NCBI GenBank assembly: GCA_049970495.1
Contig: JBMFMV010000001.1
Coordinates: 2,604 to 66,603, forward strand
Length of the DNA stretch: 64,000 nt
DNA from: a bacterium
GTDB taxonomy: Bacteria; DUMJ01
Reading direction: 5' to 3'
Shown here in pieces: positions 1 through 64,000 of the stretch. The translations under genes and the position numbers were made by a program. Numbering within the stretch: position 1 is the stretch's first letter; the number at the start of each line of letters is the position of its first letter. The notes below the pieces were generated by a model, which saw only the letters and a list, made by a program, of their open reading frames with translations, was not told the DNA's origin and searched no databases.

Positions 1-571
1 GAAGTATCTCCAACGATATTATTTCAAAATCACTCATATAATTCAATTTAGCAAGATCTATATAAGAAGCATTTTTTATACTCATTACCTGAGACCTTAT
101 GACTCTAGCAGAGAATGGCCAGCTAAAAATAGTAAGTATAAAAGCCATTGTAATTATATTTAATGCTTTTACATATGCAGAAAGTATCATAAGAATTGGA
201 AGGGAGGGAATCACCAATATAGTATCAGTTAATCCTCTTAAGAGTGTATCAATTAATCCTCCCTTATAACCAGCGCTAAAACCTACTATAATTCCTATTA
301 TCGTTGATATAGCCCCGGCAATAGCCCCTACTATTAACGAATATCTTAAACTCAAAAGAGTTACAGCTAGTACATCCCTACCAAATCTATCTGTTCCTAA
401 TGGATGTCTCAAAGAAGGTAATTCATATATTGGAAATATACCAACAGTTAAAGGGTTAACGTCTCCTATAATCGCCCTATTTAATAAAGGTTGAAATAAA
501 ACCAAAAAAATAAGAAGGGAAATTATTATACCACCAATAATTAATTTTGGATCGAACTGTGTCTGCCTCAT
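1..571 (-). CDS. ABC transporter permease, OppC/DppC family. Only the N-terminal part is in the window; the gene continues beyond the window start.
   Basis: Reverse-complement translation from the ATG at 571 reads MRQTQFDPKLIIGG...PLGTDRFGRDVL..., containing the classic OppC/DppC motif and TM segments. A GGAGGA RBS lies immediately upstream. No stop codon is reached before position 1. Confidence 0.8.
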   Translation of the reverse strand, partial: MRQTQFDPKLIIGGIIISLLIFLVLFQPLLNRAIIGDVNPLTVGIFPIYELPSLRHPLGTDRFGRDVLAVTLLSLRYSLIVGAIAGAISTIIGIIVGFSAGYKGGLIDTLLRGLTDTILVIPSLPILMILSAYVKALNIITMAFILTIFSWPFSARVIRSQVMSIKNASYIDLAKLNYMSDFEIISLEIL

Positions 572-580
572 TTTATCCTC

Positions 581-1606
581 CTATTGCCCACTACGTACAC
601 GCGGATCAAGTATTGGTAGTATCAGGTCTATTATTAAGTTTGCAGTCAAGACTGTAATAATAGAAAGTAATGTAATTCCTTGGATTAAATTAAAATCTAA
701 AATACCTATAGCATTAGTCATAAGTCTTCCTATCCCTGGATAATTAAAGACCCATTCTACTATGTAAGCACCGTTCATAATGAATCCTAGAGAGATAGCC
801 AAACCAGTCACCTGTGGTAATAAGACATTTTTCATTACATAGTTCCGTAAAATAGTAAAGGGCTTTAATCCCTTTGCTTCGGCAAAGATAAGATAATCTT
901 CATTCAATATGGAAATAACTAAAGCTCTAGATGATATTATCCATCCTGCTGCAGATGCAAGTATAATAGATAAAGATGGTAAAATGGCATGTTTTAAGAC
1001 GCTAGCTATAAATTTAAAATAAAATCCAGGTCTCAAAAATGCATCATAAGCTCCTGAACTAGGTAAAATAAAAAGGACATAAGCAAAAACAAATACCAGA
1101 AAGATAGCAAAGAAGTATTGTGGAATTTGAGAAAAGAATATAGCAAGTCCTGCTATAAGTTTAGAAAATAACAAATCTCTTTTCCATCCAATCAGAACTC
1201 CGATTATAAGTCCTATTAACCAAGAAATGAATACTGACAAACCAAGAAGTCCTATAGTCCAAGGTAGAGATTCAATTATAAGTTTTTGAGCAGGGGTGGG
1301 AAAAGCGGTAAGCGAAGGACCTAAATTACCTTTTAGGAGATTTTTAACATACTTTATATACTGTGTAAAAAGGCTGCCATTTAAACCAAACATCTCTTTG
1401 TACCTTTCTACTATATCCCCTTCACTACTTTGCAATACTCCTGTAGAGTATCTCTGCTGCATACTAACTATAAAAGCGCCAATAGGATTACCAGGAATTA
1501 GTCTAAAAAAGAAAAAAGTAAGTGTAAATGCTAAATATATTGTAAAAAAATAAGAAATCAAGCGTCTGACCACATAATATCTAAATACTCTTCTTAAGTT
1601 CTTCAT
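581..1606 (-). CDS. ABC transporter permease, OppB/DppB family (binding-protein-dependent inner membrane component)
   Basis: 341-aa ORF with multiple TM helices and an N-terminal RLIPGNP-like segment typical of DppB/OppB. It sits between the SBP gene and the OppC-like gene on the same strand. Confidence 0.85.
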   Translation of the reverse strand: MKNLRRVFRYYVVRRLISYFFTIYLAFTLTFFFFRLIPGNPIGAFIVSMQQRYSTGVLQSSEGDIVERYKEMFGLNGSLFTQYIKYVKNLLKGNLGPSLTAFPTPAQKLIIESLPWTIGLLGLSVFISWLIGLIIGVLIGWKRDLLFSKLIAGLAIFFSQIPQYFFAIFLVFVFAYVLFILPSSGAYDAFLRPGFYFKFIASVLKHAILPSLSIILASAAGWIISSRALVISILNEDYLIFAEAKGLKPFTILRNYVMKNVLLPQVTGLAISLGFIMNGAYIVEWVFNYPGIGRLMTNAIGILDFNLIQGITLLSIITVLTANLIIDLILPILDPRVRSGQ

Positions 1607-1686
1607 CGGGTTCGCTTTCCTCCTATGTATTTTCTATCATACTTGGGGGTTGGATGAATCCAACCCCCAAGTATTTATCCTCTAAG

Positions 1687-3387
1687 TTACTTTGTAGGCT
1701 TGAGATTCAATGTGACAAACAAGAAGTGACCCCACCAAGTAAATGGAACAGTATACATATTGTCTGTTGTAGGCCAGCCCTTCCAATATGTCTGATTCCA
1801 TGCCATAGTATATATGGTCTGTATAACTGGTGCTGCGGGTAAGACCTTAAGATATTCTTCCAACGCCTGATGATAAGTACTTAGCGCTACTTTAGAATCT
1901 GGCGCCATATTAGCTAACTTGCCTACAAGTTTATCTAAAGTTGGGTCCTTAAGTCTTACCCAGTTACCCCTCACAGCTCTCTGGCCTATTGGCATTATTC
2001 TATCACTAGTGAGATTTCGGTAGAGTTCAAACGGATCAGCACCTGCTCCGCATAACCAATGGGAAGTTACTTGGAATTTACCAGTGCTAGTATATTCATC
2101 AAAAACAGGCCCTTCTAGATGTTTCACAGTAATTGTTACACCTATCTTAGCTGCTTCCTGTGCTACATCCTGAGCTATTAGATACTCATATCCAGTAGTT
2201 ACTACGGGAGTTATTATTTCAAGTTCTAAAGGCTTTTCATCAGGTCCAATTCTCTTACCACCGGGACCCATCTTATATCCAACCTCATCTAGCAACTTAG
2301 CTGCTTTTTGCGGATCAAAAGTAAGATCATATTTTTCTAGTACCGTCTTATTAGCAAATTGCTCCATATATTTGTATGCTGCCCAAGGGTATTTAGCAGG
2401 AGTAGTCTCAGGTTTCCAAAGTGTTTTAGCTATCTTCTCTCTATTAATAAGATAAGAAATAGCCCATCTTACCTTAGGATCAGCAGTTGGTCCACTTGTA
2501 CAGTTAAACCATATTCCACGTGGACAAGGGTCTAAGAACGGAGTAATTATGATATTAGGATTTCTCTTCATAGCTACTTCCATCTGTAGATAATCAATAT
2601 TATGAGCATGGTCTATCACATTATTTATAAAATCCTGCAAATCAGCATCTGGTGGAGGAGATGTTCTATATACCACGTATTTAGGACCAGGGAAATATCC
2701 ATACTTCTTCCCCCAATAATCGTCACGACGTTCCCAGATAAACATCTTAAGGTCAGGAATAACCTGCTTTAGCTTGTAAGGAGCGGTCGTTACGGGCGGA
2801 TTATTTTTAAATGTCAGTGGATCCTTACCTTCCCAGATATGTTTTGGAACTATGGGAGTAGCCGTACAAATGAAATTAACAAATCTATAATGGAATCTAG
2901 GTAAGGGCGTCTTAAGATCAAAAACAACGGTATACCGATCTTTAGCCCTTACATCTGCCACTTCCTGTTTCCAAACTTCGCCTCCAAACTCTGGCCTAGA
3001 CATAATCATCTTTACGGTAAAGACAACATCATCGGCTGTAAAAGGCTTACCATCGCTCCAAGTTACTCCACGTCTTAGACTTATAGTACAAGTTTTAAAA
3101 TTATTAGTGTAGCTATACTTTGTAGCTAACCAAGGGACTATCTTTCCAGTTGCAAGGTTACAGTACCATAGATACTCTGTCCCAATCTGCCAGAAACCAG
3201 CAGCGAATTCAACACCGTTAGGCGTAAAATAGTTAAAACTATCAAAAACACGGAATGTAGCAGTATCTTCCATAAATAATGTTTCTTCTCTCGGAACGGG
3301 TAAAGACTGAGAATAAATAGGTAAAGAGAAACTAAAAACCAACAAAATAGCCAAAACATAACTAACTATACTTCTATTAAATCTCAT
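1687..3387 (-). CDS. ABC transporter substrate-binding protein, family 5 (peptide/oligosaccharide/nickel type), secreted or lipoprotein
   Basis: 566-aa ORF with an N-terminal signal peptide (MRFNRSIVSYVLAILLVFSFSLPIYS) and the length and composition of SBP_bac_5. It is the first gene of the permease operon. Confidence 0.85.
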   Translation of the reverse strand: MRFNRSIVSYVLAILLVFSFSLPIYSQSLPVPREETLFMEDTATFRVFDSFNYFTPNGVEFAAGFWQIGTEYLWYCNLATGKIVPWLATKYSYTNNFKTCTISLRRGVTWSDGKPFTADDVVFTVKMIMSRPEFGGEVWKQEVADVRAKDRYTVVFDLKTPLPRFHYRFVNFICTATPIVPKHIWEGKDPLTFKNNPPVTTAPYKLKQVIPDLKMFIWERRDDYWGKKYGYFPGPKYVVYRTSPPPDADLQDFINNVIDHAHNIDYLQMEVAMKRNPNIIITPFLDPCPRGIWFNCTSGPTADPKVRWAISYLINREKIAKTLWKPETTPAKYPWAAYKYMEQFANKTVLEKYDLTFDPQKAAKLLDEVGYKMGPGGKRIGPDEKPLELEIITPVVTTGYEYLIAQDVAQEAAKIGVTITVKHLEGPVFDEYTSTGKFQVTSHWLCGAGADPFELYRNLTSDRIMPIGQRAVRGNWVRLKDPTLDKLVGKLANMAPDSKVALSTYHQALEEYLKVLPAAPVIQTIYTMAWNQTYWKGWPTTDNMYTVPFTWWGHFLFVTLNLKPTK

Positions 3388-3431
3388 TTACTACACCTCC
3401 TTCTACTATTGTAGGTAGATTTTCTCCAAAC

Positions 3432-5122
3432 TCTAAAACCTCTTGTAGTCTCACTTTTAGCTATAGCCTTACTACGTTTCACCCTCACAGCCCAACCTCT
3501 TGATTTTTACCCCTTTGCCTCCTTATCCTAGAATTAAAACTCTAGGACAAGGAGGCGATAACTATGCTAAAATCACAACACTGGATCCCGCATTCATTAT
3601 ACCAGAAAAATCTCCTCAATTCACTAAAATCACTTCCTGACTCTTACAGCGATAGGATTGAAGAATACTCCGACCTTGTAGATAAATTGTTCTACTTTAA
3701 CTTGGATAAAGCTTACCAAATCTTATCCCCTTACTACTCCAATACCGGTAGACCTGCTAAATATCAAGCTGAAATACTTCGCTCCCTCATAGCTATGGTA
3801 CATCTTAGAATCTATAGTATCACTAATTGGGTTAAAAAACTCAAGAATGATAAAATCCTTGCTATCATCTGTGGCTTTGACCCTAACGATGTCCCAGGTG
3901 TCGGTACTTTCTATGACTTCTTGAATAGATTCTAGCTATCTAACAGCGAACCTAACAAGTTAAAAATCCCTCATAGTAAGCCTAAAAAACCTTCTAATCA
4001 ACAGGAGAAACTTCCTCCTAAACATCCCAATGTCGTTAAAGATATCGTAGATAGAATCATTAGCAGTAGAGATGTATCTCTTGGCTCTCAGAGAGTTATT
4101 TCCTTACTCTTCTCTGAGCTTGCAGTTAAGCCTTCTATCAAGATGGGACTAATTGAATCTAACGCTAAGATATCTAGCGACGGTGCACCTGTTGAATCTC
4201 CCTCTAATCCCTATGGCAAAAAGACCTGTGACTGTTCTAAAAAAGGTATCAGACACTGTAAGTGTAAGAGACGTTTCTCCGATCCTTTAGCCAGATGGGG
4301 TTGGGATAGCTACCATAAAAGGTACTTCTTTGGTTATACTCTCTATGCTATTAGCACTAATAATGGCCGTTATGACCTACCCTTACACTTTATACTGCCT
4401 CACCTCTATAGACACGATAGCGTTAGTGCTGTAATAGCTCTATCCCAACTAAAAACTATCCACCCAGAGCAGAATTTCAGCTATTTTATTGCTGATTCCG
4501 CTCACGATAATACCGCTACCTATAGACTCTGTAGGTTCTATGGATTAAATCCTATTATAGAGCTGAATCCTAAGAATACCAGCAAAGAGAAAGTAGCCAG
4601 TTTTGATGATTATGGAAGACCTATCTGCCCTCTTGGCTTACCAATGGTTAATTGGGGATATAACAGGGACCGTTGTAGAATAAAGTGGAGATGTCCAATT
4701 CTAGCAAGTAAGAAGACTAAAAAGCAACTTGGTGAATGCCCTATCAGAGAGCTCTGTTCTGGTTCTAGTTATGGTAGAGTTATATATACTTATCCTGAGA
4801 CTAATCTTAGATTGTTTACCAATCCACCAAGAGGGTCTAAGTTATGGGAGGATATCTATAGTAAGTATCGGTCTTCGGCAGAAAGATGCATGAAGCGTAT
4901 ATTAATAGACTATAAGTTAGAATCCGCTAGGGTCTATAGTAGGAAACAGTGGATATGGAGGATAGCTTTTATATGTATTAACATCCATCTGGACGCTTGG
5001 ATAGACTCTGCTAGACCTAACATAGTTGGAAAACTAGCTAGTTGGGCGCAAAAAGCAGCTTAGACTTAAGATTATCGAAAGCTAAATATAAAGTATAAGA
5101 GAGACTACAAGAAAGGTCTCTT
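3432..5122 (+). mobile_element. Insertion sequence of the IS5/IS1182 superfamily, about 1.7 kb, with imperfect terminal inverted repeats. The element boundaries are approximate.
   Basis: A 12-nt perfect inverted match is present: tcttgtagtctc at 3441-3452 and gagactacaaga at 5101-5112. The match extends to about 20-22 bp with an ACC flank and one 2-nt indel. The repeats bracket a single transposase reading frame. Confidence 0.55.
3564..5063 (+). pseudogene. DDE transposase of the IS5/IS1182-like superfamily. The ~499-codon frame is interrupted by one in-frame TAG at 3933-3935, giving ORFs 3564-3935 and 4143-5063 in the same frame.
   Basis: Both ORFs are in the same frame (3564 and 4143 are both divisible by 3). 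The 207 nt between them translates without any stop (LSNSEPNKLKIPHSKPKK...AVKPSIKMG). The N-terminus carries a GRPAKYQAEILRSLIAMVHL...LAIICGF IS5/IS1182-type domain. The C-terminus has FIADSAHDN and a SAERC..KR motif. Confidence 0.7.
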
Positions 5123-5294
5123 AGTAGCTAATTGTTCTTTTTACTCCAATATTCTACTTTCAAGGTGCGTTCCCCTTCTTTATAGGCTCCTATAGCCTGG
5201 GGATACTATCTTTTTACACTAACTTTATCTATATTTTACCCCCCCACACACATTTGTCAAGACGGACGGGAAGTTTCTGATAAGCTACTCACTC

Positions 5295-6641
5295 TCAAGT
5301 ATCTGCCTCTATATCTTCATATTTCAAGTTATTTGAATCTAAAAATACTCCATCTATTCTAAAAACAGGTTCTTCGGATGTATTACTATCTCGCCTGTAG
5401 ATAATATTTCTCATCTTAACTCTATTCGCACCTTTTAGATAAATCCAGGGTATATGATATAAATAATCAGAAATAGGAATAACCTCACTAGGTCTTATAT
5501 CTATATATTTCCCAAACAAAGCCCTATATTTACTATATCTAAGGTTAAGATTAACATCTTCAATTTTTATATCTTCTATGTTACATCCTTCCCCTATAAC
5601 TATAATTCCATTCTCAGAAACTGCACTGAAATTTTTTACTGATACATCTCTAATAACGTTACCTGAATTAGGGGCAGAGATAACTAAGGGTTCTCCCTTT
5701 CCCCACCAAGTCCCAGCAAAAATCTTGGTCTCTGCTAAAACTTTATCTATCTTAACAGATCTAACCCAACCATTTTTACCGTCTGCAAATATGCCTATCC
5801 CTCGGTTGGAGTCTTTAATGATAAGATTACTTGCTATTACATCCCTAATCTTACTGTCTAAGTTACCAATCCTAAGCCCTGCCGACCTTGTCCTAAGAAT
5901 ACAATTCGAGATAATAATACGTTCACTAGGTATATCCCAGTTAGTAATACCTGTAATAGCTATACAATCATCCCCGCAGGATATATTAGAGTTGGTAATG
6001 ATTACATCTTTACAGGAACATAAATGAATCCCGTCAGAATTAGGTATCCTCAGATTATTTACTATAGAGATGTTCTCTATCCTAATGTTCTCACTAGAAT
6101 GAAAAGAGACTGTCCAACATGGAGAATTTATAATCCTTACATCTTTTACACTCACATTCCTACAATTAAGGAAGAAAATTGGTTGATTGGGTCTTTCTAA
6201 AGTTTTACATTCTACTTCTTGAATTTGGTCTAAAGTAAGTAAATTCAATTCCTCAAAATTATTATGAACCCTAGTAAAATCCATAAAAGAATCTCCCGAG
6301 AGATCGATAGTCCCATTACCTACAATATTTACATTCTCTGCATCCTTCACATAGATTAAAGAAGTGACCTTCTCCCACTTATTATCAATAGACTTAATCT
6401 TTTCATAATCGATCTTTTCATAATCGCCTATATTACTCGAAGCTTTTAATACCCCTCCATTCTCAATAGCTAAGGTTACATTTGACTTAAGAAAGATAGT
6501 CCCGGATAGGTATATCCCTTGAGGGATAATAACCGTTCCACCTAAATTTCGAGCACAATCATCAACTGCTTTCTGAATAACCGAGGTATTAAGAGTAATA
6601 CCGTCACCTACGGCTCCGTAATCTAATATATTTACTTTCAT
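5295..6641 (-). CDS. Glycoside hydrolase family 28 (exo-polygalacturonase-like, beta-helix fold). There is no signal peptide, so it is probably cytoplasmic.
   Basis: GH28 signature segments are present: NSDGIHLCSCKDV, SCGDDCIAITG, and RIGN. The N-terminus is MKVNILDYGAVGDG. Confidence 0.85.
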   Translation of the reverse strand: MKVNILDYGAVGDGITLNTSVIQKAVDDCARNLGGTVIIPQGIYLSGTIFLKSNVTLAIENGGVLKASSNIGDYEKIDYEKIKSIDNKWEKVTSLIYVKDAENVNIVGNGTIDLSGDSFMDFTRVHNNFEELNLLTLDQIQEVECKTLERPNQPIFFLNCRNVSVKDVRIINSPCWTVSFHSSENIRIENISIVNNLRIPNSDGIHLCSCKDVIITNSNISCGDDCIAITGITNWDIPSERIIISNCILRTRSAGLRIGNLDSKIRDVIASNLIIKDSNRGIGIFADGKNGWVRSVKIDKVLAETKIFAGTWWGKGEPLVISAPNSGNVIRDVSVKNFSAVSENGIIVIGEGCNIEDIKIEDVNLNLRYSKYRALFGKYIDIRPSEVIPISDYLYHIPWIYLKGANRVKMRNIIYRRDSNTSEEPVFRIDGVFLDSNNLKYEDIEADT

Positions 6642-6669
6642 AAGAACCTCCTCCTAATTATTAAGATAA

Positions 6670-8886
6670 TTATCCCTCTGAAATAATTCTATCCACCACT
6701 AACTGGCGAAATTCTGGGGAGAGACTACTAAAGTATGCACTAAAGCCAGTAACTCTAACTATCAAATCGGGGTATTTGCTTGGATCTTTATGTGCCTCTA
6801 GGATTTTATCCTTATCTATAATGTTTATATTAACCATAGTTCCGCCTAGATCAAAGTGTACCTTTATAAGATTAGCAATATTTTCTACTGCTTCCTTTTC
6901 GTCTTCAATAAGGGGATCAAGTTCGATCTGCATAGGGGCAGTATTGCCGTACCCAGGCTGAACACTTGCAATAGCTATGGCCATCGCAGTAGCTGCACCA
7001 TCATTCCTAAAACCCGGATCGGGATTAGCACCGTGAGATATAGGGTCACCAGCATACCTTCCATTAGGGGTAGCCCCTAAATTTCTACCCATAGGGATAG
7101 TATTTGCCCAGGAGAATAATCCTGGGATCATATTATACCCGTTAGGGGTAGGCTTCTCTTTAACCATCTTGGTAAACGTCTTAGAGATTCTAACAGCATA
7201 CTCATCGGAAATAGAACTACCGCTACCATATCTAGGGGTATTCCTCATTATCAATCTGATTCTTTCGCCATTTGGTCCAGCCCAGTTATTATCAAGATAG
7301 TACATCAGTTCCTGCCATGTTATCCTTCCCTCTTTTTCAACCCTCTCTTCAATCGCTCCAAAAGAATCAGCAACTGTAGCCAAACCTGCACCATCTACGC
7401 ACATATTATAAAATTCTACCCCTCCATGTGAGGCATCTAGACCTTTCTCTATGGGACCATGAGAACATAGGTCTAAGACTAGCTCCGGGAAAACTCTATG
7501 CATATACTCTAGGTGAAAATCCAACCCTTTAGCTATAGTATCTATGGCTATCTTCAAATGTTTGGTAAATCTATTCCACAACTCTTCAGTACTTGGATTA
7601 CATCCAGACTCCTGCATCATCTCACGGAGAGCAACATCAAATATTGTAGCAAAATTGATCTTTACACAATCCATTATTGTGTATTCTCTTCCCGGTATGC
7701 CATACCAATGACATCCTGCATATGCCCTCTCTCTAGCTATCTCTAAAGGATATCCATTTCTTGCAAACCCATTTACTACGCTATCCGCACCTAGAAACTT
7801 GGGAATTCCCATTTTATCATCAAGTAAAATCTCTACCCCCCTGTATAAAAGACCTCTATCTAATCCATCCCCAACACAGACACCTATATTAGTAGGGATC
7901 CTTAGTCTATGCGCTGCCTCTAAGATTAGATAAGAAAGAGGATTTGTTACGTCTCTACCCTCTCTATCATAACCCCCAAGTTGTATATATGCAGTATCTC
8001 TCAGTAAAAGACATACTATATGGAATATTGCCTCTTCATCGGTTAAGATTCCGGCATCCCTATCCCTCTTATAAAAAGGATAGAGTATTACATCGAGCCT
8101 TCCTAGAGAACCGCTACCATTATACATCCTAGCAGTTATTAAATACCAGAGTATCCATTGACATGCCTCTCTGAAAGTCCTAGGTGGTTCATTTACTAGT
8201 CTTTCATTCATCTTTGCTATCTCTAAAAGGTTCTTCTTTAATTCTGGATCTTCCTCATCCTGAGCCATAGACTTTGCCGTATTAGCAGTCCTATAAATCC
8301 AATCCTGAATCCCTAAAACTACAGATTCTAAACCATCATAAAATTCAGAGGATTCTGGATTATTCATCTTTCTATAGTATCTGATCTTATCTAAAATGCC
8401 TTTCCATCCTAATCTAAGTCCTATCTCCATATCCTGACAGAAATGCTGTGCTGCGCCAATACCTGTAACTAGCTGATATAATTTCTGCTCCCTATGAAGG
8501 TAGGAATAATCAAAATCTGGATTCCAATGAGGATTTCTATAGGACATAAAGTTGACCATATAAGCCCCAGCAAGAGAACTTATTGGGTCTATATATACAG
8601 GGTGCACCTCTAAAAGTCTCCTAAAGTTTTCACCACAAGATTTAGGCCCAAAGAATCCTCCACTCGGATGATTGGGAATAAATTTAAAGCTTTTTAATAG
8701 AACATCTGTTATGGGCATTCCAGAAGAACTAATCGTTTTTACTATTTCTCTTTCTTCCTGAGGAGGGAGGATCAGTCCCCAGTCATCATGGTCCATAAAA
8801 CCAACAATTTCCTGCTTTTCTCTTGTATGCTCCAATTTCTTAGCACGAAGCAGACCTATTCTCTCTTGATAAGTTAAAATAGCCAT
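6670..8886 (-). CDS. Glycyl radical enzyme of the PFL2/glycerol-dehydratase-like family, substrate unknown
   Basis: 738 aa. The C-terminal glycyl-radical motif VRVTGFSAYF is present. A single candidate active-site Cys lies in GCHWYGIPG, with no PFL-type CC pair. A GRE activase gene lies immediately downstream. Confidence 0.8.
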   Translation of the reverse strand: MAILTYQERIGLLRAKKLEHTREKQEIVGFMDHDDWGLILPPQEEREIVKTISSSGMPITDVLLKSFKFIPNHPSGGFFGPKSCGENFRRLLEVHPVYIDPISSLAGAYMVNFMSYRNPHWNPDFDYSYLHREQKLYQLVTGIGAAQHFCQDMEIGLRLGWKGILDKIRYYRKMNNPESSEFYDGLESVVLGIQDWIYRTANTAKSMAQDEEDPELKKNLLEIAKMNERLVNEPPRTFREACQWILWYLITARMYNGSGSLGRLDVILYPFYKRDRDAGILTDEEAIFHIVCLLLRDTAYIQLGGYDREGRDVTNPLSYLILEAAHRLRIPTNIGVCVGDGLDRGLLYRGVEILLDDKMGIPKFLGADSVVNGFARNGYPLEIARERAYAGCHWYGIPGREYTIMDCVKINFATIFDVALREMMQESGCNPSTEELWNRFTKHLKIAIDTIAKGLDFHLEYMHRVFPELVLDLCSHGPIEKGLDASHGGVEFYNMCVDGAGLATVADSFGAIEERVEKEGRITWQELMYYLDNNWAGPNGERIRLIMRNTPRYGSGSSISDEYAVRISKTFTKMVKEKPTPNGYNMIPGLFSWANTIPMGRNLGATPNGRYAGDPISHGANPDPGFRNDGAATAMAIAIASVQPGYGNTAPMQIELDPLIEDEKEAVENIANLIKVHFDLGGTMVNINIIDKDKILEAHKDPSKYPDLIVRVTGFSAYFSSLSPEFRQLVVDRIISEG

Positions 8887-8897
8887 ATCTATTCCTC

Positions 8898-9800
8898 CTA
8901 ATAGATTTTTTCTCTATCGATATATCTTCCCATCAAATCTTTAATCTTCTCTATATCCTCCTTTTTTGGAGGCTCTAGCTCTAAAATTCCTCTTCTATTA
9001 TTGAATAACCATGGCTTACTTAAGCCTAATTTGTGATAGGGTAAGAGCTTTACTCTTCTTACAGATTTAAGTTTGGCTATAAAATTGGCAACTGCTACTA
9101 TATTCTCTCTAGAATCATTATATCCAGGTATAATAGGGACCCTTATCTCTATCCATTTCTCTGCTCTATCTAGTCTGTAAAGATTTTCTAGTATTATCTC
9201 ATTTGGAACCCCTGTGAGCTTTTTATGTTCTTCTGAGTTCATATGTTTAATGTCGTATAAAAAGATGTCAACAAAAGGTAACAGGTCTTTAAGCTTATCC
9301 CAAGAGACAAAACCAGACGTGTCTAACGCTGTAGAGATACCATTCTCTTTACAAGACTTTAGTAGATCTAGACAAAAATCGAATTGAAAAGTTGGTTCTC
9401 CTCCGGAAAGTGTAACTCCTCCGGATTGTTTGTAAAAAGGGATATCTTTGATAACTTCATCTAAGACCTCCTCTAAATCATAAATTTTACCCTGTAATAC
9501 AATGGCTCTAGCCGGACAGGCATCTACACACTTAAAACAAAATCGACAGAACTTTTCATCATACTTCTTCCCCTTTAAATTATCATTCTGCAAAGCTCCA
9601 GTAGGACAGACTAGGACACAGGAATTACATCCTATACACTTGTGCCTATAGAACGCCAATTCAATCTTAGGGCTTATAGATTCAGGATTATGACACCAGA
9701 GACACCTTAAAGGGCAACCTTTAAAGAAGACAGTAGTTCTAATTCCTGGTCCATCGTGTAGAGAAAATCTCTGTATATCAAATATAATACCACTACTCAT
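8898..9800 (-). CDS. Glycyl-radical enzyme activating protein (radical SAM enzyme with an extra ferredoxin-like domain)
   Basis: CxxxCxxC radical-SAM motif in GCPLRCLWCHNPE. Two additional 4Fe-4S motifs are present: CIGCNSCVLVCP and CRFCFKCVDACP. The GGE SAM-binding segment is GGEPTFQ. Confidence 0.85.
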   Translation of the reverse strand: MSSGIIFDIQRFSLHDGPGIRTTVFFKGCPLRCLWCHNPESISPKIELAFYRHKCIGCNSCVLVCPTGALQNDNLKGKKYDEKFCRFCFKCVDACPARAIVLQGKIYDLEEVLDEVIKDIPFYKQSGGVTLSGGEPTFQFDFCLDLLKSCKENGISTALDTSGFVSWDKLKDLLPFVDIFLYDIKHMNSEEHKKLTGVPNEIILENLYRLDRAEKWIEIRVPIIPGYNDSRENIVAVANFIAKLKSVRRVKLLPYHKLGLSKPWLFNNRRGILELEPPKKEDIEKIKDLMGRYIDREKIY

Positions 9801-9862
9801 ATAAAGATTAGCTCCATATTATTACAAAAAATTTACTACTAATATATAGTAAAATAGATATC

Positions 9863-11041
9863 ATGGCAAGAGTTATACTAAAGAAGAAAGAACACATAAA
9901 TATAGTAAGAGGTTTTCCTTGGATATTCGACAATGAGATAGCAAGGATCGAGGGGAATTTCTCCCCTGGAGATGTGGTTGATATATACGACATAACCAAT
10001 TCCTTTCTAGGAAGAGGTTATATAAATCCAAAGTCAAAGATTACTGTAAGGGTACTAACGAGAAAAGAGGAAAAGATAGATAAAGACTTTTTCTCTAAAA
10101 GGATACTCCAAGCATGGGAGTATAGGAAGAGACTTGTAGATACAAGATCCTGCAGGGTAGTATTTGGAGAGGCAGATATGCTCCCCGGCTTAATTGTAGA
10201 TAAATTTGAGGACGTGCTTGTAATACAGACACTAGCATTAGGAATAGATAGGGTTAAAGATGTTATCGTTGAAGTATTAGACGAGATATTCCAGCCTAGA
10301 GGAATATATGAGAGGAATGATGTCCCTGTTAGGGAGGTAGAAGGGCTTCCGCAAAAGAAGGGCTTTTTAAAGGGAATCTTTGATACAAAGGTTGAGATAG
10401 AAGAAAATGGATTAAGGTTAATTGTAGATGTAGAGAATGGACAGAAGACAGGATATTTCCTTGACCAGAGAGAAAACAGAAATGCCTTAAAGGGTATTGT
10501 AGATGGAGCAGAGGTCCTTGATACCTTCTGTTATACTGGTTCTTTTGCTTTTCATGCTGTAAAATTTGGAGCCAAAAAGGTTATTGCAGTAGATTCATCC
10601 GCTTCAGCTCTAGAACTTGCCAGAAAGAATGCTGAACTTAACGGATTTGAAGAAAAGATAGAGTTTATTGAGGGGAATGTATTCGATATCTTGAGAGACT
10701 TTTATAAGAGTGGAAAGGTATTTGACGTCATCATATTAGACCCACCGGCATTTGCAAAAACTCAAAGGCACATTGAAGGGGCTATCAGAGGATATAAGGA
10801 AATAAACCTAAGGGCTATTAAGATGATACGGGACGGAGGGTTTTTAGTTACCTGTTCTTGTTCACAGCATATTACACCTGAAATCTTTCAAAGGATAATA
10901 GACTCTGCAAGGATTGATGCCAATAAAATCCTTAGGCTTGTTGAATTTAGAACTCAGGCAAAGGACCATCCTATACTCCTTTCCTATCCTGAGTCTTTAT
11001 ATCTTAAATGTGGAATATATCAAGTCCTGAGAAAAAGTTGA
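9863..11041 (+). CDS. rlmI: 23S rRNA m5C methyltransferase RlmI-like (PUA domain plus class I SAM-dependent MTase)
   Basis: 392 aa. The N-terminus is PUA-like. DPPAF is present in the MTase motif IV position. The overall length and architecture match RlmI. Confidence 0.7.
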   Translation: MARVILKKKEHINIVRGFPWIFDNEIARIEGNFSPGDVVDIYDITNSFLGRGYINPKSKITVRVLTRKEEKIDKDFFSKRILQAWEYRKRLVDTRSCRVVFGEADMLPGLIVDKFEDVLVIQTLALGIDRVKDVIVEVLDEIFQPRGIYERNDVPVREVEGLPQKKGFLKGIFDTKVEIEENGLRLIVDVENGQKTGYFLDQRENRNALKGIVDGAEVLDTFCYTGSFAFHAVKFGAKKVIAVDSSASALELARKNAELNGFEEKIEFIEGNVFDILRDFYKSGKVFDVIILDPPAFAKTQRHIEGAIRGYKEINLRAIKMIRDGGFLVTCSCSQHITPEIFQRIIDSARIDANKILRLVEFRTQAKDHPILLSYPESLYLKCGIYQVLRKS

Positions 11042-11050
11042 GTTAAGCTA

Positions 11051-12190
11051 TTATAGCTTTACTGTAAAGACCACTATTATTGCAGAGATAAGCATTACTA
11101 TAGCGGTAGAGATAAATATGCTACTTATACCCCAGATAGACCCTATAAGCCCACCTATAAATGGACCACCAAACATCCCAATACCATATATAGCTTGGAA
11201 AAATCCCATAGCTGTAGCCCTCTTCTCTAGGGGGACCTCTAGTATACTTAAGCCCATAAGCACAGGATAGTTTATACCCCTAGAGATACCTCCTAGACAT
11301 TGAAGGAGGCCAAGTAAGAAGAAACTCTTTGTAAATGGAACAAAAAGGGAAGAAACCATAGCAAAGATGAAACCTGAGAATAAAAGAACCCTTTTTGAGA
11401 ATCTAGAAAAGAGCATCCTACTATTTAGAAGTGAAGCAATTGCAGCAGGGATAGAAGACAGGAAAGTTAGTATCCCAAGGGAGCTCTTAGAAAGCCCTAT
11501 ATTAGCAGCATAAACGGGTAAGAAACCATATGTAGTAACAAAGGTAAAATACTGGACCAAGATAGCTAGAACCGATGAAACTAATAAAAGACGCGTCTTC
11601 CCAACTTTTATCAATTCTGCTAGAGAAAGGTTATTAGAATTTCTCGAGACTTCCTCTTTTATAAAAAGGGCCGGAACTAAACCTACTAATGCTACTATTC
11701 CTGCAAGATAAAAGGGGGCAGTCCAACCTATATTTTGAGCAATAAAACCCCCAAATAGTGTAGCTACCAATTGTCCTGATTGAGTAAAAAAGTTTAAAAG
11801 ACTCAAGGAGGAGATAACTTTAGAAGGGTCAAAATAGCTTGAAAAAAGGGTTGTAAATGCTACCCATGTAGTAGCTGATACACCACTTAATCCTCTAAAA
11901 ACTAAAAGACCTAGCGGAGATTTAGCTAGTGCTAAACCAAAACCACTCACTATAGAAAATATAAAACCTAAGATTATAAAGGGTTTTCTTCTCTGAATCT
12001 TATCGGACCATACCCCTAACGGAATTCTTAACAGAAATTGGGTAAACCCGTAAGAGCCAACAATAAGTCCTATAATCCTTAGAGAACTCCCTAAGCTCTC
12101 CGCATAAGGAGATAGAATAGGAGTATAGACATACAGAGAAAACCAAAATAGAAAAGTGGAGACAAAGAAATATACCAGCTTATCCTTCAA
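11051..12190 (-). CDS. MFS transporter
   Basis: 379 aa with about 12 predicted TM helices. An MFS motif GxxSDKIQRRKP follows TM2. Confidence 0.8.
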   Translation of the reverse strand: MKDKLVYFFVSTFLFWFSLYVYTPILSPYAESLGSSLRIIGLIVGSYGFTQFLLRIPLGVWSDKIQRRKPFIILGFIFSIVSGFGLALAKSPLGLLVFRGLSGVSATTWVAFTTLFSSYFDPSKVISSLSLLNFFTQSGQLVATLFGGFIAQNIGWTAPFYLAGIVALVGLVPALFIKEEVSRNSNNLSLAELIKVGKTRLLLVSSVLAILVQYFTFVTTYGFLPVYAANIGLSKSSLGILTFLSSIPAAIASLLNSRMLFSRFSKRVLLFSGFIFAMVSSLFVPFTKSFFLLGLLQCLGGISRGINYPVLMGLSILEVPLEKRATAMGFFQAIYGIGMFGGPFIGGLIGSIWGISSIFISTAIVMLISAIIVVFTVKL

Positions 12191-12207
12191 TTCTTAACTC
12201 TCTTTCT

Positions 12208-12294
12208 TGGCGGAGGGGGAGGGATTCGAACCCCCGGGCCTCATCGGCCAGCGATTTTCAAGACCGCCGCAATAAACCACTCTGCCACCCCTCC
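12208..12294 (-). tRNA. tRNA-Ser (anticodon UGA)
   Basis: The reverse complement folds by hand as a cloverleaf. The acceptor stem is GGAGGGG/CCCCTCC. The anticodon loop is CTTGAAA. A long variable arm is present, and the 3' CCA is encoded. Confidence 0.8.
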
Positions 12295-12295
12295 A

Positions 12296-12637
12296 TTAAC
12301 AGGTAAGATGTAATGCGCATACTACTTTACTTTTATCCTTAGTTTGATTATATATCTCTACCGCCCTACCAGTCAACTCTGCTATAAGCTGTATACTGTT
12401 TTCTCTTAGATACTTCTCTACTTCAGGTAGGATTCTTAACATACCGTAAGCACCGGTTCCAACTATGAATACCTTAGGTTTTGCCTCGACCACTTCTAGT
12501 ATGTCAGAGATATGCAATTCGTGTCCTTCCTCTCTCCACCAATCATTCTCTACCCTATCCGGAAAGATAATAATATCAGAAAAATAAGAGATGCCATCTA
12601 TAATAATCTTACCGAATTCGTAATGTTCTATATTCAT
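12296..12637 (-). CDS. Mth938-like domain protein (DUF498-like), function unknown
   Basis: 113 aa. The VFIVGTGAYG and LRILPE motifs are typical of the MTH938 fold family. Confidence 0.55.
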   Translation of the reverse strand: MNIEHYEFGKIIIDGISYFSDIIIFPDRVENDWWREEGHELHISDILEVVEAKPKVFIVGTGAYGMLRILPEVEKYLRENSIQLIAELTGRAVEIYNQTKDKSKVVCALHLTC

Positions 12638-13647
12638 CTCAGACCACTACTCCAAGTTCCCCTTTCTAAAAATTCTCTACCTACAGAGGGATTTACCACA
12701 CAAGAGATAGGAATCCTTCTCCTTAAATATCCATGGCACATTGTATTACACTGTCTACAGCTATTTATAAGGCCAAATCTTCCATCTTGGATCTTTTTAG
12801 GCAAAAATGGATCGGCTAAAAGGGCTCTACCTATTGCAACAAAATCTGCATATCCATTCTTTATCCTATCTTCTGCCAAATCAGGTATATGCATCTTTCC
12901 TACCATAATTACAGGGATATCTACCTGTCTCTTTACCTCTTTAGCTAAGGCTCCATAGTCATATGAACCAGGGGCGGTGCTAGGAGATATATCTAAGATA
13001 TCCAAACCTCCCTTCTTAAGCTCTTTAGCAAATAGAATAGTGTCTTCTAAGGTATAACCCCCTTCTCTTGTTTCTATCGGGGTATGACGGTAGAGTATCA
13101 AAAACCTTTCATTAGCTATAGACTTTAACCCTTTAATAACATCTAAAGAAAATTTCATTCTTCTATAGAGATCTCCGCCATACTCATCATTACGTCTGTT
13201 AAAGATAGGAGAAAAGAACTGATTCATTATAAAACCGTGCGCTCCATGAGGCTCTACCCCATCGAATCCTGCATCCAAACAGACTTTTCCTGCGTATATA
13301 AAATCATCTATAAAAGACCTTATCTCATCTATAGGTATATCTGTTACATCCCTACGTGGTTGAGGATTACTTTTTATAGTTAGTTGGACAAAGACGTTTG
13401 ATCCATTCCTATGGATACTATCAGCAAGGAGCTTTAATCTGACTTGGAAGCACTTATCATGGAATAGATGAGTTGGAACCCCTTCTATTATTATACTTCC
13501 AACTCCTCCTAATGCCCTCTTTGAATAGTAAGCTATAGACTGATCTGTAACTATCCCAAAATTGGTAGCCATAGGAGGCATTACTATTCTATTTTTAAAT
13601 CTTAAGCCCTTAACAAAAATAGGAGAAAAGAGATATTCGTAACTCAT
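12634..13647 (-). CDS. NADH:flavin oxidoreductase of the Old Yellow Enzyme family
   Basis: 337 aa with the OYE TIM-barrel pattern: PPMATNF, HGAHGF, and a C-terminal RALLADP. Confidence 0.8.
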   Translation of the reverse strand: MSYEYLFSPIFVKGLRFKNRIVMPPMATNFGIVTDQSIAYYSKRALGGVGSIIIEGVPTHLFHDKCFQVRLKLLADSIHRNGSNVFVQLTIKSNPQPRRDVTDIPIDEIRSFIDDFIYAGKVCLDAGFDGVEPHGAHGFIMNQFFSPIFNRRNDEYGGDLYRRMKFSLDVIKGLKSIANERFLILYRHTPIETREGGYTLEDTILFAKELKKGGLDILDISPSTAPGSYDYGALAKEVKRQVDIPVIMVGKMHIPDLAEDRIKNGYADFVAIGRALLADPFLPKKIQDGRFGLINSCRQCNTMCHGYLRRRIPISCVVNPSVGREFLERGTWSSGLR

Positions 13648-13657
13648 CTAAGTCACC

Positions 13658-14615
13658 TCATACCCTAAGCTTTTCGATCTCCTCTTCATTTAAAGCTATT
13701 GACTCTAGCATATAACTCTTACCAGAATTTTCTAGAACTTTCACTTTAACACTCCTATCCTTTGGAGCATCACTATATCTAACTAAAACCCTAACTGCGA
13801 TATCTAAAGAATCGCCTTCTACTATTATACCAGTAGGACCAGGATAATCAATAGTAAAGAACATGTACTTCCATATCCTAGAATCTCTTAAGACCTTATT
13901 TTCTCTCTCATTACGACCTATTATAAACCAACAACCATATACATAGAAGTGTCTTCCAACTCTTAAAAGCTCAAAATATTCCCTTGTTGGCCTTCCCTTT
14001 ATACCGATAAGAAATCTTAATCTCTTAGAGAATTGTATATCTGTAAGGAGACAACCCCCAGCTGGTGTTTTATAATTATCTATACCAAATTTCTTGGCAA
14101 GTTCTATCTGCCTATTCCTTTTTCTTCCTGATATATCATAAAGCCATTCTCTCTTTATCCAGCCCTGTTGTTCAGGTATAGTAGGTGGAAGCAAGGCTCC
14201 TGAGAGGGGTCTAACCACTAGTCCTTCAGCACCTGCAGACTTTTCAACCTCCTTTAATGCCCATTTAGTCTGAGACATAGGTCTTTCGCCTAAAACTTCT
14301 CCTGTTATTATAAAATTAGCATCATATTCTTTTAATAATTCTTTAGCCTTTCTAATCATAAAGGCATGACAATCTATACATGGATTCATATTTTTACCAT
14401 ACCCATGTGGGGGTGATATTAATAGGTCAATAAAATCTTCAGTTATATCGACAATCTCTACAGGTACCCCAAAGACCTTAACTCCATACTCTACATCGGG
14501 AGAAAAAAAAGGGAGTAACAAATCCTATAGGGATCACCTCAATGTTATGAGACATCATTATCTTTATAGCCAAGGTACTATCAAGTCCGCCAGAATATAA
14601 AGCTAAAGCCCTCAC
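13658..14615 (-). pseudogene. PP-loop ATPase (ThiI-like tRNA sulfurtransferase family without THUMP). As given, it is frameshifted at a T8 homopolymer on the coding strand (A8 on the plus strand at 14503-14510).
   Basis: A GTG start at 14615 overlaps the TGA of the upstream DivIVA gene (GTGA). From there the frame reads (M)RALALYSGGLDSTLAIKIMMSHNIEVIPIGFVTPFFF and then stops. The long ORF 13658-14521 continues in the adjacent frame with ITGEVLGERPMSQTKWA and PCIDCH. Removing one T from the tract fuses both parts into about 319 aa. Confidence 0.6.
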
Positions 14616-15049
14616 TCCTCAAGAAGCCTCCTATAGGCCTCAAGTATACTTATAAACTTTGCTCTAAACTCACTGTAGAGACTCTTCAGCCTCTCTATTT
14701 CTATCTCTATCTTTGCCTTCTCTTCCTCTGCATTCCTTATAATCTCCCTAGCCGAATTTTGTGCAGAACTTATTATAATCCTCCTCTCTTCTTCAGCGGT
14801 CTTTCTCAATTCATTCATAGCTTGCTGAGTAGATAGTAGAGTCTCTTTTAAGAGAGATTCTATATTCTTATAGTATTCTAGTTGTCCTTCTAGATCTTTC
14901 AACCTGGTTTCTAGGGTCTTATTCTCTTCTATAAGAGTAGCCCATTCATCGGCAAGTTGAGATAGATACTCCTTGACTTCGTCTATGTCATATCCACGGA
15001 GCCTTTTAGAAAACTCCTTATTTTGAATATCTAGAGGAACTCTATACAT
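14612..15049 (-). CDS. divIVA: DivIVA domain cell-division protein
   Basis: The N-terminal PLDIQNKEFSKRLRGYDIDEVKEYL segment is the canonical DivIVA lipid-binding domain. It is followed by a coiled coil. Confidence 0.8.
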   Translation of the reverse strand: MYRVPLDIQNKEFSKRLRGYDIDEVKEYLSQLADEWATLIEENKTLETRLKDLEGQLEYYKNIESLLKETLLSTQQAMNELRKTAEEERRIIISSAQNSAREIIRNAEEEKAKIEIEIERLKSLYSEFRAKFISILEAYRRLLEE

Positions 15050-15050
15050 A

Positions 15051-15614
15051 TTATCTCCTACTTCCCGGTTTTACTATAGGTATGTTATCTTTACAAAGAG
15101 GACATTCCTCAGGCGGATAAGTCGATAGTGATATATAGACTAATGACCTAACAGGTATCCCCTCCACCTCACTAACATTTCCTCTATTTACTATGCTAGA
15201 GATACCAATAACGTCACCACCACTAGCCAAAACCAAATCCTTCAATTCCTTTACTGTCCCTGCAGTGGTAATAACGTCTTCTACTATAAGAACCCTTTCA
15301 TCTTTATCTATGGAAAAACCTCTCCTAAAGGTCAAAATACCTGATTCTCTCTCAGCAAATATACTTCTAACCCCTAAAACCCTAGCGGTCTCATAGGCTA
15401 CAGTAATACCCCCTATAGCAGGACCAACTACAAGATTTATCTCTTTATCTTTAAAAAGTTCGGCAATCCTTTGGGCAAGAAAAGAAGTATCCTCTGGATA
15501 CTGTAAGACTTTAGCACATTGTATATAGGTATCACTGTGAAGTCCAGAAGAGAGCAAAAAATGCCCCTTCATTATTGCTCCTCTTCTATAAAGTAAGTCC
15601 AATATTTCATCCAT
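15051..15614 (-). CDS. pyrE: Orotate phosphoribosyltransferase
   Basis: 187 aa. The PRPP-binding motif VLIVEDVITTAGT is present. Confidence 0.85.
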   Translation of the reverse strand: MDEILDLLYRRGAIMKGHFLLSSGLHSDTYIQCAKVLQYPEDTSFLAQRIAELFKDKEINLVVGPAIGGITVAYETARVLGVRSIFAERESGILTFRRGFSIDKDERVLIVEDVITTAGTVKELKDLVLASGGDVIGISSIVNRGNVSEVEGIPVRSLVYISLSTYPPEECPLCKDNIPIVKPGSRR

Positions 15615-15812
15615 AATAGAACTCCTCCTTCAAGATCAATGCTACTTTAGATGATTATAACATATTGTCGTCTTTCCTTAAAACTAAATCTTCCTGAAAT
15701 GCAATAGTGGTAGAGTTGATCAAAGTATCGTATCTTAACTCTGAGGACTACCAAAAAACTCATCATCTAGACCTCTGCATCTAACCACTTATAAAACCGG
15801 AACGTCGATTAC

Positions 15813-15840
15813 TTGACTATATTAGAAAAAAATATATAAT
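15813..15840 (+). promoter_or_regulatory. Sigma-70-type promoter upstream of the rnfC-like gene
   Basis: The -35 element is TTGACT at 15813-15818. A 16-nt spacer follows. The -10 element is TATAAT at 15835-15840. The GGAGGA RBS at about 15859 lies about 20 nt downstream of the -10. Confidence 0.5.
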
Positions 15841-15871
15841 CTTAAAGGATTTGCTGTAGGAGGATAATAAT

Positions 15872-17176
15872 ATGGTATTCAAATTTCATGGAGGATTGAA
15901 GATAGAAGAATATAAGGAATTAACTGAATCCAAACCTATAGTCGATTTTCCTTTGCCGAAAAGAGTAGTAATTCCGCTAAAACAGCATACTGGGGCGGTC
16001 TTAGAACCTTTAGTAAAGAAGGGAGATATGGTAAGGGCAGGAGATAAGATTGGAGATTCAAAGGCTCTTGTCTCAAGCCCGGTGCATTCAACTATCTCAG
16101 GTAAGGTTATTTCTATAGAACCACACCCCATACCTACCGGAGAGATAGTCCCTTCTATTATAATTGAGGCCACTGAAGATGAGCCAATAGATGAATTAGT
16201 AGTAGAAAAGAGAGAGTGGCAAGGGTTAAATAAAGAGGAGATTGTAAGTATAGTTAGAGAGGCGGGTATAGTGGGATTAGGCGGAGCAGCATTCCCAACC
16301 TCAGTAAAGTTAACACCACCAGAAGGGATAACAATAGATACAGTCATTCTAAATGGAGCAGAGTGTGAACCATTTCTTACTTGTGACCATCGTCTTATGT
16401 TAGAATCCCCTGAAGAAATAATTACCGGTTTACAGATTATCATGAAGGTCGTAGGGGCAAAACAGGGGATTATTGGCATAGAAGATAATAAGAAGGATGC
16501 AATAGAATTATTAAAGAGTAAAACAAAAGGATATGAAAGTATAAATGTAGTTTCGCTTCCAACAAGATATCCTCAAGGGTCTGAGAAACACCTTATAAAA
16601 GCCCTACTGAACAGGGAGGTTCCTTTAGGTAAACTTCCAATCAATGTTGGAGTAGTAGTAAATAATGTGCAGACCGCATATAGTATAAAAAAGGCAGTAT
16701 GTGAAGGATTACCCCTTATATCTAGAGTTATAACTGTAAGTGGAGATGGGGTAGAAAAACCTGGTAATTTTAGAGTAAGGATTGGAACCCAATTTAAAGA
16801 TATACTAGAATATACTGGGTTAAGACAGGATGCCAAAAAGGTTATTTCTGGCGGTCCAATGACAGGTGTCGCGCAGTGGTCTTTAGAGGTACCAGTTATA
16901 AAGGGGACATCTGGCATTATAGCGTTAACTAATATAGAGGAAGAGACTTATCCTTGTTTAAGATGTGCAAAGTGTGTAGATGCCTGTCCAATGGGACTTC
17001 TTCCCTTGGAATTGGGAAACCTTGCCGAGCAGAAACGTTTTGATGATGCCTATAGGCTATATGTACTTGACTGCATAGAGTGCGGTAGTTGTGCATATAT
17101 ATGCCCATCTAGGAGACCTCTAGTACATCTTATTAAGTTCGCTAAGGCTGAGATAAATAAGAGAAGAAGGAAGTAA
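15872..17176 (+). CDS. RnfC/PduS-like electron-transfer protein (SLBB domain plus 2x[4Fe-4S]). No other rnf genes are adjacent.
   Basis: 434 aa. The GLGGAAFP motif and the C-terminal CLRCAKCVDACP and CIECGSCAYICP ferredoxin motifs are present. Confidence 0.7.
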   Translation: MVFKFHGGLKIEEYKELTESKPIVDFPLPKRVVIPLKQHTGAVLEPLVKKGDMVRAGDKIGDSKALVSSPVHSTISGKVISIEPHPIPTGEIVPSIIIEATEDEPIDELVVEKREWQGLNKEEIVSIVREAGIVGLGGAAFPTSVKLTPPEGITIDTVILNGAECEPFLTCDHRLMLESPEEIITGLQIIMKVVGAKQGIIGIEDNKKDAIELLKSKTKGYESINVVSLPTRYPQGSEKHLIKALLNREVPLGKLPINVGVVVNNVQTAYSIKKAVCEGLPLISRVITVSGDGVEKPGNFRVRIGTQFKDILEYTGLRQDAKKVISGGPMTGVAQWSLEVPVIKGTSGIIALTNIEEETYPCLRCAKCVDACPMGLLPLELGNLAEQKRFDDAYRLYVLDCIECGSCAYICPSRRPLVHLIKFAKAEINKRRRK

Positions 17177-17178
17177 AA

Positions 17179-18198
17179 ATGATGGAAGGAGTCTCTACAA
17201 GACTTCAAAAAGAGATAGATTCCATATCTCAAAAGATAGAGGAAAATTTACTATCTTTCTTCGATAAGCTACCAAAAGATGGACTAACAAATATTATCCG
17301 CTATCATATGGGATGGCTTAATAAGGATTTCAAAGCAGAAAATTCCTATAAAGGAAAGAGGTTAAGATCTATCCTCTGTAGTCTTATATGCAAGATAGCT
17401 GGGGGGGATGTAGAAAAGTCTTATTCTGCCGGAATGGCATTAGAGTTGACACACAATTTTTCTCTAGTCCACGATGATATCCAAGACAAGGACCTATTTA
17501 GAAGGGGGAGAGAGACCGTCTGGAGTATATGGGGAGTTGCACAAGGGATAAATGTAGGTGATGCGATGATATCTCTTGCACATAAAGCCATACTGGATTC
17601 AGATCTAGATTACTATAAGAAGTATAGACTTATAGACATACTAGATACTGCCATATTTAAACTTTGCCAAGGACAATTTATGGATGTAAGTTTTGAAGAA
17701 AGCGAAGATGTAGAAATAGAAGAATATCTTCTAATGGTTCAAGGAAAGACATGTAGTATGTTTGAAGCAAGTGTAGAGATGGGGATAGTCTTGGCAGAAA
17801 GAGAGGAGCTTATAGATCAATTTATCTTTATTGCTAGAAATCTTGGACTAGGATTTCAGATATTAGATGATGTACTTGGTTTATGGGGTGATCCTAAAGT
17901 TACAGGAAAACCTGTCGGAAGTGACCTGAGGCAGAATAAAAAGACATATCCAATTCTATTAGGACTTAAAGAAAAACCAGAGGTTAGAGGGGTCATATTA
18001 AATAAAAATAAGACAGATAGAGATATAGAATACCTTATACAGCTATTTGAAAGCTCTGGCATAAAAGACTCCTGCAAAGATAGAGCAGTTTACTATTTGT
18101 CAAAAGCAAGAGAGACTATAGGGAATCTTCCTTTAGAGAAGGATAATATAGAACTTCTTTTAGAACTTATTCACTATTTAGAAAATAGAGAAAAATAA
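17179..18198 (+). CDS. Polyprenyl diphosphate synthase (trans-isoprenyl diphosphate synthase family)
   Basis: The first Asp-rich motif is LVHDDIQD. The second Asp-rich motif is ILDDVLG. Confidence 0.8.
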   Translation: MMEGVSTRLQKEIDSISQKIEENLLSFFDKLPKDGLTNIIRYHMGWLNKDFKAENSYKGKRLRSILCSLICKIAGGDVEKSYSAGMALELTHNFSLVHDDIQDKDLFRRGRETVWSIWGVAQGINVGDAMISLAHKAILDSDLDYYKKYRLIDILDTAIFKLCQGQFMDVSFEESEDVEIEEYLLMVQGKTCSMFEASVEMGIVLAEREELIDQFIFIARNLGLGFQILDDVLGLWGDPKVTGKPVGSDLRQNKKTYPILLGLKEKPEVRGVILNKNKTDRDIEYLIQLFESSGIKDSCKDRAVYYLSKARETIGNLPLEKDNIELLLELIHYLENREK

Positions 18199-18269
18199 GT
18201 AACAGTTACAGAATGTCGACCTCTTGCATATCTTTTGAGTATAAGGTATAATTTTTACTGTCGAAGTGT

Positions 18270-18344
18270 GGGGCTGTGGCGCAGAGGGAGCGCGCTTCCT
18301 TGGCATGGAAGAGGTCACGGGTTCAAGTCCCGTCAGCTCCACCA
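18270..18344 (+). tRNA. tRNA-Ala (anticodon GGC)
   Basis: Manual cloverleaf fold. The acceptor stem is GGGGCTG/CAGCTCC. The anticodon loop is TTGGCAT. The T-loop is TTCAAGT. The 3' CCA is encoded. Confidence 0.8.
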
Positions 18345-18503
18345 TATTTTTTTATTCACAAATCTATTGACAGATACCTCTTTTATCCCTTATCATTTTA
18401 AGCTAATTAATATTTATTTAGAGTCTTTAGACATTAGACTCGGAAAATCCTAGGCTTAGATCAAGTCTAGGTATATTATACTCTAATTTGGAGGTGTTAT
18501 AAG

Positions 18504-19640
18504 ATGAGCCAGATTAAAATAGTGGATACAACCCTAAGGGATGGGGAACAGACAGCAGGGGTGGTATTCTCTAAGGCAGAGAAAATTCAGATAGCAAGAA
18601 TGCTAGATGAAATTGGTGTACACCAAATTGAGGCAGGAATTCCAGTTATGGGAGGAGACGAAGCAGAAGCTATAAAGGCTATAACTAAGTTAGGATTAAA
18701 GGCTAGTATTATGGGCTGGAACAGAGCGGTAATTAGCGATATAGAAGCTTCTCTTAGATGCGGAGTAGACGCAGTAGCTATCTCTATATCTACTTCGGAC
18801 ATACACATTCAACATAAACTGCAGAAGACAAGAGAATGGGTATTAGAAAATATGGCTAAGGCTACAGAATTTGCAAAGAAGGAGGGGGTTTATATCTCTG
18901 TAAATGCAGAGGATGCATCTAGGACAGATATGGACTTTCTAGTCCAATTTGCTACGGTAGCAAAGCAGGCTGGAGCTGATAGACTACGTTATTGTGATAC
19001 AGTAGGTATTATGGATCCATTCAAGATGTACGAAACAATAAAGGTTCTAAAAGAAAAGGTTGATATACCTATAGAGATGCATACCCATAATGACTTTGGT
19101 ATGGCAACAGCAAATACTCTAGCGGGTATAAAGGCAGGGGCAGAATTTGCTGGAGTCACAGTAAACGGTTTAGGGGAAAGGGCAGGAAACGCCGCTTTAG
19201 AAGAAGTAGTTATGGCTCTAAAATATCTATGGGGTATAGATTTGGGAATAAAGACTGAAAAATTTAGAGAGATCTGCGAATATGTTGCTAGGGCATCTGC
19301 CAGGCCTCTACCACCTAGTAAGGCGATAGTTGGAACTAACGTATTTGCACATGAATCTGGAATTCATGCAGATGGTGTCTTAAAGTACACTAGAACCTAT
19401 GAGGTATTTAATCCAGAAGATGTTGGACTAGAGAGACAGATAGTAATAGGTAAACACTCTGGAAGTCACGCAATCATCAAGAAGTTCCAGGAGTATGGGA
19501 TAGAGATCTCATCTGAAGTTGCTAATGAACTTCTGCCTAGAGTGAGAGCCCTTGCAGTAGAGCTCAAAAGGCCGTTATTTGATAAAGAACTTATGATGCT
19601 ATACCAAGACTATCTAAGGGAAAAGGAAAATGTCTCATAA
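18504..19640 (+). CDS. 2-isopropylmalate/homocitrate/citramalate synthase family enzyme, short form without the C-terminal regulatory domain
   Basis: 378 aa. The N-terminus is LRDGEQ. The HxH metal-binding site is MHTHNDFG. No LeuA_dimer domain is present. Confidence 0.8.
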   Translation: MSQIKIVDTTLRDGEQTAGVVFSKAEKIQIARMLDEIGVHQIEAGIPVMGGDEAEAIKAITKLGLKASIMGWNRAVISDIEASLRCGVDAVAISISTSDIHIQHKLQKTREWVLENMAKATEFAKKEGVYISVNAEDASRTDMDFLVQFATVAKQAGADRLRYCDTVGIMDPFKMYETIKVLKEKVDIPIEMHTHNDFGMATANTLAGIKAGAEFAGVTVNGLGERAGNAALEEVVMALKYLWGIDLGIKTEKFREICEYVARASARPLPPSKAIVGTNVFAHESGIHADGVLKYTRTYEVFNPEDVGLERQIVIGKHSGSHAIIKKFQEYGIEISSEVANELLPRVRALAVELKRPLFDKELMMLYQDYLREKENVS

Positions 19641-20886
19641 GACACTTACAGAGAAGATATTTGAATCACACCTTGGAAGAGAACCAAAAGTAGGAGAGGT
19701 AGTTATAGTAGATATAGATTTTGCTATGGGGCAGGATGGAACATCTCCGCTTGCAATACAGAAGTTTTATGAAATGGGAGGTAAAAGGGTATTAAAGCCA
19801 GATAAGATTGCATTAATAATTGACCATGGAGCTCCAAGCCCAAATGAAGGCTTCTCTAATTTACACAAACTAATGAGAGACTTTGCTTATGAGCAAGGAG
19901 TAAGACTTTTTGATATTGGAAGTGGTATATGTCATCAGCTTGTCCCTGAATATGGATTAGCAGGTCCGTATGACATTATAGTGGGGGCAGATTCACATAC
20001 CTGTACTTATGGTGCAGTGGGGGCATTCTCTACAGGAATAGGTTCTAGCGAACTTGCTGCGGTCATGCTCTCAGGTAAGTTATGGTTTAAGATACCTGCA
20101 TCTATAAGGATAATACTGTCTGGAAAGATTCCAAATGGTGTCTATTCTAAAGATATAGTCCTTTATTTAGCAAAACTTATAGGTGCAGACGGTGCTACTT
20201 ATAAAGCATTAGAGTTTGATGGAGAAGTGGTAGATCAACTGAGTGTTGATGCTAGATTTACTATATCTAATATGGCAGTAGAGGTAGGGGCAAAAGCTGG
20301 TATATTCCCAGTAGACGAAAAGACAAAGGTATGGCTAAAAGAGCATGGTAGAGAAGATGTAAGAGATCTGTCAATAGACCCACAGGCAGACTATGAGTCA
20401 ACTATAGAGATAGATGTAAGTAAGCTAGAGCCTCAGATTGCCTTGCCCCATAGGGTTGATACTGTAGTAAATATCAGTGAACTTGGAGATATTCCTATTC
20501 ATCAGGGATTCATTGGAACCTGTACTAACGGAAGGTTAGAAGATCTAGAGATAGCCGCCAAGATCCTTGAAGGGAAACAGATACATCCAAAGGTTAGGCT
20601 TATAGTAGGTTGTGCATCAAAGAGTATATATCTAGAGGCAATAAGACGAGGTATTATAGAGACCTTAATTAATGCAGGAGCAACAATAATTCCCCCTGGA
20701 TGTGGTCCGTGTGTTGGAACCCATGCTGGTGTCCCTTCCGAGGGGGAAAACGTAATCTCTACTGCCAATAGGAATTTTAAGGGGAGAATGGGAAATAACA
20801 AAGCGTTTATATATCTAGCATCTCCAGCGACTGTTGCTGCTTCTTGTCTCACAGGAAAGATAACTGATCCAAGGAGGTATCTATGA
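19630..20886 (+). CDS. leuC: 3-isopropylmalate dehydratase/homoaconitase large subunit (archaeal-type, ~418 aa)
   Basis: Aconitase-family Cys ligands are present in GTCTNGR and CGPCVG. Confidence 0.8.
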
Positions 20887-21383
20887 TTATTCGAGGTTTT
20901 GCCCATAAGTTAGGAGATGATATAAATACTGACTATATAATCTCTGGAAAGTATAAATTTAAGACACTAGATATGAAAGAATTGGCTCAACATATATTTG
21001 AAGATATAGAACCTGATTTTATCAAGAAGATAAAACCAGGAGATATTATAGTTGCAGGAAAGAATTTTGGCTGTGGCTCTAGTAGAGAACAGGCACCTTT
21101 AGTAATTAAAAACGCTGGATTAAGTGCTGTAGTGGCAATCTCATTTGCAAGGATATTCTATAGAAATGCTATAAATAACGGATTACCTCTAGTAGAATGC
21201 GATACATCAAACATAGAGGATGGAGATGAGCTAGAGATAAATTTAGAGGAAGGAGTTGTTAAGGACATAACCAAGGGTTTTCAGATTAAGATAAATCCTC
21301 TTCCTCCATTTATGATGAAGCTATTACAGGATGGTGGACTAGTAGAACACTTTAAAAAATACGGAGGTTTCTCAATTGAGTAA
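20883..21383 (+). CDS. leuD: 3-isopropylmalate dehydratase small subunit
   Basis: 166 aa aconitase swivel domain. Its start overlaps the leuC stop (ATGA). Confidence 0.8.
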
Positions 21384-22392
21384 GTATAGGATTTCACTCA
21401 TAAGAGGAGATGGAACAGGACCTGAGATTATGGAAGCAGTTATGATAGTCCTGAATAATACAGGACTAGACATAGAATGGGAGGAGTGTATTGCAGGTGA
21501 GGAGGCTTTAGAAAAATACGGGACACCAATACCCGAAGAGACTATAGAAAGTATAAAGAGAAATAAGGTTGCTCTAAAGGGTCCAATAACCACTCCTGTT
21601 GGGACAGGTTTCAGGAGTGTAAATGTTGCCCTAAGGCAAGAACTCAAGCTATTTGCCAATGTAAGACCTGTTAAGTCTTTTGAGGGTGTTCCTAGCAGAT
21701 ACGACAATATAGACCTTGTTGTAGTAAGAGAGAATACAGAGGACCTCTACGCGGGTGTAGAACACTATGTAGACGAAGACAAGACTTGTGCAGAAAGTAT
21801 TAGAATCATTACAAAAAAGGCAAGTGAAAGGATTGTCAGATTTGCATTTAATTACGCAAAAGAGAATAATAGGAAAAAGGTAACGGCTGTACACAAGGCA
21901 AATATAATGAAGTTTACTGATGGACTCTTCTTAGATATTGCTAGGGAAGTAGCTAAAGATTTTCCAGATATAGAATTTGAAGATAGGATAGTTGACAATA
22001 TGGCTATGCAGTTGGTAAAAAATCCAGAGAATTTTGATGTAATAGTTACTACTAATCTCTTCGGCGATATACTATCAGATCTCTGCGCTGGTCTTGTTGG
22101 TGGATTAGGACTAGCACCAGGAGCAAATATAGGAGAGGAATATGCGGTCTTTGAGGCTGTTCATGGTTCTGCTCCCAAGTATAAAGGACAGTATAAAGTG
22201 AATCCTACAGCAGTTCTATTAGCTTCCGCTATGATGTTAGGATACCTTGGAGAAAAAGAGTGGGAGAGAAGAATAGTAAAGGCGGTAGCGGAGACTATAA
22301 AAGAAGGTAAGTATGTCACATATGACCTGGGAGGAGATGCCTCCACCATAGAAATGGGCAAAAGGATAGCAGAAAAATTGTTAGAGGTATAA
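21376..22392 (+). CDS. leuB: 3-isopropylmalate/homoisocitrate dehydrogenase of the beta-decarboxylating dehydrogenase family
   Basis: 338 aa. The NLFGDILSD motif is present. Confidence 0.8.
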
Positions 22393-22395
22393 AAT

Positions 22396-24042
22396 ATGTC
22401 TTTAGAGCATTATACTAAGACTGTAAAGGCAATGGATGAATCTATCTTTAAGGCCCTCGCAAGACAGGTCGAGGACCCTAATCGTTTTGACTATGGGGGG
22501 ATAGAAAAACCAAATTTAGGTTTAGCAGACTCAGAGTACGGGATAAATGACTTATTAAGTGTATATTTCTGTCCAGATTCCAAATTCTATCTCTCCGAAG
22601 AATTAAGGAAAAGATTGATCAGGGCTCTCGAATTCTTGATAAGAAATCAGCATGAAGATGGAACAATAGACCTCTACGAAACAAACTTTCATTCTCCACC
22701 AGATACCTCTTTTAGAGTATGGGTCTATGCCCCTTGGGTCGAATATCTAAGAAAAATAGGAATAGAAAAGGACATACTCTTTCTTCTAGAACACTTTCTA
22801 AAAAAGGCTATTCCAGCACTAAAGAGTGGAGGCTTTCATACTCCAAACCATAGATGGGTTCAGGCATCCGCATTAGCAAGATTGGGAACTCTATTTGGAG
22901 ATGATGAGTGTAAGCTTATCGCTAAAGAATATTTAGAGGAAGGGATAGACTGTAATAGAGATGGACTTTTCTATGAAAGAAGTCTAGGTGTTTATAACCC
23001 TATATGTGGTATAGCTATGCTATGGTTAGCTGAGGATTTAAAAATGCCAGAACTTGCAAACTATACTGAAAAGGTCTTAGACTTTGCCACTTACTTTCTA
23101 GAACCAGATGGGACACTCCTAAATACGTTTTCTCTTAGGCAGGATAGGGGCATTAGGATGCCTGCTGATGTTCGTTACTATTATCTGTTCAAGAAGATGG
23201 GCATTTTAAAGGGAAATGGCACATACTTATATGCAAGTGATGTGATTTTTGATGGTAACCTAAATAGATTAGGAGAAGGATTTAATCCCCTACATCTTTT
23301 CTTATTCTACCCTGAATTCAAAGATGAATCTATAGAGAGAAAACCTCTTCCAAGGTCTGGTATATTCTATTTTGAAAACAGTGGAGTAGTCAGGATAAAT
23401 TCAAATAAAAATAGCCTTACGTTTACAAAAGATAGCGATGAATTCTTAACAATAGTTTTTGGTGATGTGGATATAAGATTTCGTTATCTTACATCATTCT
23501 TTGGGAAGGGACCATTTGTTGGTTCATCCTTAGAGAAAGATGCCAATAGCTACAGCTTAAAGCAGAAGATCACTTGGGGTTATACAGACCTTCTTCCAAA
23601 AGAAGAAAGGGGAAAAGAAACCCAATGGAATAAGATGAATCACTCTTTGAGAAGATGGATAAAGATGCAGGAGATCTCTACAGAAATAACATTAAGTCCA
23701 GAAGATTTAGGAAGAGTTAAGCTTTCTATAAAGACAGAAGGATGTGAGAATGTCCTTTCAGCATTAGAGGTGGCATTACCAAAGGATGGGGAGGTAAGTT
23801 TTGAAGGAAAGGCGACAAGATTAAAAGAAGATATATTCCTATTGGAAGAAGGGAAACTTAGATATCAAAAAGAAAATTCGTTCTTCGAGATATCACCAGG
23901 GTCTAAGGCTCATAAATTGGTAGATTATAGGGGAGATAAATATTTAAAGCGTAAGGATAAAATTTATGTATTTATAACATTTCGTTCCCCATTTGAATAT
24001 ACCTTAGACTTCTCTTATGGAGAAATCTTTAAATTTGGCTAG
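22396..24042 (+). CDS. Hypothetical 548-aa protein, possibly an (alpha/alpha)-toroid polysaccharide lyase/heparinase-II/III-like fold. It appears co-transcribed with leuB.
   Basis: Long ORF beginning 3 nt after the leuB stop. There is no signal peptide. The composition is rich in aromatic residues, in the style of carbohydrate-active enzymes. The fold assignment is a guess. Confidence 0.4.
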   Translation: MSLEHYTKTVKAMDESIFKALARQVEDPNRFDYGGIEKPNLGLADSEYGINDLLSVYFCPDSKFYLSEELRKRLIRALEFLIRNQHEDGTIDLYETNFHSPPDTSFRVWVYAPWVEYLRKIGIEKDILFLLEHFLKKAIPALKSGGFHTPNHRWVQASALARLGTLFGDDECKLIAKEYLEEGIDCNRDGLFYERSLGVYNPICGIAMLWLAEDLKMPELANYTEKVLDFATYFLEPDGTLLNTFSLRQDRGIRMPADVRYYYLFKKMGILKGNGTYLYASDVIFDGNLNRLGEGFNPLHLFLFYPEFKDESIERKPLPRSGIFYFENSGVVRINSNKNSLTFTKDSDEFLTIVFGDVDIRFRYLTSFFGKGPFVGSSLEKDANSYSLKQKITWGYTDLLPKEERGKETQWNKMNHSLRRWIKMQEISTEITLSPEDLGRVKLSIKTEGCENVLSALEVALPKDGEVSFEGKATRLKEDIFLLEEGKLRYQKENSFFEISPGSKAHKLVDYRGDKYLKRKDKIYVFITFRSPFEYTLDFSYGEIFKFG

Positions 24043-24066
24043 GGGAAACATTCCCCTAGCCTTTTA
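24037..24066 (+). terminator. Rho-independent terminator of the leu-type operon
   Basis: Perfect 11-bp stem: ggctaggggaa at 24037-24047, loop aca, ttcccctagcc at 24051-24061. A TTTT run follows. The stem includes the TAG stop codon. Confidence 0.7.
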
Positions 24067-24380
24067 TAGACTAACCAGCTGGCACTTGTTCTATTATGAT
24101 TCTACGTGGATAGGAGATAGAAATCTCTTGATAATTGATATTCGTAATTACTCTAAATTTAGTTGATAAAGTGGCATAAATATTGATAATTACTTGTTTA
24201 GAATAGTCTATAACCAAGAGGAACATAGAAACAGGCATTAGACAATAAAATTGGAATCTTATCAACTATCTCTAGTAGCAATCACATAAATATTCAACTG
24301 GAAGCCTCTTTCGTTTGAGTTTGTATAAAATTTTAAGATATGAAGGACCTAAGTCTTATGGATTAGTGACTAGATTTTGG

Positions 24381-24416
24381 TATAAAAAATAAAAGGGGCT
24401 CTTATTGTGAGCCCCT
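24381..24416 (-). terminator. Rho-independent terminator downstream of the pilin gene
   Basis: 8-bp stem aggggctc / gagcccct with a 7-nt loop (24394-24416). On the minus strand it is followed by a TTTTATTTTTTATA tract (24381-24393). Confidence 0.7.
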
Positions 24417-24430
24417 AAGAAAAAAGGAGA

Positions 24431-24895
24431 TTAACGTCCACCAGTAAGCTGTAGGGGAAGAGTCGCTCCTCTAGCACCATAAAGGGTTAAAGTATAAGAA
24501 TTACCATTGGTTTCATATTTGATTACACCAGGTGCAACTGTTGCAGTTGTTCCTAGATAAAAAGTAGGAGAACTTCCTTCCACCTTACTCAAATATTCTT
24601 CCCCATTAAATGGATTTTTAGGCGCTGGTGAGACCAAACCTGCAAGCCCAGTAGATGTATTTGTTATATCGTCCTTAGTATCTGGATACCAAGGGGCTGT
24701 AACCCGGTTTGAAGCATACATCTCTAACCCAGTCTGTATTGCACGGGCGGCGTTCATAACACCAGTCTCCCTCGCCCTATCCTGAGCCCTAAATGTATAG
24801 GGTATTAAAACAGCAGCCAAAATACCTATAACCGCTATAACAATCATAAGCTCAATCAGTGTAAAACCTTCCCTACCTTTCAAAACTTTCCCCAT
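24431..24895 (-). CDS. Type IV pilin / pseudopilin-like protein (prepilin-type N-terminal cleavage and methylation domain)
   Basis: The N-terminus MGKVLKGREGFTLIELMIVIAVIGILAAVLIP carries the class III signal G|FTLIE with Glu at +5. Confidence 0.85.
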   Translation of the reverse strand: MGKVLKGREGFTLIELMIVIAVIGILAAVLIPYTFRAQDRARETGVMNAARAIQTGLEMYASNRVTAPWYPDTKDDITNTSTGLAGLVSPAPKNPFNGEEYLSKVEGSSPTFYLGTTATVAPGVIKYETNGNSYTLTLYGARGATLPLQLTGGR

Positions 24896-24999
24896 AAAAT
24901 TCCTCCTTTCTAATTTCAGTTTTTAAAAGTTTACAACTTATTAATTACCTTGTCAACTAATTGTTAAAACAAATCTAATAATAAAGCAATGACTAGAGG

Positions 25000-25383
25000 T
25001 CATACCTTTAGTTCTCCCTTTATTTCTTCAAAAGCCTTCTTGGCTAATCCCCCTGCTATATGTACACTCTCTTCCTCTTTTGCCTCTTCATGTATCCCCT
25101 TCTCAAGATACTCTAGAGCTTTATCAGGCTCTGCCCTCAGTATATTCCTAACTGTAGTTGTTGCTATCCCAAGCTCTTGTGCTATCTCTTCTGTAGTTTT
25201 ATTAAATATCTCTCTTAAAACAATAACCATCGCAGATTCAAACAGTGATGCCACCCAGGTAAGCTTCTTATATGTAATTATCTTCTTAGGTCCCCCAAGT
25301 ATCTCTACCGCCTTGTTAAACACCTTCATAGATAACTCATCTACAGATGGAACGTTTACACTAGTTGGTGTTACCTCCTTCAT
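25000..25383 (-). CDS. Small 127-aa protein with a predicted helix-turn-helix (TTEEIAQELGIATTTVRNIL), function unknown
   Basis: The ORF lies 4 nt downstream of the KaiC-like gene on the same strand. The HTH-like segment and an acidic C-terminus are visible in the translation. Confidence 0.5.
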   Translation of the reverse strand: MKEVTPTSVNVPSVDELSMKVFNKAVEILGGPKKIITYKKLTWVASLFESAMVIVLREIFNKTTEEIAQELGIATTTVRNILRAEPDKALEYLEKGIHEEAKEEESVHIAGGLAKKAFEEIKGELKV

Positions 25384-25387
25384 AACA

Positions 25388-26260
25388 TCACCTCCTTACA
25401 AGAGTTTCGATAGGACCTATTACTCTTATTACGCCTCGCTCATCTATCTCAATCAGATGTGTCCTTCTATCATGTCCGCACATCCTACAACCATCTATTC
25501 TTAAGGTATGTATTGTATCTCCTAAGGACCTATTATAGAGATTTGCCAATGCTTTACTTGAAAGGACCATCTTAGATAGGACTATCGTACAGTCTAGGAT
25601 ATGAGGGACAGCATATCCACCTGCAGCCTCTGCAGATTCTTCTTCATGACTGCTTCTCTTTTGAGAGATAAATATCGATGTTTGATAGTATCTTTTCATA
25701 ACCTCGTATAACTTTCTTACAATAGTCCTAGCCAGCATCTCTTTCCCTTCATAAAGACCAGTGATGGAGTCAACAATTGTTGATTTTATGTTATTATTCT
25801 CGATAGTCTCACTTATAACTCTATCGAGCTTTACTATATTGTCTCTTAGCTCCGGATATTTTGTCACATCCAAGACAAATATCCTATCTTCTATCTCATC
25901 CCAATCTATTCTCAAAGCCCTAGCCCTTTCTCTTAGGCTTTGGGCAAGGAAGGGCGTAGGTATTTCTACACTTACAAAAAGCACATTGTAACCTCTACTA
26001 GCCTGAGATAATGCAAACTGTTCACCCATAATGGATTTTCCAGTATCAGGAACACCTGTTATGTGTATTACCGCAGAGGAAGGAAATCCACCAAGAGGAA
26101 TCCTCCTTGGTTCATCCACATCATATTCAAAGGTGAAAAATAAATCGTCTAGCCCTGGAACACCAGAAGGAATTCCAAAAAGTTTAGGTATACTTTCTCT
26201 AATCTTGGACAAAGGCAGTGCCTCTGGAATGGTGCTATTAACGGTATCTTTTGCCACCAT
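25388..26260 (-). CDS. KaiC/RadA-like RecA-superfamily ATPase, single domain, 290 aa
   Basis: The Walker A motif is GVPDTGKS. The Walker B motif is hydrophobic followed by D (STIVDSITG). The overall KaiC/GvpD/ArlH-like layout is seen. Confidence 0.7.
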   Translation of the reverse strand: MVAKDTVNSTIPEALPLSKIRESIPKLFGIPSGVPGLDDLFFTFEYDVDEPRRIPLGGFPSSAVIHITGVPDTGKSIMGEQFALSQASRGYNVLFVSVEIPTPFLAQSLRERARALRIDWDEIEDRIFVLDVTKYPELRDNIVKLDRVISETIENNNIKSTIVDSITGLYEGKEMLARTIVRKLYEVMKRYYQTSIFISQKRSSHEEESAEAAGGYAVPHILDCTIVLSKMVLSSKALANLYNRSLGDTIHTLRIDGCRMCGHDRRTHLIEIDERGVIRVIGPIETLVRR

Positions 26261-26386
26261 AATCCATCACCTCCTCTTGGCAGTTAGAATTTAAAATATA
26301 AATTAGAACAACTTTCTAGTATATATTATACCAAAAATTGCAAGACTGTGGTAAAATAAAGGATAAAATTAGAAAGGAGATGAAGG

Positions 26387-27157
26387 ATGGCAAGACCTAC
26401 ATCTAGGGAGAGAAGAGAAAAGATCTTAGAATTACTTATAGAGAATAATAGTGTTAGAGTTTCTACCCTTTGTAAACTCTTTAATGTCAGTAGAGAAACT
26501 ATAAGGCACGACCTCTTTAAACTTCAGGAAGAGGGCTTAATTATAAAAGAGCATGGTTCAGCAACATTAAATAGAGAGTCTATATTAGATATAGACTTTG
26601 CTAAAAGGGCTAGAGAACATGTGGTTCAGAAGAGAAAGATAGGGATAGAAGCGGCAAAGCTTATAAAAGATGAAGAGACAGTAATCATCGATTCTGGAAG
26701 CACCACTCCACATATAGCAAGAAATATAAGAGATATAAAAAACCTTACAGTTATTACTCCATCCCTAAGGGTTACTGCAGAGTTGGGCGGTAAGGAAGGA
26801 ATAACTGTAATAATGCCGGGTGGAATATTTAACCCTATAGGATATTCTCTCTATGGACCACAGACAGAAGAATTCTTTACAAAGATAAATGCAAGTAAAT
26901 TCTTCCTAGCTATTCATGGTGTAGATGTAGAAAAAGGACTTACCGAGATAAACATACAGATAGCTCATCTAAAACAGGTAATGTTAAATAGTGCTAGAGA
27001 AGTAATACTAGTTGCTGATTCTAGTAAATTTGGAAGAGTAGAGTATGCAAGTGTTGCTCCATTAGAAAGGGTTAATACAATAATTACCGATAAGGATTTA
27101 GATGAAAAGATAGCGGAAGAGATTAGAAAGTTAGGAATAAATCTCATATTGGTGTGA
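26387..27157 (+). CDS. DeoR/GlpR-family transcriptional regulator
   Basis: The N-terminal HTH is RVSTLCKLFNVSRETIRHDL. The C-terminal DeoR sugar-binding domain is present (IIDSGSTT). Confidence 0.8.
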   Translation: MARPTSRERREKILELLIENNSVRVSTLCKLFNVSRETIRHDLFKLQEEGLIIKEHGSATLNRESILDIDFAKRAREHVVQKRKIGIEAAKLIKDEETVIIDSGSTTPHIARNIRDIKNLTVITPSLRVTAELGGKEGITVIMPGGIFNPIGYSLYGPQTEEFFTKINASKFFLAIHGVDVEKGLTEINIQIAHLKQVMLNSAREVILVADSSKFGRVEYASVAPLERVNTIITDKDLDEKIAEEIRKLGINLILV

Positions 27158-27165
27158 GGTGAAGA

Positions 27166-28950
27166 ATGAAAGAGAGGTTACCTTGGTTAGGGGTGTCTCT
27201 TATAATCTTTCTCCTTGTTACATCTTCGGCTTATGCAAAGAGCTATTGGCTTCCACAGGTAGATTGTAGAATAGATGTTATTGAGGATGGAAGTCTCAAA
27301 TGGGACTACTCCCTCAGATTCTCTTTTAAGGGCAAATTTTCATATGCCTATATTGACATACCTACTAAAGGGGTAATAGTAGGAGAGATCTCTGCAACTG
27401 AACCATTTACTATTGAGTCTAAAAATGACGCCATTAGGGTAAAGTGGAACTTCTCTGCAGAGAATGAGGACAAGATACTCAAGTTATCATACAAGATGAA
27501 AAAGGCTCTCAAGGTCTATAACGATATTGCAGAACTTTACTGGAAGGTCTGGCCCGAAGGTTGGGATGTAAAGGTAAGAAAACTAACAGTAAAAGTCTTT
27601 CTACCCAAGCCTGCCCTATCTAAAAGCCTATTATACGTATGGGGACATCCAAGACTGCCAGGAAGGGTAGATATCTTAGATACACTTAATGGCTTTTCCC
27701 TCGAGACCGAAGATATCCCTCCTCATCAGTGGGTTGAAATTAGGGCTCTCTTTCCAACAACGATTTTATCATTTTACGATGGGGCTAATAGGATCAATAG
27801 GAATATGCTAGAGAGTATCCTTAAAGAGGAAGAACGCTTTACAAAGGAAACAGAGAGAGAAAATCTCTACCTTTCAATTGCTATTATTGGTGCCTTAGGC
27901 ATTTTCCTCTCGATGATTGTAATTTTGGTATATCTCTACTTTATATACGGTAGAGAACCGAGGGTTAATTATCAAGCTATCTATGAGAGAGAAATTCCAT
28001 ATGATTATCCACCAGCTGTTGTAGGAGCTCTTATGGACTTAAGATCAATGTCCCCAGATCCAAAGGATTTTACAGCAACTCTGCTAGACCTTGTCCATAA
28101 GGGATATATAGATATGACCCCCGTGGGAGATGACTATCTACTTTCATTGAGAAGAGATAAAGATAGAAGTAAGTTAGAACCTTTTGAGATATACGTACTG
28201 GATTTTCTAGAGGGAATAACCTGGAAGGAAGAAGGTTTTTTATTCTCTGTCCTAAAGAGATATATAGAGCAAGACCCACTAAGATTCCAGAAGGTATATA
28301 AACAATGGGAAAATTCGGTAAAGAGTAAAGTCCAAGAGTTTGGATTCTTTGATAATAGAGGCTTTAGATTAGCTAACAAGATATCTACTTTATTTTTCGT
28401 CATGGGGTTATCTTTCTTAATACTCTATACAGTTCTTTTCAAAACTGGAAGGGCTTATTCTGTAGTTTGGAATCTCCTTATTGGAGCTAGTATTGGGCTA
28501 ATTATAAGTGGAATCCTAGGCGTTGTTATAACCATCGTCTTTAAGCCGGGGTTCAATAAGAGAACAGAAGTGGGAGCCTTACACTATAAAAGATGGGACA
28601 ATCTAAAGAGATTTCTGACTGATTTTAGTCAGCTAAAAAATATGCCCCCAGAGTCTATAATACTCTGGGAGAAGTATCTTATATATGGGATCTCTCTAGG
28701 AGTTGCAGATAAAGTTGCAAAGAGTATGAAGATACTTATGCCAGAAGTTTCAGAAGATATTAGTAGATCTCCAATACTACATTCATACGTTAGAGGAGCA
28801 GGGATTACATCTTTTGCTGGCATGCTAAATAGCTTCTCCTCCACAGTTCGTTCCGCCGCCTATTACTCTCCTTCCTCCGGTGGAGGTGGCGGATTCTCTG
28901 GTGGCGGAGGTGGTGGAGGTGGCGGTGGAGGTGGTGGAGGTGCAGGATAG
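27166..28950 (+). CDS. DUF2207-family membrane protein with a C-terminal Gly-rich tail
   Basis: Signal peptide, then an extracellular domain, then several TM helices, and a terminal SSGGGGGFSGGGGGGGGGGGGGGAG tail. Confidence 0.7.
   Translation: MKERLPWLGVSLIIFLLVTSSAYAKSYWLPQVDCRIDVIEDGSLKWDYSLRFSFKGKFSYAYIDIPTKGVIVGEISATEPFTIESKNDAIRVKWNFSAENEDKILKLSYKMKKALKVYNDIAELYWKVWPEGWDVKVRKLTVKVFLPKPALSKSLLYVWGHPRLPGRVDILDTLNGFSLETEDIPPHQWVEIRALFPTTILSFYDGANRINRNMLESILKEEERFTKETERENLYLSIAIIGALGIFLSMIVILVYLYFIYGREPRVNYQAIYEREIPYDYPPAVVGALMDLRSMSPDPKDFTATLLDLVHKGYIDMTPVGDDYLLSLRRDKDRSKLEPFEIYVLDFLEGITWKEEGFLFSVLKRYIEQDPLRFQKVYKQWENSVKSKVQEFGFFDNRGFRLANKISTLFFVMGLSFLILYTVLFKTGRAYSVVWNLLIGASIGLIISGILGVVITIVFKPGFNKRTEVGALHYKRWDNLKRFLTDFSQLKNMPPESIILWEKYLIYGISLGVADKVAKSMKILMPEVSEDISRSPILHSYVRGAGITSFAGMLNSFSSTVRSAAYYSPSSGGGGGFSGGGGGGGGGGGGGGAG
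28869..28950 (+). repeat. GGN trinucleotide low-complexity repeat encoding the poly-Gly tail
   Basis: The run ggtggaggtggcgg...ggtggtggaggtgcagga is directly visible in the sequence. Confidence 0.8.
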
Positions 28951-31203
28951 TTATTTAAGTTTTGCTAAGAGGTCATTCAGCATCTCTTCTGTAAATGCAC
29001 CCCTACTAAAGTTAATTAAGCTCCTCAGGGGCATATATCTAAACATAGCCCTCATCATTTGAGAACCTTCCCCTGTTGTGGCAAAAAACGGCATACTTTC
29101 TTTCAACTGCTCCATTAATTGGCTAAATATCATAGAGCCCATTTGGTCTTCTAGAAGATCACCTATTGGGGTATTTCTAGTAAACTGTTTTTTCACCTTT
29201 TTAGTAGAATTGACCTTAATAGTCTCTCTGAGGCGTATATCCTTTGAAGAACGCCCAACTAGTATCTCAAACTCTCCTGTCTCTACGTACCAGTCTTTTA
29301 TATCGACATTGTAGTAAGCAAATGCCCTTTTATCTAATGTAAATGTTATACTTTTTTCTTCTCCTGGCTGTAGCTCTATCTTCTCAAATCCCTTCAATTC
29401 TTTCTCTGGTCTTATTACACTACTTTCAACATCTCTTATGTATAATTGAACAATCTCTTTTCCAGGTATATTCCCGGTATTCTTTACCTTGACTGTTACA
29501 GTTACGGTCTCATCATCATTTACTTCTCTTTTATCGACAGAGATTTCAGTATATTCAAAATTAGTGTAACTCAGACCATAACCAAATGGGAATAACGGCT
29601 CTATTCCTTTCTTATCATAGTATCTATATCCAACAAAGATCCCTTCTCTGTACTCGACCCTATCATCTTCTCCAGGAAAATTTAGATAAGATGGATTATG
29701 GCTCAATCTTTTTGGAAATGTCTCCGCCAATTTTCCACAAGGATTAGTAATGCCAAAGAGTAGCTCAGCTATGGCACTCCCTCCTCCCTGTCCAGCTAGG
29801 TAAGTCTCAAATAGTCCTTTTACTTTATCTATCCACGGCATCTCTACAGGTGAACCGTTAGAAAGGACAACAATTGTATTTTTTTGAACCTTAGCTACTT
29901 CAAAGATCAGTCTATTATGACTCTCAGGCATACGCATATGAGGCCTATCGTAGCCTTCGGATTCGTAGTCTTCTGGTAAGCCGGCAAAGATGATAGCAAC
30001 ATCTGCCTTTTGGGCAATCTCCTTTGCCTCACTTATAAGGTTCTCATCTATCTCTTCGGAGGTAGGCTCATAGCCTTGGGCGTAGAGAAGTCTAACACTA
30101 TTCCCTACAATCTTTTCTATCTCGTCATAAGGGATGTCTATCATAGTAGGATTTACATGGGAGCTCCCACCACCTTCAAGTCTAGGGTTCTTGGCAAACG
30201 CACCTATAATAGCAATAGTCCCCTGTTTCTTCAGTGGAAGTATGCCATCCTCATTTTTTAATAGGACCATACACTCTCTTGCTACATCTCTTGCTAACTT
30301 ATGGTGAGTCAGTTTGTCATAGGTAGCTCCCTCTTTTTTATTATCTATAGCTCTAAAGATGACCCTTAATAATCTCTCTACTGCCCTGTCCAAGACTTCC
30401 TCAGGGAGTTTACCACTTTTTACCGCTTCAACTATCTTTTTATCATTTATCCCATAGCTAGATGGCATCTCTAGCTCTAAGCCTGCCATAAGTGCAGAGA
30501 CCCTATCATCAACTGCTCCCCAATCTGAGACAACAAAACCCTCATGCCCCCACTCTTCTTTTAAGACCTTTGTAAGAAGAAACTCATTCTCACTACAGTA
30601 TTTACCATTAATCTTGTTATAGGCAGACATCACTGTCCATGGCTGTGCAAACCTTACAGCATTTTCAAAACTAGCTAAGTATATCTCTCTCAGGGTCCTT
30701 TCATCTATTATCTCATCTATCGAATGCCTTCTATGCTCCTGATTGTTAGCAGCAAAATGTTTTATTGATGTCCCAACACCCTGACTCTGGACCCCTATTA
30801 TATGACTTTTGGCAAGCTCTGAAGAAAGGTATGGGTCTTCAGAAAAGTATTCAAAGTTTCTTCCACATAGAGGTGAACGCTTTATATTAACTGCAGGTCC
30901 AAGTATAATTGATACACCTTCTGCTTGACACTCTTCTCCTATAGCTCTACCAACTTTTTCTATCAAAGACCTGTCCCAGGAACATGCCAGACAAGAGGCT
31001 GTAGGGAAACATGTTGCAGGGATGCTTTCAAAAGGTCCTAGACCTGCCTGTTTCCTAAGTCCATGTGGTCCATCGGTCATCATAATTGATGGTATACCTA
31101 GCCTTTCTATTGGTTTTGTATGCCACATATCTAAGCCAGAACAAAGACTTGCCTTTTCTTCAAGGGTCATCTGAGAGATGATCTTTTTGATATCCCTCTC
31201 CAT
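28951..31203 (-). CDS. Glycoside hydrolase family 3 (beta-glucosidase/beta-xylosidase-like) with a C-terminal Fn3-like domain. Start is reassigned to the internal ATG at 31203.
   Basis: GH3 motifs are present: GPHGLRK, SDWGAV, and a C-terminal beta-sandwich domain. The RBS AAGGAGGTG lies 6 nt upstream of ATG(31203), giving MERDIKKII. The ORF-track start at 31239 lacks an RBS. Confidence 0.8.
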
Positions 31204-31291
31204 TAATAGCACCTCCTTATACTTGTAATTCCAATACACTTAGTAGTATACTAAAGTTAAAGCAAAGATTCAAACAGGAGGTGGTGCTTCA

Positions 31292-32647
31292 ATGCCTAAA
31301 ATAGCTATTATAGGTGCTGGTAGCGTGTCTTTCTCAACCAGTCTTATTAGAGACTTGTCATTAGCTAAGGACCTTTATGGAAGCACGGTTACATTTATGG
31401 ATATCGATGGAAAAAGGCTAGATATGGTCTATGATTTGGCATCTAGATATATGAAAGAGGTCTCTGCTGACTTAAAGTTAGAAAAGACTACAGATAGAGA
31501 AAGGGCTATAGACGGGGCTGACTTTGTGATAAACACAGTAAAGGTTGGTGGTTATGGCTTTATGGAGGCAGAAAGAGATATAGCAGAAAGACATGGTTAC
31601 TATAGAGGACTGGGAGATAAAGTGAGTGATTATTATGGAGGATTTGCTGCATTTAAGCAGTTAAATTTTATTCTAGATTTAGCAAAAGATGTTGAGAAGG
31701 CAAATCCAAATGCATACTTTCTACAGGTATCAAATCCTGTATTTGAAGGGACCAATCTCGTTGTCAGAGAAACAAAGTTAAAAGCGATAGGGTTCTGCCA
31801 TGGTGCAGAGGAATTTAAGATTGTAACAAAGATAATGGGGTTAAAAGAAGAGGATGTAGAATTTCAGGTCGCTGGATTCAATCATTGTATCTGGCTAACA
31901 AGGTTCTTATATCAAGGTAGAGATGGATATCCTCTCCTTGACGAGTGGATAGAAAAAGAATCGGCAAAATATTTCCAGAGTGAAGAATATCTAAATAATC
32001 CCTGGGGGTATCAACTTTGTCCAGCAGTAATAGAGATGTATAGACTCTACGGTTTATTCCCTGTAGGAGATACGGTAAGGAGCGTGTCCCCTTGGTGGTT
32101 TAATACGGATTTAGAGACCAAGAAAAAGTGGTTCTCTGCAGGTGGTCCCGACTCAGAGATTGGCTGGACTATGTATCTTTTTGGATTAAAACTCAGACTC
32201 AGATCAATGATGATGGCTTATGAAAATAAAGAGATGAGTTTGGCTAGAGAGTTCTCAATGCTACCAAGCTCAGAATCTATCGTCCCGTTTATAGACTCTG
32301 TTATAAACGACAAAAGACTTAGACTCATTTTAAATGTTCCAAATAATGGAGCAATAGAGGGAATCCCAGACGATGTGGTAGTTGAGATCCCTGTGGTTGT
32401 AGGCAAAGACTCTATAGAGAGGGAAAAGACAGGAAAACTTCCTGGAAGACTTATGGTTCACATCATAGCTCCAAGATGGTGGAGGATGGAAAATATACTT
32501 CAGGCATTCAGAGATAGGGATAAAATGAGTCTATTAATTATGATTGCCGAAGATCACAGGACGAGGTCATTTGGACAAGCGGAGAATCTTTTGGAGGAAC
32601 TGCTATCTCAAGAGTGGAATAAAGACCTAAGGGAACACTATAGATAG
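31292..32647 (+). CDS. Glycoside hydrolase family 4 (NAD+/Mn2+-dependent glycosidase)
   Basis: The N-terminal Rossmann segment is KIAIIGAGS. The GH4 CHG motif is GFCHGAEE. The length is 451 aa. Confidence 0.8.
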   Translation: MPKIAIIGAGSVSFSTSLIRDLSLAKDLYGSTVTFMDIDGKRLDMVYDLASRYMKEVSADLKLEKTTDRERAIDGADFVINTVKVGGYGFMEAERDIAERHGYYRGLGDKVSDYYGGFAAFKQLNFILDLAKDVEKANPNAYFLQVSNPVFEGTNLVVRETKLKAIGFCHGAEEFKIVTKIMGLKEEDVEFQVAGFNHCIWLTRFLYQGRDGYPLLDEWIEKESAKYFQSEEYLNNPWGYQLCPAVIEMYRLYGLFPVGDTVRSVSPWWFNTDLETKKKWFSAGGPDSEIGWTMYLFGLKLRLRSMMMAYENKEMSLAREFSMLPSSESIVPFIDSVINDKRLRLILNVPNNGAIEGIPDDVVVEIPVVVGKDSIEREKTGKLPGRLMVHIIAPRWWRMENILQAFRDRDKMSLLIMIAEDHRTRSFGQAENLLEELLSQEWNKDLREHYR

Positions 32648-32669
32648 AGATAATTAGATCATTTTAGAG

Positions 32670-33074
32670 CTACACTAGGTATAGAGAAATATTATTTAAT
32701 ATCTCCAGATCTGATTTGTATCCACAGAGTTTCTTAGCAGAATCTAGATCTATCCACTCTGCCCTTGTAATCTCTCCAGGGGCGGAGGATATTTTATAAG
32801 AAAGTGCCTTAGCTAGATACCAGTGGACTGTCTTTTCAATGTTACCCTTTTCTGAGTGTAAATAGCTATAGTGAGTCTCTCCTAGATATTTTTCAATCTC
32901 TACATCTATTCCAGTTTCCTCTTTTACCTCCCTTACTGCGGTCTCTTCTAAAGATTCACCCTCTTCTACTTTACCCTTAGGGAAGGTCCAATAGCCAAAG
33001 CGGTCTAAGATCATAAGAAGATACGTCTTTTTATCCTTTCTATAGGTAATACAGCCTGAAGAGACCTCTTTCAT
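32670..33074 (-). CDS. NUDIX hydrolase
   Basis: The Nudix box is GKVEEGESLEETAVREVKEETGI. Confidence 0.8.
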   Translation of the reverse strand: MKEVSSGCITYRKDKKTYLLMILDRFGYWTFPKGKVEEGESLEETAVREVKEETGIDVEIEKYLGETHYSYLHSEKGNIEKTVHWYLAKALSYKISSAPGEITRAEWIDLDSAKKLCGYKSDLEILNNISLYLV

Positions 33075-33742
33075 GCTTCCTCTAACTCTGCTAAAACTTT
33101 TATAGGGTCCTTTGCCTCGTATATAGGCCTACCTATAACTACAAAATCTACACCTTTCTCTTTAGCATCTTTATATGTACCAACCCTCTTTTGATCATCT
33201 TTATCTTGAGATATCCTTATGCCAGGGGTTACAACAAGAAAGTCCCTTCCTAGATTCTTTTTGATGACTTCCACCTCATTGACACTTGATACAACACCTG
33301 AAAGTCCACACTCTCTACATAGTCTTGCCCTCTTTAAGACTATATCTTTTATATCTCCATAGATACTCAGCGCTTCCAAGTCGTCTTGGCCTAGACTTGT
33401 AAGTAGAGTTATCCCTAATAATCTTATCTCTCCTTTGCTAACTTCTTGTGCCTTAATTAGTGCTTCCTTCCCTACACTACTATGAATAGTAACAAACTCA
33501 GGTCTGTGAGCAAGGATTGTATCTATAGTATTAGAAATAGTATTAGGTATATCGTCAAGCTTTAAGTCTAACATTATCTTCTTACCCATATCTTGGAGTT
33601 CATCAACTAAGCCCCAACCAAATCTATAGAAGGCTATATAGCCAATCTTATAGTAAGAAATCCTATCCCCAAGAGTCTTCACCAGATTGAGTATTTTCTC
33701 CTTGTCTATTAGGTCTAGTGCTACTATTATCTCCGGTATCAT
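33071..33742 (-). CDS. pyrF: Orotidine 5'-phosphate decarboxylase. Start is reassigned to the ATG at 33742.
   Basis: MIPEIIVALDL...DLKLDDIP.. is the ODCase signature. An AAGAGGA RBS lies upstream of ATG(33742). The ORF-track start at 33769 is a TTG. Confidence 0.8.
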   Translation of the reverse strand: MIPEIIVALDLIDKEKILNLVKTLGDRISYYKIGYIAFYRFGWGLVDELQDMGKKIMLDLKLDDIPNTISNTIDTILAHRPEFVTIHSSVGKEALIKAQEVSKGEIRLLGITLLTSLGQDDLEALSIYGDIKDIVLKRARLCRECGLSGVVSSVNEVEVIKKNLGRDFLVVTPGIRISQDKDDQKRVGTYKDAKEKGVDFVVIGRPIYEAKDPIKVLAELEEA

Positions 33743-33752
33743 ATCTATCCTC

Positions 33753-34079
33753 TTAGAATATCCAACCAAGCACCCAAGATATTATACTTATAAAAAGACC
33801 GCCTAATATTGCAGACCAGAAACTTGCTATCTGAAAACCAGGGATAAGCCAAGCCACTACTTCTAAAAGAATAGCATTTATAACTAGTGTAAAGAGTCCC
33901 AAGGTAAGAATATTAATCGGTAGTGTCAATATCTGTAGTATAGGTTTTATTACTATGTTAAGTACCCCCAAGATTAGGCCAGCTATTAATGCATCAATAA
34001 AACTCCTTACTGATATACCATAAACTACATAAGGGGTCAAACATATAGCTATCGTGAGGATAAGCCATCTTTTTAACAT
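33753..34079 (-). CDS. Small 4-TM membrane protein of the DUF360/phage-holin-4-like family
   Basis: 108 aa, very hydrophobic, with four predicted TM segments. Confidence 0.5.
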   Translation of the reverse strand: MLKRWLILTIAICLTPYVVYGISVRSFIDALIAGLILGVLNIVIKPILQILTLPINILTLGLFTLVINAILLEVVAWLIPGFQIASFWSAILGGLFISIISWVLGWIF

Positions 34080-34546
34080 ATATTCACTCCTTCTAGTTTT
34101 AAGAGTAAAATCTTCTTCTCAATACCTAGGCTATAACCACCTAGACTATGCTTACCTATTACCCTATGACATGGTAGTACTATTGGGCAAGGGTTAACTC
34201 TCATAGCACTTCCAACAATTCTACTAGATTTCGGCCTTCCAAGTTTCTTAGCTACCTCTCCATAGGTAAGAGTGCTCCCATATGGAATTGTTCTTATAAA
34301 TTCCAATATCTCCCTATAAATAGGACCTATACAATTATAATCTACAGGAAGATCCCTAAAGTCTATCCTCTCTCCAGAAAAGTAAGATATAAACATCCCA
34401 CTAAGTCCTAGAGGGTCTTTGTAATCTTCTTTTTGTCCCTCTTCGTCCTGCCAATCTAGACTGATAAGCCCTCTATCTCCTATTCTATATACAAATCTCC
34501 CATAACTTGGGATAGTCAAAGAATATACTAAAGGGTCTCTAGCCAT
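34073..34546 (-). CDS. ogt: Methylated-DNA--protein-cysteine methyltransferase
   Basis: The active-site PCHRV motif is present. The HTH segment is TYGEVAKKLG. Confidence 0.85.
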   Translation of the reverse strand: MARDPLVYSLTIPSYGRFVYRIGDRGLISLDWQDEEGQKEDYKDPLGLSGMFISYFSGERIDFRDLPVDYNCIGPIYREILEFIRTIPYGSTLTYGEVAKKLGRPKSSRIVGSAMRVNPCPIVLPCHRVIGKHSLGGYSLGIEKKILLLKLEGVNIC

Positions 34547-36270
34547 CTCTTCACATTCTCAATCACATTTTTAGGTATGCTACATCTCTTTGCTACTTCT
34601 TCTACAGAAAGATCCTTTAATAAAGATATATCGGGATAATTTGACAGAAGCCTCTTCACCCTCTCTTTTCCTACCCCAGGTATCTCAAGAAGGCTAGATT
34701 CTAACTCTTTTTCTCTGAGTTGATGATGATACTTTACCGCAAATCTGTGTGCCTCATCTCTTATCTTCTGAAGAAGCTTTAGTGTCTGCGATCTTCTTGA
34801 GAGTCTCAAGTTATGACCCTCTGGAAACCATATAACCTCTTCTCTCTTTGCCAAACCTATAACAGGTATGTCTATACCTTTTGAATCTAAAACCTCTTTC
34901 ACCGCTCCTACCTGCCCTAAACCTCCATCTATAAGTATAAGATCCGGCAAACCCCAATCTTCGTTATCTAACCTTCTCCAGATCACCTCTTGAAGCATAG
35001 CATAATCGTTAGGACCCTCAACTGATCTTATCTTAAACTTCCTATAACTATTCTTATCTGGAAAGCCATTCCTAAATACAACCATAGAACCAACTGCAGT
35101 CTTTCCCCTTATATTAGATATATCATAGCCCTCTATCACTTCCGGGATCTTAGGAAGTCCTAATATCTCTTGCAGGCTTTTAAGAGGGTCTTCTATATTG
35201 ACTACCTTCTGACTGAATCTCTCTATGGCATTTTTCTCCGCTATATCCAATAGCTTTTTAAGATCCCCTCTCTTTGGGTTCTTTATCTCAACCTTCTTCT
35301 GAGACCTAGAAGTCAACCAATCCTCTATCAATTCTCTATCCCTTATCTCCTGATTGACAAGGATAAGAGGAGGAGCAGGATTTCCATTTCTATAAAATGC
35401 AATAACAAATGCCCCTAATACGTCCTCCTCTCCAGGATTTTCTATATCAAAATCTTCTAATCCTATAAGGACTCCTCTCCTTACAAAGAGAACAACCACA
35501 CTATATTTTGACTTTACATTAAAGAGAGCAAAGATATCTACATCTATCCTTTTATCACTTATTACATACTGCTTTTCGGTAATCTTTTCTAATGCTATAA
35601 TCTGGTCTCTTAAGAGCGCAGCCTTCTCAAAATTTAGTTCTGCTGCCATCTGAAACATCTCTTCTTTAAGAGAATCTATAATCTCTTTACTATTCCCATT
35701 TAATACCTTTATCGCCTCTTTTACGCTCTCTAGATACTGTTTACGGAATGACTCACTGTCATTTATGCAGGGTGCAGAACACAGACCAATATGATAATTT
35801 AGACAGGCATTCTTAAATCTAGAGGGATCACCATTACAGCTTCTTATCTTAAATCTCTTACGTATTACATGAATAACCGCTCTTAGAGCCTGCGTACTTG
35901 TATAGGGTCCAAAGTATTCTCCTTTTCCCTCCATCCTACGTGTTACGGTAAGAACAGGGTACTTTTCTTTAGTAATGAGTATATATGGATAAGTTTTATC
36001 ATCTCTAAGCCTTACATTATAAGGAGGCTTATACTGTTTTATAAGATTATTCTCTAAGACAAGGGCTTCCATCTCCGAGGAGGTAACAATGTAGTCCACA
36101 TCTTCCACATAAGACACCATATCCCTTATCCTTGGATTGTCAGGGTTTAGATATGACCTTATTCTATTCTGTAAGACCTTAGCTTTTCCAACATAGAGGA
36201 CATTATTATCTTTGTCCTTCATTATATAAACACCTGGAGATTCTGGGAATATATCTGTTAACTTAGGCAT
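34528..36270 (-). CDS. uvrC: Excinuclease ABC subunit C
   Basis: The GIY-YIG N-terminus is [16 protein letters not shown] UvrBC motif and a C-terminal HhH are present. Confidence 0.9.
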
Positions 36271-39097
36271 ATACCTTCTCCTCTACCTTTAAGACCTTCC
36301 TTAGATACATTCCAGTATAAGAATTTGGGTTTTGGGCTACCTCCTCCGGTGTTCCCTCTGCGACTATATAACCACCCTTGTCTCCCCCCTCAGGACCTAG
36401 GTCTATTATGTAATCTGCTACTTTTATTACATCTAGATTATGTTCTATCACTATAACTGTATTACCCATATCTACCAATCGCTGTAGAACATTTATAAGT
36501 TTTTCTATATCTGCAAAGTGTAATCCTGTTGTAGGTTCATCTAATATATATAGAGTCTTTCCAGTACTCTTTTTACATAGTTCTGAGGCAAGCTTTACCC
36601 TTTGGGCCTCTCCACCTGATAGGGTTGGAGCAGGCTGACCAAGTTTTATATACCCAAGACCAACATCTTGAAGTGTCTGTAACTTCTGTCTTACTGTTGG
36701 TATATTTTCAAAGTGGACTAATGCCTGATCTACCGTCATATCTAAAACATCAGCAATATTAGCCCCTCTATACCTTACCTCTAATGTCTCTCTATTATAC
36801 CTCTTACCATTACAGACCTCGCAAGGAACATATACATCAGGGAGGAAGTGCATCTCAATCTTAATCATCCCATCCCCATGACAGGCTTCACACCTTCCAC
36901 CCCTCACATTGAAGCTAAACCTACCAGGTTTATAACCTCTTATTTTTGCATCATGGGTCTCTGCAAAAACCTTTCTTATATCATCAAATACCCCTGTATA
37001 AGTAGCAGGATTAGACCTAGGAGTTCTACCTATAGGAGATTGGTCTATATTTATAACCTTGTCTATGTACTCTAAACCTTCTATCCTATCATACTTCCCA
37101 GGTATTACCCTGGATTTATAGATCTCTTTCATTAAAGCCTTATAAAGGATATCATTTACCAATGTGCTCTTACCTGAACCTGAAACTCCTGTTATAAGTA
37201 CAAGGAGTCCTAAAGGGATGTTCACTGTTATATCCTTCAGATTGTGCTCCTTAGCCCCTACTATTGTAAGATATTTCCCGTTAGGAGAGCGTCTTATAGG
37301 TGGAATAGGTATACTCTTCTCTCCTGAAAGGTATTGCCCTGTTATAGAATCCCTACACCTCATTATCTCATCAGGGGATCCAACGGCTACCAAATAACCA
37401 CCATGTTCTCCCGCCCCAGGACCTATATCTACTATATAGTCAGCTGATCTCATCATAGATTCATCATGTTCTACAACTATTACGGTGTTTCCTAGATCTC
37501 TTAGTCTCTTTAGAGTATCTATAAGTTTTGCCTCATCTCTAGCATGTAATCCTATACTTGGCTCATCTAAGACGTATAAAACACCCATAAGGCCTGAGCC
37601 TATCTGAGTTGCAAGCCTTATCCTCTGAGCCTCTCCACCAGAGAGGGTTGCAGTAGGTCTATCCAAAGAGATGTAATCTAATCCAACATCTATAAGAAAT
37701 TGGAGTCTTGCTTTTATCTCTTTAAGTAGCTGGTGAGCTATATAGGTTTCTCTCTCTGTAAGCTTAAGGTTATCTATGAACTCTATCAATTCTCTTGGGA
37801 CCATTGCAATGACATCTGCAATAGACTTTTCTCCAACCGTAACTGCCAAACTCTCTGGCTTTAACCTCTTCCCACCACAGGCAGGACAAGGATAGGGTCG
37901 CATGTACTGCTCTATCTCTTCTCTAGAATAATCGGACTCAGATTCTATGTACTTTTCTTCTAACATAGGTATGATACCCTTGTAGTACATATTTACATAT
38001 CTTTTCTGACCGGCAAAACCCCAAAAGCTAAACCTCAAAAATATATTAGGGTCTCCATATAAAAGGATTCTAAGTTGCTCTTCAGTAAGCTCTCTAACAG
38101 GTGTAGTAAGATAAAAACCAAGTTCTTCCCCAAGTGCTGAGAGTAAACTGGCATGATAACTTCCAAGCGGAACCCATGGGGCTATTGCCTCCATTATAGG
38201 GAGGTTCTTGTCTGGAATCACAAGGTCCGGGTCTACCTCCATCTTAAATCCTAATCCAGAACACTCAGGACATGCTCCATAGGGACTGTTAAAAGAGAAT
38301 ATACGAGGACTAAGCTCTTCCATACTTACACCACAGTATGGACAGGCAAATTTCTCACTCAATAATAGTTCTTCTCCATCCTCAATACTTATAATAGCTA
38401 TACCTTCTCCCATCTTTAGGGTAGTTTCTAATGATTCTGTAAGACGGGTTCTCACCTCTGGCTTTATTATAAGCCTATCTACAACAACCTCTATGTTATG
38501 CTTCTTATTCTTATCGAGTGTTATCTCCGAATCAAGTTCTACTAATTTTCCATCTATCCTAGCCCTTAAAAATCCAGCCCTTCTTATCTCGTCCAATACA
38601 CCCTTATATTCTCCCTTTCTCCCTCTAACTACTGGGGCTAGTATCTGTAACTTTGTCCCAGGCTCGAAAGACATTATCTGATCAACCATCTGATCAACCG
38701 TCTGCTGAGCTATAGGCCTACCACATTTCCAACAGTGAGGATGCCCTATCCTTGCAAAAAGAACTCTTAAGTAATCGTATATCTCGGTTACTGTTCCTAC
38801 TATAGACCTTGGATTGTGAGATACACTCTTCTGGTCTATAGAGATAGCTGGCGAAAGTCCATCTATAAAGTCTACATCGGGTTTATCCATAAGCCCTAGG
38901 AATTGTCTAGCATAGGCAGAAAGGGATTCTACATAGCGTCTTTGTCCCTCGGCATAAATAGTATCAAATGCAAGAGATGACTTACCTGACCCACTTACTC
39001 CAGTAAGGACTACAAGTTTATCTCTAGGGATCTCTAAGTCTATATTTTTCAGATTATGCTGTCTAGCCCCTCTTATAATAATCTTATCTAGTGGCAT
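36263..39097 (-). CDS. uvrA: Excinuclease ABC subunit A
   Basis: 944 aa. Two ABC modules are present with Walker A motifs [11 protein letters not shown] and [11 protein letters not shown]. Zinc-finger CxxC pairs are present. Confidence 0.9.
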
Positions 39098-41070
39098 TAT
39101 TTCTTTACCGGCTGTCCTAAGATTTCTCGTAGTTTAATAATCTCGTCCCTTATCCTTGCCGCCTTTTCAAACTCTAGATTCTCTGCAGCTCTTCGCATCT
39201 CTTTTTCTAGGAATTTCAGTCTTTTGACTATCTCCTTCTTAGATAGCTCTTCTACATCGTATATCTCCTCATCTTCCGCTACCTCTAACATATCTCTTAC
39301 TTCTTTCTTTATAGAGGTTGGGGTTATATTATGGAGCCTATTATACTCTAGCTGTGCCATCCTTCTTCTATTAGTCTCTTCTATAGCCCTTCTCATAGAA
39401 GATGTAACAAAATCTGCATACATTATAACTCTACCGCTTATATTCCTTGCTGCTCTTCCCATGACCTGTATGAGTGAACGTTCAGACCTAAGAAATCCTT
39501 CTTTATCGGCATCAAGTATCGCTACTAAACTCACCTCTGGTAAGTCAAGTCCCTCTCTAAGAAGATTTATACCTACTACAACGTCATATTTACCGCTCCT
39601 GAGACCCTTTATAATCTTTGTCCTTTCAATAGCATCTATCTCCGAATGGATATATGTAACTTTGATATTTAATTCCTTAAGGAATTGGCTTAAATCTTCC
39701 GCCATCCTCTTTGTAAGTGTAGTAACCAGCACCCTGCCACCAGCATCTACCGTCTTTCTAATCTCCTTTATAAGGTCTTCAACCTGTCCTTCAGTTGGTC
39801 TTATCTGAATCTCAGGGTCAGGGACCCCTGTTGGTCTTATAAGCTGTTCTACCACCTGACTAGATACCTCAAGTTCATACGGACCCGGAGTAGCAGAGAC
39901 AAAGATTGTCTGTCCAACAATATCTATAAACTCATCAAACTTTAAGGGTCTATTGTCCAATGCAGATGGCAATCTAAAACCATACTCTACTAGTGTCTCT
40001 TTCCTTGACCTGTCACCCTCATACATCCCTCTAAGCTGAGGTATTGTTACATGTGATTCATCTATAAAAAGTAGAAAATCTTTTGGGAAGTAATCTATTA
40101 ATGTATAAGGCCTCTCTCCAGGCTTACGACCACTTAAGTGTCTTGAATAGTTTTCTATACCTGGACAATATCCAATCTCTAGCAGCATCTCTATGTCATA
40201 TAAGGTTCTAGATTCAAGTCTCTGCGCCTCTAACAGTTTCCCTTGAGATCTGAGCTCTTTCAACCTTTCCTCAAGCTCAGCCTTTATACTTTCTACCGCT
40301 CTAAGAAGCTTACTCCTTGTTGTTACAAAGTGTTTGGCTGGATAAATCACTATAGACTTTAAAGTACCTAGCACTTCCCCTGTTATAGGGTCGAATTCTA
40401 TGATTCTATCTACAGTATCACCAAAACAGTCTATTCTATAGATTATCTCCTCTGAGGATGGGAATATCTCAATTATATCTCCCCTTACTCTAAAGTTACC
40501 CCTATCAAGTTCTGTATCATTTCTCTCATACTGTAGGTCAACAAGTTTATCCAAAAGGGCTTCTCTATCTATAGTATCTCCAACTCTTATCTGTGCTGTA
40601 ATCTCTTGGTAGTCCTCAGGTGAACCCAGTCCATAGATACAGGAGACACTTGCTACTATTATGACATCTCTCCGTTCCATAAGGGACTGAGTCGCCGAGT
40701 GTCTCATCCTATCAATCTCATCATTTATAGATGCATCCTTCTCTATATAGGTATCGGTAGTTGGTATATATGCCTCAGGTTGGTAGTAATCGTAATAGCT
40801 AATAAAATATTCTACTGCGTTATATGGAAAGAATGTCTTAAACTCACTATACAACTGTGCTGCTAAGGTCTTATTATGAGCAATAACAAGGGTTGGTCTC
40901 TGGACTCTCTCTATAATATTTGCCATAGTAAAAGTCTTACCACTTCCCGTTACCCCTAAGAGAGTCTGAAACCTATAACCCCTTTGAAGTCCTTCTACCA
41001 GCTTCTCTATAGCTTGGGGCTGATCTCCTGTAGGTTTAAAACTAGAAACCAATTTAAAGTTTTTCACCAT
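39097..41070 (-). CDS. uvrB: Excinuclease ABC subunit B
   Basis: The helicase motif is GVTGSGKT. A DExH box is present. The C-terminal UVR domain is [12 protein letters not shown]. Confidence 0.9.
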
Positions 41071-41181
41071 AGTATATCCCTTAGTAAATTATATCATAAA
41101 AACCTTCGCCTATTCTCTATTAAAAAGAAATATAGTATAATTCAATAGAAGTTAAAAAGTCTAAAAAGAAGGTGATCAAAG

Positions 41182-41904
41182 GTGGGAAATATTAGAGTAA
41201 CTGTATGGAATGAATTTCGCCATGAGAAAATTCATGAGGAGGTAAAAAAGGTATATCCAAATGGCATACACAATGTAATCGCAGAGTTTCTGAAAAAGCA
41301 GCCAGGGATAGAGGTAAAAACCGCTACTCTAGATGAACCAGAGCATGGCTTAACCCAGGAGGTCTTAGATAATACCGATGTACTTATATGGTGGGGTCAT
41401 ATGGCACACAATGAGGTGAATGATGAGATTGTAGAGAGGGTATATAATAGAGTATTAAATGGAATGGGGCTCATTGTCTTACACTCTGGGCATCTATCTA
41501 AAATCTTTAGAAAACTTATGGGAACAAGCTGTATGTTAAAGTGGAGAGAAGCTGGAGAAAAGGAGAGAATATGGGTTTTAGAGCCTGGACACCCTATAGC
41601 TGAAGGTCTAGGGGAATATTTCGAGATACCCCACACAGAGATGTACGGTGAAAGATTTGATATTCCTAAACCAGATGAACTAGTCTTCATAAGCTGGTTT
41701 AAAGGTGGAGAGGTATTTAGAAGTGGTTGTTGCTTCTATAGAGGAAAGGGTAAGATATTCTACTTTAGGCCTGGTCATGAGACATTCCCAATATACTATC
41801 AGCCAGAGGTTCAGAAGGTTATATATAACGCAGTCAAATGGGCTGCGCCTATAAAAGGGCCAGAGATTCGTTTTGGTAATGTAAAACCATTAGAAGAGAT
41901 CTAA
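41182..41904 (+). CDS. ThuA-like trehalose-utilization / class I glutamine-amidotransferase-like protein
   Basis: 240 aa, GTG start with an AAGAAGGTGA RBS upstream. ThuA-like motifs are present: DVLIWWGH and HSGH. Confidence 0.6.
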
Positions 41905-41918
41905 TTGGAGGTGTTAAC

Positions 41919-43334
41919 ATGAAAGGAACAGTAGGTTTAATCGTTGGAAGTAGAGGATTCTTTCCTGCAGAACTTGTGAAAGAAGGTAGAGAAAGAATTC
42001 TAAGGGTATTAGAGGGAGAAGGGTTGAATGTTATTACTCTAAATTCCAATGAGGGTAAGTTTGGTGCAGTAGAAACTCTAGATCACTCTATAGCTTGTGC
42101 AGAGCTTTTTAAAGCAAACAGAGAAAAGATAGAGGGAATTATAGTTACTCTTCCAAACTTTGGGGATGAAAAGGCCATAGCTAATACGCTAAGATTTTCA
42201 GGGTTAGATGTACCTGTATTAATACATGCCTTTCCTGATGATTTAGACAAGATGGATGTAGCACATAGGAGGGATAGCTTCTGCGGTAAATTGTCTGTAT
42301 GTAATAACTTGGTACAATATTCTATTCCTTTCTCCTTGACAAGACTGCACACCGTTGCCCCTGAAGATAAAAGCTTTAAGGAAGACCTAAACTGGTTCAT
42401 AGGGGTATGTAAGGTAGTAAATGGCTTAAGGGGTGCTAGGATAGGACTTATAGGAGCCAGACCTGCTGCATTCAATACTGTAAGATTCAGTGAGAAATTA
42501 CTAGAAAACTATGGAATCTCAGTAGAGACCCTTGATCTTTCTGAAGTTTTTGCAGGAATCTCTAAACTTTCCGACACTGATAGTGCAGTGAAAGAAAAAG
42601 TAGAAAGGTTTAGAACTTATATGGATACATCCGGTGTACCTGAGAATGCACTTATTAAGATGGCTAAATTCAGCGTAGTAGTAGAGAATTGGATGAAAGA
42701 AAATAGACTTATTGCAAGTGCTATTCAATGTTGGAGTGCGATAGAGAATATCTATGGTATCGTTCCATGTGCACTCATGAGTATGATGAGCGAATCTCTA
42801 ATGCCAAGTGCTTGCGAAACGGATGTTACTGGAGTAGTGGCAATGTATGCCCTCCAGCTTGCATCTGGAACTCCAAGCGCTATAGTTGATTGGAATAATA
42901 ATTATGGTAATGACCCTAACAAGGCGGTAGTATTCCACTGCAGTAATTATCCGAAGTCTTTCCTAAAAGACCCAAAGATAACATTCCAGGATATTATATC
43001 TGGAACAGTAGGTAAAGAGAATGCCTATGGCTCTTGTGCAGGTAGAATCCCCAGTGGACCAATGACATTTGCAAGAGTCTCCACCAACGATAGTGTAGGA
43101 ATTATACAGGCTTACATAGGCGAAGGGGAGTTTACTGATGACCCCCTTAATACATTTGGAGGATATGGGGTCGTATACGTAGAAAATCTGCAATCTTTAC
43201 TAAAATTAATATGTCAGAGAGGGTTTGAACACCATGTTGCCATGAATAGGTCTAAGACCGCTAGGGTCCTCTATGAAGCATTTTCTAATTACCTAGGATG
43301 GGACGTATATTGGCATAGAGGAGAAGAAGAGTAG
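41919..43334 (+). CDS. L-fucose/L-arabinose isomerase-family protein
   Basis: 471 aa. The FucI-like domain arrangement is present. An exact substrate cannot be assigned. Confidence 0.55.
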   Translation: MKGTVGLIVGSRGFFPAELVKEGRERILRVLEGEGLNVITLNSNEGKFGAVETLDHSIACAELFKANREKIEGIIVTLPNFGDEKAIANTLRFSGLDVPVLIHAFPDDLDKMDVAHRRDSFCGKLSVCNNLVQYSIPFSLTRLHTVAPEDKSFKEDLNWFIGVCKVVNGLRGARIGLIGARPAAFNTVRFSEKLLENYGISVETLDLSEVFAGISKLSDTDSAVKEKVERFRTYMDTSGVPENALIKMAKFSVVVENWMKENRLIASAIQCWSAIENIYGIVPCALMSMMSESLMPSACETDVTGVVAMYALQLASGTPSAIVDWNNNYGNDPNKAVVFHCSNYPKSFLKDPKITFQDIISGTVGKENAYGSCAGRIPSGPMTFARVSTNDSVGIIQAYIGEGEFTDDPLNTFGGYGVVYVENLQSLLKLICQRGFEHHVAMNRSKTARVLYEAFSNYLGWDVYWHRGEEE

Positions 43335-43407
43335 ACTTTATAAGGGAAGGAGAAAATTCTCCTTCCCTTATCTTGTAAGGCTAAGACATTTCTGGTAAAA
43401 TCTCTAT

Positions 43408-44301
43408 ATGAAAAGAATAGTTAGTATAAGCTTGGGTTCTAGTAAGAGAGACCATAAGGTCTCTTTGTCTATTTTAGGGGAAGAAGTAGTAATAGAAAGA
43501 ATAGGTACAGACGGAGATATACAAAAAGCTATAGAAAAGGCAAAAGAGTTAGACGGTAAGGTCTCTGCCATAGGATTAGGAGGTATTGACCTTTATTTTA
43601 TTATTGGTAATAAAAGATACGTAGTAAGAGATGCCTTAAAGATAAAAAGAGTAATCCAAAAGACTCCGGTAGTAGACGGAAGTACAGTAAAAGATACATT
43701 AGAGAGGCAAACGGTAAAAAAACTGGACGAGCTAATACCTGGAGGGATTGAAGGTAAAAATGTTCTTCTGCCTTCAGCAGTTGATAGATTTGGTATGGCT
43801 GAAGTCTTTTACAATCTTGGGGCAAATATAGTCATAGGGGACCTTATGTTTGCACTTGGGATACCAATACCTATACATAGTATAAAAGTATTAAAATTCT
43901 TGGCTTATATACTGCTACCTATACTTACTAAACTACCCTTCTATATGTTATACCCTGTAGGTGAAAAGCAAGAAGAGAATACCCCTAAATTTACTAAGTT
44001 CTTCCTATGGGCTGATATAATAGCTGGAGATTTTATCTACATAAAAAAGTACATGCCAGAAAGATTAGACGGTAAAATTATCCTTACTAATACAGTTACA
44101 CCAAAAGATAAAGAGCTATTAAGAGCAAGAGGGGTCAAGTATCTTATAACCACTACCCCTGAATTGGAGGGTAGATCTTTTGGAACTAATGTCTTAGAAG
44201 GATTCTTAATAGCTATGCAGGATAAGAGGCTTCCTCAGGAGAGTGATGAGGAATTCTTAGAGAGAATAGGATTTAAACCAAGAATAGAGAGGTTGAATTG
44301 A
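43408..44301 (+). CDS. Conserved hypothetical protein, 297 aa (possibly AroM/quinate-dehydrogenase-annotated family)
   Basis: The ORF reads MKRIVSISLGSSKRDH.... There are no obvious catalytic motifs. It precedes greA with a 4-nt overlap. Confidence 0.4.
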   Translation: MKRIVSISLGSSKRDHKVSLSILGEEVVIERIGTDGDIQKAIEKAKELDGKVSAIGLGGIDLYFIIGNKRYVVRDALKIKRVIQKTPVVDGSTVKDTLERQTVKKLDELIPGGIEGKNVLLPSAVDRFGMAEVFYNLGANIVIGDLMFALGIPIPIHSIKVLKFLAYILLPILTKLPFYMLYPVGEKQEENTPKFTKFFLWADIIAGDFIYIKKYMPERLDGKIILTNTVTPKDKELLRARGVKYLITTTPELEGRSFGTNVLEGFLIAMQDKRLPQESDEEFLERIGFKPRIERLN

Positions 44302-44792
44302 TTCAAAGAGGTGATAATGTGAAGGATAAAGAAATCTACCTTACTAAGGAGGGTTATGAAGCCCTTTTAAGAGAACTAGAAGACCTCAAAAAGAATAAGC
44401 GTAAAGAGGTGACCGAGAAGATTAAAGAAGCCAAAGAATTTGGTGACCTCTCGGAAAATGCAGAATACACAGAGGCGAAGAATCAACAGGCTTTTGTAGA
44501 AGGAAGAATCCTTACCATAGAAAAGATACTTAGTAAGGCTAGGATAATAGAGGAAGATGGATACCCTGATAAGGTTTCCTTAGGCTCTAAAGTAAAGGTT
44601 TTAAACCTGACAGATAACTCTGTAGTAGAGTATCATATAGTGAGTTCTCCTGAAGTTAATGTTAGGGAGAATAAAATCTCTGATGAGTCTCCTGTAGGTA
44701 GGGCATTAATAGGCGCAGGGATAGGAGATGTGATAAGAGTCAAAGTCCCTAAGGGAGAAGTCGAACTTAAAATCCTGGAGATAAGGAGGTAG
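44298..44792 (+). CDS. greA: Transcription elongation factor GreA
   Basis: The GreA N-terminal coiled coil is LTKEGYEALLRELEDL. The FGDLSENAEY signature is present. The C-terminal domain is FKBP-like. Confidence 0.85.
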   Translation: MIQRGDNVKDKEIYLTKEGYEALLRELEDLKKNKRKEVTEKIKEAKEFGDLSENAEYTEAKNQQAFVEGRILTIEKILSKARIIEEDGYPDKVSLGSKVKVLNLTDNSVVEYHIVSSPEVNVRENKISDESPVGRALIGAGIGDVIRVKVPKGEVELKILEIRR

Positions 44793-44799
44793 AAACAGG

Positions 44800-46173
44800 G
44801 TGAGTTTTACTCCGACACACTCTATAGACGAATTAAAGAGTAAATTTGATGATGTACTTGAACAGACAGTAAGGGTGGCAGGAAGGATTACTGCGATAAG
44901 AAGACATGGGAGGTCAATGTTTTTAGATATAAGAAACATAAAAGATAGGATTCAACTTTATGGGAAGGCAGACGATCTTGGAGATTCTTACGAAGAACTT
45001 AAAGAATGTCACGTAGGTGACTTTATCGGGGTAGAAGGGACTACATTTAAGACACATACAGGTGAGCCATCTATTAGGATATATAGGTTTTGGATTCTTA
45101 CTAAAGCATTAAGGCCATTACCAGAAAAGTGGCATGGGATAACGGATGTGGAGACTAGATATAGAAGAAGATACTTAGACCTTATAGCTAATGAAAATCC
45201 AAGAAGAATCTTTTTACTCCGATCTAAGCTTGTAAAAGAGTTAAGAAATTTCTTAGATGCAAAAGGTTTTATAGAAGTTGAGACCCCTATCCTCCATACA
45301 GTTCCCGGTGGTGGATTTGCTCGTCCTTTTATTACTCATCATAATGCCTTAGACATAGACTTATACCTTAGGATAGCCCTAGAACTGTATTTAAAGAGGC
45401 TTATAGTTGGTGGATATGAAAAGGTCTATGAGATAAATAGATGTTTCAGGAATGAAGGTATCTCTACTGTGCACAATCCCGAATTTACTATGATGGAGTT
45501 ATATCAGGCATATGCAGACTACTATACAATGATGGACCTCACTGAAGAGCTAATTATACACCTAGCAAATACACTATTCGGTAAGCCTGTTATATATAAA
45601 GATACCGAGGAAATAGATATATCTTCACCTTGGGAAAGGAAAGAACTCCTAGATATAGTTATTGAGCATACTGGAATAAATCCGTTGACACTAACTAAAG
45701 AAGAGCTTCTAGAATATGCCAATAAGCTAGAGATAAAAGTGACTACTGAGGAGAGTCTCTGGGCTAAAGTCCTTATGGAGCTCTTTGAGGAAGAGGTTCA
45801 GCCAAAGTTAAAAAAGCCGACATTTATCACTGGTTATCCTGTAGCTATCTCTCCACTTGCAAAAGCCAGAGAAAATGATCCTAGATTCACAGATAGGTTT
45901 GAATTGTTTATAGGGGGACTAGAAATTGCTAATGCGTTCTCTGAACTAAATGACCCTATAGAACAGAGGAAAAGGTTTGAGGACCAGTTAAGAGAAAAGA
46001 TGATGGGAGAAGAGGAGACCCATCCTATGGATGAAGACTTCTTAGAAGCTTTAGAGTATGGTATGCCCCCTACCGGAGGTTTAGGTATAGGGATAGATAG
46101 GCTTACTATGCTCTTTGCAAATGTAAACTCTATAAGAGAGGTGATACTGTTTCCTCTACAGAGGCCAGAATGA
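44800..46173 (+). CDS. lysS: Lysine--tRNA ligase (class II)
   Basis: An OB-fold N-terminus is present. Class II motifs include FRNEG and GGLGIGIDRL. The start is GTG with the RBS AAGGAGGT. Confidence 0.85.
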   Translation: MSFTPTHSIDELKSKFDDVLEQTVRVAGRITAIRRHGRSMFLDIRNIKDRIQLYGKADDLGDSYEELKECHVGDFIGVEGTTFKTHTGEPSIRIYRFWILTKALRPLPEKWHGITDVETRYRRRYLDLIANENPRRIFLLRSKLVKELRNFLDAKGFIEVETPILHTVPGGGFARPFITHHNALDIDLYLRIALELYLKRLIVGGYEKVYEINRCFRNEGISTVHNPEFTMMELYQAYADYYTMMDLTEELIIHLANTLFGKPVIYKDTEEIDISSPWERKELLDIVIEHTGINPLTLTKEELLEYANKLEIKVTTEESLWAKVLMELFEEEVQPKLKKPTFITGYPVAISPLAKARENDPRFTDRFELFIGGLEIANAFSELNDPIEQRKRFEDQLREKMMGEEETHPMDEDFLEALEYGMPPTGGLGIGIDRLTMLFANVNSIREVILFPLQRPE

Positions 46174-47537
46174 GTAAGCCTAGTAGAGTCTATAGATGTA
46201 CAGAGTGCGGTTATACAACCTCTCATTGGCTTGGTAGATGTCCAAACTGTGATTCATGGAATACGCTAGAAGAGGTTATACTAGAAAAGGGGATGGAAAA
46301 GACCAAATCGAGAAGCACCCCTACAAAAGCCCTAAGTCTCAACGAGATAAAGGCTAAGTCCATAGAGAGGATTACTACCGATTATCCTGAGACTGATAGA
46401 CTTTTAGGAGGTGGAGTAGTCCCCGGTTCTGTCCTTTTGATAGGGGGAGAGCCAGGAATAGGGAAGTCTACCCTTATGCTCCAGCTGTCAGAATCCTTCT
46501 CAAAAAAGGGGCTAAGGGTTTTATATAACTGCGCAGAAGAGTCTGTTTATCAGATAGGTTTAAGGGCTAGTAGATTGAATATCAAAGGGGAAAACATTAG
46601 GATAATAAGCGAGGTTAGTCTAGATAATGCAATAGCTACTTATGAAGAGGTTAAACCAGATATATTTATTATAGATTCTATTCAGGCGGTAAAAGATGAG
46701 TCTTTGCCTACTCAACCTGGAACAGTAACACAAATAAAGCTATGCACCTCTAAGATTATTGACCTAGCTAAAAGGGATAATAGTGTAGCCTTTATAACAG
46801 GACATGTTACAAAGGAAGGGATATTAGCAGGTCCTAAGACCCTAGAACATATGGTCGATGGAGTTTTCTATTTCGAAGGCGATAGGGACGGAATGGTAAG
46901 ACTCTTACGTGCAGTCAAGAATAGGTATGGGGATACAAATGAGGTAGCTTTTATGGAAATGACCCCTGAAGGACTCAAAGAGATGACAAACCCTTCGCTA
47001 TTCTTTGTTAGGGAAGGGCTGGGTTTAACTCCAGGTGCCACTATAGGTGTGATAATGGAAGGAACAAGGCCTATACTAGTAGAAGTTCAGGCTCTAGTGG
47101 CTCGTTCAGTGTATGCAGTTCCAAGAAGGGTTGTCCAAGGTATAGATTTTAATAGGTTTTCTTTTATACTGGCTGTTCTAGAAAAACTTTTACAGTTACC
47201 ACTTTTCAATAAGGATGTATTTTTAAATATACCCGGAGGAGTTACGGTAAAGGACCCTGCCATAGACCTACCAGTAGCCCTAGCAGTTATATCTAGTACT
47301 TTAGAGGTTCCACTAACTTCTGAGTTATTTAGCTTTGGAGAGATAGGACTTACTGGTGAGATAAGACAGGTAATGTGGTATGAAAAAAGGGTAGAGATAG
47401 CACTGAGATTAGGGTATAGTGAAGGATTTGTCCCGCTAAAAAAGAAAGAAGACAGTTCTGGTGTGAGAGGAGTAAGAACCTTAAAGGAGGTGTATGACTT
47501 AGTAAGAGATGCCAGAATCCACGCTAGACTTATATAG
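46170..47537 (+). CDS. radA: DNA repair protein RadA/Sms
   Basis: The N-terminal zinc finger is CTECGY..CPNC. The Walker A motif is GEPGIGKST. A C-terminal Lon-like domain is present. Confidence 0.9.
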   Translation: MSKPSRVYRCTECGYTTSHWLGRCPNCDSWNTLEEVILEKGMEKTKSRSTPTKALSLNEIKAKSIERITTDYPETDRLLGGGVVPGSVLLIGGEPGIGKSTLMLQLSESFSKKGLRVLYNCAEESVYQIGLRASRLNIKGENIRIISEVSLDNAIATYEEVKPDIFIIDSIQAVKDESLPTQPGTVTQIKLCTSKIIDLAKRDNSVAFITGHVTKEGILAGPKTLEHMVDGVFYFEGDRDGMVRLLRAVKNRYGDTNEVAFMEMTPEGLKEMTNPSLFFVREGLGLTPGATIGVIMEGTRPILVEVQALVARSVYAVPRRVVQGIDFNRFSFILAVLEKLLQLPLFNKDVFLNIPGGVTVKDPAIDLPVALAVISSTLEVPLTSELFSFGEIGLTGEIRQVMWYEKRVEIALRLGYSEGFVPLKKKEDSSGVRGVRTLKEVYDLVRDARIHARLI

Positions 47538-48606
47538 TGCACTAAAACTTACCGCTCCGGGAACTCCTCTAAGAGAAGGTTTAGATAGGATATTAAGCGC
47601 AAAAATGGGAGCCCTTATAGTAGTTGGTGGAAAATTAGAAGTCCTTAATAGTATTATGAGTGGCGGTTTTACTTTAAACTGTGACTTTACACCAGAATCT
47701 CTCTATGAGCTGGCTAAAATGGATGGAGCTATAGTAATCTCTGAAGACCTAAAAAAGATACTATATGCTAATGTTCAACTATCTCCAGATGTCTCTATCC
47801 CCACCACTGAACCTGGGACTAGACATAGAACAGCAGAAAGGACCGCTAAACAGGTTGGTTCTTTAGTCATAGCAATCTCAGAAAGAAGGGAGATAATATC
47901 TCTCTATATTGGAAATATAAGATATATTCTTCAAGATATAAGAAACCTGTTAGTTAAAGCTAACCAAGGGTTACAAGTCTTAGAGAGATATAGACTCATA
48001 TTAGATCAAGCAATGTCTAATCTTACCACACTAGAACTTGAAGATAGTGTCACCTTCCTTGATGTGCTTTGGAGTTTATATCGAATTGAGATGGTCCTTC
48101 GTATAGCTCAAGAGATAGAAAGATACGTAATAGAGTTAGGAGTTGAAGGAAGACTAGTCAGGATGCAGCTAGATGAGCTTATTGGAGGAGTAAATGAAGA
48201 GGAGATTCTCCTTATTAAGGACTACATAAGAGAGGGGCTAAATCCTGAGAGCATCAAAGAAGAGATAAGAAAGAAAAATCTAAATGAAATACTAAATACA
48301 AGTATAATGTCGAATATACTAGGTATATCCGATTCTATAACCTTTACAGATATAAATCTTAGGTGTAGAGGCTATAGAATCTTAAGTTATATAGCGCGTC
48401 TTCCTTCGTCTGTTATAGAGAATCTAATAAATTATTTTGGTAATCTACAAAATATCCTTAAGGCTGATATACCTCAGTTAGATGAGGTAGAAGGGATAGG
48501 GGAAATAAGAGCTAAAAACATAAAGGATGGTTTAAGAAGAATTAGAGAACAGAGTAGCAGAGGGATTCCTCCTCTCAGACTAGGAGACCTAGGGAGAGCC
48601 AGGTGA
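47509..48606 (+). CDS. disA: DNA integrity scanning protein DisA (diadenylate cyclase)
   Basis: The DAC domain is present (GALIVVGG, DGAIVIS). A C-terminal HhH is present. Synteny is canonical, directly after radA. Confidence 0.85.
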   Translation: MPESTLDLYSALKLTAPGTPLREGLDRILSAKMGALIVVGGKLEVLNSIMSGGFTLNCDFTPESLYELAKMDGAIVISEDLKKILYANVQLSPDVSIPTTEPGTRHRTAERTAKQVGSLVIAISERREIISLYIGNIRYILQDIRNLLVKANQGLQVLERYRLILDQAMSNLTTLELEDSVTFLDVLWSLYRIEMVLRIAQEIERYVIELGVEGRLVRMQLDELIGGVNEEEILLIKDYIREGLNPESIKEEIRKKNLNEILNTSIMSNILGISDSITFTDINLRCRGYRILSYIARLPSSVIENLINYFGNLQNILKADIPQLDEVEGIGEIRAKNIKDGLRRIREQSSRGIPPLRLGDLGRAR

Positions 48607-49283
48607 ATATAGGAGTAATTGTAGCATCTGCTGGTCAGTCAAAAAGATTGGGCCATAATAAGGTATTAATGGAGTTAAGGGGTAAACCTGTATTACTTTT
48701 TTCCTTAGAGAAATTTATCAAACTTAGTTCGCTTTCAGAGTTGGTTATAGTTATAAGACCACAAGATGAAGAAGATGTAAGGAATATACTTTCTAAAGCC
48801 GGTATTAGTGAGTCTATAGTAAAGATAATCCATGGAGGAAAAGAAAGACAGGATTCAGTATATAGGGGACTTATGGCACTCACATCTTCAGATATAGTAA
48901 TGGTCCATGATGGGGCAAGACCATTTATAAGTTATGAGTTAATTGTCAAACTCATAGAAGAGGTAGAGATACATCCGGCAGTTATCCCTGCACTACCAGT
49001 TAAGGAGACAATCAAGGTAGTAAAAGATGGTTATGTAGAGTCTACACTGAAAAGAGAATTGCTCTGGAGTGTTCAGACCCCCCAGGTATTTAGATATAAG
49101 ATTCTACTTGAGGCGTATGAGAAGGCGTATCAGGATAAGTTCTATGGTACAGATGATGCCTCTCTAGTAGAAAGATTAGGATATAAGATCAGGGTAATTG
49201 AAGGAGAGTACACAAATCTAAAGATAACCACTAAAGAAGACCTACTTTTAGCTCATAGATATCTTGAGCTATTAGGTATATGA
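48603..49283 (+). CDS. ispD: 2-C-methyl-D-erythritol 4-phosphate cytidylyltransferase
   Basis: The IspD N-terminal motif is VIVASAGQSKRLG. Confidence 0.85.
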   Translation: MNIGVIVASAGQSKRLGHNKVLMELRGKPVLLFSLEKFIKLSSLSELVIVIRPQDEEDVRNILSKAGISESIVKIIHGGKERQDSVYRGLMALTSSDIVMVHDGARPFISYELIVKLIEEVEIHPAVIPALPVKETIKVVKDGYVESTLKRELLWSVQTPQVFRYKILLEAYEKAYQDKFYGTDDASLVERLGYKIRVIEGEYTNLKITTKEDLLLAHRYLELLGI

Positions 49284-49753
49284 GAATAGGGATAGGTTAT
49301 GATGTCCATCCGATAGTAAATGGTAGGAAACTCTTTCTTGGAGGTATTGAGATCCCTTGTGATTTTGGCCTCTATGGGCACTCAGATGCAGATGTTCTGA
49401 TCCATGCAATATCTGATGCTATCTTAGGTGCAGCCGGTCTACCTGATATAGGCTTCTTTTTTCCAAATACTCCAGAGTATAAAGACATATCTAGTTGTGT
49501 TATACTAGAAAAGGTAAAGGAAAAGATAGATAAAGATTATACTATAGTAAACATAGACAGTATAATCATAGCAGAAAAACCAAAGATAGGCCCATACGTT
49601 GATATTATGAAAGAGAGATTAGCCAGCATCTTAAAGATAAACCCAGGTTCTATCGGAATAAAAGCAACTACTAATGAAAGACTCGGCTTTGTAGGTAGGG
49701 AAGAAGGGATAGTAGCGATTGCTGTAGTATTATTAGACGAAAGGAGGACTTGA
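49280..49753 (+). CDS. ispF: 2-C-methyl-D-erythritol 2,4-cyclodiphosphate synthase
   Basis: IGYDVH and GHSDADV motifs are present. Confidence 0.9.
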   Translation: MRIGIGYDVHPIVNGRKLFLGGIEIPCDFGLYGHSDADVLIHAISDAILGAAGLPDIGFFFPNTPEYKDISSCVILEKVKEKIDKDYTIVNIDSIIIAEKPKIGPYVDIMKERLASILKINPGSIGIKATTNERLGFVGREEGIVAIAVVLLDERRT

Positions 49754-51153
49754 TGAGTGTAAGGGTCAGATTTGCACCTAGCCCTAGTGGAAGTTTACAT
49801 ATAGGAAATGTAAGAACTGCTCTTTTTAATTGGCTATTTGCTAGAAAAAATGGAGGAACATTCATACTACGAATAGAAGATACAGATGTAGAGCGCACTT
49901 ATCAATCTGCTTATCAGGGTATCTTAGAGGATCTCTTGTGGTTGGGACTAAACTGGGATGAAGGACCTTATAAACAGAGTGAAAGGCTTGATATATATAA
50001 AAGTTATGCCCTCAAGTTTTTAGAGGAAGGGCTAGCATATAAATGTTTCTGCTCCGCAGAGGAGTTAGAGAGAGAAAGAGAGGAGGCTATAAAAGAAGGT
50101 AGACCTCCTCGTTATAGTGGGAGGTGTGCCAATCTTTCCCTTAAAGAGGTTTCTGAATTAGAGGCAAAAGGTATTCCATATTCTATAAGATTTAGAATTC
50201 CAAAAGACGCTTACTTTGTAGTTGATGATATTATAAGAGGTAGAATAGAATTTGATGTAAATGCCATAACGGGAGATTTTATCATACTTCGTTCTGACGG
50301 GATGCCTACTTATAACTTTGCAGTAGTTATAGACGATTACCTTATGGATATTACACATGTAATAAGGGGTGAAGACCATCTCTCTAATACACCTAGACAG
50401 TTACTTATCTATAAAGCTCTAGGGGTTAATCCTCCTAGATTTGCACATCTACCTATGATTGTTGGGAGTGACCGATCCAAACTTTCAAAAAGAGAAGGGG
50501 CGCTTTCTGTAAAAGAGCTAAGAGAACAGGGCTTCTTGCCTGAAGGTGTGGTAAACTATTTAGCATTATTAGGGTGGAGTCCAAAGGGAGATGAGATAAA
50601 GACATTAGACAAACTTGTAGAAGAATTTTCTCTAGAGGAAGTCTCTCCAAGCCCATCTGCATATGATCCTGCCAAGTTAAGGTGGATAAACAGACAACAT
50701 ATCATAAGGCTTAATGGGGAAAGACTTTTAGAGTATGTAAGACCCTTCTTAAATGGGATAGGTGATTATCCAAAGGATTGGTTATTAAAAGCTATTCTCT
50801 CCATAAGAGAGTATGCAGAGACACTTAGAGAAATACCAGAGTATCTCAAAAAGTACTATCTTAGTGATGTCTCTCTAAATGAGAGCCATAAAGAAGAGTT
50901 AGCCTTAGGAAAGAAGGGTATAGAAGTATTCTTGAATCTATTAAAAGAGACCGAAGATCTAAATACCATAGATAGTATATTTAAAGAGGCAATTAAGATA
51001 TCAGGACTTAAGGGAAGAAAATTCTATCATCCCATAAGATTAGCACTCACTGGTTATGAATCTGGACCGGAACTGGTGGAATTTATCCCAATACTTGGTA
51101 AAGATAAATGTATAGAGAGATTAGAAAAAGCCTTAAGATTTCTGGAGGAGTAA
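49753..51153 (+). CDS. gltX: Glutamate--tRNA ligase
   Basis: The HIGH variant is PSGSLHIGN. The KMSKS variant is KLSKR. The ATG at 49753 is preceded by the AAGGAGGA RBS. Confidence 0.9.
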   Translation: MSVRVRFAPSPSGSLHIGNVRTALFNWLFARKNGGTFILRIEDTDVERTYQSAYQGILEDLLWLGLNWDEGPYKQSERLDIYKSYALKFLEEGLAYKCFCSAEELEREREEAIKEGRPPRYSGRCANLSLKEVSELEAKGIPYSIRFRIPKDAYFVVDDIIRGRIEFDVNAITGDFIILRSDGMPTYNFAVVIDDYLMDITHVIRGEDHLSNTPRQLLIYKALGVNPPRFAHLPMIVGSDRSKLSKREGALSVKELREQGFLPEGVVNYLALLGWSPKGDEIKTLDKLVEEFSLEEVSPSPSAYDPAKLRWINRQHIIRLNGERLLEYVRPFLNGIGDYPKDWLLKAILSIREYAETLREIPEYLKKYYLSDVSLNESHKEELALGKKGIEVFLNLLKETEDLNTIDSIFKEAIKISGLKGRKFYHPIRLALTGYESGPELVEFIPILGKDKCIERLEKALRFLEE

Positions 51154-51154
51154 A

Positions 51155-52537
51155 TTGAGATTATATAATACATTAACCAGAAATGAAGACGAATTTCTGC
51201 CTAAGAAACACAATATGGTGAGGATGTATGTATGTGGGGTAACACCTTATGACTACTGCCATATAGGTCATGGGAGGTCTTATCTAGTATACGATATTCT
51301 GTATAGATTCTTAGAATCAGAAGGATTTAAAGTCCTCTGGGTACAGAACTTTACCGATATAGATGATAAGATAATAAATAGGGCGAATGAACTAGGTATA
51401 TCTCCGAAAGAGCTAGCTGACAGATTTATCTCTGAATATTTTACAGATATGGATATGTTTGGTATAAGTAGGGCGTTTATATATCCCAGAGTTACAGAAC
51501 ATATTGAAGAGATTATCGAGTTTATAGGAAAGATTATAGAGAAGGGATACGCGTATGAATCAGAAGGTGATGTATATTTCTCCGTGAAAAGTTATTCTCA
51601 CTATGGAAAACTCTCCAGACGCTCTTTAGAAGAGATGATAGCAGGAGCTAGAGTAGACCCTAGTGAAAAAAAGAGAGACCCATTGGACTTTGCCCTCTGG
51701 AAATCGGCAAAACCTGGAGAACCTTATTGGGAAAGTCCTTGGGGTAAGGGAAGGCCAGGATGGCATATAGAATGCTCTGTTATGTCTCTTTTATACTTGG
51801 GAGAGGAGATAGACATCCACGGAGGAGGAGCAGACCTTATATTCCCGCACCATGAGAATGAAAAGGCTCAGGCAGAAGCGGTTATAGGTGATGGAAAATT
51901 TGTCAGGTTCTGGATACATAATGGGCTGGTAAATCTAAAATCAGAGAAGATGTCTAAATCAACTGGAAACTTTATAATCTTAAGAGAAGTATTAAGCTCT
52001 TATAAGCCTGAAGTCCTTAGGCTATATCTTCTACAGACTCATTATAGAAGCCCACTAGACTTTGACCCACAAGCCCTTGAGGATACAGAAAGGGCTTACT
52101 CAAGGATAGAAGATACTATAAAGCTCTTAGCTCATATACCGGATCCGCCATCATCCCCTTATGATCAGGCATTCTTTGATTTTAGAAATGCCCTCTCTAA
52201 TGACCTTAATACACCCCAAGCTATTGGGGTTCTCTTCTCTTACCTAAGAGAGAATAGACCTATATTAGATAAAGGGACATGGGATCCAATATTACCAGTA
52301 TTTAAGTTTAATCTAATCAAGATGTGCAAGATACTTGGATTTAAAATCCCAGAATTGACCAAAACCTTGTTTGATGTCGAAAAGCTTAGAGAAGTAATGG
52401 AGGTTATAATAAAGATAAGGGATAAACTTAGGCAGGAGAAGAGATTTGATCTTAGTGATGAAATTAGGAATAGTCTAAACAATATAGGTATCGTACTAGA
52501 AGATACAAAGGAAGGTACTAGATGGAAGATGAATTAA
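51155..52537 (+). CDS. cysS: Cysteine--tRNA ligase
   Basis: The HIGH motif is HIGHGRS. The KMSKS motif is present. TTG start with GGAGGAG RBS. Confidence 0.9.
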
Positions 52538-53211
52538 AGATAGAGGGGAAGAATGCTGTAACAGAGGCTTTGAAATCTGGTATCAGTATTCAAAAGATAC
52601 AGATAGATAAAAGGCTAGTTCCAAGATATGGAGATATTATTTCTCATGCCAAACAGATGAGGATACCTGTTCAAGAGGTCCCATCATTGAAAGCCAAACA
52701 GGGTATATTGGCATATGTATTCCCTGTAGAACCAAAAGATATAGACTATTTTTTTGACAAACATTTTGTTGTTCTAGCTGATGGGGTTGAAGATCCTCAT
52801 AATCTTGGAGCAATAATGAGAACAGCAGAGTGTGCAGGGGTTGATGGGATAGTTCTCCCTAAGCATCGCTCGGCTATAATCTCTGAAGGTCTTATAAGTT
52901 CTTCTGCAGGTGCTGTATTTCATCTTCCTTTTGCAGTTGTCACCAATACTGCACAGGCGGTAGACAAATTTATAGAGAGAGGCTTCTTTATATTGGGAGC
53001 AGACGCAAGTGGAGAACCATTCTTTAGTATAGAGATTCGCTTTCCTCTACTTTTGATAATTGGGGGAGAGGACAAAGGACTTAGACCTATAATGAAGAGA
53101 AGGTGTGATAAGCTTATTGGGATTCCTATGTTGGGCAAGATAACATCGCTTAATACATCGGTATCCGCTGGAATTATCATATATGAGATAAAAAGTAGGG
53201 ATTGGAGGTGA
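52522..53211 (+). CDS. rlmB: SpoU-family rRNA 2'-O-methyltransferase (RlmB/TrmH-like)
   Basis: The SPOUT motifs LLLIIGGEDKGL and LNTSVSAGI are present. Confidence 0.8.
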   Translation: MEDELKIEGKNAVTEALKSGISIQKIQIDKRLVPRYGDIISHAKQMRIPVQEVPSLKAKQGILAYVFPVEPKDIDYFFDKHFVVLADGVEDPHNLGAIMRTAECAGVDGIVLPKHRSAIISEGLISSSAGAVFHLPFAVVTNTAQAVDKFIERGFFILGADASGEPFFSIEIRFPLLLIIGGEDKGLRPIMKRRCDKLIGIPMLGKITSLNTSVSAGIIIYEIKSRDWR

Positions 53212-53213
53212 TT

Positions 53214-54056
53214 ATGTTGAAAAAGGGGATTAATATCTGGTCATTTCCACAGGGGATGAGTATCGAAGAGTGTATGAAGATAGCCAAAGATGCAGGTTTT
53301 GATGGAATAGAACTTTCTATAACAGAGAGTGGAGAGCTTGGCTTAGATAGTAGAGAAAGCGATATCTTAAAGTATAAGAAGATAGCAGAAGATATAGGTA
53401 TAGAGATAAGTGGTCTTGCCGCAGGTTTATACTGGAAATATCCGTTTACTAGCAGTTCTAAAGATATTAGAGAAAAGGCAAGGGATATATGCAAGAAACA
53501 GCTAGAGTTTGCAAGTATCTTGGGAGTTGATACAATCCTAGTCGTCCCAGGATATGTAGGTGTAGATTGGATGCCAGGGGCAGAAGTGATAGAGTATGAT
53601 AGGGCTTATGACTATGCGTTAGAGGCTATAACTGAATTATCAAAGTTCGCAGAATCTTGTAAGGTATGCATAGGGGTAGAGAATGTATGGAATAAATTCT
53701 TACTATCACCTCTGGAGATGAGAGATTTTATAGACAAGATTAACTCTAGATACGTAGGTGCCTATCTGGATGTTGGTAATATTATCTACATAGGATATCC
53801 TGAACACTGGATAAAGATACTCGGTAGCAGGATAAAGAAGATTCATGTAAAAGATTATAGAAGACAAGGGTGTGGATTAGCAGGCTTCGTAGATCTACTC
53901 GCAGGAGATGTAGATTTTCCTAAAGTGATTTCTGCATTGAAAGATGTAGGGTATGACAACTATCTAAATGCAGAGATGTCTGCATATAAGCATTATCCTC
54001 TACAAATGATATATAACACATCTAAATCTATGGATAAGATACTTGGGAGGGGATAG
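53214..54056 (+). CDS. Sugar phosphate isomerase/epimerase (xylose-isomerase-like TIM barrel)
   Basis: AP_endonuc_2 / TIM-barrel pattern. The ATG at 53214 is preceded by GGAGGTGA. Confidence 0.7.
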   Translation: MLKKGINIWSFPQGMSIEECMKIAKDAGFDGIELSITESGELGLDSRESDILKYKKIAEDIGIEISGLAAGLYWKYPFTSSSKDIREKARDICKKQLEFASILGVDTILVVPGYVGVDWMPGAEVIEYDRAYDYALEAITELSKFAESCKVCIGVENVWNKFLLSPLEMRDFIDKINSRYVGAYLDVGNIIYIGYPEHWIKILGSRIKKIHVKDYRRQGCGLAGFVDLLAGDVDFPKVISALKDVGYDNYLNAEMSAYKHYPLQMIYNTSKSMDKILGRG

Positions 54057-54057
54057 A

Positions 54058-55083
54058 ATGTTAAAAGTAGGACTTATAGGAATAGGCTTTATGGGAAGAG
54101 GACACTTAGATAACTATATAAGACTTGAATCTGAAGGGTTTCCTATCAAGCTTGTAGCTATATGCGATATAGACCCGGCTAAGTTTGAGAATAAGTTTAT
54201 ACCAGGGAATATAGATGTAGGGACAAAAAAGTATGATTTTAATAGATATAGACTCTATACAAATCTTGACGAGATGTTAGAGAAGGAAGAATTAGACTAT
54301 GTTGATATCTGCCTTCCAACCTATTTACATGCAGAGGCAACTATAAAGGCTCTAGATAGAGGTATGCATGTCTTATGTGAAAAGCCAATGGCTCTAAACT
54401 CTAAACAGTGTATAGAGATGATAGAAGCAGCAAAGAGGAATAATAAAAAGCTAATGATAGGACACTGTCTCAGATTCTGGCCTGAGTATGAATACCTAAA
54501 GGAATGTGTAGAGACGGAAAGATTTGGCAAATTCTTAGGTGGATATTTCTATAGGGGTGGCGGAACTCCTAAGTGGTCCTATGAGAACTGGCTTCTTACT
54601 AAAGAAAAGAGTGGAGGCTGTATCTTAGATCAGCATATACATGACGTAGATACAATAAATTGGCTCTTCGGAAAGCCTACTGCGGTTACAACAATAGCCA
54701 GAAATGTCATACCAGGGAGTGGATATGATATAGTCTCAACAAACTACATATACCCTGATGGAAAGGTTATAAATGCACAAGATGACTGGACACTTCAGGG
54801 GGATTATGGATTCGAGATGTTATTTAGGGCAAACTTCGAAAGAGGAAATCTTATCTTCCAACAGGGGGTCTTAAGGGTAAATCCAAATGATGGTAAGAGT
54901 TTTATCCCGGAGCTTCCAAAGGAAATGGGTTATTATAGAGAGATCAAATATTTTGCTGAGTGTATTCTTAACGATAAACCTATTACTGTAGCTCCTCCAG
55001 AGAGCAGTAAAGAGACAATAGAAATAGTAGAGGCTGAGATAAGATCTGCCGACAATAAAGGTGAAATAACACCTGTATTATAA
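54058..55083 (+). CDS. Gfo/Idh/MocA-family NAD(P)-dependent oxidoreductase
   Basis: The N-terminal Rossmann segment is KVGLIGIGFMGRGH, and EKP is present. The ATG at 54058 follows a GGGAGGGGA RBS. Confidence 0.8.
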   Translation: MLKVGLIGIGFMGRGHLDNYIRLESEGFPIKLVAICDIDPAKFENKFIPGNIDVGTKKYDFNRYRLYTNLDEMLEKEELDYVDICLPTYLHAEATIKALDRGMHVLCEKPMALNSKQCIEMIEAAKRNNKKLMIGHCLRFWPEYEYLKECVETERFGKFLGGYFYRGGGTPKWSYENWLLTKEKSGGCILDQHIHDVDTINWLFGKPTAVTTIARNVIPGSGYDIVSTNYIYPDGKVINAQDDWTLQGDYGFEMLFRANFERGNLIFQQGVLRVNPNDGKSFIPELPKEMGYYREIKYFAECILNDKPITVAPPESSKETIEIVEAEIRSADNKGEITPVL

Positions 55084-55088
55084 GATGC

Positions 55089-55112
55089 GCCCCGGAGGTT
55101 CCGGGGCTTTTC
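55089..55112 (+). terminator. Rho-independent terminator between convergent genes
   Basis: 8-bp stem gccccgga / tccggggc with loop ggt, followed by TTTT. Confidence 0.65.
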
Positions 55113-56373
55113 ATATCTTCTCTAACACTTTACTAGTCTCTTCTATTAATACATCCTCTATATCCTGAGAAAATGGAAATACATTAAAGATCTTTGGTGC
55201 AATGTATGAGGCATAGTCTCCTCGATCCATATACGCTTCCTTCGTTGGGATATACCCTACAAGGCCATTTGTATATCCAAATGTAAATAACATAGGGAAT
55301 TTTTTCTTCAATCTTAGTCCATACTCGCAGAATATCTCACCAGGTATCCCTATAATCTTAATCTCCCCTATACTTATCCCCTGGATTGGGATATTCTCTA
55401 TGTATGGATTCTCTTTGAGACTCTCATAAGAGAGTTCGGCATCTTTCAGCCACTCTTCTACAAATCTCTGAGCACTCTTATTATCCTTATACACCTCTAG
55501 CCAGTATTCTGCATCTTTTTTCATCTCTTCCTTAGAAGGAATCTGTAGGGGGAGCTCTATCCTCTCTTCAGCAACGCTTATCTTAGGGTTTTCAACCATT
55601 TTCCCATACACCTTAGACTTTAATGCCCTATTGGCTAATATATGACCTAAAAGCTCTATATCTTCCTTTGTTCCTCTTCCCCACCTATTCATATTAGTTA
55701 CCGGGTCTATATCTCCACAGAATCCCTGAAAGAACAAACAATTATAGGCATTTTCTTCCATACAACGGATTAACTCACCTGGCCAGTCGGCTGATATATC
55801 TTTAGTCCTCCCAAGAACAACAGGATGACAGGCATAATTAGTTAGGAATATACTCTTATCCTGTCTTTCAAATAATAAGACACTTAACTGAGGGTCTATC
55901 GGCTCAAACCTCCTTAATCTTCTATTAAATCCAATAGGCTCTATAATTTCACTGTGATAGTAAAGTTTTGCCTTTTTCAAATTTGCCTTGGCGAAGTCTA
56001 CACTAGATATAATCTTCTCTTTCAATTCAGTTAGGTATCTATTATCAACTTCTCCAAGCCCTCGCAATTTCTGAACAGCAGGTCCTGAATGTGTATGTGT
56101 ACAGCTAAGAGTTATATTCTTTATCTCCAATCCTTCCTTATTTGCTATGACGCTTCTTAAAGTATCAGCAAAATCTACTGAAAACCCAATTAAGTCACAA
56201 CTTATAAGGATAGCTTTGTTCTTACTATCATCAAGATATAAAACCCTAACCTTTAAATCACCTAATATATTTTCCTCTTTTCTATCTAGATAGAATCCAT
56301 AACCAGTAAGGTCAAGTTTAAACTCAGGAGAAGGGGTAATTACACGCTCTCCATAACCAACTAATAGTTCCAT
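55111..56373 (-). CDS. Neutral/alkaline ceramidase-like N-terminal-domain hydrolase
   Basis: 420 aa. The LSCTHTHSGP motif resembles the ceramidase GxxHxHS zinc site. Confidence 0.5.
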   Translation of the reverse strand: MELLVGYGERVITPSPEFKLDLTGYGFYLDRKEENILGDLKVRVLYLDDSKNKAILISCDLIGFSVDFADTLRSVIANKEGLEIKNITLSCTHTHSGPAVQKLRGLGEVDNRYLTELKEKIISSVDFAKANLKKAKLYYHSEIIEPIGFNRRLRRFEPIDPQLSVLLFERQDKSIFLTNYACHPVVLGRTKDISADWPGELIRCMEENAYNCLFFQGFCGDIDPVTNMNRWGRGTKEDIELLGHILANRALKSKVYGKMVENPKISVAEERIELPLQIPSKEEMKKDAEYWLEVYKDNKSAQRFVEEWLKDAELSYESLKENPYIENIPIQGISIGEIKIIGIPGEIFCEYGLRLKKKFPMLFTFGYTNGLVGYIPTKEAYMDRGDYASYIAPKIFNVFPFSQDIEDVLIEETSKVLEKI

Positions 56374-56459
56374 AATTATCCTCCTAATAGGGATATTTTT
56401 TAGATATTATAACCCACTATGGTATAATTTAGTTAGAAAAATTTTTAAGGAAGGGATGG

Positions 56460-57170
56460 GTGATGTTTTCAAAGGCTCTATTAATAATTCTGTTTATACT
56501 GATATTTGTAGGGATTACTTACGGGAATGAGAATAGCGTAGAGATTACATATTTTGGCCATTCCATGTTTTTAATAAAATCTAGCTCTATCTCTATAGTT
56601 ACCGACCCCTTTAATCCTGCAGTTGGATTCCCCTTACCTGATGTAAAATCAGATATAGTAACTGTAAGTCACGAACATTCTGATCATAATAACGTGTCTC
56701 TTGTAAAGGGTAGTCCTGTAATAGTCAATGGTAATGCAGAGGTCAAAGGGATAAAGTTTATAGGAATCTCTTCATACCATGATAACAAAGGCGGGACATT
56801 AAGAGGTAATAATACCATTATAAAGTGGGTTCTAGATGGTATAATCTTTGCCCACTTTGGAGACTACGGAGAGGATGAACTTACAAAAGAACAGTATGAG
56901 AAACTTAAAGGCACAGATGTGATATTTATACCAGTGGGTGGGGTATATACCATTGATGTAGAAAAGGCTCTTAGTATTATAAGAAAGATAGAACCTAAGA
57001 TGGCTATTATTATGCACTATAGGGTAAACTCTTATGGATTAAGAGTCCTAGCATCTATAGAGGATATAAAAAGGATAATCCCTGAACTAGAAAAGATGCC
57101 TTCTACTATAAAGATTTCAAAGAGTTCTCTTCCAACAAATACTAAGATTGTCTATATGGAGATAAAGTAA
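56460..57170 (+). CDS. Secreted MBL-fold metallo-hydrolase
   Basis: Signal peptide, then HSMFL...D and a SHEHSDH-type metal-binding motif. Confidence 0.7.
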   Translation: MMFSKALLIILFILIFVGITYGNENSVEITYFGHSMFLIKSSSISIVTDPFNPAVGFPLPDVKSDIVTVSHEHSDHNNVSLVKGSPVIVNGNAEVKGIKFIGISSYHDNKGGTLRGNNTIIKWVLDGIIFAHFGDYGEDELTKEQYEKLKGTDVIFIPVGGVYTIDVEKALSIIRKIEPKMAIIMHYRVNSYGLRVLASIEDIKRIIPELEKMPSTIKISKSSLPTNTKIVYMEIK

Positions 57171-57177
57171 CACAAAC

Positions 57178-57212
57178 TTGACAGATAGAATTAGATAATA
57201 TAAACTCATACT
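57178..57212 (+). promoter_or_regulatory. Putative sigma-70 promoter of leuS
   Basis: TTGACA at 57178-57183 is followed by a TATAAA/TAAACT -10 candidate 15-17 nt downstream. Confidence 0.4.
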
Positions 57213-57260
57213 CAATAAAAAAACTATATCAGTTGGTTGATGGAGGGTTAAGGCGATAGT

Positions 57261-59705
57261 ATGGATTATAATCCTAAAGTTATAGAAGAGAAGTGGCAAA
57301 AAAGGTGGGCTAATGAAGGCTTAAATGAGGCTAAAAATGATACTTCCTTACCTAAGGCTTATATCTTAGAGATGTTTCCCTACCCATCTGGGGATATACA
57401 TATGGGACATGTAAGAAATTATGTCCTTGGTGACGTAATTGCCAGATATTACAGATTCAAAGGGTACAATGTCTTGCATCCTATGGGTTGGGATGCCTTT
57501 GGTCTTCCCGCAGAAAATGCGGCAATAAAAAGAGGAATACACCCTGCAAAGTGGACCTGGAGTAACATAGAAAATATGAAAAAACAACTAAAGCGATTAG
57601 GTATATCTTATGACTGGAACAGAGAGCTAGCAACATGTGATCCAAGCTACTACAAATGGACTCAGTGGTTCTTCTTACTTATGTACAAGAGAGGTCTAGC
57701 TTATAAGGGTAAAGCAAAGGTAAATTGGTGTCCAAATTGTAAGACGGTTACAGCAAATGAAGAGGTAATAGATGGGACCTGTTGGAGATGCCATCAACCT
57801 GTAGAAGAGAGATATCTGGAACAATGGTTCTTCAAGATTACAGACTATGCAGAAAGACTCTTAAATGACCTTGACAAGCTATCTGGCTGGCCTGAGCATG
57901 TAAAGACTATGCAGAAAAACTGGATAGGTAAGAGTGTTGGGGCTGAGATAGTCTTTAAGATAAAAGAGATAGATAGAGACGTCAAAGTCTTTACCACTAG
58001 ACCTGATACACTCTTTGGTGCCACATTCTTTGCTATACCACATGAGTCTAGTCTTATAGAAGAGATGAAAAAATCCCCTCTATTCAAAAAGGAAGAGGTA
58101 GAAAAATTAATCTCAAAGATAAATATATTAGGTAGTGAAAAAGAGAAACTTGGAGTCTTTACTGGGCTTCATGCTGTAAATCCTATCAACGGGGAAGAGA
58201 TTCCTGTATGGATAACTAACTATGTCCTACAGGAGTATGGAACGGGTGCAATTATGGGTGTTCCTGCTCACGATGAAAGGGACTTTGACTTTGCTAAGAA
58301 GTATGGGATCCCTATAAGGACAGTTATTTTGCCTCCAGGAGGGTCTCCTGATGGAGAATTAGAAGTCTCATATATAGGGGAAGGCTTATTGGTAAACTCC
58401 TCCATATTTAACGGTTTATACAATGAGATAGCAAAAGTTAAGATAGTAGAATATCTCCAGAGAAAGGGGCTTGCAGAACCTAAAGTAAACTATAGACTCA
58501 GAGACTGGCTCATATCCCGTCAGAGATATTGGGGTGCCCCTATTCCAATCGTATACTGTGATAAGTGCGGGATAGTACCTGTGCCTGAGGAAGATTTACC
58601 AGTTCTCCTACCTGAGGATATAGACTTTACCCCTACTGGGAGTATATCACCACTAGCTAAGTCTGAAGAGTTTGTAAATACTACCTGTCCAAAGTGTGGG
58701 GGACCGGCCAAGAGAGAAACAGATACTATGGCAACATTTATATGCTCCTCTTGGTATTACTACAGGTTTACCGATCCCCACAATGAAAAGGCTCCTTTTA
58801 GTAAAGAAGCGGTGACTTACTGGATGCCTGTAGATAGATACATTGGAGGGGTAGAACACGCAGTCTTACACCTTTTATACTCCAGATTCTTTACTAAGGT
58901 CTTATATGATGCAGGATATATAAACTTTGAGGAACCATTCACTAATCTATTCACACAAGGGATGGTGCTAAAGGATGGGACAGCGATGTCCAAGTCATTA
59001 GGTAACATAGTAGAGCCATCTCCTATAATAGAAAAATACTCCGCAGATACCTTAAGGCTATTCATCCTCTTTGCATCTCCCCCAGAGAAGGAGTTAGAGT
59101 GGAGTGACGAGGGTGTTGATGGAATGTGGAGGTTCCTCAACCGCGTATGGAGACTCTACAATGAGTTGATCCCAGTCCTTAATAACAGTAATGATGCTAT
59201 CGATAGTGGAATAGATAGAGAACTTGTAAGGTGGAAACACACCACAATAAAAAGGGTGACAGAAGACATAATAGAAAGATTTCATCTAAATACTGCTATA
59301 AGTGCATTGATGGAGTGGAGTAATTTCCTCGGTGGGAATATAGAAGCGGTAAAGAGGGCAAGAAAAACTACTCTTAAGGACACTTTAGAGACATTCCTCA
59401 TACTCCTAGCACCATTTACTCCGCATATAGCAGAAGAACTTTGGGAGATTTTAGGACATAAGGAGAGCATTTTTAGGGAGAAATGGCCTGAGTATGACCC
59501 TAACCTTATGAAGCAATTTGAATACGAGTTGATAATCCAAGTAGACGGAAAACTCAGAGATAAGATAAAGACAGGGGAAAGAGATATGGAAAAGTTAAAG
59601 GAGATTGTCCTACAGCTCCCTAGAGTAAAAAAATTTACTGAGGGCAAAGAGATAAAGAATATTATTACAGTCCCTGAAAAACTTATAAACATTGTAACAG
59701 GCTGA
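57261..59705 (+). CDS. leuS: Leucine--tRNA ligase
   Basis: 814 aa. The HIGH motif is HMGHVRN. The KMSKS motif and the CP1 editing domain are present. Confidence 0.9.
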
Positions 59706-59706
59706 G

Positions 59707-60294
59707 ATGACTAATAGGGAAAAGTATTTAGTAGGTATAATTATAATTCTAATTGGTGCTCTTCTTTTCTCTCTAAATAAGCCTGTTAAAGAGGAAAAGA
59801 AAGAGTCCTCTATTATTATTGAAGAAAAAGATAATAGTAAGATTAGCAATACAAAGGTTGCGGTTCATATAGGTGGTGCAGTGAAAAGTCCTGGTTTATA
59901 CTATCTACCAGCGAATTCAAGAGTTGCTGATGCTATCCAGACTGCAGGAGGACCAACTTCTGATGCGGACCTAGATGCAATAAATCTGGCAAGCAAAGTA
60001 ACTGATAGTTCAAAGATCTTAGTACCCTCTAAGGTAAGGGGGGTAAATGATATAGTAGCTGAGAAGACTCTTCAAGGCGAATCTTCTGAGCCTTCTAATA
60101 CCAAAATAAATATAAATACCGCAAGCGCCAAAGAGCTAGAAGAACTGCCAGGGATAGGTCCAGCCCTTGCCAATAGGATAGTCTCCTATAGGGAGACAAA
60201 TGGCCCATTTAAGAGTATAGAAGATTTAAAGAAAGTCTCAGGTATAGGTGAGAAAAGATTCGAGGCTATAAAGGATTTGATTGTTGTGGAATGA
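59707..60294 (+). CDS. comEA: Competence protein ComEA (HhH DNA-binding)
   Basis: N-terminal TM segment. The C-terminal tandem HhH is LEELPGIGPALANRIV...LKKVSGIGEKRF. Confidence 0.85.
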   Translation: MTNREKYLVGIIIILIGALLFSLNKPVKEEKKESSIIIEEKDNSKISNTKVAVHIGGAVKSPGLYYLPANSRVADAIQTAGGPTSDADLDAINLASKVTDSSKILVPSKVRGVNDIVAEKTLQGESSEPSNTKININTASAKELEELPGIGPALANRIVSYRETNGPFKSIEDLKKVSGIGEKRFEAIKDLIVVE

Positions 60295-61657
60295 GATAAA
60301 AAATAGACCAAGCGTTATTATTTTTCTTTCTATAGTTATTGGAACACTTCTATTTAGATATACTAATCTAATTTTTATTCCCTTTTTATTTTTAGGGCTG
60401 ACATTTCTCTTTATAGAAGAGAAGATAAGTCTTATTATAGTAATAATACTCTTGAGTGCATGGTGGACATCTAAAAACTATGAAAAATACATTAATTCGA
60501 TTAGAGAGATAGAAAAGATATCTAATGATGAAATCCGTATGGTCTGTTCTGTAAAAGATGCATCAAGGTATGGATTAAAGGTAGATAAGATAACAATAGA
60601 TAAAACAAGATATTACGGAGTATTAGAGGTAAAGGTAAGAGAAAACACCTATCAATATGGTGATAAGTTATATATAGTCGGAAAACTGTATAAAAATAGG
60701 GTAATAGACATAGACAAAAAGCTTTTTCAGGAGAGGATTATAGGGACAGTATACCCTAATAAGGTGAAAATTCTATCTAAACCCAGTTTTTCTCTTAAGC
60801 GGTCTCTTTATATTATAAGAACTAAAATAAGAGATAAGGTATCTCTATTTCTTAATCCTGAAGAGCGAGAACTTACTATGGCTATGGTCTTAGGGATAAG
60901 CGATGAACTCCCATATGATATATACAAGAACTTTAAAGTCACAGGACTCATTCACACATTAGTAGTATCAGGGGCACAGGTCTCTATAATCGTTTCTAGT
61001 ATAATACCTTTTTTAACAGGTTTACAGCTATTAATCTTATTTCCACTAGTTTTCTTGTATGCCCTTATCACCGGACTGGAGATAAGTGTAATAAGAGCAA
61101 GTATTATGATGGGTATAAATATTTTAGCCCGTATCATACATGAAGACTATGACCCTCCATCAAGTCTTGCATTTTCAGGTATAGTAATCTTACTTTTTGA
61201 TCCATTATCCATTTTTAGCTCAAGCTTTCAATTAAGCTTTTTAGCAACATTCAGCCTTATAAGTATTGCCCCTTATTTGAGAGTAAAAAGGCTAGACTTT
61301 ATGATGCCAACGATAACAGTCCAAGGGATTCTGGCTCCTCTACTTTTATACAAGAATGGTTCATTGCCTCTAATAAGCTTCCCAATAAATATAATAGTCT
61401 CCCCATTAATCTCCATCTTAACTATAGGTAGTTTTATTTTGGCGCTATCTACATTCACCTTCCCCTTTATTACTTATCTGATAAGTATTATAATAAAACC
61501 GATTATTCATCTCCTATTGCGTATAATAGTCTTTGGTAATAAAATGTCGTATGATATTAAGTACAGCCCTAGTATAATAGAATTGATAGCTACATATATT
61601 ATTATTGGAGGACTAATCTATATTGGATATACCAGATTATATAAAGACGATAAATGA
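60281..61657 (+). CDS. comEC: ComEC/Rec2-family competence membrane protein, short form without an MBL domain
   Basis: 458 aa polytopic membrane protein carrying the competence domain. Synteny is canonical, directly after comEA. Confidence 0.7.
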   Translation: MLWNEIKNRPSVIIFLSIVIGTLLFRYTNLIFIPFLFLGLTFLFIEEKISLIIVIILLSAWWTSKNYEKYINSIREIEKISNDEIRMVCSVKDASRYGLKVDKITIDKTRYYGVLEVKVRENTYQYGDKLYIVGKLYKNRVIDIDKKLFQERIIGTVYPNKVKILSKPSFSLKRSLYIIRTKIRDKVSLFLNPEERELTMAMVLGISDELPYDIYKNFKVTGLIHTLVVSGAQVSIIVSSIIPFLTGLQLLILFPLVFLYALITGLEISVIRASIMMGINILARIIHEDYDPPSSLAFSGIVILLFDPLSIFSSSFQLSFLATFSLISIAPYLRVKRLDFMMPTITVQGILAPLLLYKNGSLPLISFPINIIVSPLISILTIGSFILALSTFTFPFITYLISIIIKPIIHLLLRIIVFGNKMSYDIKYSPSIIELIATYIIIGGLIYIGYTRLYKDDK

Positions 61658-62564
61658 GTTAAAGTCTGGCGAAGTTTCTCATATATATGTATTAAGTGGA
61701 GACTGGGATTTCCTAAAAGATGATATAATCTCTAGGATCTATACATTCTTAAGATCTAAGGGTGATACGGTAATAATACGGACAGAGTCAGAGGTAGAGT
61801 TAGACAAAGAGATAAAAAATGCAAAGAGTGTCCTTATACCTACTGTAAAATTAATTATAGCAAGGCTTAATAGCCCTCCTAAGCTTAAAACCCTTCCTGA
61901 AGATATATATGTAGTTATAGATACAGATTCGATTATCAAGATACCTAGGAGTAAACAGGTAAATCTATCCCCCCCTAGTCCAAGAGAAGTTGATGTCTAT
62001 ATAAAAGAGATTATAAGAGGTTTAGCTAGATACTACAATAAAGTAATAGATGAAAGTTCCATAAGTATGCTTGCCTCTAGTCTTGTACAGGCTCCATATC
62101 TTCTCCTATCAGTATGGAATACCCTCCTACTTCTGACAGGAGATAAGGAGATTATAGAAGAGGCTGATATAAGAGAAGTAATGAAGAGTATCCCTACTCT
62201 TACTGGTTTTCAACTTATAGACCTATTAGAGAGAGGAAGAACACAAGAAGCCCTCTTCTTATTAAGAAAAGAATATTATCCAGATAGTGAAATAATGCAA
62301 TTACTTTCTGCTTTAAGAAAGAGATACAAACTTATCTTGTACGCAAAGACGATAAATCCTCAAGATACAGAACTGGCTAAATTTTTTAATATCTCTAGTG
62401 GATACGCAAGGTTTATTCTGAGCATAAGTAGAGATTATCCACTAGATAATCTGATACAAAAAATAAAACTCCTCCTCTCAATCGAGAGGAGGGTAAAGAC
62501 GGGGGAATTAAAACCAAAAGAAGGCCTAGAAGACTTTATTCTTTTCCTAGGCCTGAGCGATTAA
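61623..62564 (+). CDS. holA: DNA polymerase III delta subunit
   Basis: 313 aa. The N-terminal HIYVLSGD segment is present. Synteny is canonical, directly after comEC. Confidence 0.65.
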   Translation: MDIPDYIKTINELKSGEVSHIYVLSGDWDFLKDDIISRIYTFLRSKGDTVIIRTESEVELDKEIKNAKSVLIPTVKLIIARLNSPPKLKTLPEDIYVVIDTDSIIKIPRSKQVNLSPPSPREVDVYIKEIIRGLARYYNKVIDESSISMLASSLVQAPYLLLSVWNTLLLLTGDKEIIEEADIREVMKSIPTLTGFQLIDLLERGRTQEALFLLRKEYYPDSEIMQLLSALRKRYKLILYAKTINPQDTELAKFFNISSGYARFILSISRDYPLDNLIQKIKLLLSIERRVKTGELKPKEGLEDFILFLGLSD

Positions 62565-62834
62565 CATCTGAGACTCTAATAGACTGAGCCTCTTCATTAA
62601 TCTAGACTTCTTTCTACTTGCTGTATTATCGTGTATAATGTTCTTCTTAGCTGCCTTGTCAAGTAAACTACATACAAGGCTTATCTGTGATTTTGCTGCG
62701 TTTACATCTCTTGCCTCTATATATGCCAAAAACTTTTTAACCTCAGTCTTAATCCTAGATTTAACAGCCTTATTCCTTTCAGCCTTTCTTCTAGAAGATC
62801 TAAGCTGTTTCTTAGCAGACCTTGTATTCGGCAC
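62547..62834 (-). CDS. rpsT: 30S ribosomal protein S20
   Basis: The N-terminus is MPNTRSAKKQLRSSRRKAERNKAVKS. Confidence 0.85.
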   Translation of the reverse strand: MPNTRSAKKQLRSSRRKAERNKAVKSRIKTEVKKFLAYIEARDVNAAKSQISLVCSLLDKAAKKNIIHDNTASRKKSRLMKRLSLLESQMLIAQA

Positions 62835-62944
62835 TTATTTGACCTCCATCCTTTATTCTAATTCTCTCTAGAAAGTATACCACAATTATATCTGAACTTT
62901 CAAGAGCCCAACATTCCTCAACAGAAATTACTCAATTAAATTAG

Positions 62945-63589
62945 CCCCTCTGGAGGATATCTTTTCATTACCTCCAAGAGAAAGCTCCATATTCTTTGGG
63001 CTTAACAAAAAGAGATAGAGACGGTTACAGACTACGTCCAGATGGAAAGACATTAACTGTAACTATTGATGCATCCACCCATCATACACCAAGTATAGAC
63101 ATTATGCAGTTAGTAGTAAAATATTGGAAAGATCTAGGTATAAAGGCAGAAGTAAAAGTGATGGAAAGGTCTCTCTTTGAGACGAGACATCCTGCAAATG
63201 AACATGAGATGCATGCGTTTACTACTAGCTTTGGTGCAGATGGTTACTCTGGTGATAGGTCTCCCAATACTAGATGGTGTCCACTATGGTATAACTGGCT
63301 TAATACTGGAGGAAAGATCGGCGAAGAACCACCCAAAGAGGTAAAGAAACTTTGGCAATTAATGAATGAGGAATTCTTCTCTACTAAAAGTGAGGCTAAG
63401 AGAATAGCAATATTAAAAGAAGCTATGAGATTACATGCAGATAATCTTTGGATTATAGGAACTGCCGGTGTAACATGGATGATGGGTATTGCAAGGAATA
63501 ACCTAAGAAATGTCCCTGATACTGGATTTACTTGGCATCCAGCTTCACCAGGTGTCTTTAGACCAGAGCAATTTTTCTTTAAGAAGTAA
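62945..63589 (+). pseudogene. 5'-truncated remnant of a family-5 ABC substrate-binding protein (C-terminal ~200 aa only)
   Basis: The frame is open from 62945 and contains no ATG start. The SBP_bac_5 C-terminal hallmark GLTKRDRDGYRLRPDGK is present. The N-terminal ~370 aa are missing, and rpsT occupies the upstream space. Confidence 0.65.
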
Positions 63590-63825
63590 ATTGTAATATT
63601 TAGACAGACCCTTCTAGATTGCTTCATGGTTACCTCCTCACGATTGCAGGAAAGATTATAAAAAACGGAATTTTATATAGTCTAGTATAATTTTTATAAA
63701 AATCTCTTAAAAAGACCTTAACTATCTTTAACTAATCTTTAATAAGAGTTTAATCTACCTTCTCTAAGCTATAAAGTGATGAGGTATAAAAAATGGGGCA
63801 AAAATTTTATGGAGGTGTAATAGTA

Positions 63826-64000
63826 TGAAGTTTTACGTAAAAAGGTTGTCTGTAGCTCTTTTAATGCTTATCTTCCTATTTTCTCTCCAGAGCACTGCAA
63901 TCTCAGCTGTTCCAAGGGTGAAGTATGTTATAGTTATGATTGCTGATGGGGCTGGGATGGCCCATTTAGGTGCAGCACATTACTTTAATAGACTTCTACT
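63826..64000 (+). CDS. Secreted alkaline-phosphatase-family protein. Only the N-terminus is in the window; the gene continues beyond the window end.
   Basis: A GGAGGTG RBS lies 8 nt upstream. Signal peptide, then VKYVIVMIADGAGMA, which resembles the PhoA GDGMG region. Confidence 0.5.

Follow-up and report, generated by a model that had tools for sequence, protein, structure and literature searches.

Genes and features at the locus

The window analysed here is a 64,000-nucleotide stretch (64 kb) of a contig from a metagenome-assembled genome (MAG). It contains an insertion sequence (IS) between two minus-strand genes, a GH28 gene and the SBP_bac_5 gene of a transporter operon (Table 1). The insertion site is the 33-nt spacer between the GH28 stop codon (5295) and the SBP_bac_5 Shine-Dalgarno sequence (3394-3400), whose plus-strand reading is CACCTCC. 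The left end of the element lies 14 nt upstream of this Shine-Dalgarno sequence. The start of the SBP gene at 3387 agrees with the initial annotation, which also placed the element in the promoter region of an opp/dpp-like operon. The element does adjoin the transporter operon, but a 33-nt spacer between two genes on the same strand does not bear out a promoter region.

Table 1. Features of the insertion sequence and its target site (window coordinates).
Feature	Position	Strand	Basis or remark
Host target: SBP_bac_5 start codon (3385-3387), Shine-Dalgarno sequence GGAGGTG (3394-3400) and 14-nt spacer	3385..3414	-	
Complete IS, 1874 bp	3415..5288	+	homology limits versus L001, L002, L004, L009 and L019
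Left terminal inverted repeat, GTAGATTTTCTCCAAACTC	3415..3433	+	
Internal (subterminal) inverted repeat, left arm	3441..3459	+	conserved in all close copies
Promoter-like site TTTACC-17-TAGAAT	3506..3534	+	consensus match, 9/12; putative function
Leader hairpin: anti-Shine-Dalgarno GCCTCCTT (3517-3524) versus transposase Shine-Dalgarno AAGGAGGC (3549-3556)	3515..3558	+	
Transposase codons 1-123, all-helical N-terminal domain	3564..3932	+	ORF/Pfam; AlphaFold model of P0001
In-frame TAG, codon 124, for conserved Trp (G>A at 3934)	3933..3935	+	copy comparison
Transposase codons 125-499: linker, RNase-H-like DDE core, eight invariant cysteines	3936..5063	+	
Non-coding right tail, conserved, with poly-C tract	5064..5270	+	
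Internal inverted repeat, right arm	5094..5112	+	176 nt inside true right end
Minus-strand promoter-like site in right tail	5260-5233	-	
Right terminal inverted repeat, reverse complement GTAGCTTATCAGAAACTT	5271..5288	+	

Ends of the element and target duplications

Copies in unrelated contexts align with the window from 3415 to 5288. The ends initially proposed, at 3432 and 5122, are therefore wrong. The terminal repeats of ~20 bp proposed with them are a real inverted pair, with arms of 19 nt that are 89% complementary, but they are internal and fail to mark the ends in the multi-copy alignment; the true ends lie beyond this pair, by 26 nt on the left and 176 nt on the right. The best inverted-repeat score between leader and tail is 14, versus 7.8 ± 1.1 for shuffled sequences, and was reached in one of 1000 shuffles. 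More distant family members carry a different internal repeat pair at the same position. The terminal repeats themselves are ~18 nt long and begin with GTAG. The family consensus of the left one is GTAGATTYTCGGAAACTC, and the window copy and L004 have a TCTCC variant in common. Two findings in relatives support these termini: target duplications of 5-8 bp lie on either side of them, and there is a matching empty site. The comparisons show that the transposase acts on the GTAG-initiated terminal repeats and that the second, internal pair is conserved as well. For annotation, they supply the ends of a family whose ends were previously not known.

Exact duplications of 5-8 bp flank 16 of the 43 copies that have both ends. 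All three copies on finished plasmids have them (ATATA, ATTTT and TGAAGAAT), as do all three copies in the complete genome of Metallumcola ferriviriculae (GTATA, GTGTCA and TAGAC). The Clostridium estertheticum plasmid pCEST-001A and four other plasmids carry the site empty and uninterrupted, with ATATA present once. Comparison thus shows that transposition creates target duplications of 5-8 bp. No duplication flanks the window copy (TTGTAG versus TCACTC), also when an alternative left end at 3411 is used, so that a rearrangement, an adjacent deletion or an assembly chimera may have replaced one of its original flanks. Nothing in the window matches the sequences that flank the KM4338-32 copies.

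An amber codon in the transposase gene

As initially annotated, the ORFs at 3564-3935 and 4143-5063 lie in one frame, the 207 nt between them are free of stop codons (p = 0.009 for 69 random codons of this base composition), and the frame is broken by the TAG at 3933-3935 alone. The full frame (3564-5063) comprises 499 codons with no further stop and no frameshift, and its natural terminator (5061-5063) is likewise TAG. The NCBI annotation in the MAG record covers 4143-5063 alone, as a 306-aa ‘transposase’ (P0005). Reading the sequence ahead of this downstream 306-codon ORF revealed no Shine-Dalgarno sequence of its own. In the window copy, the 123-residue N-terminal helical domain would be the only part made efficiently.

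Codon 124 is TGG in 80 of 81 distinct related copies, TGT in one and TAG in none; the closest copies, L004 (~97% nucleotide identity), L001 and L002, all have TGG. At the protein level, Trp aligns with the TAG position in 14 of 15 homologues, and Trp124 is at least 90% conserved among 112 proteins. A single G>A transition at 3934, changing TGG to TAG at this near-invariant residue, would have created the stop codon. The invariant acidic and cysteine residues are all kept in the window copy, and the private changes of its lineage (10 synonymous to 14 non-synonymous) match those of intact copies. Different disruptions in other copies had been named beforehand as the sign of ordinary decay. The lesion is private to the window copy and hits a conserved residue, and 12 of the 75 evaluable relatives carry unrelated lesions of their own, namely internal deletions, frameshifts and stops. 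Of the two explanations offered in the initial annotation, a very recent nonsense inactivation is supported by the TGG in 80 of 81 relatives and by the otherwise open frame, whereas regulated readthrough or a suppressor tRNA finds no support. The copy comparison indicates that the amber codon stems from a recent knockout (TGG>TAG) and does not reflect recoding.

Reading of the TAG as sense, by programmed readthrough, an amber-suppressor tRNA or pyrrolysine, would yield a low level of regulated full-length transposase. Some genes of pyrrolysine-using organisms do have in-frame TAG codons. The window copy resembles genes with a decoded UAG in having a TAG within an otherwise intact, fully open frame; it differs from them in that its TAG is private to one copy and stands for a conserved TGG, all 81 other distinct copies having TGG or TGT, and in that its neighbours stop at TAG. 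In the window, TAG terminates 11 of the 54 other large ORFs, with the next genes beginning right after, and is therefore neither rare nor avoided. ARAGORN found tRNAs Ser-tga and Ala-ggc in the 64-kb window and no others, hence none with a CUA anticodon. The sequence around and downstream of the TAG is the same as in the TGG-bearing copies, indicating that no dedicated readthrough signal has evolved. Near-cognate readthrough of UAG, moreover, would not give back the conserved Trp. We regard sense decoding as scarcely credible.

With a MAG as the source, the A at 3934 could also be a consensus or sequencing error, a collapsed metagenome repeat or a minority allele. Chimeric flank combinations do occur in related metagenome contigs (L011 and L013 versus L009 and L012), and the missing target duplication at the window copy points the same way. 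However, consensus substitution errors are rare, and the contig, 109,424 bp long, runs through the element, which argues for few identical copies. Premature stops are also common in IS copies, so that there is nothing to explain away, and an artefact seems improbable.

In other IS families, truncated transposase derivatives act as trans inhibitors or regulators. The 123-residue domain could likewise have been kept for inhibiting or regulating other copies in trans. Two observations favour this: in the model of P0001, the stop coincides exactly with the boundary between the all-helical N-terminal domain and a flexible linker, and upstream of the gene the promoter-like site, the Shine-Dalgarno sequence and the hairpin are all preserved. 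A stop at this codon is found in no other copy, however, so there is no sign of selection, and the 64-kb window holds no second copy of the element. A functional truncation is therefore very unlikely. As a recent knockout, the amber codon carries little weight: it shows that one IS copy is dead and offers nothing in favour of recoding. With both ends intact, the element could still be mobilised by an intact transposase acting in trans.

Relationships of the transposase

The protein matches the Pfam family DDE_Tnp_1 (PF01609; 1.1e-7, 32.2 bits versus a cut-off of 23) and, weakly, DUF772 (PF05598; 19.2 bits, below the cut-off of 23.1); for the homologues P0001-P0003 both are recorded without qualification. 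The best NCBIfam match, NF033551 (IS1182), covers the catalytic half only (E = 6.3e-16), and its 58.3 bits compare with a cut-off of 270 bits, so the protein is not an IS1182 member by that model. The initial description as a ~499-aa transposase of the IS5/IS1182 type holds for a 499-codon DDE transposase, but the family label is approximate only. Asp206, Asp311/Asp315 and Glu440 are invariant in 112 sequences and kept in the window copy; the DDE triad is probably drawn from these acidic residues.

A structure model was made of P0001, which is 80% identical to the window protein and has the same numbering. The model is confident (pLDDT 92). Its best matches among solved folds are the piggyBac and Tn5 transposases (6x67 and 1mm8), both weak (TM 0.30-0.35, E at least 1e-3, 11% identity). 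The likeness lies in an RNase-H-like DDE core with inserted domains. A sequence profile search of solved structures returned nothing relevant, and no solved relative is detectable by sequence.

IS1182 is the nearest named relative of the element’s family. IS1182 elements in ISfinder are ~1.3-1.95 kb long with short terminal inverted repeats, and the 1874 bp and ~18-nt repeats of the element fit these limits. The two have in common a DDE_Tnp_1 domain with a DUF772-like N-terminus and, as in IS1272, one long transposase ORF of ~500 aa in an element of ~1.9 kb with terminal repeats of 16-19 nt. The family described here differs in its second, internal conserved repeat pair and its long non-coding tail. 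It also makes 5-8-bp duplications and inserts by Shine-Dalgarno motifs, whereas IS1272 of staphylococci (1,934 bp, 16-bp repeats) makes no target duplication and takes the place of palindromic targets (PMC5678879). Premature stops are known from some IS1272 copies too (PMC5678879).

More than 1,300 homologues of the family are detectable, and its cultured hosts include Clostridium, Thermoanaerobacterium, Carboxydocella and Metallumcola. In current annotation its members are labelled ‘hypothetical protein’ or as a generic transposase.

Insertion next to Shine-Dalgarno sequences

Across the family, a CCTCC-type motif (C[CT]TCC or CCCCC) ends 10-13 nt outside the left end at 44 of 57 independent left junctions, versus 0.55 expected (P ~5e-77), and the spacing is exactly 11 nt at 27 of them. 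Cytosine occupies positions -16, -15, -13 and -12 in 37-48 of the 57. The motif was found at none of 52 right junctions in either orientation. It is the complement of the Shine-Dalgarno sequence of the host gene: the complement of a start codon follows just past the motif at 38 junctions, annotated CDS starts agree with the pattern in L100-L103, and the transposase gene is oriented away from the host gene. The gap between the motif and the duplicated target is constant at 6-7 nt although the length of the duplication varies. We considered whether the motif could be part of the element and rejected this, as the duplications lie between motif and terminus, the host genes start just beyond the motif, and the empty site has it.

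These regularities show an orientation-specific insertion that places the left end ~11 nt from a CCTCC-type motif, with a gap of 6-7 nt from the motif to the duplicated target. The target DNA beside the cut site may be read directly by the transposition complex. Fixed spacing and polarity, both seen in aligned junctions, suggest that the targeting is mechanistic, not selected. Whether this DDE IS family uses Shine-Dalgarno-motif DNA as an orientation-specific landing signal, in the order CCTCC, 6-7 nt, duplicated target of 5-8 bp and left end, is in our judgement an even question. On that reading, this widespread family would settle between the ribosome-binding site of a gene and the DNA upstream of it.

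The same distribution could reflect survival: insertions may occur anywhere and be tolerated only just upstream of ribosome-binding sites, for instance through outward transcription from the element. Intergenic insertions are generally less harmful, and a -35-like TTTAGA in the left end lies 18 nt from a TACAAT in the flank. No outward promoter is conserved family-wide, however, and gaps between convergent genes, an example of neutral sites, are unused. Tolerance would also leave unexplained the fixed spacing (11 nt in 27 and 10-13 nt in 44 of 57), the absolute polarity (0 of 52 right ends) and a motif-to-target gap that holds at 6-7 nt while the duplication length varies. We consider survival an unlikely explanation.

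Our reading is that 3415-5288 is one copy of an unnamed DDE IS family, that the G>A change at 3934 inactivated its transposase, and that the family lands by complements of Shine-Dalgarno sequences; we put its probability at roughly 0.85. From the junction comparisons, the window copy is seen as a dead member at a Shine-Dalgarno-adjacent site, and its placement, 14 nt upstream of the SBP_bac_5 Shine-Dalgarno sequence, as a consequence of the family-wide behaviour.

Tn7 is site- and orientation-specific at attTn7. The family resembles it in that both distance and polarity relative to a recognised gene-adjacent sequence are fixed at insertion, and coding sequence is spared. It differs in being a single-ORF IS that encodes no separate target-selector protein, and in its motif of 5-7 bp, which occurs upstream of most genes and would offer thousands of potential sites compared with one for Tn7. 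A literature search, whose reach did not extend to the main IS review, brought up no earlier account of Shine-Dalgarno targeting by any IS. If the targeting is true, genes would be cut off from their promoters or upstream cistrons with the coding sequence spared. The family would then modify gene expression and operon structure systematically among anaerobic Firmicutes and related lineages, and would also be a compact, single-protein case of a DDE transposase that chooses its targets with polarity, guided by a short motif. In the culturable C. estertheticum, strains that differ in whether the site is filled occur naturally, among them CF008 (filled) and CEST001 (empty), where the downstream gene encodes a methyltransferase; the targeting is thus open to direct test.

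The leader hairpin and the right tail

The leader can fold into a hairpin that pairs the transposase Shine-Dalgarno sequence with an upstream complement (-27.2 kcal/mol, z = -7.6). The hairpin is conserved in seven copies of the close subfamily, with no covariation or compensatory changes. Among 54 distinct elements, nearly all pair three quarters or more of the Shine-Dalgarno bases with a C-rich stretch, and 16 pair every one of them. An Rfam search of 3300-5400 gave sub-threshold microRNA-precursor matches over the hairpin, which we judged spurious.

Both promoter assignments, in the plus-strand leader and in the minus-strand tail, are weak consensus matches. The near-consensus tail site was considered as a family-wide read-through promoter for the host gene and rejected in that role, because some members of the close subfamily and all distant members lack it. 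The -10 box of the leader site falls within the left arm of the hairpin. The element’s own promoter would thus start transcription within the hairpin, so that this transcript escapes it, and only read-in transcripts would be silenced.

In IS10 and IS50, as described in the IS4-family literature, a fold-back protects the transposase ribosome-binding site. The leader hairpin may block translation from read-in transcripts in the same manner. The likeness lies in the pairing of the transposase Shine-Dalgarno sequence with an upstream complement and in the candidate promoter inside the hairpin. The two differ in that there is no sequence relationship between them and that the stem predicted here is conserved but not covarying in the close subfamily.

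A recent nonsense mutation in the transposase gene

Translation of the insertion sequence gives a single 500-codon transposase frame with one internal stop, a TAG at codon 124 (coordinates in the table). The initial annotation had described two same-frame ORFs split by one TAG only, and this is exact: the 207 nt between them contain no stop, and the probability that 69 random codons stay open is 0.009 at the base composition of the window. The product matches DDE_Tnp_1 in Pfam over the cut-off (E = 1.1e-7), with a weak match to DUF772. A search of ~5.8 billion proteins returned 1,343 homologues, among them uninterrupted proteins of 498-499 residues with 76-80% identity. An identical 306-residue C-terminal ORF was also recovered, labelled 'MAG: transposase [bacterium]' by NCBI, on a 109,424-bp contig.

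The TAG aligns with the Trp of an FYDFLNRFW motif; 14 of 15 homologues have Trp here, and this position is at least 90% conserved in 112 family members. In the DNA alignment, TGG takes its place in the closest copy (L004, from MAG KM4338-32, 96.8% identical over 729 nt) and also in L001 (JGI metagenome, intact) and L002 (MAG-58). The comparison of copies proposed in the initial annotation found a sense codon throughout: of the distinct copies at all loci fetched, 80 carry TGG and one carries TGT at this codon, and not one carries TAG. A private G>A transition therefore accounts for the lesion.

Beyond codon 124, the frame contains no other stop and no frameshift, and the residues invariant in the subfamily (D206, D311, D315, E440 and eight cysteines) are kept. 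The private changes of the window lineage (10 synonymous, 14 non-synonymous) have proportions like those of intact copies (10:15, 7:12 and 18:17). No trace of prolonged neutral drift is therefore seen, in keeping with the recent knockout suggested earlier. Other lesions, including internal deletions, frameshifts and different stops, are found in 12 of 75 evaluable family copies; the initial annotation had named such unrelated disruptions as the mark of ordinary decay. The sequence comparisons confirm the split by an amber codon and indicate an ordinary cause: one copy was recently knocked out by a nonsense mutation, and nothing supports recoding.

Positions of features in the window
Feature	Position	Strand	Remark
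SBP_bac_5 start codon	3385-3387	minus	
CACCTCC	3394-3400		complement of SBP_bac_5 Shine-Dalgarno; 14 nt from element left end
Left flank	3409-3414		TTGTAG
Insertion sequence	3415-5288		GTAGATTTTC... to ...GATAAGCTAC
Internal repeat pair	3441-3459 and 5094-5112		
Leader hairpin	3515-3558		44 nt
Transposase frame	3564-5063		500 codons
N-terminal ORF	3564-3935		
Internal TAG	3933-3935		codon 124; G>A at 3934
C-terminal ORF	4143-5063		
First cysteine cluster	4227-4265		codons 222-234
His-Leu-Tyr	4401-4409		codons 280-282
Second cysteine cluster	4626-4757		codons 355-398
Transposase terminator	5061-5063		TAG
Sigma-70-like site	5233-5260	minus	TTGACA-16-TAAAAT
Right flank	5289-5294		TCACTC
GH28, glycyl-radical enzyme and activase genes	5295-9800	minus	

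Regulated readthrough or a suppressor tRNA had been considered an equal alternative, in which the TAG would be decoded as sense. Its absence from other copies speaks against this, and TAG is a normal stop in the window: the 54 other large ORFs end in TAA (24), TGA (19) or TAG (11), the transposase frame itself terminates with TAG, and at several TAG-ended genes the next ORF start overlaps or lies within a few bases. The ARAGORN scan of the 64-kb window gave two tRNAs, tRNA-Ser(tga) and tRNA-Ala(ggc), and nothing there points to a suppressor. No distinctive readthrough signal follows the TAG: downstream of it, the amber copy and the TGG-bearing copies do not differ.

Two further observations concern sequence differences between copies. 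Codons 280-282 encode His-Leu-Tyr in the window versus Gln-Ala/Gly-Asn in almost all relatives; His-Leu-Tyr recurs in P0007, a homologue encoded in another MAG, a hint that copies have exchanged sequence. In the close subfamily, internal-deletion derivatives (L046, L049, L054, L055, L082, L099, L007, L008 and L030) reuse breakpoints at element positions 894/895, 1077, 1188, 129/308 and 625, suggesting either that deletion recurs at favoured sites or that a non-autonomous lineage is spreading.

Predicted effect on the protein

The AlphaFold model of P0001, a homologue 80% identical to the window protein in a gapless alignment, is confident (pLDDT 92, pTM 0.90). It consists of an all-helical N-terminal domain (residues 1-124), a lower-confidence linker (residues 125-156) and an RNase-H-like core. 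The best matches among solved structures are the piggyBac and Tn5 transposases, both weak, and a profile search of solved structures detected no relatives by sequence. The amber codon thus cuts right after the presumed DNA-binding domain. No Shine-Dalgarno sequence precedes the downstream ATG at 4143, so that synthesis of the catalytic part is unlikely. The N-terminal fragment could conceivably be regulatory, but the other copies, none of which has a stop at that position, give this no support. Eight cysteines (C222, C224, C232, C234, C355, C377 and the C392/C398 region) are invariant in 112 family proteins. This pattern points to two putative zinc-binding insertions within the catalytic domain, with a possible role in recognising DNA or the target.

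Element ends and target duplications

Homology with copies in unrelated contexts defines the element ends. The termini form an imperfect repeat of ~18 nt with the family consensus GTAGATTYTCGGAAACTC. The repeats that the initial annotation took as ends are real and above chance, but they are internal, and by this alignment its proposed boundaries are wrong. A two-tier arrangement, with terminal repeats and a second internal pair, is also found in members with only 37-46% protein identity, whose leaders are 150-280 nt and tails 100-220 nt long.

In relatives, 5-8-bp target duplications flank these termini. Duplications are perfect for the copies in Clostridium estertheticum pCF008-A (ATATA), Thermoanaerobacterium saccharolyticum pMU3262 (ATTTT) and Carboxydocella pCCELLA01 (TGAAGAAT); the chromosome of Metallumcola ferriviriculae has three identical copies, likewise with perfect duplications (GTATA, GTGTCA and TAGAC). 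Five other C. estertheticum plasmids have the empty site with a single ATATA. Exact duplications of 5-8 bp are present in 16 of 43 metagenomic copies with both ends; several contigs are clearly chimeras of different copies. In finished genomes, every intact relative has a duplication. The window copy has none (TTGTAG versus TCACTC), and one flank may not be original: rearrangement, a deletion next to the element or a chimeric assembly could each account for this. At the left junction GTAG is repeated (GTAG/GTAG), which could make the left end ambiguous by 4 nt.

Insertion next to Shine-Dalgarno sequences

The element had been placed in the promoter region of an opp/dpp-like operon whose binding-protein gene starts at 3387. 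It does adjoin the SBP_bac_5 start, but it occupies a 33-nt spacer between two co-directional genes, its right end 6 nt from the GH28 stop codon. The genes upstream encode a GH28 glycoside hydrolase, a PFL-like glycyl-radical enzyme containing a Gly_radical domain, and the radical-SAM activase of that enzyme. They are co-oriented with the Opp/Dpp-type ABC transporter genes downstream; all may belong to one sugar-acid utilisation cluster split by the insertion.

Because this arrangement recurred in other copies, every distinct junction was collected (57 independent left junctions, from loci L001-L111 and the window, and 52 right junctions). In 44 of the 57 left junctions (0.55 expected by chance; binomial P ~5e-77), C[CT]TCC or CCCCC, the complement of a host Shine-Dalgarno sequence, ends 10-13 nt outside the element; none of the 52 right junctions has it in either orientation. 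C occupies positions -16, -15, -13 and -12 in 37-48 of the 57, and the modal spacing is 11 nt. A start-codon complement lies just past the motif in 38 left junctions, where annotated plasmids record a CDS start. The motif is present in the close subfamily (12/18) and in distant members (32/39). Clean duplications and the empty site in finished genomes confirm the signature; there the motif lies 6-7 nt from the duplicated target whatever the duplication length. Survival of harmless insertions could be imagined as the cause, but the fixed spacing, together with the absolute polarity, favours direct recognition of the target. The position beside the transporter gene thus appears not to be accidental and to reflect a strong, polar family preference for sites ~11 nt upstream of Shine-Dalgarno sequences. 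No insertion sequence with such targeting is described in the literature searched, whose coverage was incomplete and excluded ISfinder. This preference of an uncharacterised family is the part worth follow-up.

The two closest orthologues of the window SBP_bac_5 gene (90% and 81% amino acid identity) likewise have an insertion of this family in the corresponding position. L111 (1-101) has a full-type left end 10 nt from the Shine-Dalgarno sequence, and L110 (4670-4985) a ~305-nt miniature derivative, recognisable by its ends alone, 14 nt away. The common site may reflect either a hot spot or one old insertion that these loci share.

Family assignment

The IS5/IS1182-type label was partly right: IS1182 is the best NCBIfam model, but the score of 58 bits is below the cut-off of 270, and the match covers the catalytic half only. 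Characterised IS1182 members such as IS1272 generate no target duplications and replace palindromic targets (PMC5678879), in contrast to the 5-8-bp duplications and Shine-Dalgarno-adjacent sites here. Public labels are 'hypothetical protein' or 'Transposase DDE domain-containing protein'. We therefore treat the element as belonging to an unnamed family near IS1182, not as an IS1182 member.

Leader hairpin and promoter-like sites

The leader contains a predicted hairpin (-27.2 kcal/mol, z = -7.6) in which GCCUCCUU pairs with the transposase Shine-Dalgarno sequence AAGGAGGC. The stem is kept in seven close copies, with no compensatory changes, and minimum-free-energy folds of 54 distinct leaders predict, with few exceptions, that most or all of the Shine-Dalgarno sequence pairs with a C-rich stretch. 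The -10 box of a weak promoter-like site falls within the left arm. By analogy with IS10 and IS50, the hairpin would silence translation of read-in transcripts, whereas a transcript from the element's own promoter would start too late to include the anti-Shine-Dalgarno arm.

The conserved right tail carries a near-consensus sigma-70-like site, antisense to the transposase and oriented like the flanking host genes. A poly-C tract in the spacer of this site differs in length between copies, so that sigma-70-like spacing occurs in some copies only.

Follow-up and report, generated by a model that had tools for sequence, protein, structure and literature searches.

The window analysed here, a 64,000-nucleotide stretch of bacterial DNA, carries on its reverse strand a glycyl-radical enzyme (GRE) together with its own activase. 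Reading in the direction of transcription, we see a 300-amino acid GRE-activating enzyme of the radical-SAM type (8898–9800 (-); TIGR02494 and Pfam Radical_SAM, Fer4_12 and Fer4), followed after 11 nt by the 738-amino acid catalytic subunit of the GRE (6670–8886 (-); Pfam PFL-like and Gly_radical) and, after a further 28 nt, by a beta-helix glycosidase of the GH28 family (5295–6641 (-); Pfam GH28, 3e-20), cytoplasmic and of uncertain specificity. The reading frames of enzyme and activase, first called in a sequence-only reading of this DNA, proved exact, and their pairing is confirmed by Pfam, NCBIfam, motifs and alignment to solved GREs. AGGAGG sites precede the starts of both the GRE and GH28 genes, and we read positions 9800–5295 (-) as a three-gene operon: activase, GRE, GH28-like hydrolase. 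Upstream of the activase start, a promoter-like element found by consensus scan (TTGCCA-17-TATATT; 9841–9869 (-); 10/12 match) is a candidate only, because such sites are no more frequent in the region than in shuffled sequence. The downstream boundary of the putative operon is an IS element (3441–5112) with 19-nt imperfect inverted repeats (89% complementary) and split IS1182-like transposase ORFs; one, at 4143–5063, gives DDE_Tnp_1 and IS1182 matches (Pfam, NCBIfam), with an N-terminal transposase fragment at 3564–3935. Directly flanking the GRE/activase pair are an RlmI-like gene and the GH28 gene (Pfam). The GH3, GH4, ThuA and isomerase genes reported further along are indeed in the window, but about 19–35 kb off and behind housekeeping genes; given this distance, we regard them as unrelated to the pair.

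The GRE matches Pfam PFL-like (PF02901) at 1.8e-96 and Gly_radical at 7.3e-15. Its radical glycine motif, RVTGFSAYF, spans residues 711–719, with the predicted glycyl radical site at G714 (6745–6747) in the ‘Gly loop’ R711-V-T-G714-F715 (6742–6756 (-)). The RVxG[FWY] core of this loop is present in 120/120 family members; the published longer fingerprint (x6-8[FL]x4Qx2[IV]x2R) is missed by the window GRE through a one-residue shift, and is matched by 30 of 51 representatives with a C-x-E motif (see below). Only one of its ten cysteines, C392 (7711–7713; GCHWYG, from residue 391), lies on the ‘Cys loop’ G391-C392-H393-W394 (7705–7716 (-)), making this the single candidate thiyl Cys; it aligns ungapped, by single sequence and by family profile, to the catalytic Cys of PflD (GCVE), HpsG (GCTE) and glycerol dehydratase (GCVE). 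Our structure model is of moderate quality (pLDDT 75.9, falling below 50 in the Gly loop), but places strands 388–390 and 393–396 on either side of G391-C392, equivalent to the finger-loop Cys between two beta-strands, within a predicted ten-stranded PFL-like barrel. Foldseek matched the model to the 50 solved GRE chains listed with a probability of 1.00 and TM of 0.62–0.71, including the PflD/YbiW structures (E 1e-33, TM 0.70). Identity to all solved GREs is 19–23%, the best solved relative being PflD (8YJO; phmmer E 4e-60, profile 1e-78, ~21–23% identity), and the protein is, as had been remarked, shorter than solved PFL2-type GREs (738 versus 765–850 amino acids).

The activase scores 352 bits with TIGR02494 (PflC/PflE type; cut-off 174) and carries the CX3CX2C radical-SAM cluster motif (CPLRCLWC, C29–C36; 9693–9716 (-)). 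We also find the two-cluster ferredoxin-like insert previously ascribed to it, as a pair of CX2CX2CX3C motifs (C55–C65 and C85–C95; 9516–9638 (-)), with Pfam Fer4 dicluster families matching residues 53–100; these are the model score and the Cys motifs that identify a GRE-activating enzyme. None of the substrate-specific activase equivalogs of NCBIfam was reached. An activase lies next to the GRE in 55 of 99 related loci, or 45 of 85 dereplicated groups.

The third gene had been described as a cytoplasmic exo-polygalacturonase. Its position beside the pair holds, and it has no signal peptide: the beta-helix begins at residue 2, a point at which the Thermotoga protein is already at its residue 27 in the alignment. 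The best solved match is indeed the Thermotoga exo-polygalacturonase 3JUR (8e-34), and the Asp motifs are kept (NSDG and GDD, aligned to NNDG and GDD). In GH28 polygalacturonases, the His of G-H-G and the Arg/Lys of R-I-K bind the galacturonate carboxylate; here, in one pairwise alignment with 3JUR, ‘SHGG’ becomes ‘RSAG’ and ‘RLK’ becomes ‘GIF’, so that Ser, Gly and Phe stand in for His, Arg and Lys and the polygalacturonase label is unproven. No polygalacturonase cut-off in NCBIfam was reached (177 versus 600 bits).

What sets the GRE apart is the residue two positions after its predicted thiyl Cys. According to a 2026 review, every GRE eliminase and isomerase carries a C-x-E motif, with a substrate-bonded Glu at Cys+2 that is catalytically essential in CutC and IslA, while a Cys-Cys pair on the Cys loop belongs to PFL and TdcE only (PMC13450708). 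The loop of the window GRE reads G-C-H-W, placing Trp394 at the position of this Glu. A 21-sequence family alignment shows no variation at G391, C392 or W394 and at least 90% conservation of H393; over 26 clade sequences the signature residues are W394 (26/26), D406 (26/26), E401, Y402 and H148 (each 23/26). A neighbour-joining tree with E. coli PflB as outgroup recovers the ‘C-x-W’ branch as monophyletic in 40/40 bootstraps, with E. coli PflD and YbiW outside it and PflB the most distant sequence; alignment and tree together strongly support the motif as the mark of a separate GRE branch. It is found in MAGs and genomes that carry the labels Chloroflexota, Bacillota, Armatimonadota, Spirochaetia/Treponema, Bacteroidota and Chlorobiota. 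The window GRE has at least 120 relatives at 66–92% identity; relatives are encoded on at least 431 metagenome stretches, and in the sister C-N-W type one cluster at 90% identity comprises 3435 sequences. Conservation reaches 98% or more at 185 of the 738 positions across 121 sequences bearing several phylum labels, which points to purifying selection.

Around relatives of the CHW family, we see CUT1 sugar ABC transporters, GFO/IDH/MocA dehydrogenases (1–6 copies) and mannitol-dehydrogenase-like proteins; glycosidase-type genes (GH130, one of which passes the beta-1,2-mannobiose phosphorylase cut-off, GH127, GH95, GH38, GH32 and DUF2961); and PfkB, enolase-superfamily dehydratases, D-lyxose isomerase and ROK. 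At least one such neighbour occurs in 46 of 85 dereplicated CHW groups, a lower bound and a raw count without a genomic background rate. Genomes of Anaerolineae and similar groups are rich in carbohydrate genes, and for both these reasons the enrichment falls short of a statistical demonstration. The neighbourhoods are also heterogeneous, every partner besides the activase being limited to about 16% of dereplicated groups at most. C-N-W relatives have a ribose-binding-protein-like CUT2 ABC transporter, then AE, GRE and ROK; a C-H-W relative of 48% identity has a divergent Peripla_BP_3 plus AraC-HTH regulator; and a C-F-W relative of 30% identity shows the order SIS, sugar ABC transporter, URO-D, AE, GRE, URO-D. 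No phosphotransferase-system (PTS) genes were seen in C-x-W loci, unlike the E. coli pflD locus, and no microcompartment shell-protein Pfam families among the called genes of the relatives’ Pfam-annotated loci. The C-x-W branch, in short, usually lies beside sugar-uptake genes and not pectin genes.

Database names would make the window GRE a pyruvate formate-lyase, its relatives being called ‘formate acetyltransferase’, ‘formate C-acetyltransferase’ or ‘pyruvate-formate lyase’ (JGI, NCBI), and a PFL-like fold is held in common. Saying this, the loop offers one Cys instead of a Cys-Cys pair, TIGR01255 gives 102.5 against 994.2 bits and covers the C-terminal 190 residues only, and no focA-like formate channel is adjacent; as the sequence-only reading had it, this is not a true PFL, an identity that is effectively refuted on sequence grounds and that we credit with only a vanishing probability. 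That reading’s placement in the PFL2-like group—glycerol/propanediol dehydratases, choline lyase, aryl decarboxylases—survives as a loose likeness: TIGR01774 scores highest among NCBIfam models, the solved structures that match best are PflD, HpsG and glycerol dehydratase, and H148 and D406 align to conserved positions of the last of these, all of which would suit an ordinary but divergent 1,2-eliminase or isomerase (a diol, glycerol or anhydro-sugar-phosphate enzyme). Yet the C-x-E Glu is Trp throughout the clade, the branch stands apart in every bootstrap, its loci lack both PTS genes and an aldolase like fsaA/fsaB of the E. coli loci, and the NCBIfam scores amount to 10–42% of every cut-off (TIGR01774 subfamily, 282 versus 678 bits; HypD, HpsG, HpfG and CutC equivalogs, 187–238 versus 1000–1100 bits; among decarboxylases, IAD 155 versus 1100 and HPAD large subunit 131 versus 1150 bits), making such an enzyme very improbable. 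No small ORF for an HPAD-type Fe-S subunit lies between or beside the pair. An X-succinate synthase was likewise considered and rejected: there are no accessory beta/gamma subunit ORFs and the activase scores 243 versus 496 bits with TIGR04003; solved chains of BSS and MASS rank with the weakest GRE structures matched by the protein. No close identity to a characterised GRE emerges, and by these comparisons the window GRE matches no characterised GRE class; the earlier view of it as unassigned, with a substrate that cannot be read from sequence, is upheld.

As to substrate, a radical step in uronate or deoxy-sugar catabolism had been proposed, and the genomic context does support carbohydrate catabolism, though not specifically of uronates. 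A pectin- or uronate-specific enzyme coupled to its GH28 neighbour draws on the tight spacing of the two genes, the ribosome-binding site and 3JUR match of the latter, and the sugar-acid-type genes (enolase-superfamily dehydratases, DHDPS-family, GD_AH_C and PfkB) near some relatives. The GH28 neighbourhood is not conserved, however: the gene follows the GRE in just 2 of 99 loci, the window and one 97%-identical MAG, whilst in L022, a relative of 92% identity, upstream synteny is retained but GH127 and a sugar ABC transporter take the place of GH28 downstream. Mannitol-dehydrogenase-like neighbours score best as mannitol-1-phosphate dehydrogenase, not as uronate reductases. With so few loci, and with the carboxylate-binding His/Arg/Lys missing, the pectin link is weak and we think the proposal unlikely. 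Equally, the sugar genes might simply mirror the gene content of saccharolytic hosts, the true substrate being no carbohydrate at all; the neighbourhoods are variable, many loci have housekeeping neighbours (rimP-nusA-infB, peptidases, DNA methylases), and the sugar-neighbour counts are uncorrected for background. Against this, three subclades that diverged deeply all have sugar ABC transporters in direct operon fusion, and regulators of the sugar-sensor type (ROK, Peripla_BP_3 plus AraC) also occur, so we give a non-carbohydrate substrate a small but real chance. One further possibility is that enzymes of this clade remove or otherwise process a sugar substituent, methyl or another, for example by O-methyl ether cleavage, with URO-D/MtaA-like proteins: H-x-C-G URO-D-like genes directly adjoin C-x-W GREs in about 14 dereplicated CHW groups, the two that bracket the C-F-W GRE accompany an enzyme only 30% identical to ours, and MTTB-family genes lie nearby in three loci (L031, L045 and L046). 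The window itself has no URO-D gene, no corrinoid protein is seen in these operons, the URO-D similarity is weak (27–56 bits) and biochemical precedent is lacking; we hold out little expectation for it.

The reading we favour, with confidence that reaches about the halfway mark, is a variant GRE whose substrate is a free sugar-like molecule contacted by Trp394, with proton transfer performed by other residues. By analogy with known GREs, the activase would abstract a hydrogen from Gly714 with its SAM-binding [4Fe-4S] cluster, aided by two auxiliary clusters, and so create a stable glycyl radical; with every turnover the radical would be handed on from Gly714 to Cys392, at the Cys-loop tip, and the resulting thiyl would take a hydrogen atom from the substrate and return it to the product radical at the end. 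In eliminases and isomerases the Cys+2 Glu hydrogen-bonds and deprotonates a substrate hydroxyl, and Trp commonly packs against sugar rings. From their positions in the sequence, W394 may line the pocket and pack on the substrate, and the clade-conserved D406, E401 and H148 may serve in proton transfer. The clade’s genomic context suggests a free, unphosphorylated sugar or sugar-derived small molecule, which an ABC transporter could import or exo-glycosidases, the GH28-like protein among them, could set free in the cytoplasm. As a committed guess, the net reaction would be redox-neutral C-O cleavage, dehydration or ring opening, to give a deoxy-keto sugar for neighbouring GFO/IDH/MocA dehydrogenases and PfkB kinases; we call the reaction type a guess because we know of no C-O eliminase that lacks the Cys+2 Glu. 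This reading leaves unaccounted for the URO-D/MtaA-like proteins that recur as GRE partners. A bolder version, which we consider possible but doubtful, makes the C-x-W enzymes an additional functional class of GRE, catalysing on free sugars a type of radical reaction as yet unobserved in the superfamily; candidates that need no Cys-loop base are scission of C-C bonds, epimerisation and cleavage of (O-methyl) ethers, in some lineages with URO-D/MtaA-like partners. Were this so, metabolic reconstructions would be systematically counting as PFL an enzyme class found widely across Chloroflexota, Bacillota, Spirochaetota and Bacteroidota, as well as in metagenomes of gut and sediment.

The clade is large, spans several phyla and differs at the very residue that defines eliminase/isomerase chemistry; sitting as it does in sugar-uptake operons, it probably marks an unrecognised anaerobic route for a carbohydrate-derived compound. 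To our knowledge, every newly assigned GRE clade has so far led to a new anaerobic pathway (choline to trimethylamine, hydroxyproline, isethionate, anhydroglycolysis). Because its members carry formate acetyltransferase annotations, Anaerolineae and other uncultured groups of this kind may have been wrongly credited, on genome evidence, with splitting pyruvate to yield formate. Binding proteins encoded in the same operons offer a direct experimental handle on the substrate.

Of the known systems, PflD and YbiW (PDB: 8YJO, 8ID0, 8ID7) are isomerases that open the ring of 1,5-anhydromannitol-6-P / 1,5-anhydroglucitol-6-P. They share with the window GRE a single-Cys loop followed by I-P-G-R and an Asp at Cys+14, as well as an adjoining ferredoxin-insert activase and a sugar-related operon, but read C-V-E in place of C-H-W and are about 30–70 amino acids longer; the E. 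coli pflD/ybiW loci, moreover, are equipped for a phosphorylated substrate with PTS components and paralogues of F6P aldolase, whereas the C-x-W clade has ABC importers. The B12-independent glycerol/1,2-propanediol dehydratases (PDB: 1R8W, 5I2A) have the same PFL2-type fold and activase type, and His164 and Asp447 of glycerol dehydratase correspond in alignment to H148 and D406; its Glu435, of C-V-E, is replaced by Trp, and the window GRE is about 50–100 amino acids shorter. With PflB/TdcE the protein has in common the superfamily and the RVxG core (RVTGF), PflB-type similarity being confined to residues 549–737, the region of the C-terminal glycyl radical domain; the second Cys of E. coli PflB aligns to C392 and is followed by V-S, and the Cys-Cys pair is absent from the window GRE. 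Finally, phenylacetate decarboxylase (PAD), which acts on aryl-acetates, has essential residues that include Gln484 and Trp495 and not a Cys-loop Glu (PMC13450708), from which it follows that the Cys-loop chemistry of GREs can vary.

Reading along the minus strand of the window, we see a run of three closely spaced genes: an activase (8898–9800, 300 aa), the glycyl radical enzyme (GRE; 6670–8886, 738 aa) and a GH28-family ORF (5295–6641, 448 aa), separated by gaps of 11 and then 28 nt, with AGGAGG preceding the start codons of the second and third. The GRE matches the Pfam families PFL-like (1.8e-96) and Gly_radical (7.3e-15); its Gly loop, RVTGFSAYF, spans residues 711–719 (Gly714 at window 6745–6747, minus strand) and its Cys loop, GCHWYG, starts at residue 391 (Cys392 at 7711–7713, minus strand). 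The activase exceeds the TIGR02494 cut-off (352 bits vs 174) and contains one CX3CX2C motif (C29–C36) together with two of the form CX2CX2CX3C (C55–C65 and C85–C95). Pfam, NCBIfam and the motif coordinates thus bear out the sequence-only reading of a GRE encoded with its activase, in its ORFs, radical Gly714, thiyl Cys392 and activase motifs alike; homology shows an activase with three predicted Fe–S motifs, a radical Gly714 and a putative thiyl Cys392 at the tip of a hairpin. The pair very probably forms a working GRE system, its clade being uncharacterised, and an exact-sequence look-up of the GRE in public assemblies returned no match. A consensus scan places a promoter-like TTGCCA-17-TATATT just upstream of the activase gene; promoter and terminator counts around the operon are close to those expected from shuffles, making this site only a candidate.

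Among all PDB sequences the closest to the GRE is that of Escherichia coli PflD (8yjo, 4e-60), with HpsG, glycerol dehydratase, HypD, propanediol dehydratase and CutC close behind—an order reproduced by a family-profile search. An AlphaFold model built on a 21-sequence alignment is of moderate quality (pLDDT 75.9, below 50 in the Gly loop) and about equally distant from every solved GRE in Foldseek (TM 0.62–0.71, identity 19–23%), so that it adds nothing beyond the sequence searches. The earlier placement of the enzyme in the PFL2-like group therefore stands, on fold and nearest neighbours; its grouping with the dehydratases was too generous, given a Trp in the Cys loop and a failure to reach the cut-off of any of the curated NCBIfam models considered here. 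A dehydratase identity, which the nearest matches might suggest, is rejected by a score of 282 bits vs 678 for TIGR01774 (PFL2 / glycerol dehydratase subfamily) and by Trp in place of the Glu found in C-x-E enzymes (the eliminases and isomerases with Glu two residues past the thiyl Cys). Scores for the HpsG, HypD, HpfG and CutC equivalogs (187–238 bits vs 1000–1100) and for the IAD and HPAD large subunits (155 and 131 bits vs 1100 and 1150) fall similarly short. Pyruvate formate-lyase itself is excluded both by TIGR01255, the model for true PFL (102 bits vs 994), and by the lack of a Cys–Cys pair, a feature restricted to PFL and TdcE (PMC13450708). Neither a GRE with a small subunit nor a microcompartment enzyme fits, there being no small ORF between or beside the pair and no shell-protein Pfam among those relatives' loci with precomputed Pfam annotation. 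With nearest matches and fold in agreement, yet no cut-off reached, we take this to be a PFL2-like GRE belonging to no characterised family.

The main point of interest of the pair, as judged from its sequence and missed by the earlier reading, lies in the Cys loop. In both single-sequence and profile alignments A-G-C-H-W-Y-G-I-P-G-R pairs gap-free with V-G-C-V-E-L-S-I-P-G-R of PflD, and likewise with the G-C-T-E of HpsG and the G-C-V-E of glycerol dehydratase, so that the eliminase Glu at Cys+2 corresponds to Trp394 of the window enzyme (hereafter ‘C-x-W’). Close relatives (at least 120 clusters, 737–798 aa, 66–92% identity in a word-indexed search) come from MAGs labelled Anaerolineae/Chloroflexota, Bacillota and Armatimonadota and, where named, are called ‘formate C-acetyltransferase’ or ‘pyruvate formate lyase family protein’. 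Across 121 sequences 185 of the 738 positions are conserved at 98% or more; in the 21-sequence alignment Gly391, Cys392 and Trp394 are invariant and His393 is retained in at least 90%. Beyond these, an exhaustive search of 1.84 billion representatives finds full-length relatives whose identity drops from 59% to 42%, and then to 34–28%. C-x-W is present in 25 of 89 full-length representatives, where x is H, N, Q, F, Y, P or G; the remainder are for the most part C-x-E. In a distance-based neighbour-joining tree, sampled from the best 150 matches to the window GRE, the query and those 25 sequences form one separate clade, recovered in 40/40 bootstraps when the tree is rooted on E. coli PflB and also includes PflD and YbiW, both of which fall among the C-x-E sequences.

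Other positions follow this division. Whilst Trp394 (26/26) stands against a Glu that is 53/53 by definition, Asp406 is likewise found in 26/26 C-x-W sequences vs 13/53 C-x-E sequences, Glu401 in 23/26 vs 11/53 and Tyr402 in 23/26 vs 8/53; position 621 is Asn in 21/26 vs mostly Ser, and position 593 Trp in 18/26 vs mostly Val, Tyr or Phe. His148, equivalent to His164 of glycerol dehydratase, is common to both (23/26 and 48/53). An apparent swap at position 297, acidic in C-x-W and hydrophobic in C-x-E, carries no weight here, as there are indels at that point in the alignment. The sister type C-N-W is carried by the cultured Hydrogenispora ethanolica, Puteibacter caeruleilacunae and Chakrabartyella piscis, as well as by Treponema, Spirochaetia, Oscillospiraceae and Chlorobiota MAGs, with 3435 member sequences in one cluster. 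Some genomes encode two GRE paralogues: in an Anaerolineales MAG (L005) these stand in tandem, flanking one activase gene, and a Candidatus Limiplasma MAG has them on separate contigs (L009 and L011), each with its own neighbours.

Relatives turn up in at least 431 metagenome stretches. For neighbourhood analysis, loci were gathered from species-representative genomes (14), metagenomes (80) and exact look-ups (7), their ORFs called and clustered, and recurrent clusters annotated; 99 loci bear a GRE (98 fetched plus the window), giving 85 groups after dereplication at 95% identity. The activase adjoins the GRE in 55/99 loci (45/85 groups), usually directly upstream and on the same strand. Further neighbours include CUT1 sugar ABC transporters (14/85 groups), URO-D-like genes (13/85, one more being found later), glycoside hydrolases (at least 10/85), GFO/IDH/MocA dehydrogenases (10/85), enolase-superfamily dehydratases (6/85) and PfkB kinases (5/85). 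At least one carbohydrate-type neighbour occurs in 46/85 groups, a raw count uncorrected for genomic background and a minimum figure, since annotation covered the recurrent clusters and few of the singleton ORFs. The glycosidases span GH28, GH127, GH130, GH95, GH38, GH32, GH36/31, GH2, GH116, GH20 and DUF2961, with one GH130 neighbour above the beta-1,2-mannobiose phosphorylase cut-off.

GH28 lies downstream of the GRE in only two of the 99 loci, the window and a 97%-identical MAG contig (L001). A locus with a 92%-identical GRE (L022) shares the window's upstream genes (RlmI-like, MFS, Old-Yellow-Enzyme-like and others) and has GH127 and a sugar ABC transporter downstream, not GH28; relatives at 83–84% identity have GFO/IDH/MocA pairs or GH130 beside the GRE. 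With upstream synteny kept and downstream glycosidases varying, activase and GRE behave as a two-gene module set among changing carbohydrate genes. More distant members have their own arrangements: a C-N-W operon runs ribose-binding-protein-like CUT2 transporter, activase, GRE, ROK; a C-H-W enzyme at 48% identity has a divergent Peripla_BP_3-plus-AraC-HTH regulator nearby; and for a C-F-W enzyme, of only 30% identity, the order is SIS, sugar ABC transporter, URO-D, activase, GRE, URO-D. In solved-structure searches the CUT1 binding protein resembles generic sugar binders and the CUT2 binding protein ribose-binding proteins, likenesses that do not assign a ligand; the URO-D-like partner has a single weak match. 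SBP_bac_1 binding proteins share the operon with the GRE in L057, L066 and L087, and the ribose-binding-like protein does so in L105.

URO-D-superfamily genes directly follow the GRE in loci L057, L066, L078, L087, L049 and others, and are also found at L111:5397–6557 and L111:9904–11160. Weakly MtaA/CmuA-like, with H-x-C-G conserved and always accompanied by a sugar ABC transporter, they recur across C-x-W subclades sharing only 30% identity; no corrinoid protein was seen in these operons. In L031, L045 (12779–14170) and L046 a gene of the MTTB family (trimethylamine methyltransferase-like) stands two or three places away from the GRE, beside enolase-superfamily dehydratases. By tblastn the window itself contains no URO-D, MR_MLE, PfkB, GH130, mannitol dehydrogenase, MTTB or GH127 gene, the sole match to the partner families being a distant GFO-family gene (54043–55083).

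The GH28 protein has as its closest solved match the Thermotoga maritima exo-poly-alpha-D-galacturonosidase (3JUR, 8e-34, equal length). Aligned to this, it keeps the Asp motifs NSDG and GDD; Ser stands in for the His of ‘SHGG’, and Gly and Phe for the ‘RLK’ Arg and Lys, substitutions suggesting that it may not act on galacturonides. The ORF begins directly at the beta-helix, so has no signal peptide, and reaches none of the polygalacturonase or rhamnogalacturonidase NCBIfam cut-offs; it is best described, from these comparisons, as a GH28-family hydrolase of uncertain specificity. The pectin or uronate link previously drawn through this gene is therefore weak, both in its rarity beside the GRE and in its replaced residues.

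The GH28 gene is parted from a same-strand SBP_bac_5 / Opp-type ABC transporter (581–3387, with SBP_bac_5 at 1687–3387) by a 1672-bp IS element (3441–5112) bounded by 19-nt imperfect terminal inverted repeats (3441–3459 and 5094–5112). The IS1182-like transposase gene is broken into ORFs at 3564–3935 and 4143–5063, so the element is probably inactive; a strong promoter-like site, TTGACA-16-TAAAAT (5260–5233, minus strand), closely precedes the insertion, between GH28 and transporter. The GH3 (28951–31239), GH4 (31292–32647), ThuA (41182–41904) and adjoining fucose-isomerase-C-domain (41919–43334) genes, earlier offered as context, are some 19–35 kb off, with leucine-type biosynthesis genes, UvrABC and pyrF in between, and do not belong to this locus. 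A xylose-isomerase-like TIM barrel and GFO/IDH/MocA oxidoreductase pair (53202–55083) is also far from the GRE; like ThuA/isomerase pairs, such families are often tied to keto-sugar chemistry. Two ORFs have no Pfam match (22396–24042, 548 aa, at E 1e-5; 43408–44301, 297 aa, at E 1e-6), and a stand-alone KaiC-family ATPase gene (25388–26260) and a RadA-like gene (zinc ribbon, KaiC-like ATPase, ChlI) followed by DisA (46170–48606) are ordinary housekeeping. The host, of an uncultured lineage, has a GC content of about 38% in the window; its LeuRS (57261–59705) is 80–91% identical only to MAGs labelled ‘bacterium’ and about 60% to thermophilic Bacillota (Thermosediminibacter, Moorella, Caldicellulosiruptor).

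Across the superfamily the glycyl radical serves as a radical store and the thiyl radical abstracts a substrate hydrogen (PMC13450708). Trp394 would stand where, in all solved eliminases, a side chain touches the substrate, and would be unable to deprotonate a hydroxyl. Stacking on carbohydrates is typical of Trp. Acid/base roles might fall to Asp406 (at Cys+14, the position of glycerol dehydratase Asp447), Glu401 and His148. Our chosen guess for the reaction is a redox-neutral C–O cleavage, with a free sugar, a polyol or an anhydro-sugar as substrate and a deoxy-keto product that could pass to the neighbouring dehydrogenases and kinases; C–O cleavage itself we rate as less likely than not. 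That the substrate is carbohydrate-derived is reasonably probable, the best argument for a free sugar-like compound coming from the sugar importers in operon with three diverged subclades. The URO-D/MtaA-like partners (H-x-C-G) and occasional MTTB genes fall outside this model and would be compatible with a methyl- or ether-related chemistry; earlier caution that the substrate cannot be inferred from sequence is upheld.

Taken with the sugar-type neighbours, the C-x-W Cys loop defines a large, mis-annotated, sugar-associated GRE clade without a characterised function. A June 2026 review (PMC13450708), in which many GRE clades are still unannotated, describes no class with Trp at Cys+2, and literature searches on GREs with sugar, URO-D/Chloroflexi, new classes, anhydroglucitol and GREs of 2025–2026 returned, among the papers covered, nothing on a C-x-W enzyme or clade. 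According to that review, C-x-E is kept by all six C–O eliminases, CutC, three C–S lyases and three isomerases, its Glu hydrogen-bonding to substrate and being essential in CutC and IslA (PMC13450708). In the Cys-loop alignment PflD, HpsG and glycerol dehydratase each present Glu at Cys+2, whereas the window GRE presents Trp394.

What the first reader, a model, noticed from the sequence alone, without database searches (positions are those of the whole stretch)
13658..14615. PP-loop ATPase gene frameshifted at an 8-nt homopolymer and translationally coupled to divIVA
Upstream of the annotated ORF the other frame encodes a textbook PP-loop (ALALYSGGLDST). It starts at a GTG that overlaps the divIVA stop (GTGA at 14612-14615). 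The two frames meet exactly at an A8/T8 run (14503-14510). Deleting one base yields a continuous ThiI-like protein of about 319 aa without the THUMP domain. The cause is either a homopolymer sequencing error, a genuine slippage or phase-variable site, or a recent pseudogenisation. Coupling of a putative tRNA-thiolation enzyme to divIVA is itself unusual.
Basis: seen in the sequence. Interest (0 to 1): 0.5.

Follow-up and report, generated by a model that had tools for sequence, protein, structure and literature searches.

The report
One extra T breaks a thiI-like gene
A normally intact tRNA-sulfur-transfer gene of a known family (ThiI-like PP-loop plus NFACT-R domain) carries one extra T in this assembly, in a T-run created by conserved Pro-Phe-Phe-Ser codons. 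This is an ordinary assembly error or very recent mutation, not a programmed frameshift.

Summary
On the minus strand a GTG at 14615 overlaps the divIVA stop (GTGA). It opens a 45-codon frame with the PP-loop SGGLDS. A T8 run lies at 14503-14510. The annotated 287-aa ORF (13658-14521) continues in another frame. Removing one T gives a 318-aa protein.

That protein has a ThiI-type PP-loop domain and a C-terminal NFACT-R_2 (DUF814) domain. This is the "ThiI+DUF814" family described in 2014 as a predicted alternative tRNA 4-thiouridine synthase.

All 164 related public loci that cover the gene's 5' end read straight through this site. One of them is a 99.7%-identical contig from the same species. 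The conserved Pro-Phe-Phe motif produces in-frame T6-T8 runs in about half of the relatives examined.

dN/dS against an 88% orthologue is 0.10 on both sides of the run, the same as neighbouring genes. No stimulatory RNA structure is present.

The extra T is therefore specific to this assembly. I estimate a consensus error at about 0.5 and a very recent strain mutation at about 0.4; a real T8 could be partly bypassed by polymerase slippage. Programmed recoding is effectively excluded.

The divIVA overlap is conserved only in the immediate clade, and 4-nt overlaps are common in this window. Interest is low.

The parts
13658..14615 (-). Whole thiI-like (PP-loop + NFACT-R_2) gene as it would read with T7: 318 codons plus stop. 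As assembled (T8) it is split into two frames.
14478..14615 (-). Upstream frame: GTG start and 45 codons containing beta1, the PP-loop, alpha1 and beta2. It ends at a stop 15 codons after the start of the run (8 codons past its end).
   Evidence: secondary structure of the orthologue model
14577..14594 (-). PP-loop ATP-binding motif S8-G-G-L-D-S13.
   Evidence: S8, G10, L11, D12 and S13 are invariant in 68 sequences
14503..14510 (-). T8 run (A8 on the plus strand), the site of the one-base excess. The expected in-frame state is CCC TTT TTT TCT (Pro-Phe-Phe-Ser, T7).
13658..14521 (-). Downstream frame: the deposited 287-aa ORF with an artificial TTG start. It lacks the PP-loop.
14198..14612 (-). 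ThiI-type PP-loop domain (residues 2-139 of the mended protein).
   Evidence: PF02568, 30.7 bits against a cutoff of 20.5; fold matches to ThiI, MnmA, LarE and TtuA
14369..14380 (-). CxxC (C79, C82) in NPCIDCH, invariant.
14108..14128 (-). GRKRNRQ, the family-specific GRxRxxQ motif (G163, R164, R166, Q169 invariant).
   Evidence: motif named in PMC4075521
14051..14053 (-). Third invariant cysteine (C188, in PAGGCLLT).
13670..13957 (-). NFACT-R_2 (DUF814-type) putative RNA-binding domain, residues 220-315.
   Evidence: PF18297, 52.7 bits against a cutoff of 26.9
14612..14615 (-). GTGA: the start of the thiI-like gene overlaps the divIVA stop. The close orthologues L001-L003 have ATGA.
14612..15049 (-). 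divIVA (145 aa), the upstream gene of the same operon.

Best explanation
The gene is an ordinary, normally intact member of the ThiI+DUF814 (PP-loop + NFACT-R_2) family. It is a predicted ATP-dependent tRNA uridine sulfurtransferase.

Inferred mechanism of the enzyme:
- The PP-loop adenylates the target uridine.
- The CxxC+C cysteines deliver sulfur, probably through an Fe-S cluster or a persulfide.
- The NFACT-R domain replaces THUMP as the tRNA-binding module.

The conserved Thr-Pro-Phe-Phe-Ser codons form a T7 run in this AT-rich genome. The assembled sequence has one T too many (T8). I take this most likely to be a homopolymer-length error in the metagenome-assembled consensus, so the organism makes the full 318-aa enzyme. 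It is not a recoding signal.

Shown: the extra base, the family assignment, intactness in all relatives, and the lack of decay. Inferred: that the extra base is an artefact rather than a real allele, and the enzyme's activity.
For: - The mended protein matches 318-aa relatives end to end at 72-88% identity. Only the deposited copy from this same MAG is truncated.
- An independent assembly of the same species is in frame at the site. It is ENA ERZ3623746 NODE_19755 (L084), 99.7% identical over 1573 nt, and it reads 221 codons to the contig end.
- 164 of 164 related loci that include the 5' end give one continuous tblastn match from residue 5 or earlier.
- Among 89 loci where the motif could be located, Pro-Phe-Phe is present in 81. 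The in-frame T-run is 6 or more bases in 50 of them, and one (L019) has an in-frame T8. The run is therefore a by-product of conserved codons. F36 is invariant in 68 sequences.
- dN/dS against the 88% orthologue is 0.099 overall: 0.078 upstream and 0.103 downstream of the run. Neighbouring genes give 0.04-0.10. There are no further stops or indels.
- The run is the longest homopolymer in the window, and it is the only run where a +/-1 change mends a single broken gene. The two large merges flagged elsewhere are separate neighbouring genes; four small ones were not followed up.
- The window and L084 each differ by one step from CCC-T7, the state that encodes the conserved PFF. Two independent assemblies disagree exactly here although only 3 other differences occur in 1573 nt. 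This marks the site as error-prone or hypermutable.
Against: - No reads are available, so a genuine T8 allele cannot be excluded.
- The rest of the window shows no other homopolymer frameshift: 13 runs of 7 and 53 A/T runs of 6 are clean. The assembly is therefore not generally indel-ridden.
- Short-read consensus errors at 8-mers are uncommon (own knowledge).
- L084 has only 1.6x coverage and carries Leu at an invariant Phe, so it may itself contain an error. That would be a substitution, though, and would not change the frame.
Confidence: 0.5

Rival explanations
1. The T8 is real: a very recent, strain-specific +1 slippage mutation at a replication hot spot. It truncates the enzyme's PP-loop from the rest of the protein.

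The allele would be a strong hypomorph rather than a null. RNA polymerase slippage (loss of one U) or a +1 ribosomal slip of tRNA-Phe on UUU_U would each restore exactly ..PFFSPD.. in a minority of products.
For: - Homopolymers are replication-slippage hot spots, and this is the longest in the window.
- No other assembly-type indels were seen.
- The same-species contig shows that strains differ here.
- E. coli RNA polymerase restored about 10% of expression by one-base deletion at poly(T8) in a reporter. It needs 7 or more T and prefers poly(T) (PMC6260861).
- ThiI-type genes are dispensable in model bacteria (own knowledge).
Against: - Strong purifying selection on the gene across the clade (dN/dS 0.10) argues that loss is costly.
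- The conspecific contig and all 164 relatives are in frame.
- There is no secondary decay, so the event would have to be extremely recent.
Confidence: 0.4
2. The run is a programmed recoding or phase-variable site. Out-of-frame T8 would be the maintained state, and expression of the sulfurtransferase would be tuned by transcriptional slippage, +1 frameshifting or reversible run-length switching.
For: - A T8 run is long enough for measurable bacterial RNA polymerase slippage.
- The two same-species assemblies differ at this very site.
Against: - 0 of 164 related loci are out of frame.
- The closest orthologues interrupt the run (CCT TTC TTC TCT).
- The conspecific contig is in frame, and its difference is C4T6, not a pure length variant.
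- No Shine-Dalgarno-like element lies next to the run (read directly from the sequence), and the next 0-frame codon (UUC) is not a stop.
- There is no RNA structure beyond chance (z = -0.34).
- The gene class is not typical of contingency loci (own knowledge).
Confidence: 0.05
3. It is an old pseudogene or a functional split gene: a 45-aa PP-loop peptide plus a 287-aa remainder working in trans.
For: The deposited annotation treats the 287-aa ORF as a normal gene.
Against: - dN/dS is 0.08-0.10 on both sides of the run, with no further lesions.
- In the orthologue model (pLDDT 93), residues 1-33 form beta1, the PP-loop, alpha1 and beta2 of the core sheet. The 287-aa product therefore lacks the ATP site and two core strands.
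- No relative is split.
- The TTG 'start' lies inside the conserved coding sequence.
Confidence: 0.03

Closest known systems
ThiI+DUF814 (ThiI-like PP-loop fused to NFACT-R; Pfam PF02568 + PF18297), described by Burroughs & Aravind 2014 (PMC4075521)
   Same: - Same two-domain architecture and similar length.
- SGGxDS PP-loop, CxxC plus an internal Cys, and the GRxRxxQ loop motif.
- Two conserved arginines in the DUF814 part.
- No THUMP and no rhodanese domain.
- Wide bacterial and some archaeal distribution.
   Different: - This copy is interrupted by one extra T as assembled.
- No TusA gene is adjacent; here the gene sits in a pyrE-divIVA-thiI-like-OYE-DUF498 operon.
- The family's activity (s4U8 formation) is a prediction. 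I found no experimental test of it.
Canonical ThiI/TtuI tRNA U8 sulfurtransferase (B. anthracis 2c5s, T. maritima 4kr6; TIGR00342)
   Same: - PP-loop fold. These are the top structural matches with the highest identity, 20-21%.
- ThiI Pfam domain hit.
- The CXXC+C pattern resembles the [4Fe-4S]-dependent archaeal TtuI subclass (PMC9825150).
   Different: - No N-terminal ferredoxin-like or THUMP domains and no rhodanese domain.
- TIGR00342 scores 26.9 bits against a cutoff of 264.5.
- A larger loop lies between the CxxC and the third Cys.
Indels at A/T homopolymers bypassed by transcriptional slippage (e.g. Citrobacter rodentium tssM, PMC4256274; E. coli reporter series, PMC6260861)
   Same: - The frameshift lies in a T run of 7 or more bases.
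- A one-base deletion in the mRNA would restore the frame.
- About 10% rescue was measured for poly(T8) with E. coli RNA polymerase.
   Different: - There is no evidence here that T8 exists in the cell, or that rescue occurs.
- The out-of-frame state is not conserved in any relative.

Membership tests
ThiI+DUF814 (PP-loop + NFACT-R_2) family | ThiI-type PP-loop domain with the SGGxDS motif | tested here: met
   PF02568 scores 30.7 bits against a cutoff of 20.5 over residues 2-139. S8, G10, L11, D12 and S13 are invariant.
ThiI+DUF814 (PP-loop + NFACT-R_2) family | C-terminal NFACT-R_2/DUF814 domain with two conserved arginines, one before the first strand and one before the first helix | tested here: met
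   PF18297 scores 52.7 bits against a cutoff of 26.9 over residues 220-315. R221 is invariant and sits at the start of strand 221-225. R234 is at least 90% conserved and lies before helix 236-244.
ThiI+DUF814 (PP-loop + NFACT-R_2) family | CxxC plus an internal Cys, and the GRxRxxQ loop motif | tested here: met
   C79, C82, C188, G163, R164, R166 and Q169 are invariant in 68 sequences. The motifs are as listed in PMC4075521.
ThiI+DUF814 (PP-loop + NFACT-R_2) family | Absence of THUMP and rhodanese domains | tested here: met
   No such Pfam or NCBIfam hits. The protein is 318 aa, fully covered by the two domains plus the loop.
ThiI+DUF814 (PP-loop + NFACT-R_2) family | Uninterrupted reading frame | tested here: not met
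   As assembled, one extra T splits the gene. A 99.7%-identical contig is in frame.
ThiI+DUF814 (PP-loop + NFACT-R_2) family | Neighbourhood association with TusA (contextual, not obligatory) | tested here: not met
   The neighbours are pyrE, divIVA, OYE-type flavoenzyme, DUF498 and tRNA-Ser.
ThiI+DUF814 (PP-loop + NFACT-R_2) family | tRNA 4-thiouridine (or other thiolation) activity | not testable with these tools
   Predicted only (PMC4075521). Two literature searches found no experimental paper.
Canonical ThiI/TtuI (TIGR00342) | Full-length equivalog score; N-terminal ferredoxin-like and THUMP domains | tested here: not met
   26.9 bits against a cutoff of 264.5. Only model positions 175-313 are matched.
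Programmed frameshift / programmed transcriptional slippage gene | Out-of-frame arrangement conserved among orthologues | tested here: not met
   0 of 164 loci are out of frame. The closest orthologues lack the run. The conspecific contig is in frame.
Programmed frameshift / programmed transcriptional slippage gene | Slippery run plus stimulatory element (nearby SD, slow codon or stop in the A site, or RNA structure) | tested here: not met
   A T8 run is present, but there is no adjacent SD-like element and the next codon, UUC, is not a stop (sequence). The fold z-score is -0.34.
Phase-variable (contingency) locus | Run-length polymorphism within the population | tested here: inconclusive
   Only one other conspecific sequence exists. 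It differs at the site as C4T6 against C3T8, at 1.6x coverage. No reads are available.
[4Fe-4S]-dependent PP-loop sulfurtransferases (TtuA, archaeal TtuI, some LarE) | Three-cysteine CXXC+C motif in a PP-loop fold; cluster binding | tested here: inconclusive
   The motif is present and invariant. The fold matches LarE-[4Fe-4S] 8cnz, TtuA 5mkp and ThiI. Cluster binding is not testable here, and the cysteine geometry in the model was not measured.

The most novel reading that the evidence does not exclude
The T8 allele is real and is maintained in this strain as a leaky allele. Polymerase slippage at U8, or a +1 slip of tRNA-Phe, would yield a low, condition-dependent amount of the full sulfurtransferase. 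tRNA thiolation would then be set by slippage frequency, and the same tract would revert easily (T8 to T7) in the population.
Probability: 0.05. Interest if true: 0.35.

Novelty: already known. Interest (0 to 1): 0.12.

Why it matters
It matters mainly for annotation. The deposited 287-aa 'ThiI' protein (MGC8970581.1) is a truncated call that lacks the ATP-binding loop. The correct product is 318 aa, or else the locus should be flagged as frameshifted.

The case also shows how a conserved Pro-Phe-Phe motif in AT-rich genomes creates a built-in T6-T8 tract that is prone to both sequencing and replication slippage.

The gene family itself is a predicted THUMP-less route to 4-thiouridine. It remains uncharacterised experimentally and has no solved structure. 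That is the more interesting open point, but it is not new.

Tried and rejected
1. Exact-pattern scans for the tract with variable length (GTTACTCCC N6-10 CTCCCGATGTAGAG) found nothing in genome contigs or metagenome contigs.

They returned only relatives at 80% identity or less and no further same-species DNA.

3. Exact look-ups found no further contigs covering the tract. I tried the 287-aa ORF, the 45-aa ORF, pyrE and the OYE-type protein. Only the DivIVA and DUF498 look-ups produced same-species contigs: L084, L085 and L086. Of these, only L084 spans the run.

4. The other large flagged 'fusable' homopolymer sites, 8906-8911 and 21354-21359, are junctions of separate complete genes (activase/glycyl-radical enzyme; LeuD/dehydrogenase). 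They are not frameshifts.

5. An RNA structure near the run as a frameshift stimulator was rejected (z = -0.34).

6. A functional link between DivIVA and the enzyme was rejected as unsupported. The adjacency occurs only in L001-L005 and L084, and in 0 of 78 distant loci. This test used phmmer with a single DivIVA query, so very divergent DivIVA genes could be missed.

7. A sequence search of the PDB gave only a marginal LarE-like hit (E 0.028). Fold search gave generic PP-loop matches.

Full report
**1. The observation**

Reading the minus strand and listing ORFs confirms every sequence statement.
- divIVA occupies 14612-15049 (145 aa; Pfam DivIVA E 3.4e-37).
- Its TGA overlaps a GTG at 14613-14615, giving GTGA.
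- That GTG opens a 45-codon ORF (14478-14615) beginning MRALALYSGGLDST.
- A run of eight T lies at 14503-14510.
- The 287-aa ORF 13658-14521 continues in another frame.
- Deleting one T yields a 318-aa protein.

The 287-aa ORF is exactly the deposited protein MGC8970581.1, 'MAG: tRNA 4-thiouridine(8) synthase ThiI [bacterium]', from a 109,424-bp contig. The window therefore comes from a metagenome-assembled genome.

**2. What the gene is**

The mended protein hits two Pfam domains:
- ThiI (PF02568), residues 2-139, 30.7 bits against a cutoff of 20.5.
- NFACT-R_2 (PF18297), residues 220-315, 52.7 bits against a cutoff of 26.9.

It fails the canonical ThiI equivalog (TIGR00342, 26.9 bits against 264.5). 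It has no THUMP or rhodanese domain.

A database search returned thousands of relatives. Nearly all of the listed ones carry both Pfam domains and are about 316-330 aa long.

Invariant residues in a 68-sequence alignment include:
- S8, G10, L11, D12, S13 (the PP-loop).
- C79 and C82 (CxxC).
- G163, R164, R166, Q169 (GRxRxxQ).
- C188, and R221.

These are the features Burroughs & Aravind (2014, PMC4075521) listed for the 'ThiI+DUF814' family. They predicted it to be an alternative 4-thiouridine synthase in lineages lacking THUMP-ThiI.

An AlphaFold model of the 88% orthologue is confident (pLDDT 93, pTM 0.87). Its best PDB fold matches are PP-loop sulfurtransferases: MnmA, ThiI 2c5s/4kr6 at 20-21% identity, LarE-[4Fe-4S] and TtuA. 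By sequence there is no close solved structure.

The CXXC+C pattern resembles that of [4Fe-4S]-dependent archaeal TtuI (PMC9825150). An Fe-S-dependent mechanism here is an inference. I found no experimental study of the family.

**3. Is the frameshift a feature of the gene or of this sequence?**

The closest full-length relatives (72-88% identity) are 316-318 aa. They align through ..TPFFSPD.. without a gap.

Contigs encoding the 88% orthologue have the same gene order: pyrE, divIVA, thiI-like, OYE-type flavoenzyme, DUF498, MFS. They have the same 4-nt start/stop overlap (ATGA). At the site they read CCT TTC TTC TCT, with no homopolymer.

The most telling result comes from an exact look-up of the window's DivIVA protein. 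It found an independent ENA assembly, ERZ3623746 NODE_19755 (1573 nt, coverage 1.6; L084).
- It is 99.7% identical to window 13950-15523, with three SNPs elsewhere.
- At the run it reads ACTCCC-CTTTTTT-CTCCC (C4T6, 10 nt), where the window has C3T8 (11 nt).
- There the gene is in frame for 221 codons, up to the contig end.

Across all fetched loci, 164 of 164 that include the 5' end give a single continuous match starting at residue 5 or earlier.

Among 89 loci where I could locate the motif, 81 encode Pro-Phe-Phe. The in-frame T-run is 6 nt in 28 loci, 7 nt in 21 and 8 nt in one. F36 is invariant.

The tract is therefore a by-product of conserved codons in AT-rich genomes (this window is 37.8% G+C). 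It is not a conserved slippage signal. The window and L084 are each one step from CCC-T7, the state encoding the conserved PFF. The Leu36 in L084 sits at an invariant Phe and rests on 1.6x coverage, so it may itself be an error.

**4. Age and selection**

Nei-Gojobori dN/dS against the 88% orthologue:

| Region or gene | dN/dS |
|---|---|
| Mended gene, whole | 0.099 |
| 37 codons upstream of the run | 0.078 |
| Downstream of the run | 0.103 |
| divIVA | 0.056 |
| pyrE | 0.078 |
| OYE-type flavoenzyme | 0.097 |
| DUF498 | 0.036 |

There are no other stops or indels. An old pseudogene is excluded. The extra T is either not real or very recent.

**5. Is the assembly generally error-prone?**

The window has 109 homopolymer runs (A/T of 6 or more, G/C of 5 or more). 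This is the only one of length 8.
- Simulating +/-1 at every run flagged seven sites. Only this one mends a single broken gene.
- The two other large flagged merges join separate, complete neighbouring genes.
- The four small merges (77-193 codons) were not followed up.

Coding density is 94.7% and there are no unexplained gaps. A systematic long-read-type indel problem is therefore not evident. An isolated error at the longest homopolymer remains plausible.

**6. Recoding**

Restoring the frame needs loss of one U in the mRNA, or a +1 ribosomal slip (tRNA-Phe from UUU to UUU, then UCU CCC GAU). Either gives exactly ..PFFSPD..
- No Shine-Dalgarno-like element adjoins the run.
- The next 0-frame codon is an ordinary UUC.
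- The local RNA fold is no better than shuffles (z = -0.34).

Together with the comparative data, this excludes programmed recoding for practical purposes.

If T8 is real, some unprogrammed rescue is expected. E. coli RNA polymerase needs 7 or more T, prefers poly(T), and restored about 10% of expression by one-base deletion at poly(T8) (PMC6260861). That figure comes from E. coli reporters, not from this organism.

The 287-aa product alone cannot work. In the model, residues 1-33 form strand 1, the PP-loop, helix 1 and strand 2 of the core.

**7. divIVA coupling**

The overlap is conserved in the close clade (L001-L005, L084). DivIVA was not detected next to the gene in any of 78 more distant loci. 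That test used a single-sequence phmmer query, so very divergent DivIVA genes could be missed.

Eight gene junctions in this window have the same 4-nt overlap. No terminator-like site separates the minus-strand genes from pyrE to DUF498; the only one predicted on that strand lies inside pyrE. This is a lineage-specific operon arrangement with no evident functional meaning.

**8. Verdict**

The finding is real as sequence and ordinary as biology. A known-family gene carries a one-base homopolymer excess unique to this assembly.

| Explanation | My estimate |
|---|---|
| Consensus error | about 0.5 |
| Genuine very recent frameshift, probably leaky | about 0.4 |
| Programmed or phase-variable site | about 0.05 |
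| Old pseudogene or functional split gene | about 0.03 |

Only read-level data can separate the first two. The practical outcome is an annotation correction: a 318-aa product, or a frameshift flag.

Noticed in passing
L084:1008-1020 (ENA ERZ3623746 NODE_19755), corresponding to window 14503-14513: The same-species contig encodes Leu at Phe36, a position invariant in 68 family members (CCC CTT TTT instead of CCC TTT TTT). Coverage is only 1.6x. It could be a base-call error at the C/T boundary or a real variant that shortens the run to T6.
   Followed up: partly
window 12208-12294 (-): tRNA-Ser(TGA) lies directly downstream of the DUF498 gene on the same strand. No terminator-like site was detected between the genes from pyrE to here, so it may be co-transcribed with the pyrE-divIVA-thiI-like-OYE-DUF498 genes. 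A second tRNA, tRNA-Ala(GGC), lies at 18270-18344 (+); a 72-codon ORF at 18235-18453 overlapping it is probably spurious.
   Followed up: no
window 12634-13647 (-) versus L001:5926-6981: The OYE-type flavoenzyme is 337 aa here, from an ATG 10 nt after the thiI-like stop. In the 88% orthologue contigs it is called as 351 aa, overlapping the end of the thiI-like gene by 32 nt. The true start is uncertain.
   Followed up: no
window 6670-9800 (-): A 738-aa ORF sits next to a 300-aa ORF. Their counterparts on the orthologous contig L001 are a PFL-like glycyl-radical enzyme and its radical-SAM activase. The two ORFs are separated by only 11 nt. They looked 'fusable' at a T6 run but are two complete genes.
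   Followed up: partly
L035:2320-3378 and L055:5011-6060 (Atribacterota MAGs): Immediately downstream of the thiI-like/NFACT-R gene there is a second, weakly related ORF (phmmer E about 1e-7). This suggests a tandem PP-loop paralogue in Atribacterota.
   Followed up: no
window 12634, 20883, 33071, 44298, 46170, 48603, 49280, 49750 (gene junctions): Eight same-strand gene pairs overlap by exactly 4 nt (ATGA/GTGA type). This style of junction is routine in this genome.
   Followed up: yes

Follow-up and report, generated by a model that had tools for sequence, protein, structure and literature searches.

A KaiC-family ATPase and its HTH partner form a conserved gene pair with lineage-specific downstream neighbours, a putative type IV pilin gene among them

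The 64-kb stretch of DNA analysed here (hereafter the window), which derives from the MAG of an uncultured, presumably thermophilic bacterium, encodes a single-domain KaiC-family ATPase together with a small helix-turn-helix (HTH) protein, followed by a stand-alone gene whose product is a putative type IV pilin precursor. The ATPase and HTH genes belong to a conserved pair that is already curated as a module; what is new is what follows it: in the window's genus a stand-alone pilin gene, in Caldatribacterium a pilus operon, and in some archaeal loci reverse gyrase. We tentatively favour the reading, to which we give somewhat less than an even chance, that the pair acts as a switch driven by nucleotide, with the HTH protein as its output and with targets that vary by lineage, the pilin being the probable target here.

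All three genes lie on the minus strand, and the ORF list confirmed the coordinates, order and spacing given in the first-pass annotation. The ATPase gene (25388..26260; 290 aa, containing the motif GVPDTGKS) stops 4 nt before the HTH gene (25000..25383; 127 aa, all-helical), and 104 nt separate the latter from the pilin gene (24431..24895; 154 aa, with a class III signal). A DeoR gene was correctly placed on the plus strand, divergent from the ATPase gene (26387..27157), and had been counted towards the regulatory density of the locus; it is part of a syntenic sugar-utilisation block (DeoR-DUF2207-GH3-GH4) and adds nothing to the regulatory case. Pfam scans of ~46 ORFs spanning the entire window (1–64 kb) found no T2SSE, T2SSF, PilM/N/O, secretin or A24 peptidase, so that the lack of pilus machinery reported for the vicinity of the pilin holds across the whole 64 kb. 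Within these limits, the assembly ATPase, platform protein, prepilin peptidase and alignment proteins that would make up a full type IV pilus locus are accordingly missing, and the 24431-24895 gene is the sole pilin-like ORF of the window in a relaxed class-III-signal scan. ComEA and ComEC are encoded at other positions of the window. With respect to the host, the best named relatives of the UvrB encoded in the window are 67–69% identical and are drawn from several phyla.

The ATPase matched the NCBIfam family TIGR03878 (thermo_KaiC_2) with 375.7 bits (cut-off 232.2) over profile positions 1–258 of 259, the second-best family being TIGR03877 with 58.3 bits against a cut-off of 307, and the Pfam KaiC family PF06745 was matched with an E-value of 1.3e-52. 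These scores, together with the presence of one domain in 290 aa, bear out its initial description as a single-domain KaiC-family protein. The Walker A motif (G69-VPDTG-K75-S76), the catalytic glutamate (E99) and the Walker B aspartate (D164) are invariant in 79 homologues (the alignment numbering of ATPase residues is one lower than the protein numbering) and align to the equivalent motifs of PH0284 and KaiC CI; judged by these residues, the enzyme is predicted to be catalytically competent. An AF2 model of the protein (pLDDT 89.7) returned PH0284, KaiC and PH0186 as the best Foldseek matches, and since the predicted fold thereby matches the hexameric PH0284 and KaiC, the ATPase is probably hexameric too. 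The protein also has conserved Cys/His residues, among which H220, C224, C258, C261 and H263 were considered as a possible metal site.

Other identities for the ATPase were examined and rejected. It is not a RadA DNA-repair paralogue, an assignment that would have refuted the link proposed in the first-pass annotation: the RadA/Sms model TIGR00416 gave 21.5 bits (cut-off 403), compared with 375.7 for TIGR03878, the RadA/RadB recombinase models gave 33.8 against 172 (TIGR02237) and 16 against 259 (NF003301), and a candidate RadA/Sms with an N-terminal Zn ribbon is encoded next to disA at 46170-47537. ArlH/FlaH was discarded on scores of 28.8 bits against 215 (NF052589) and 31.8 against 194 (NF004723), there being no arl genes at the locus and the host being a bacterium. 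Neither GvpD nor GvpE families appeared among the Pfam/NCBIfam matches at E up to 0.1 (the libraries presumably include a GvpD model), and GvpD was set aside. The ATPase shares the RecA-like KaiC domain, the Walker motifs and the catalytic Glu with cyanobacterial KaiC, but the latter has two domains in ~500 aa, and the equivalog models for circadian KaiC gave the window protein 16–41 bits against cut-offs of 408–546 (41.1 against 408 for NF006799 and 16.4 against 546 for TIGR02655). Neither a KaiA nor a KaiB gene is an immediate neighbour of the pair, which gives no sign of oscillation. A role in defence was likewise rejected, as a PADLOC search matched neither the ATPase nor the pilin, and its matches to the HTH partner were weak and at HTH level only.

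The HTH protein scored 106.5 bits against TIGR03879 (near_KaiC_dom, described as a 'probable regulatory domain'; cut-off 65.1). It contains an HTH of the sigma-70 region-4 type (PF08281, 28.4 bits, cut-off 25.7) and also matches the DeoR DNA-binding domain, and it would be expected to bind DNA. Three motifs, LTW, TVRNIL and H-x-AGGL, show no variation among 31 homologues; the second forms the presumed recognition helix (T77-VRNIL-82) and is unchanged from Bacteria to Archaea. Such invariance is not typical of a factor whose operators differ between lineages, and it counts against the favoured reading. Because both proteins exceed the cut-offs of TIGR03878 and TIGR03879, the two genes represent a curated, uncharacterised module rather than the new pairing that had been suggested, and we see no difference between the window pair and that module. 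The models themselves are labelled as a hypothetical equivalog and a domain, with no function attached, and the literature accessible to us held no relevant paper on TIGR03878, TIGR03879 or AF_0795.

To place the pair in a wider context, ~170 related loci were compared, among which 30 pair-bearing lineages were recognised. The HTH gene lies beside the ATPase gene and is translationally coupled to it, through a 4-nt gap or an overlap, at 42 of 81 and 49 of 80 related loci. BLAST clustering of the flanking ORFs from ~75 loci showed that no neighbour of the ATPase is conserved except the HTH partner, the synteny being otherwise lineage-specific, which establishes the two as the genuine pair they were first taken to be. 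Those relatives of the ATPase that carry a name, from Caldatribacterium, Ammonifex, Thermanaeromonas, Aquificota, Fervidibacter and hydrothermal archaea, stem from thermophiles or hydrothermal samples, and the TIGR03878 family is described as confined to thermophiles. Candidatus Fervidibacter sacchari PD1 (L031) is one carrier of the pair.

The third gene has the hallmarks of a type IV pilin. Its N-terminus reads MGKVLKGREG followed, after the predicted cleavage site G10/F11, by FTLIELMIVIAVIGILAAVLIPY, with Gly at -1, Phe at +1, Glu at +5 (E15) and a hydrophobic alpha1-N helix, and the protein exceeds the cut-offs of both N_methyl PF07963 (32.3 bits, cut-off 21.2) and TIGR02532 (32.1 bits, cut-off 16.3). 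Just 3' of the gene, a minus-strand hairpin of 8 bp with 6 G-C pairs, followed by a T-run, resembles an intrinsic terminator (24394..24416), in keeping with the original description of a canonical class III signal pilin with a terminator of its own. Assignment to a specific class was rejected: GspG (47.8 against 88.85 bits), PilA_Myxo (40.9 against 400) and ComGC (36.3 against 75) all fell short, and the GspG, PilA and ComGC models match the N-terminal residues 9–79 only. Orthologues of the pilin at three related loci (L002, L004 and L087) are 67–75% identical, the ATPases there being 86–88% identical.

The pilin follows the pair far less regularly than the HTH gene follows the ATPase. A pilin lies 3' of the pair in two of the 30 pair-bearing lineages, the window's genus and Caldatribacterium, and the remaining 28 have the pair with no adjoining pilin. 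The block of pair and pilin is retained in the window, L002, L004, L087-L092 and L094, although the DNA beyond the pilin differs, with leu genes in the window and TetR and MFS genes in other loci of the block; this retention speaks for a tie between pair and pilin. In two further loci of the window's genus (L003 and L005) the pilin is missing, and a rearrangement breakpoint falls precisely after the HTH gene, ahead of where the pilin would be; the nearest outgroups (L082-L085) carry unrelated genes there. By the refuting condition set in the first-pass annotation, namely occurrence of the pair elsewhere without pilins, this distribution rules out a pair dedicated to the pilin. Outside the two linked lineages, ~1.3 Mb of flanking DNA yielded a single further true pilin-like gene (L056); L103 was dismissed as a third pilin-linked lineage, its gene encoding a 404-aa permease, and L033 proved to be a false positive.

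In seven Caldatribacterium loci the pair heads a pilus operon in the order pair, four minor-pilin-like genes, pilM, pilN, pilO, a 167-aa gene and pilQ, with gaps of 8–15 nt or overlaps. In the ATPase tree this clade and that of the window are set apart by pilin-less lineages. The proposed link between the KaiC-type pair and pili thus stands in part: an independent lineage has the pair at the head of a pilus operon, but most pair lineages are pilin-less. As the hypothesis arose from the window itself, we asked how readily one additional independent adjacency would occur by chance, and with ~14–29 lineages and a background adjacency of 0.5–1% the estimated probability is roughly 0.07–0.25, which makes the second pilin adjacency suggestive only. 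In five divergent archaeal loci, the gene 3' of the pair is instead reverse gyrase. These loci have no other synteny in common, which fits a portable regulator with varying output genes; the literature accessible to us contained no paper that mentions reverse gyrase together with KaiC-like proteins.

Promoter-like sites were found upstream of the pair and of the pilin gene. On the minus strand ahead of the ATPase gene, a site whose function we infer to be that of the operon promoter (26325..26354) has the form TTACCA-18 nt-TATAAT with TGG immediately before the -10 element; the -35, the extended -10 and the subsequent TAGAAAGT are conserved across five orthologous loci (L002, L003, L004, L005 and L087). 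A sequence scan of the 104-nt gap between the HTH gene and the pilin found a second candidate on the same strand (24928..24956, TTGACA-17 nt-TAAACT), for which L087 has the equivalent TTGACA-17-TAGAAT and L002 and L004 have -10-like hexamers. The same gap contains no terminator, no Rfam match at the gathering threshold or at E up to 1, and no stable hairpin, its fold being no more stable than that of shuffled sequence (z-score +0.62). Alignment with orthologues revealed no motif common to the operon and pilin promoter regions, and k-mer enrichment in the 160 nt upstream (51 non-redundant pair loci compared with 45 partner-less loci) gave AT-rich words only and no conserved operator word.

How could such a pair act? 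According to the reading that we favour, the nucleotide or autophosphorylation state of the ATPase would set whether the HTH partner, with which it would interact, is free to act on transcription, and the controlled genes would vary among lineages, tending to sit directly downstream of the pair. The pilin would then be transcribed both by read-through from the promoter of the pair and from its own promoter; read-through is possible because no terminator separates it from the HTH gene. We regard the pilin as a plausible candidate output of this switch. Alternatively, the adjacency may be coincidental, with the pair serving as a general thermophile regulatory module (for instance in heat stress) and the pilin as an independent gene at a variable synteny boundary, an explanation that we rate only a little below the favoured one. 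The promoter-like site and terminator of the pilin itself argue for coincidence, as do its absence at this position in L003, L005 and L082-L085, the 28 of 30 lineages without a neighbouring pilin, the break in synteny on its far side and the failure to find a shared operator; stand-alone major pilin genes are, in addition, common, at least in archaea (PMC4858521). Such an accident is harder to reconcile with a pair that is operonic with pilus genes in seven Caldatribacterium loci, with the rarity of true pilin-like genes elsewhere (L056 alone in ~1.3 Mb) and with the lack of a terminator between the HTH gene and the pilin.

A more specific proposal, which we consider unlikely, has the pair sense temperature or energy state as a device peculiar to thermophiles: ATPase turnover or autophosphorylation would report the state of the cell, and the HTH protein would switch heat-adaptive genes, which in archaea would be reverse gyrase and in bacteria such as the host of the window and Caldatribacterium the genes for type IV pili. 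The same two neighbours could also be accommodated if the pair acted on DNA rather than on transcription, as a RecA-superfamily ATPase with a non-sequence-specific DNA-binding partner; it would then work with reverse gyrase in archaea, and bacteria would use it with pili for DNA uptake (competence). This we judge improbable, since the ATPase scores as a KaiC-family protein, far from RadA, RadB, RecA and DnaB, the partner matches transcription-type HTHs (sigma-70 region 4 and the DeoR DNA-binding domain), and a candidate RadA/Sms as well as ComEA and ComEC are encoded elsewhere in the window. We give very little credence to the possibility that the ATPase serves the pilus machine as a structural or energising accessory instead of a regulator, as ArlH does with ArlI in the archaellum. 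It has a precedent in ArlH, a KaiC-like protein that binds the motor ATPase according to PMC5019145 and the preprint 10.1101/2021.03.19.436134, and the pair does share one operon with assembly genes in Caldatribacterium. However, ArlH models gave the window ATPase 23–32 bits against cut-offs of 194–215, its constant partner is an HTH protein, the pair occurs mostly without pilus genes and in archaea with reverse gyrase, and no PilB- or PilC-type gene adjoins it in the window or in the Pfam-annotated Caldatribacterium loci.

The lineage-variable switch has several partial counterparts. In haloarchaeal gas-vesicle clusters, a system mentioned in PMC4858521, the small transcription factor GvpE is modulated by GvpD, a KaiC-type P-loop NTPase whose gene lies close by. 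The likeness is one of concept; the fold of the partner and the target genes differ from those of the window pair. Archaeal KaiC-family ATPases (arCOG01171, arCOG01174 and arCOG01175) have been predicted to regulate type IV pilus loci, and in one archaeal case a small alpha-helical second component was proposed as the signalling route of the ATPase (Makarova, Koonin and Albers 2016, PMC4858521). As in the window, these ATPases are encoded in or beside type IV filament loci, but they appear to belong to other KaiC subfamilies and have KaiB-like or DEATH-like partners, whereas the window combines an HTH partner with a bacterial host and a bacterial pilin of the GFTLIE type. CirA, a KaiC-like protein, represses archaellum-driven motility (PMC10983859), and both it and ArlH resemble the window ATPase in being single-domain KaiC-like proteins tied to a type IV filament system; they differ in lying within arl clusters without a TIGR03879-type partner, and the target of ArlH, whose models score far below cut-off for the window ATPase, is the motor ATPase and not transcription. 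Finally, the KaiC-domain gene PF1931 of Pyrococcus furiosus and the adjacent predicted regulator PF1932 are strongly heat-shock-induced Phr targets (PMC10746257). Here too a KaiC-domain gene adjoins that of a predicted transcription regulator, a comparison based on the published description, in which no pilin link is reported.

Archaea and thermophiles abound in single-domain KaiC-like ATPases, which have been proposed as signalling hubs. To our knowledge, almost none of them has a known output. The TIGR03878 family has a fixed HTH partner, and only a few genes recur behind the pair: two bacterial lineages have pilus genes there, several archaea reverse gyrase. It thereby offers regulator–target combinations definite enough to be tested. 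Were the pilin link false, the window would hold an ordinary member of a curated family beside an ordinary stand-alone pilin. If it is true, the association of KaiC proteins with pili predicted earlier for archaea would reach bacteria and provide a handle on how thermophiles control piliation, while the reverse gyrase link bears on the control of the signature enzyme of hyperthermophiles. Should the pair in fact sense temperature or energy state, it would represent the first bacterial KaiC-type pilus regulator and a candidate regulator of reverse gyrase.

Three co-oriented genes lie on the minus strand of the window, with exactly the coordinates and spacing reported in the first-pass annotation: a KaiC-like ATPase gene (26260..25388, 290 aa), the gene of its helix-turn-helix (HTH) partner (25383..25000, 127 aa), which starts 4 nt further on, and a pilin gene (24895..24431, 154 aa) 104 nt beyond. 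Each of the three is preceded by a strong Shine-Dalgarno sequence. Consensus scans placed minus-strand promoter-like sites ahead of the ATPase (26354..26325, TTACCA-18-TATAAT, with a TGG immediately 5' of the -10 hexamer) and within the 104-nt gap (24956..24928, TTGACA-17-TAAACT), detected no terminator in that gap, and returned a hairpin with a T-run 3' of the pilin (24416..24394, minus strand), in agreement with the terminator already assigned to it. Rfam returned nothing for the gap, and shuffled sequence folds at least as well. The divergent DeoR gene was likewise confirmed; it is part of a DeoR-DUF2207-GH3-GH4 block with conserved synteny in every genome of the window's genus. The DUF2207 membrane protein (27166-28950, plus strand) carries a long C-terminal glycine run (SSGGGGGFSGGGGGGGGGGGGGGAG) and is 75-78% identical across these genomes, versus 85-92% for its neighbours.

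The ATPase scores 375.7 bits against NCBIfam TIGR03878 (thermo_KaiC_2; cut-off 232.2) and falls far under the cut-offs of the alternative models (TIGR03877, 58 bits; KaiC, 41; RadB, 34; ArlH, 29; RadA/Sms, 21.5). All 79 homologues keep Walker A (G69...K75-S76), the catalytic Glu E99 and Walker B D164 without change, and these motifs line up with their counterparts in PH0284 and KaiC CI (numbering here follows the full-length proteins; in alignments A1-A3 and the two structure models, which omit the initiator Met, each residue is numbered one lower). The closest solved folds to the AlphaFold model (pLDDT 89.7) are hexameric PH0284, KaiC and PH0186. Together, the profile scores, motifs and fold identify a single-domain KaiC-family ATPase that is predicted to be catalytically competent. 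A RadA paralogue, the identity that according to the first-pass annotation would refute the pilin link, is rejected, given the low RadA/Sms score and the presence of a separate candidate radA/sms gene (with a Zn ribbon) beside disA at 46170-48606. Within residues 205-264, the motif D256-G-C258-R259-x-C261-G-H263-D264 and H205, H220 and C224 are family-specific and invariant or nearly so in the 79 homologues; these residues may bind a metal or form a redox centre next to a putative arginine finger.

The third gene encodes a canonical type IV pilin precursor (REG/FTLIE) that exceeds the cut-offs of PF07963 and TIGR02532 and reaches none of those of the GspG, PilA and ComGC equivalog models. A relaxed scan for class III signals found no further pilin in the window, and a stand-alone pilin is in itself ordinary. 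The host is an uncultured MAG whose UvrB shares no more than 69% identity with that of any named organism, the best named matches being spread over several phyla. Among the ~46 ORFs searched with Pfam are sugar, leucine, uvrABC, tRNA-synthetase and competence genes (comEA, comEC; comEA-comEC-holA at 59707-62564), a DDE transposase gene (PF01609; 4143-5063, plus strand) and, nearby, a glycyl-radical enzyme (PFL-like and Gly_radical) with its radical-SAM activase (6670-9800, minus strand). A 548-aa ORF (22396-24042, plus strand), 3 nt after the isocitrate/isopropylmalate-dehydrogenase-like gene that ends a leu-type operon, is matched by nothing in Pfam, NCBIfam or PADLOC and runs into a strong terminator (24037-24061). 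The ~330 nt between this and the convergent pilin terminator contain no ORF of at least 110 aa, the only one being of 64 aa (24071-24265).

Relatives of the ATPase were confirmed 555 times in the genome collection and 401 times in the metagenome collection; the best 80 of each were compared, and exact-protein look-ups supplied additional loci. In these best-80 sets the HTH partner (TIGR03879, near_KaiC_dom) lies directly 3' of the ATPase at 42 of 81 genome and 49 of 80 metagenome loci. Since BLAST clustering of flanking ORFs recovered it as the only neighbour conserved across lineages, the unit is the ATPase-HTH pair. No such partner accompanies the Bacillota copies (L006-L009, L011, L012, L015, L018 and L022) or most Aquificota copies, close relatives whose ATPase identity reaches 67%. 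In L006 the neighbouring gene begins MITVRDAMNIGDL and may encode a PucR-family regulator; at nine Aquificota loci the ATPase adjoins an unrelated 71-aa protein that by eye resembles an XRE-type HTH. Archaeal HTH partners have an additional C-terminal domain of ~80 aa.

In the window's genus, the GH4-GH3-DUF2207-DeoR block followed by the divergent pair is syntenic, and the pilin stands 3' of the pair in the window, L002, L004, L087-L092 and L094. The pilins are 67-75% identical, versus 86-88% for the ATPase, and the DNA past the pilin varies (leu genes in the window; TetR and MFS in L002 and L087). The pilin is absent from this position in L003 and L005. The L005 HTH gene runs straight into the segment found at 62.9-58.0 kb of the window (rpsT, holA, comEC, comEA, leuS), with comEC-holA-rpsT directly next to it (L005:7300-12200); within the genus, the breakpoint of a rearrangement therefore coincides with the pair and falls precisely where the pilin would follow the HTH gene. 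In the nearest outgroups with the pair, the pilin position is taken by genes for a 186-aa secreted protein and a transporter of the ZIP type (L082-L084, ATPase ~74% identical) or for an ECF S-component (L085, 82%).

Pilus genes also follow the pair at seven Caldatribacterium loci (L014, L019, L028, L095, L114, L173 and L174), in the order pair, GspH-like minor pilin, three more small pilin-like genes, PilM, PilN, PilO, a 167-aa gene, PilQ secretin, a 294-aa gene, aroK and aroB. Spacings of 8-15 nt or overlaps indicate a single operon. In the complete SIUC1 genome (L014:3280-5900) it is preceded by a 16S rRNA gene and a tRNA-Ala gene, both recognised by eye, and a frame-shifted integrase-like remnant; in L019, likewise, ~2 kb upstream are without long ORFs. 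In the neighbour-joining ATPase tree the two pilin-linked clades are split by the pilin-less L085, L082, Bacillota copies, L010 and L013, and the two sets of pilins are not orthologous, because phmmer with the window pilin matched only its own genus. The two adjacencies look independent. A supposed third case, L103, was a false positive, the gene being a permease.

In archaea, the pair lies directly upstream of reverse gyrase on the same strand at five loci (L032:6001-10648, L058:6001-10810, L163:4001-8017, L164:305-2629 and L169:1214-6032). TIGR01054 gives 1007-1258 bits in L032, L058 and L169 and 250 bits in L164, where the contig end cuts the gene short; in L163 the assignment comes from tblastn alone. 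At the four loci other than L163 the measured gaps span -11 to 80 nt. Since the five ATPases are only 60-78% identical to one another and the 3.9 kb upstream share no detectable similarity, the trio is the only conserved block, which suggests that the pair module is a portable unit set before different genes. The finding fits the apparent restriction of the TIGR03878 family to thermophiles. It also fits the reported heat-shock induction of a Pyrococcus furiosus KaiC-domain gene and its adjacent regulator (PMC10746257), and the predicted control of archaeal type IV pilus loci by KaiC-family ATPases through a second component (PMC4858521).

From the observed gene identities, layout and distribution of the three-gene locus, we tentatively favor a switch, at somewhat short of even confidence, in which the ATPase gates its HTH partner and the downstream genes, here including the pilin, are outputs. 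The ATPase is probably hexameric, as PH0284 and KaiC are. Its switching between nucleotide or phosphorylation states would control the partner, which would act on transcription of its own operon and the genes just downstream; the pilin would respond via read-through and/or its own promoter. Analogy with KaiC-KaiB, GvpD-GvpE and CirA is the ground for inferring that the two proteins form a complex, that DNA is bound and that regulation takes place. A regulator leaves two main points unexplained: the invariance of the partner's presumed recognition helix, TVRNIL (residues 77-82), and the lack of a shared operator. TVRNIL, LTW (41-43) and H-x-AGGL (108-113) are all unchanged from Bacteria to Archaea, which would not be expected of a factor whose operators differ between lineages; their role may rather be to contact the ATPase or a universal ligand. 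No shared operator was found in the window's two promoter regions with their orthologues, or upstream of 51 non-redundant pair loci.

That the pair and the pilin met by chance at a variable synteny boundary is a possibility we take seriously, if doubtfully. The pilin control proposed in the first-pass annotation is partly supported: it gains from the pilus genes in a second lineage, and the ATPase-HTH adjacency is conserved across lineages, but a pilin adjoins the pair in only 2 of 30 pair-bearing clusters (80% ATPase identity). With a background of 0.5-1% pilus genes and about 14-29 lineages, the estimated chance of one more independent pilin adjacency is roughly 0.07-0.25, for a hypothesis itself drawn from the window; the second adjacency is suggestive, not decisive. 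A role of the pair in DNA transactions would accommodate the RecA-type ATPase, the DnaA-domain-IV-like partner with its invariant helix, and the neighbouring genes for DNA topology or DNA uptake, and we judge it unlikely. The lack of pilus machinery near the pilin, noted at first pass, extends to the whole 64 kb, where the ~46 ORFs searched with Pfam include no pilus assembly ATPase, platform protein, prepilin peptidase, PilMNO or secretin. That the ATPase is an ArlH-like accessory of a pilus machine seems very improbable.

As members of curated families, the two paired proteins are in themselves unremarkable, and a link between the KaiC family and type IV filaments was already predicted for archaea. 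The literature searched, which excluded the Makarova 2017 KaiC-like hub review, described neither the bacterial pilus-gene nor the reverse-gyrase placement, and no item with both 'reverse gyrase' and 'KaiC-like' was found. What is new is the placement of this thermophile module ahead of bacterial pilus genes in two lineages, together with its conserved clustering with reverse gyrase in archaea.
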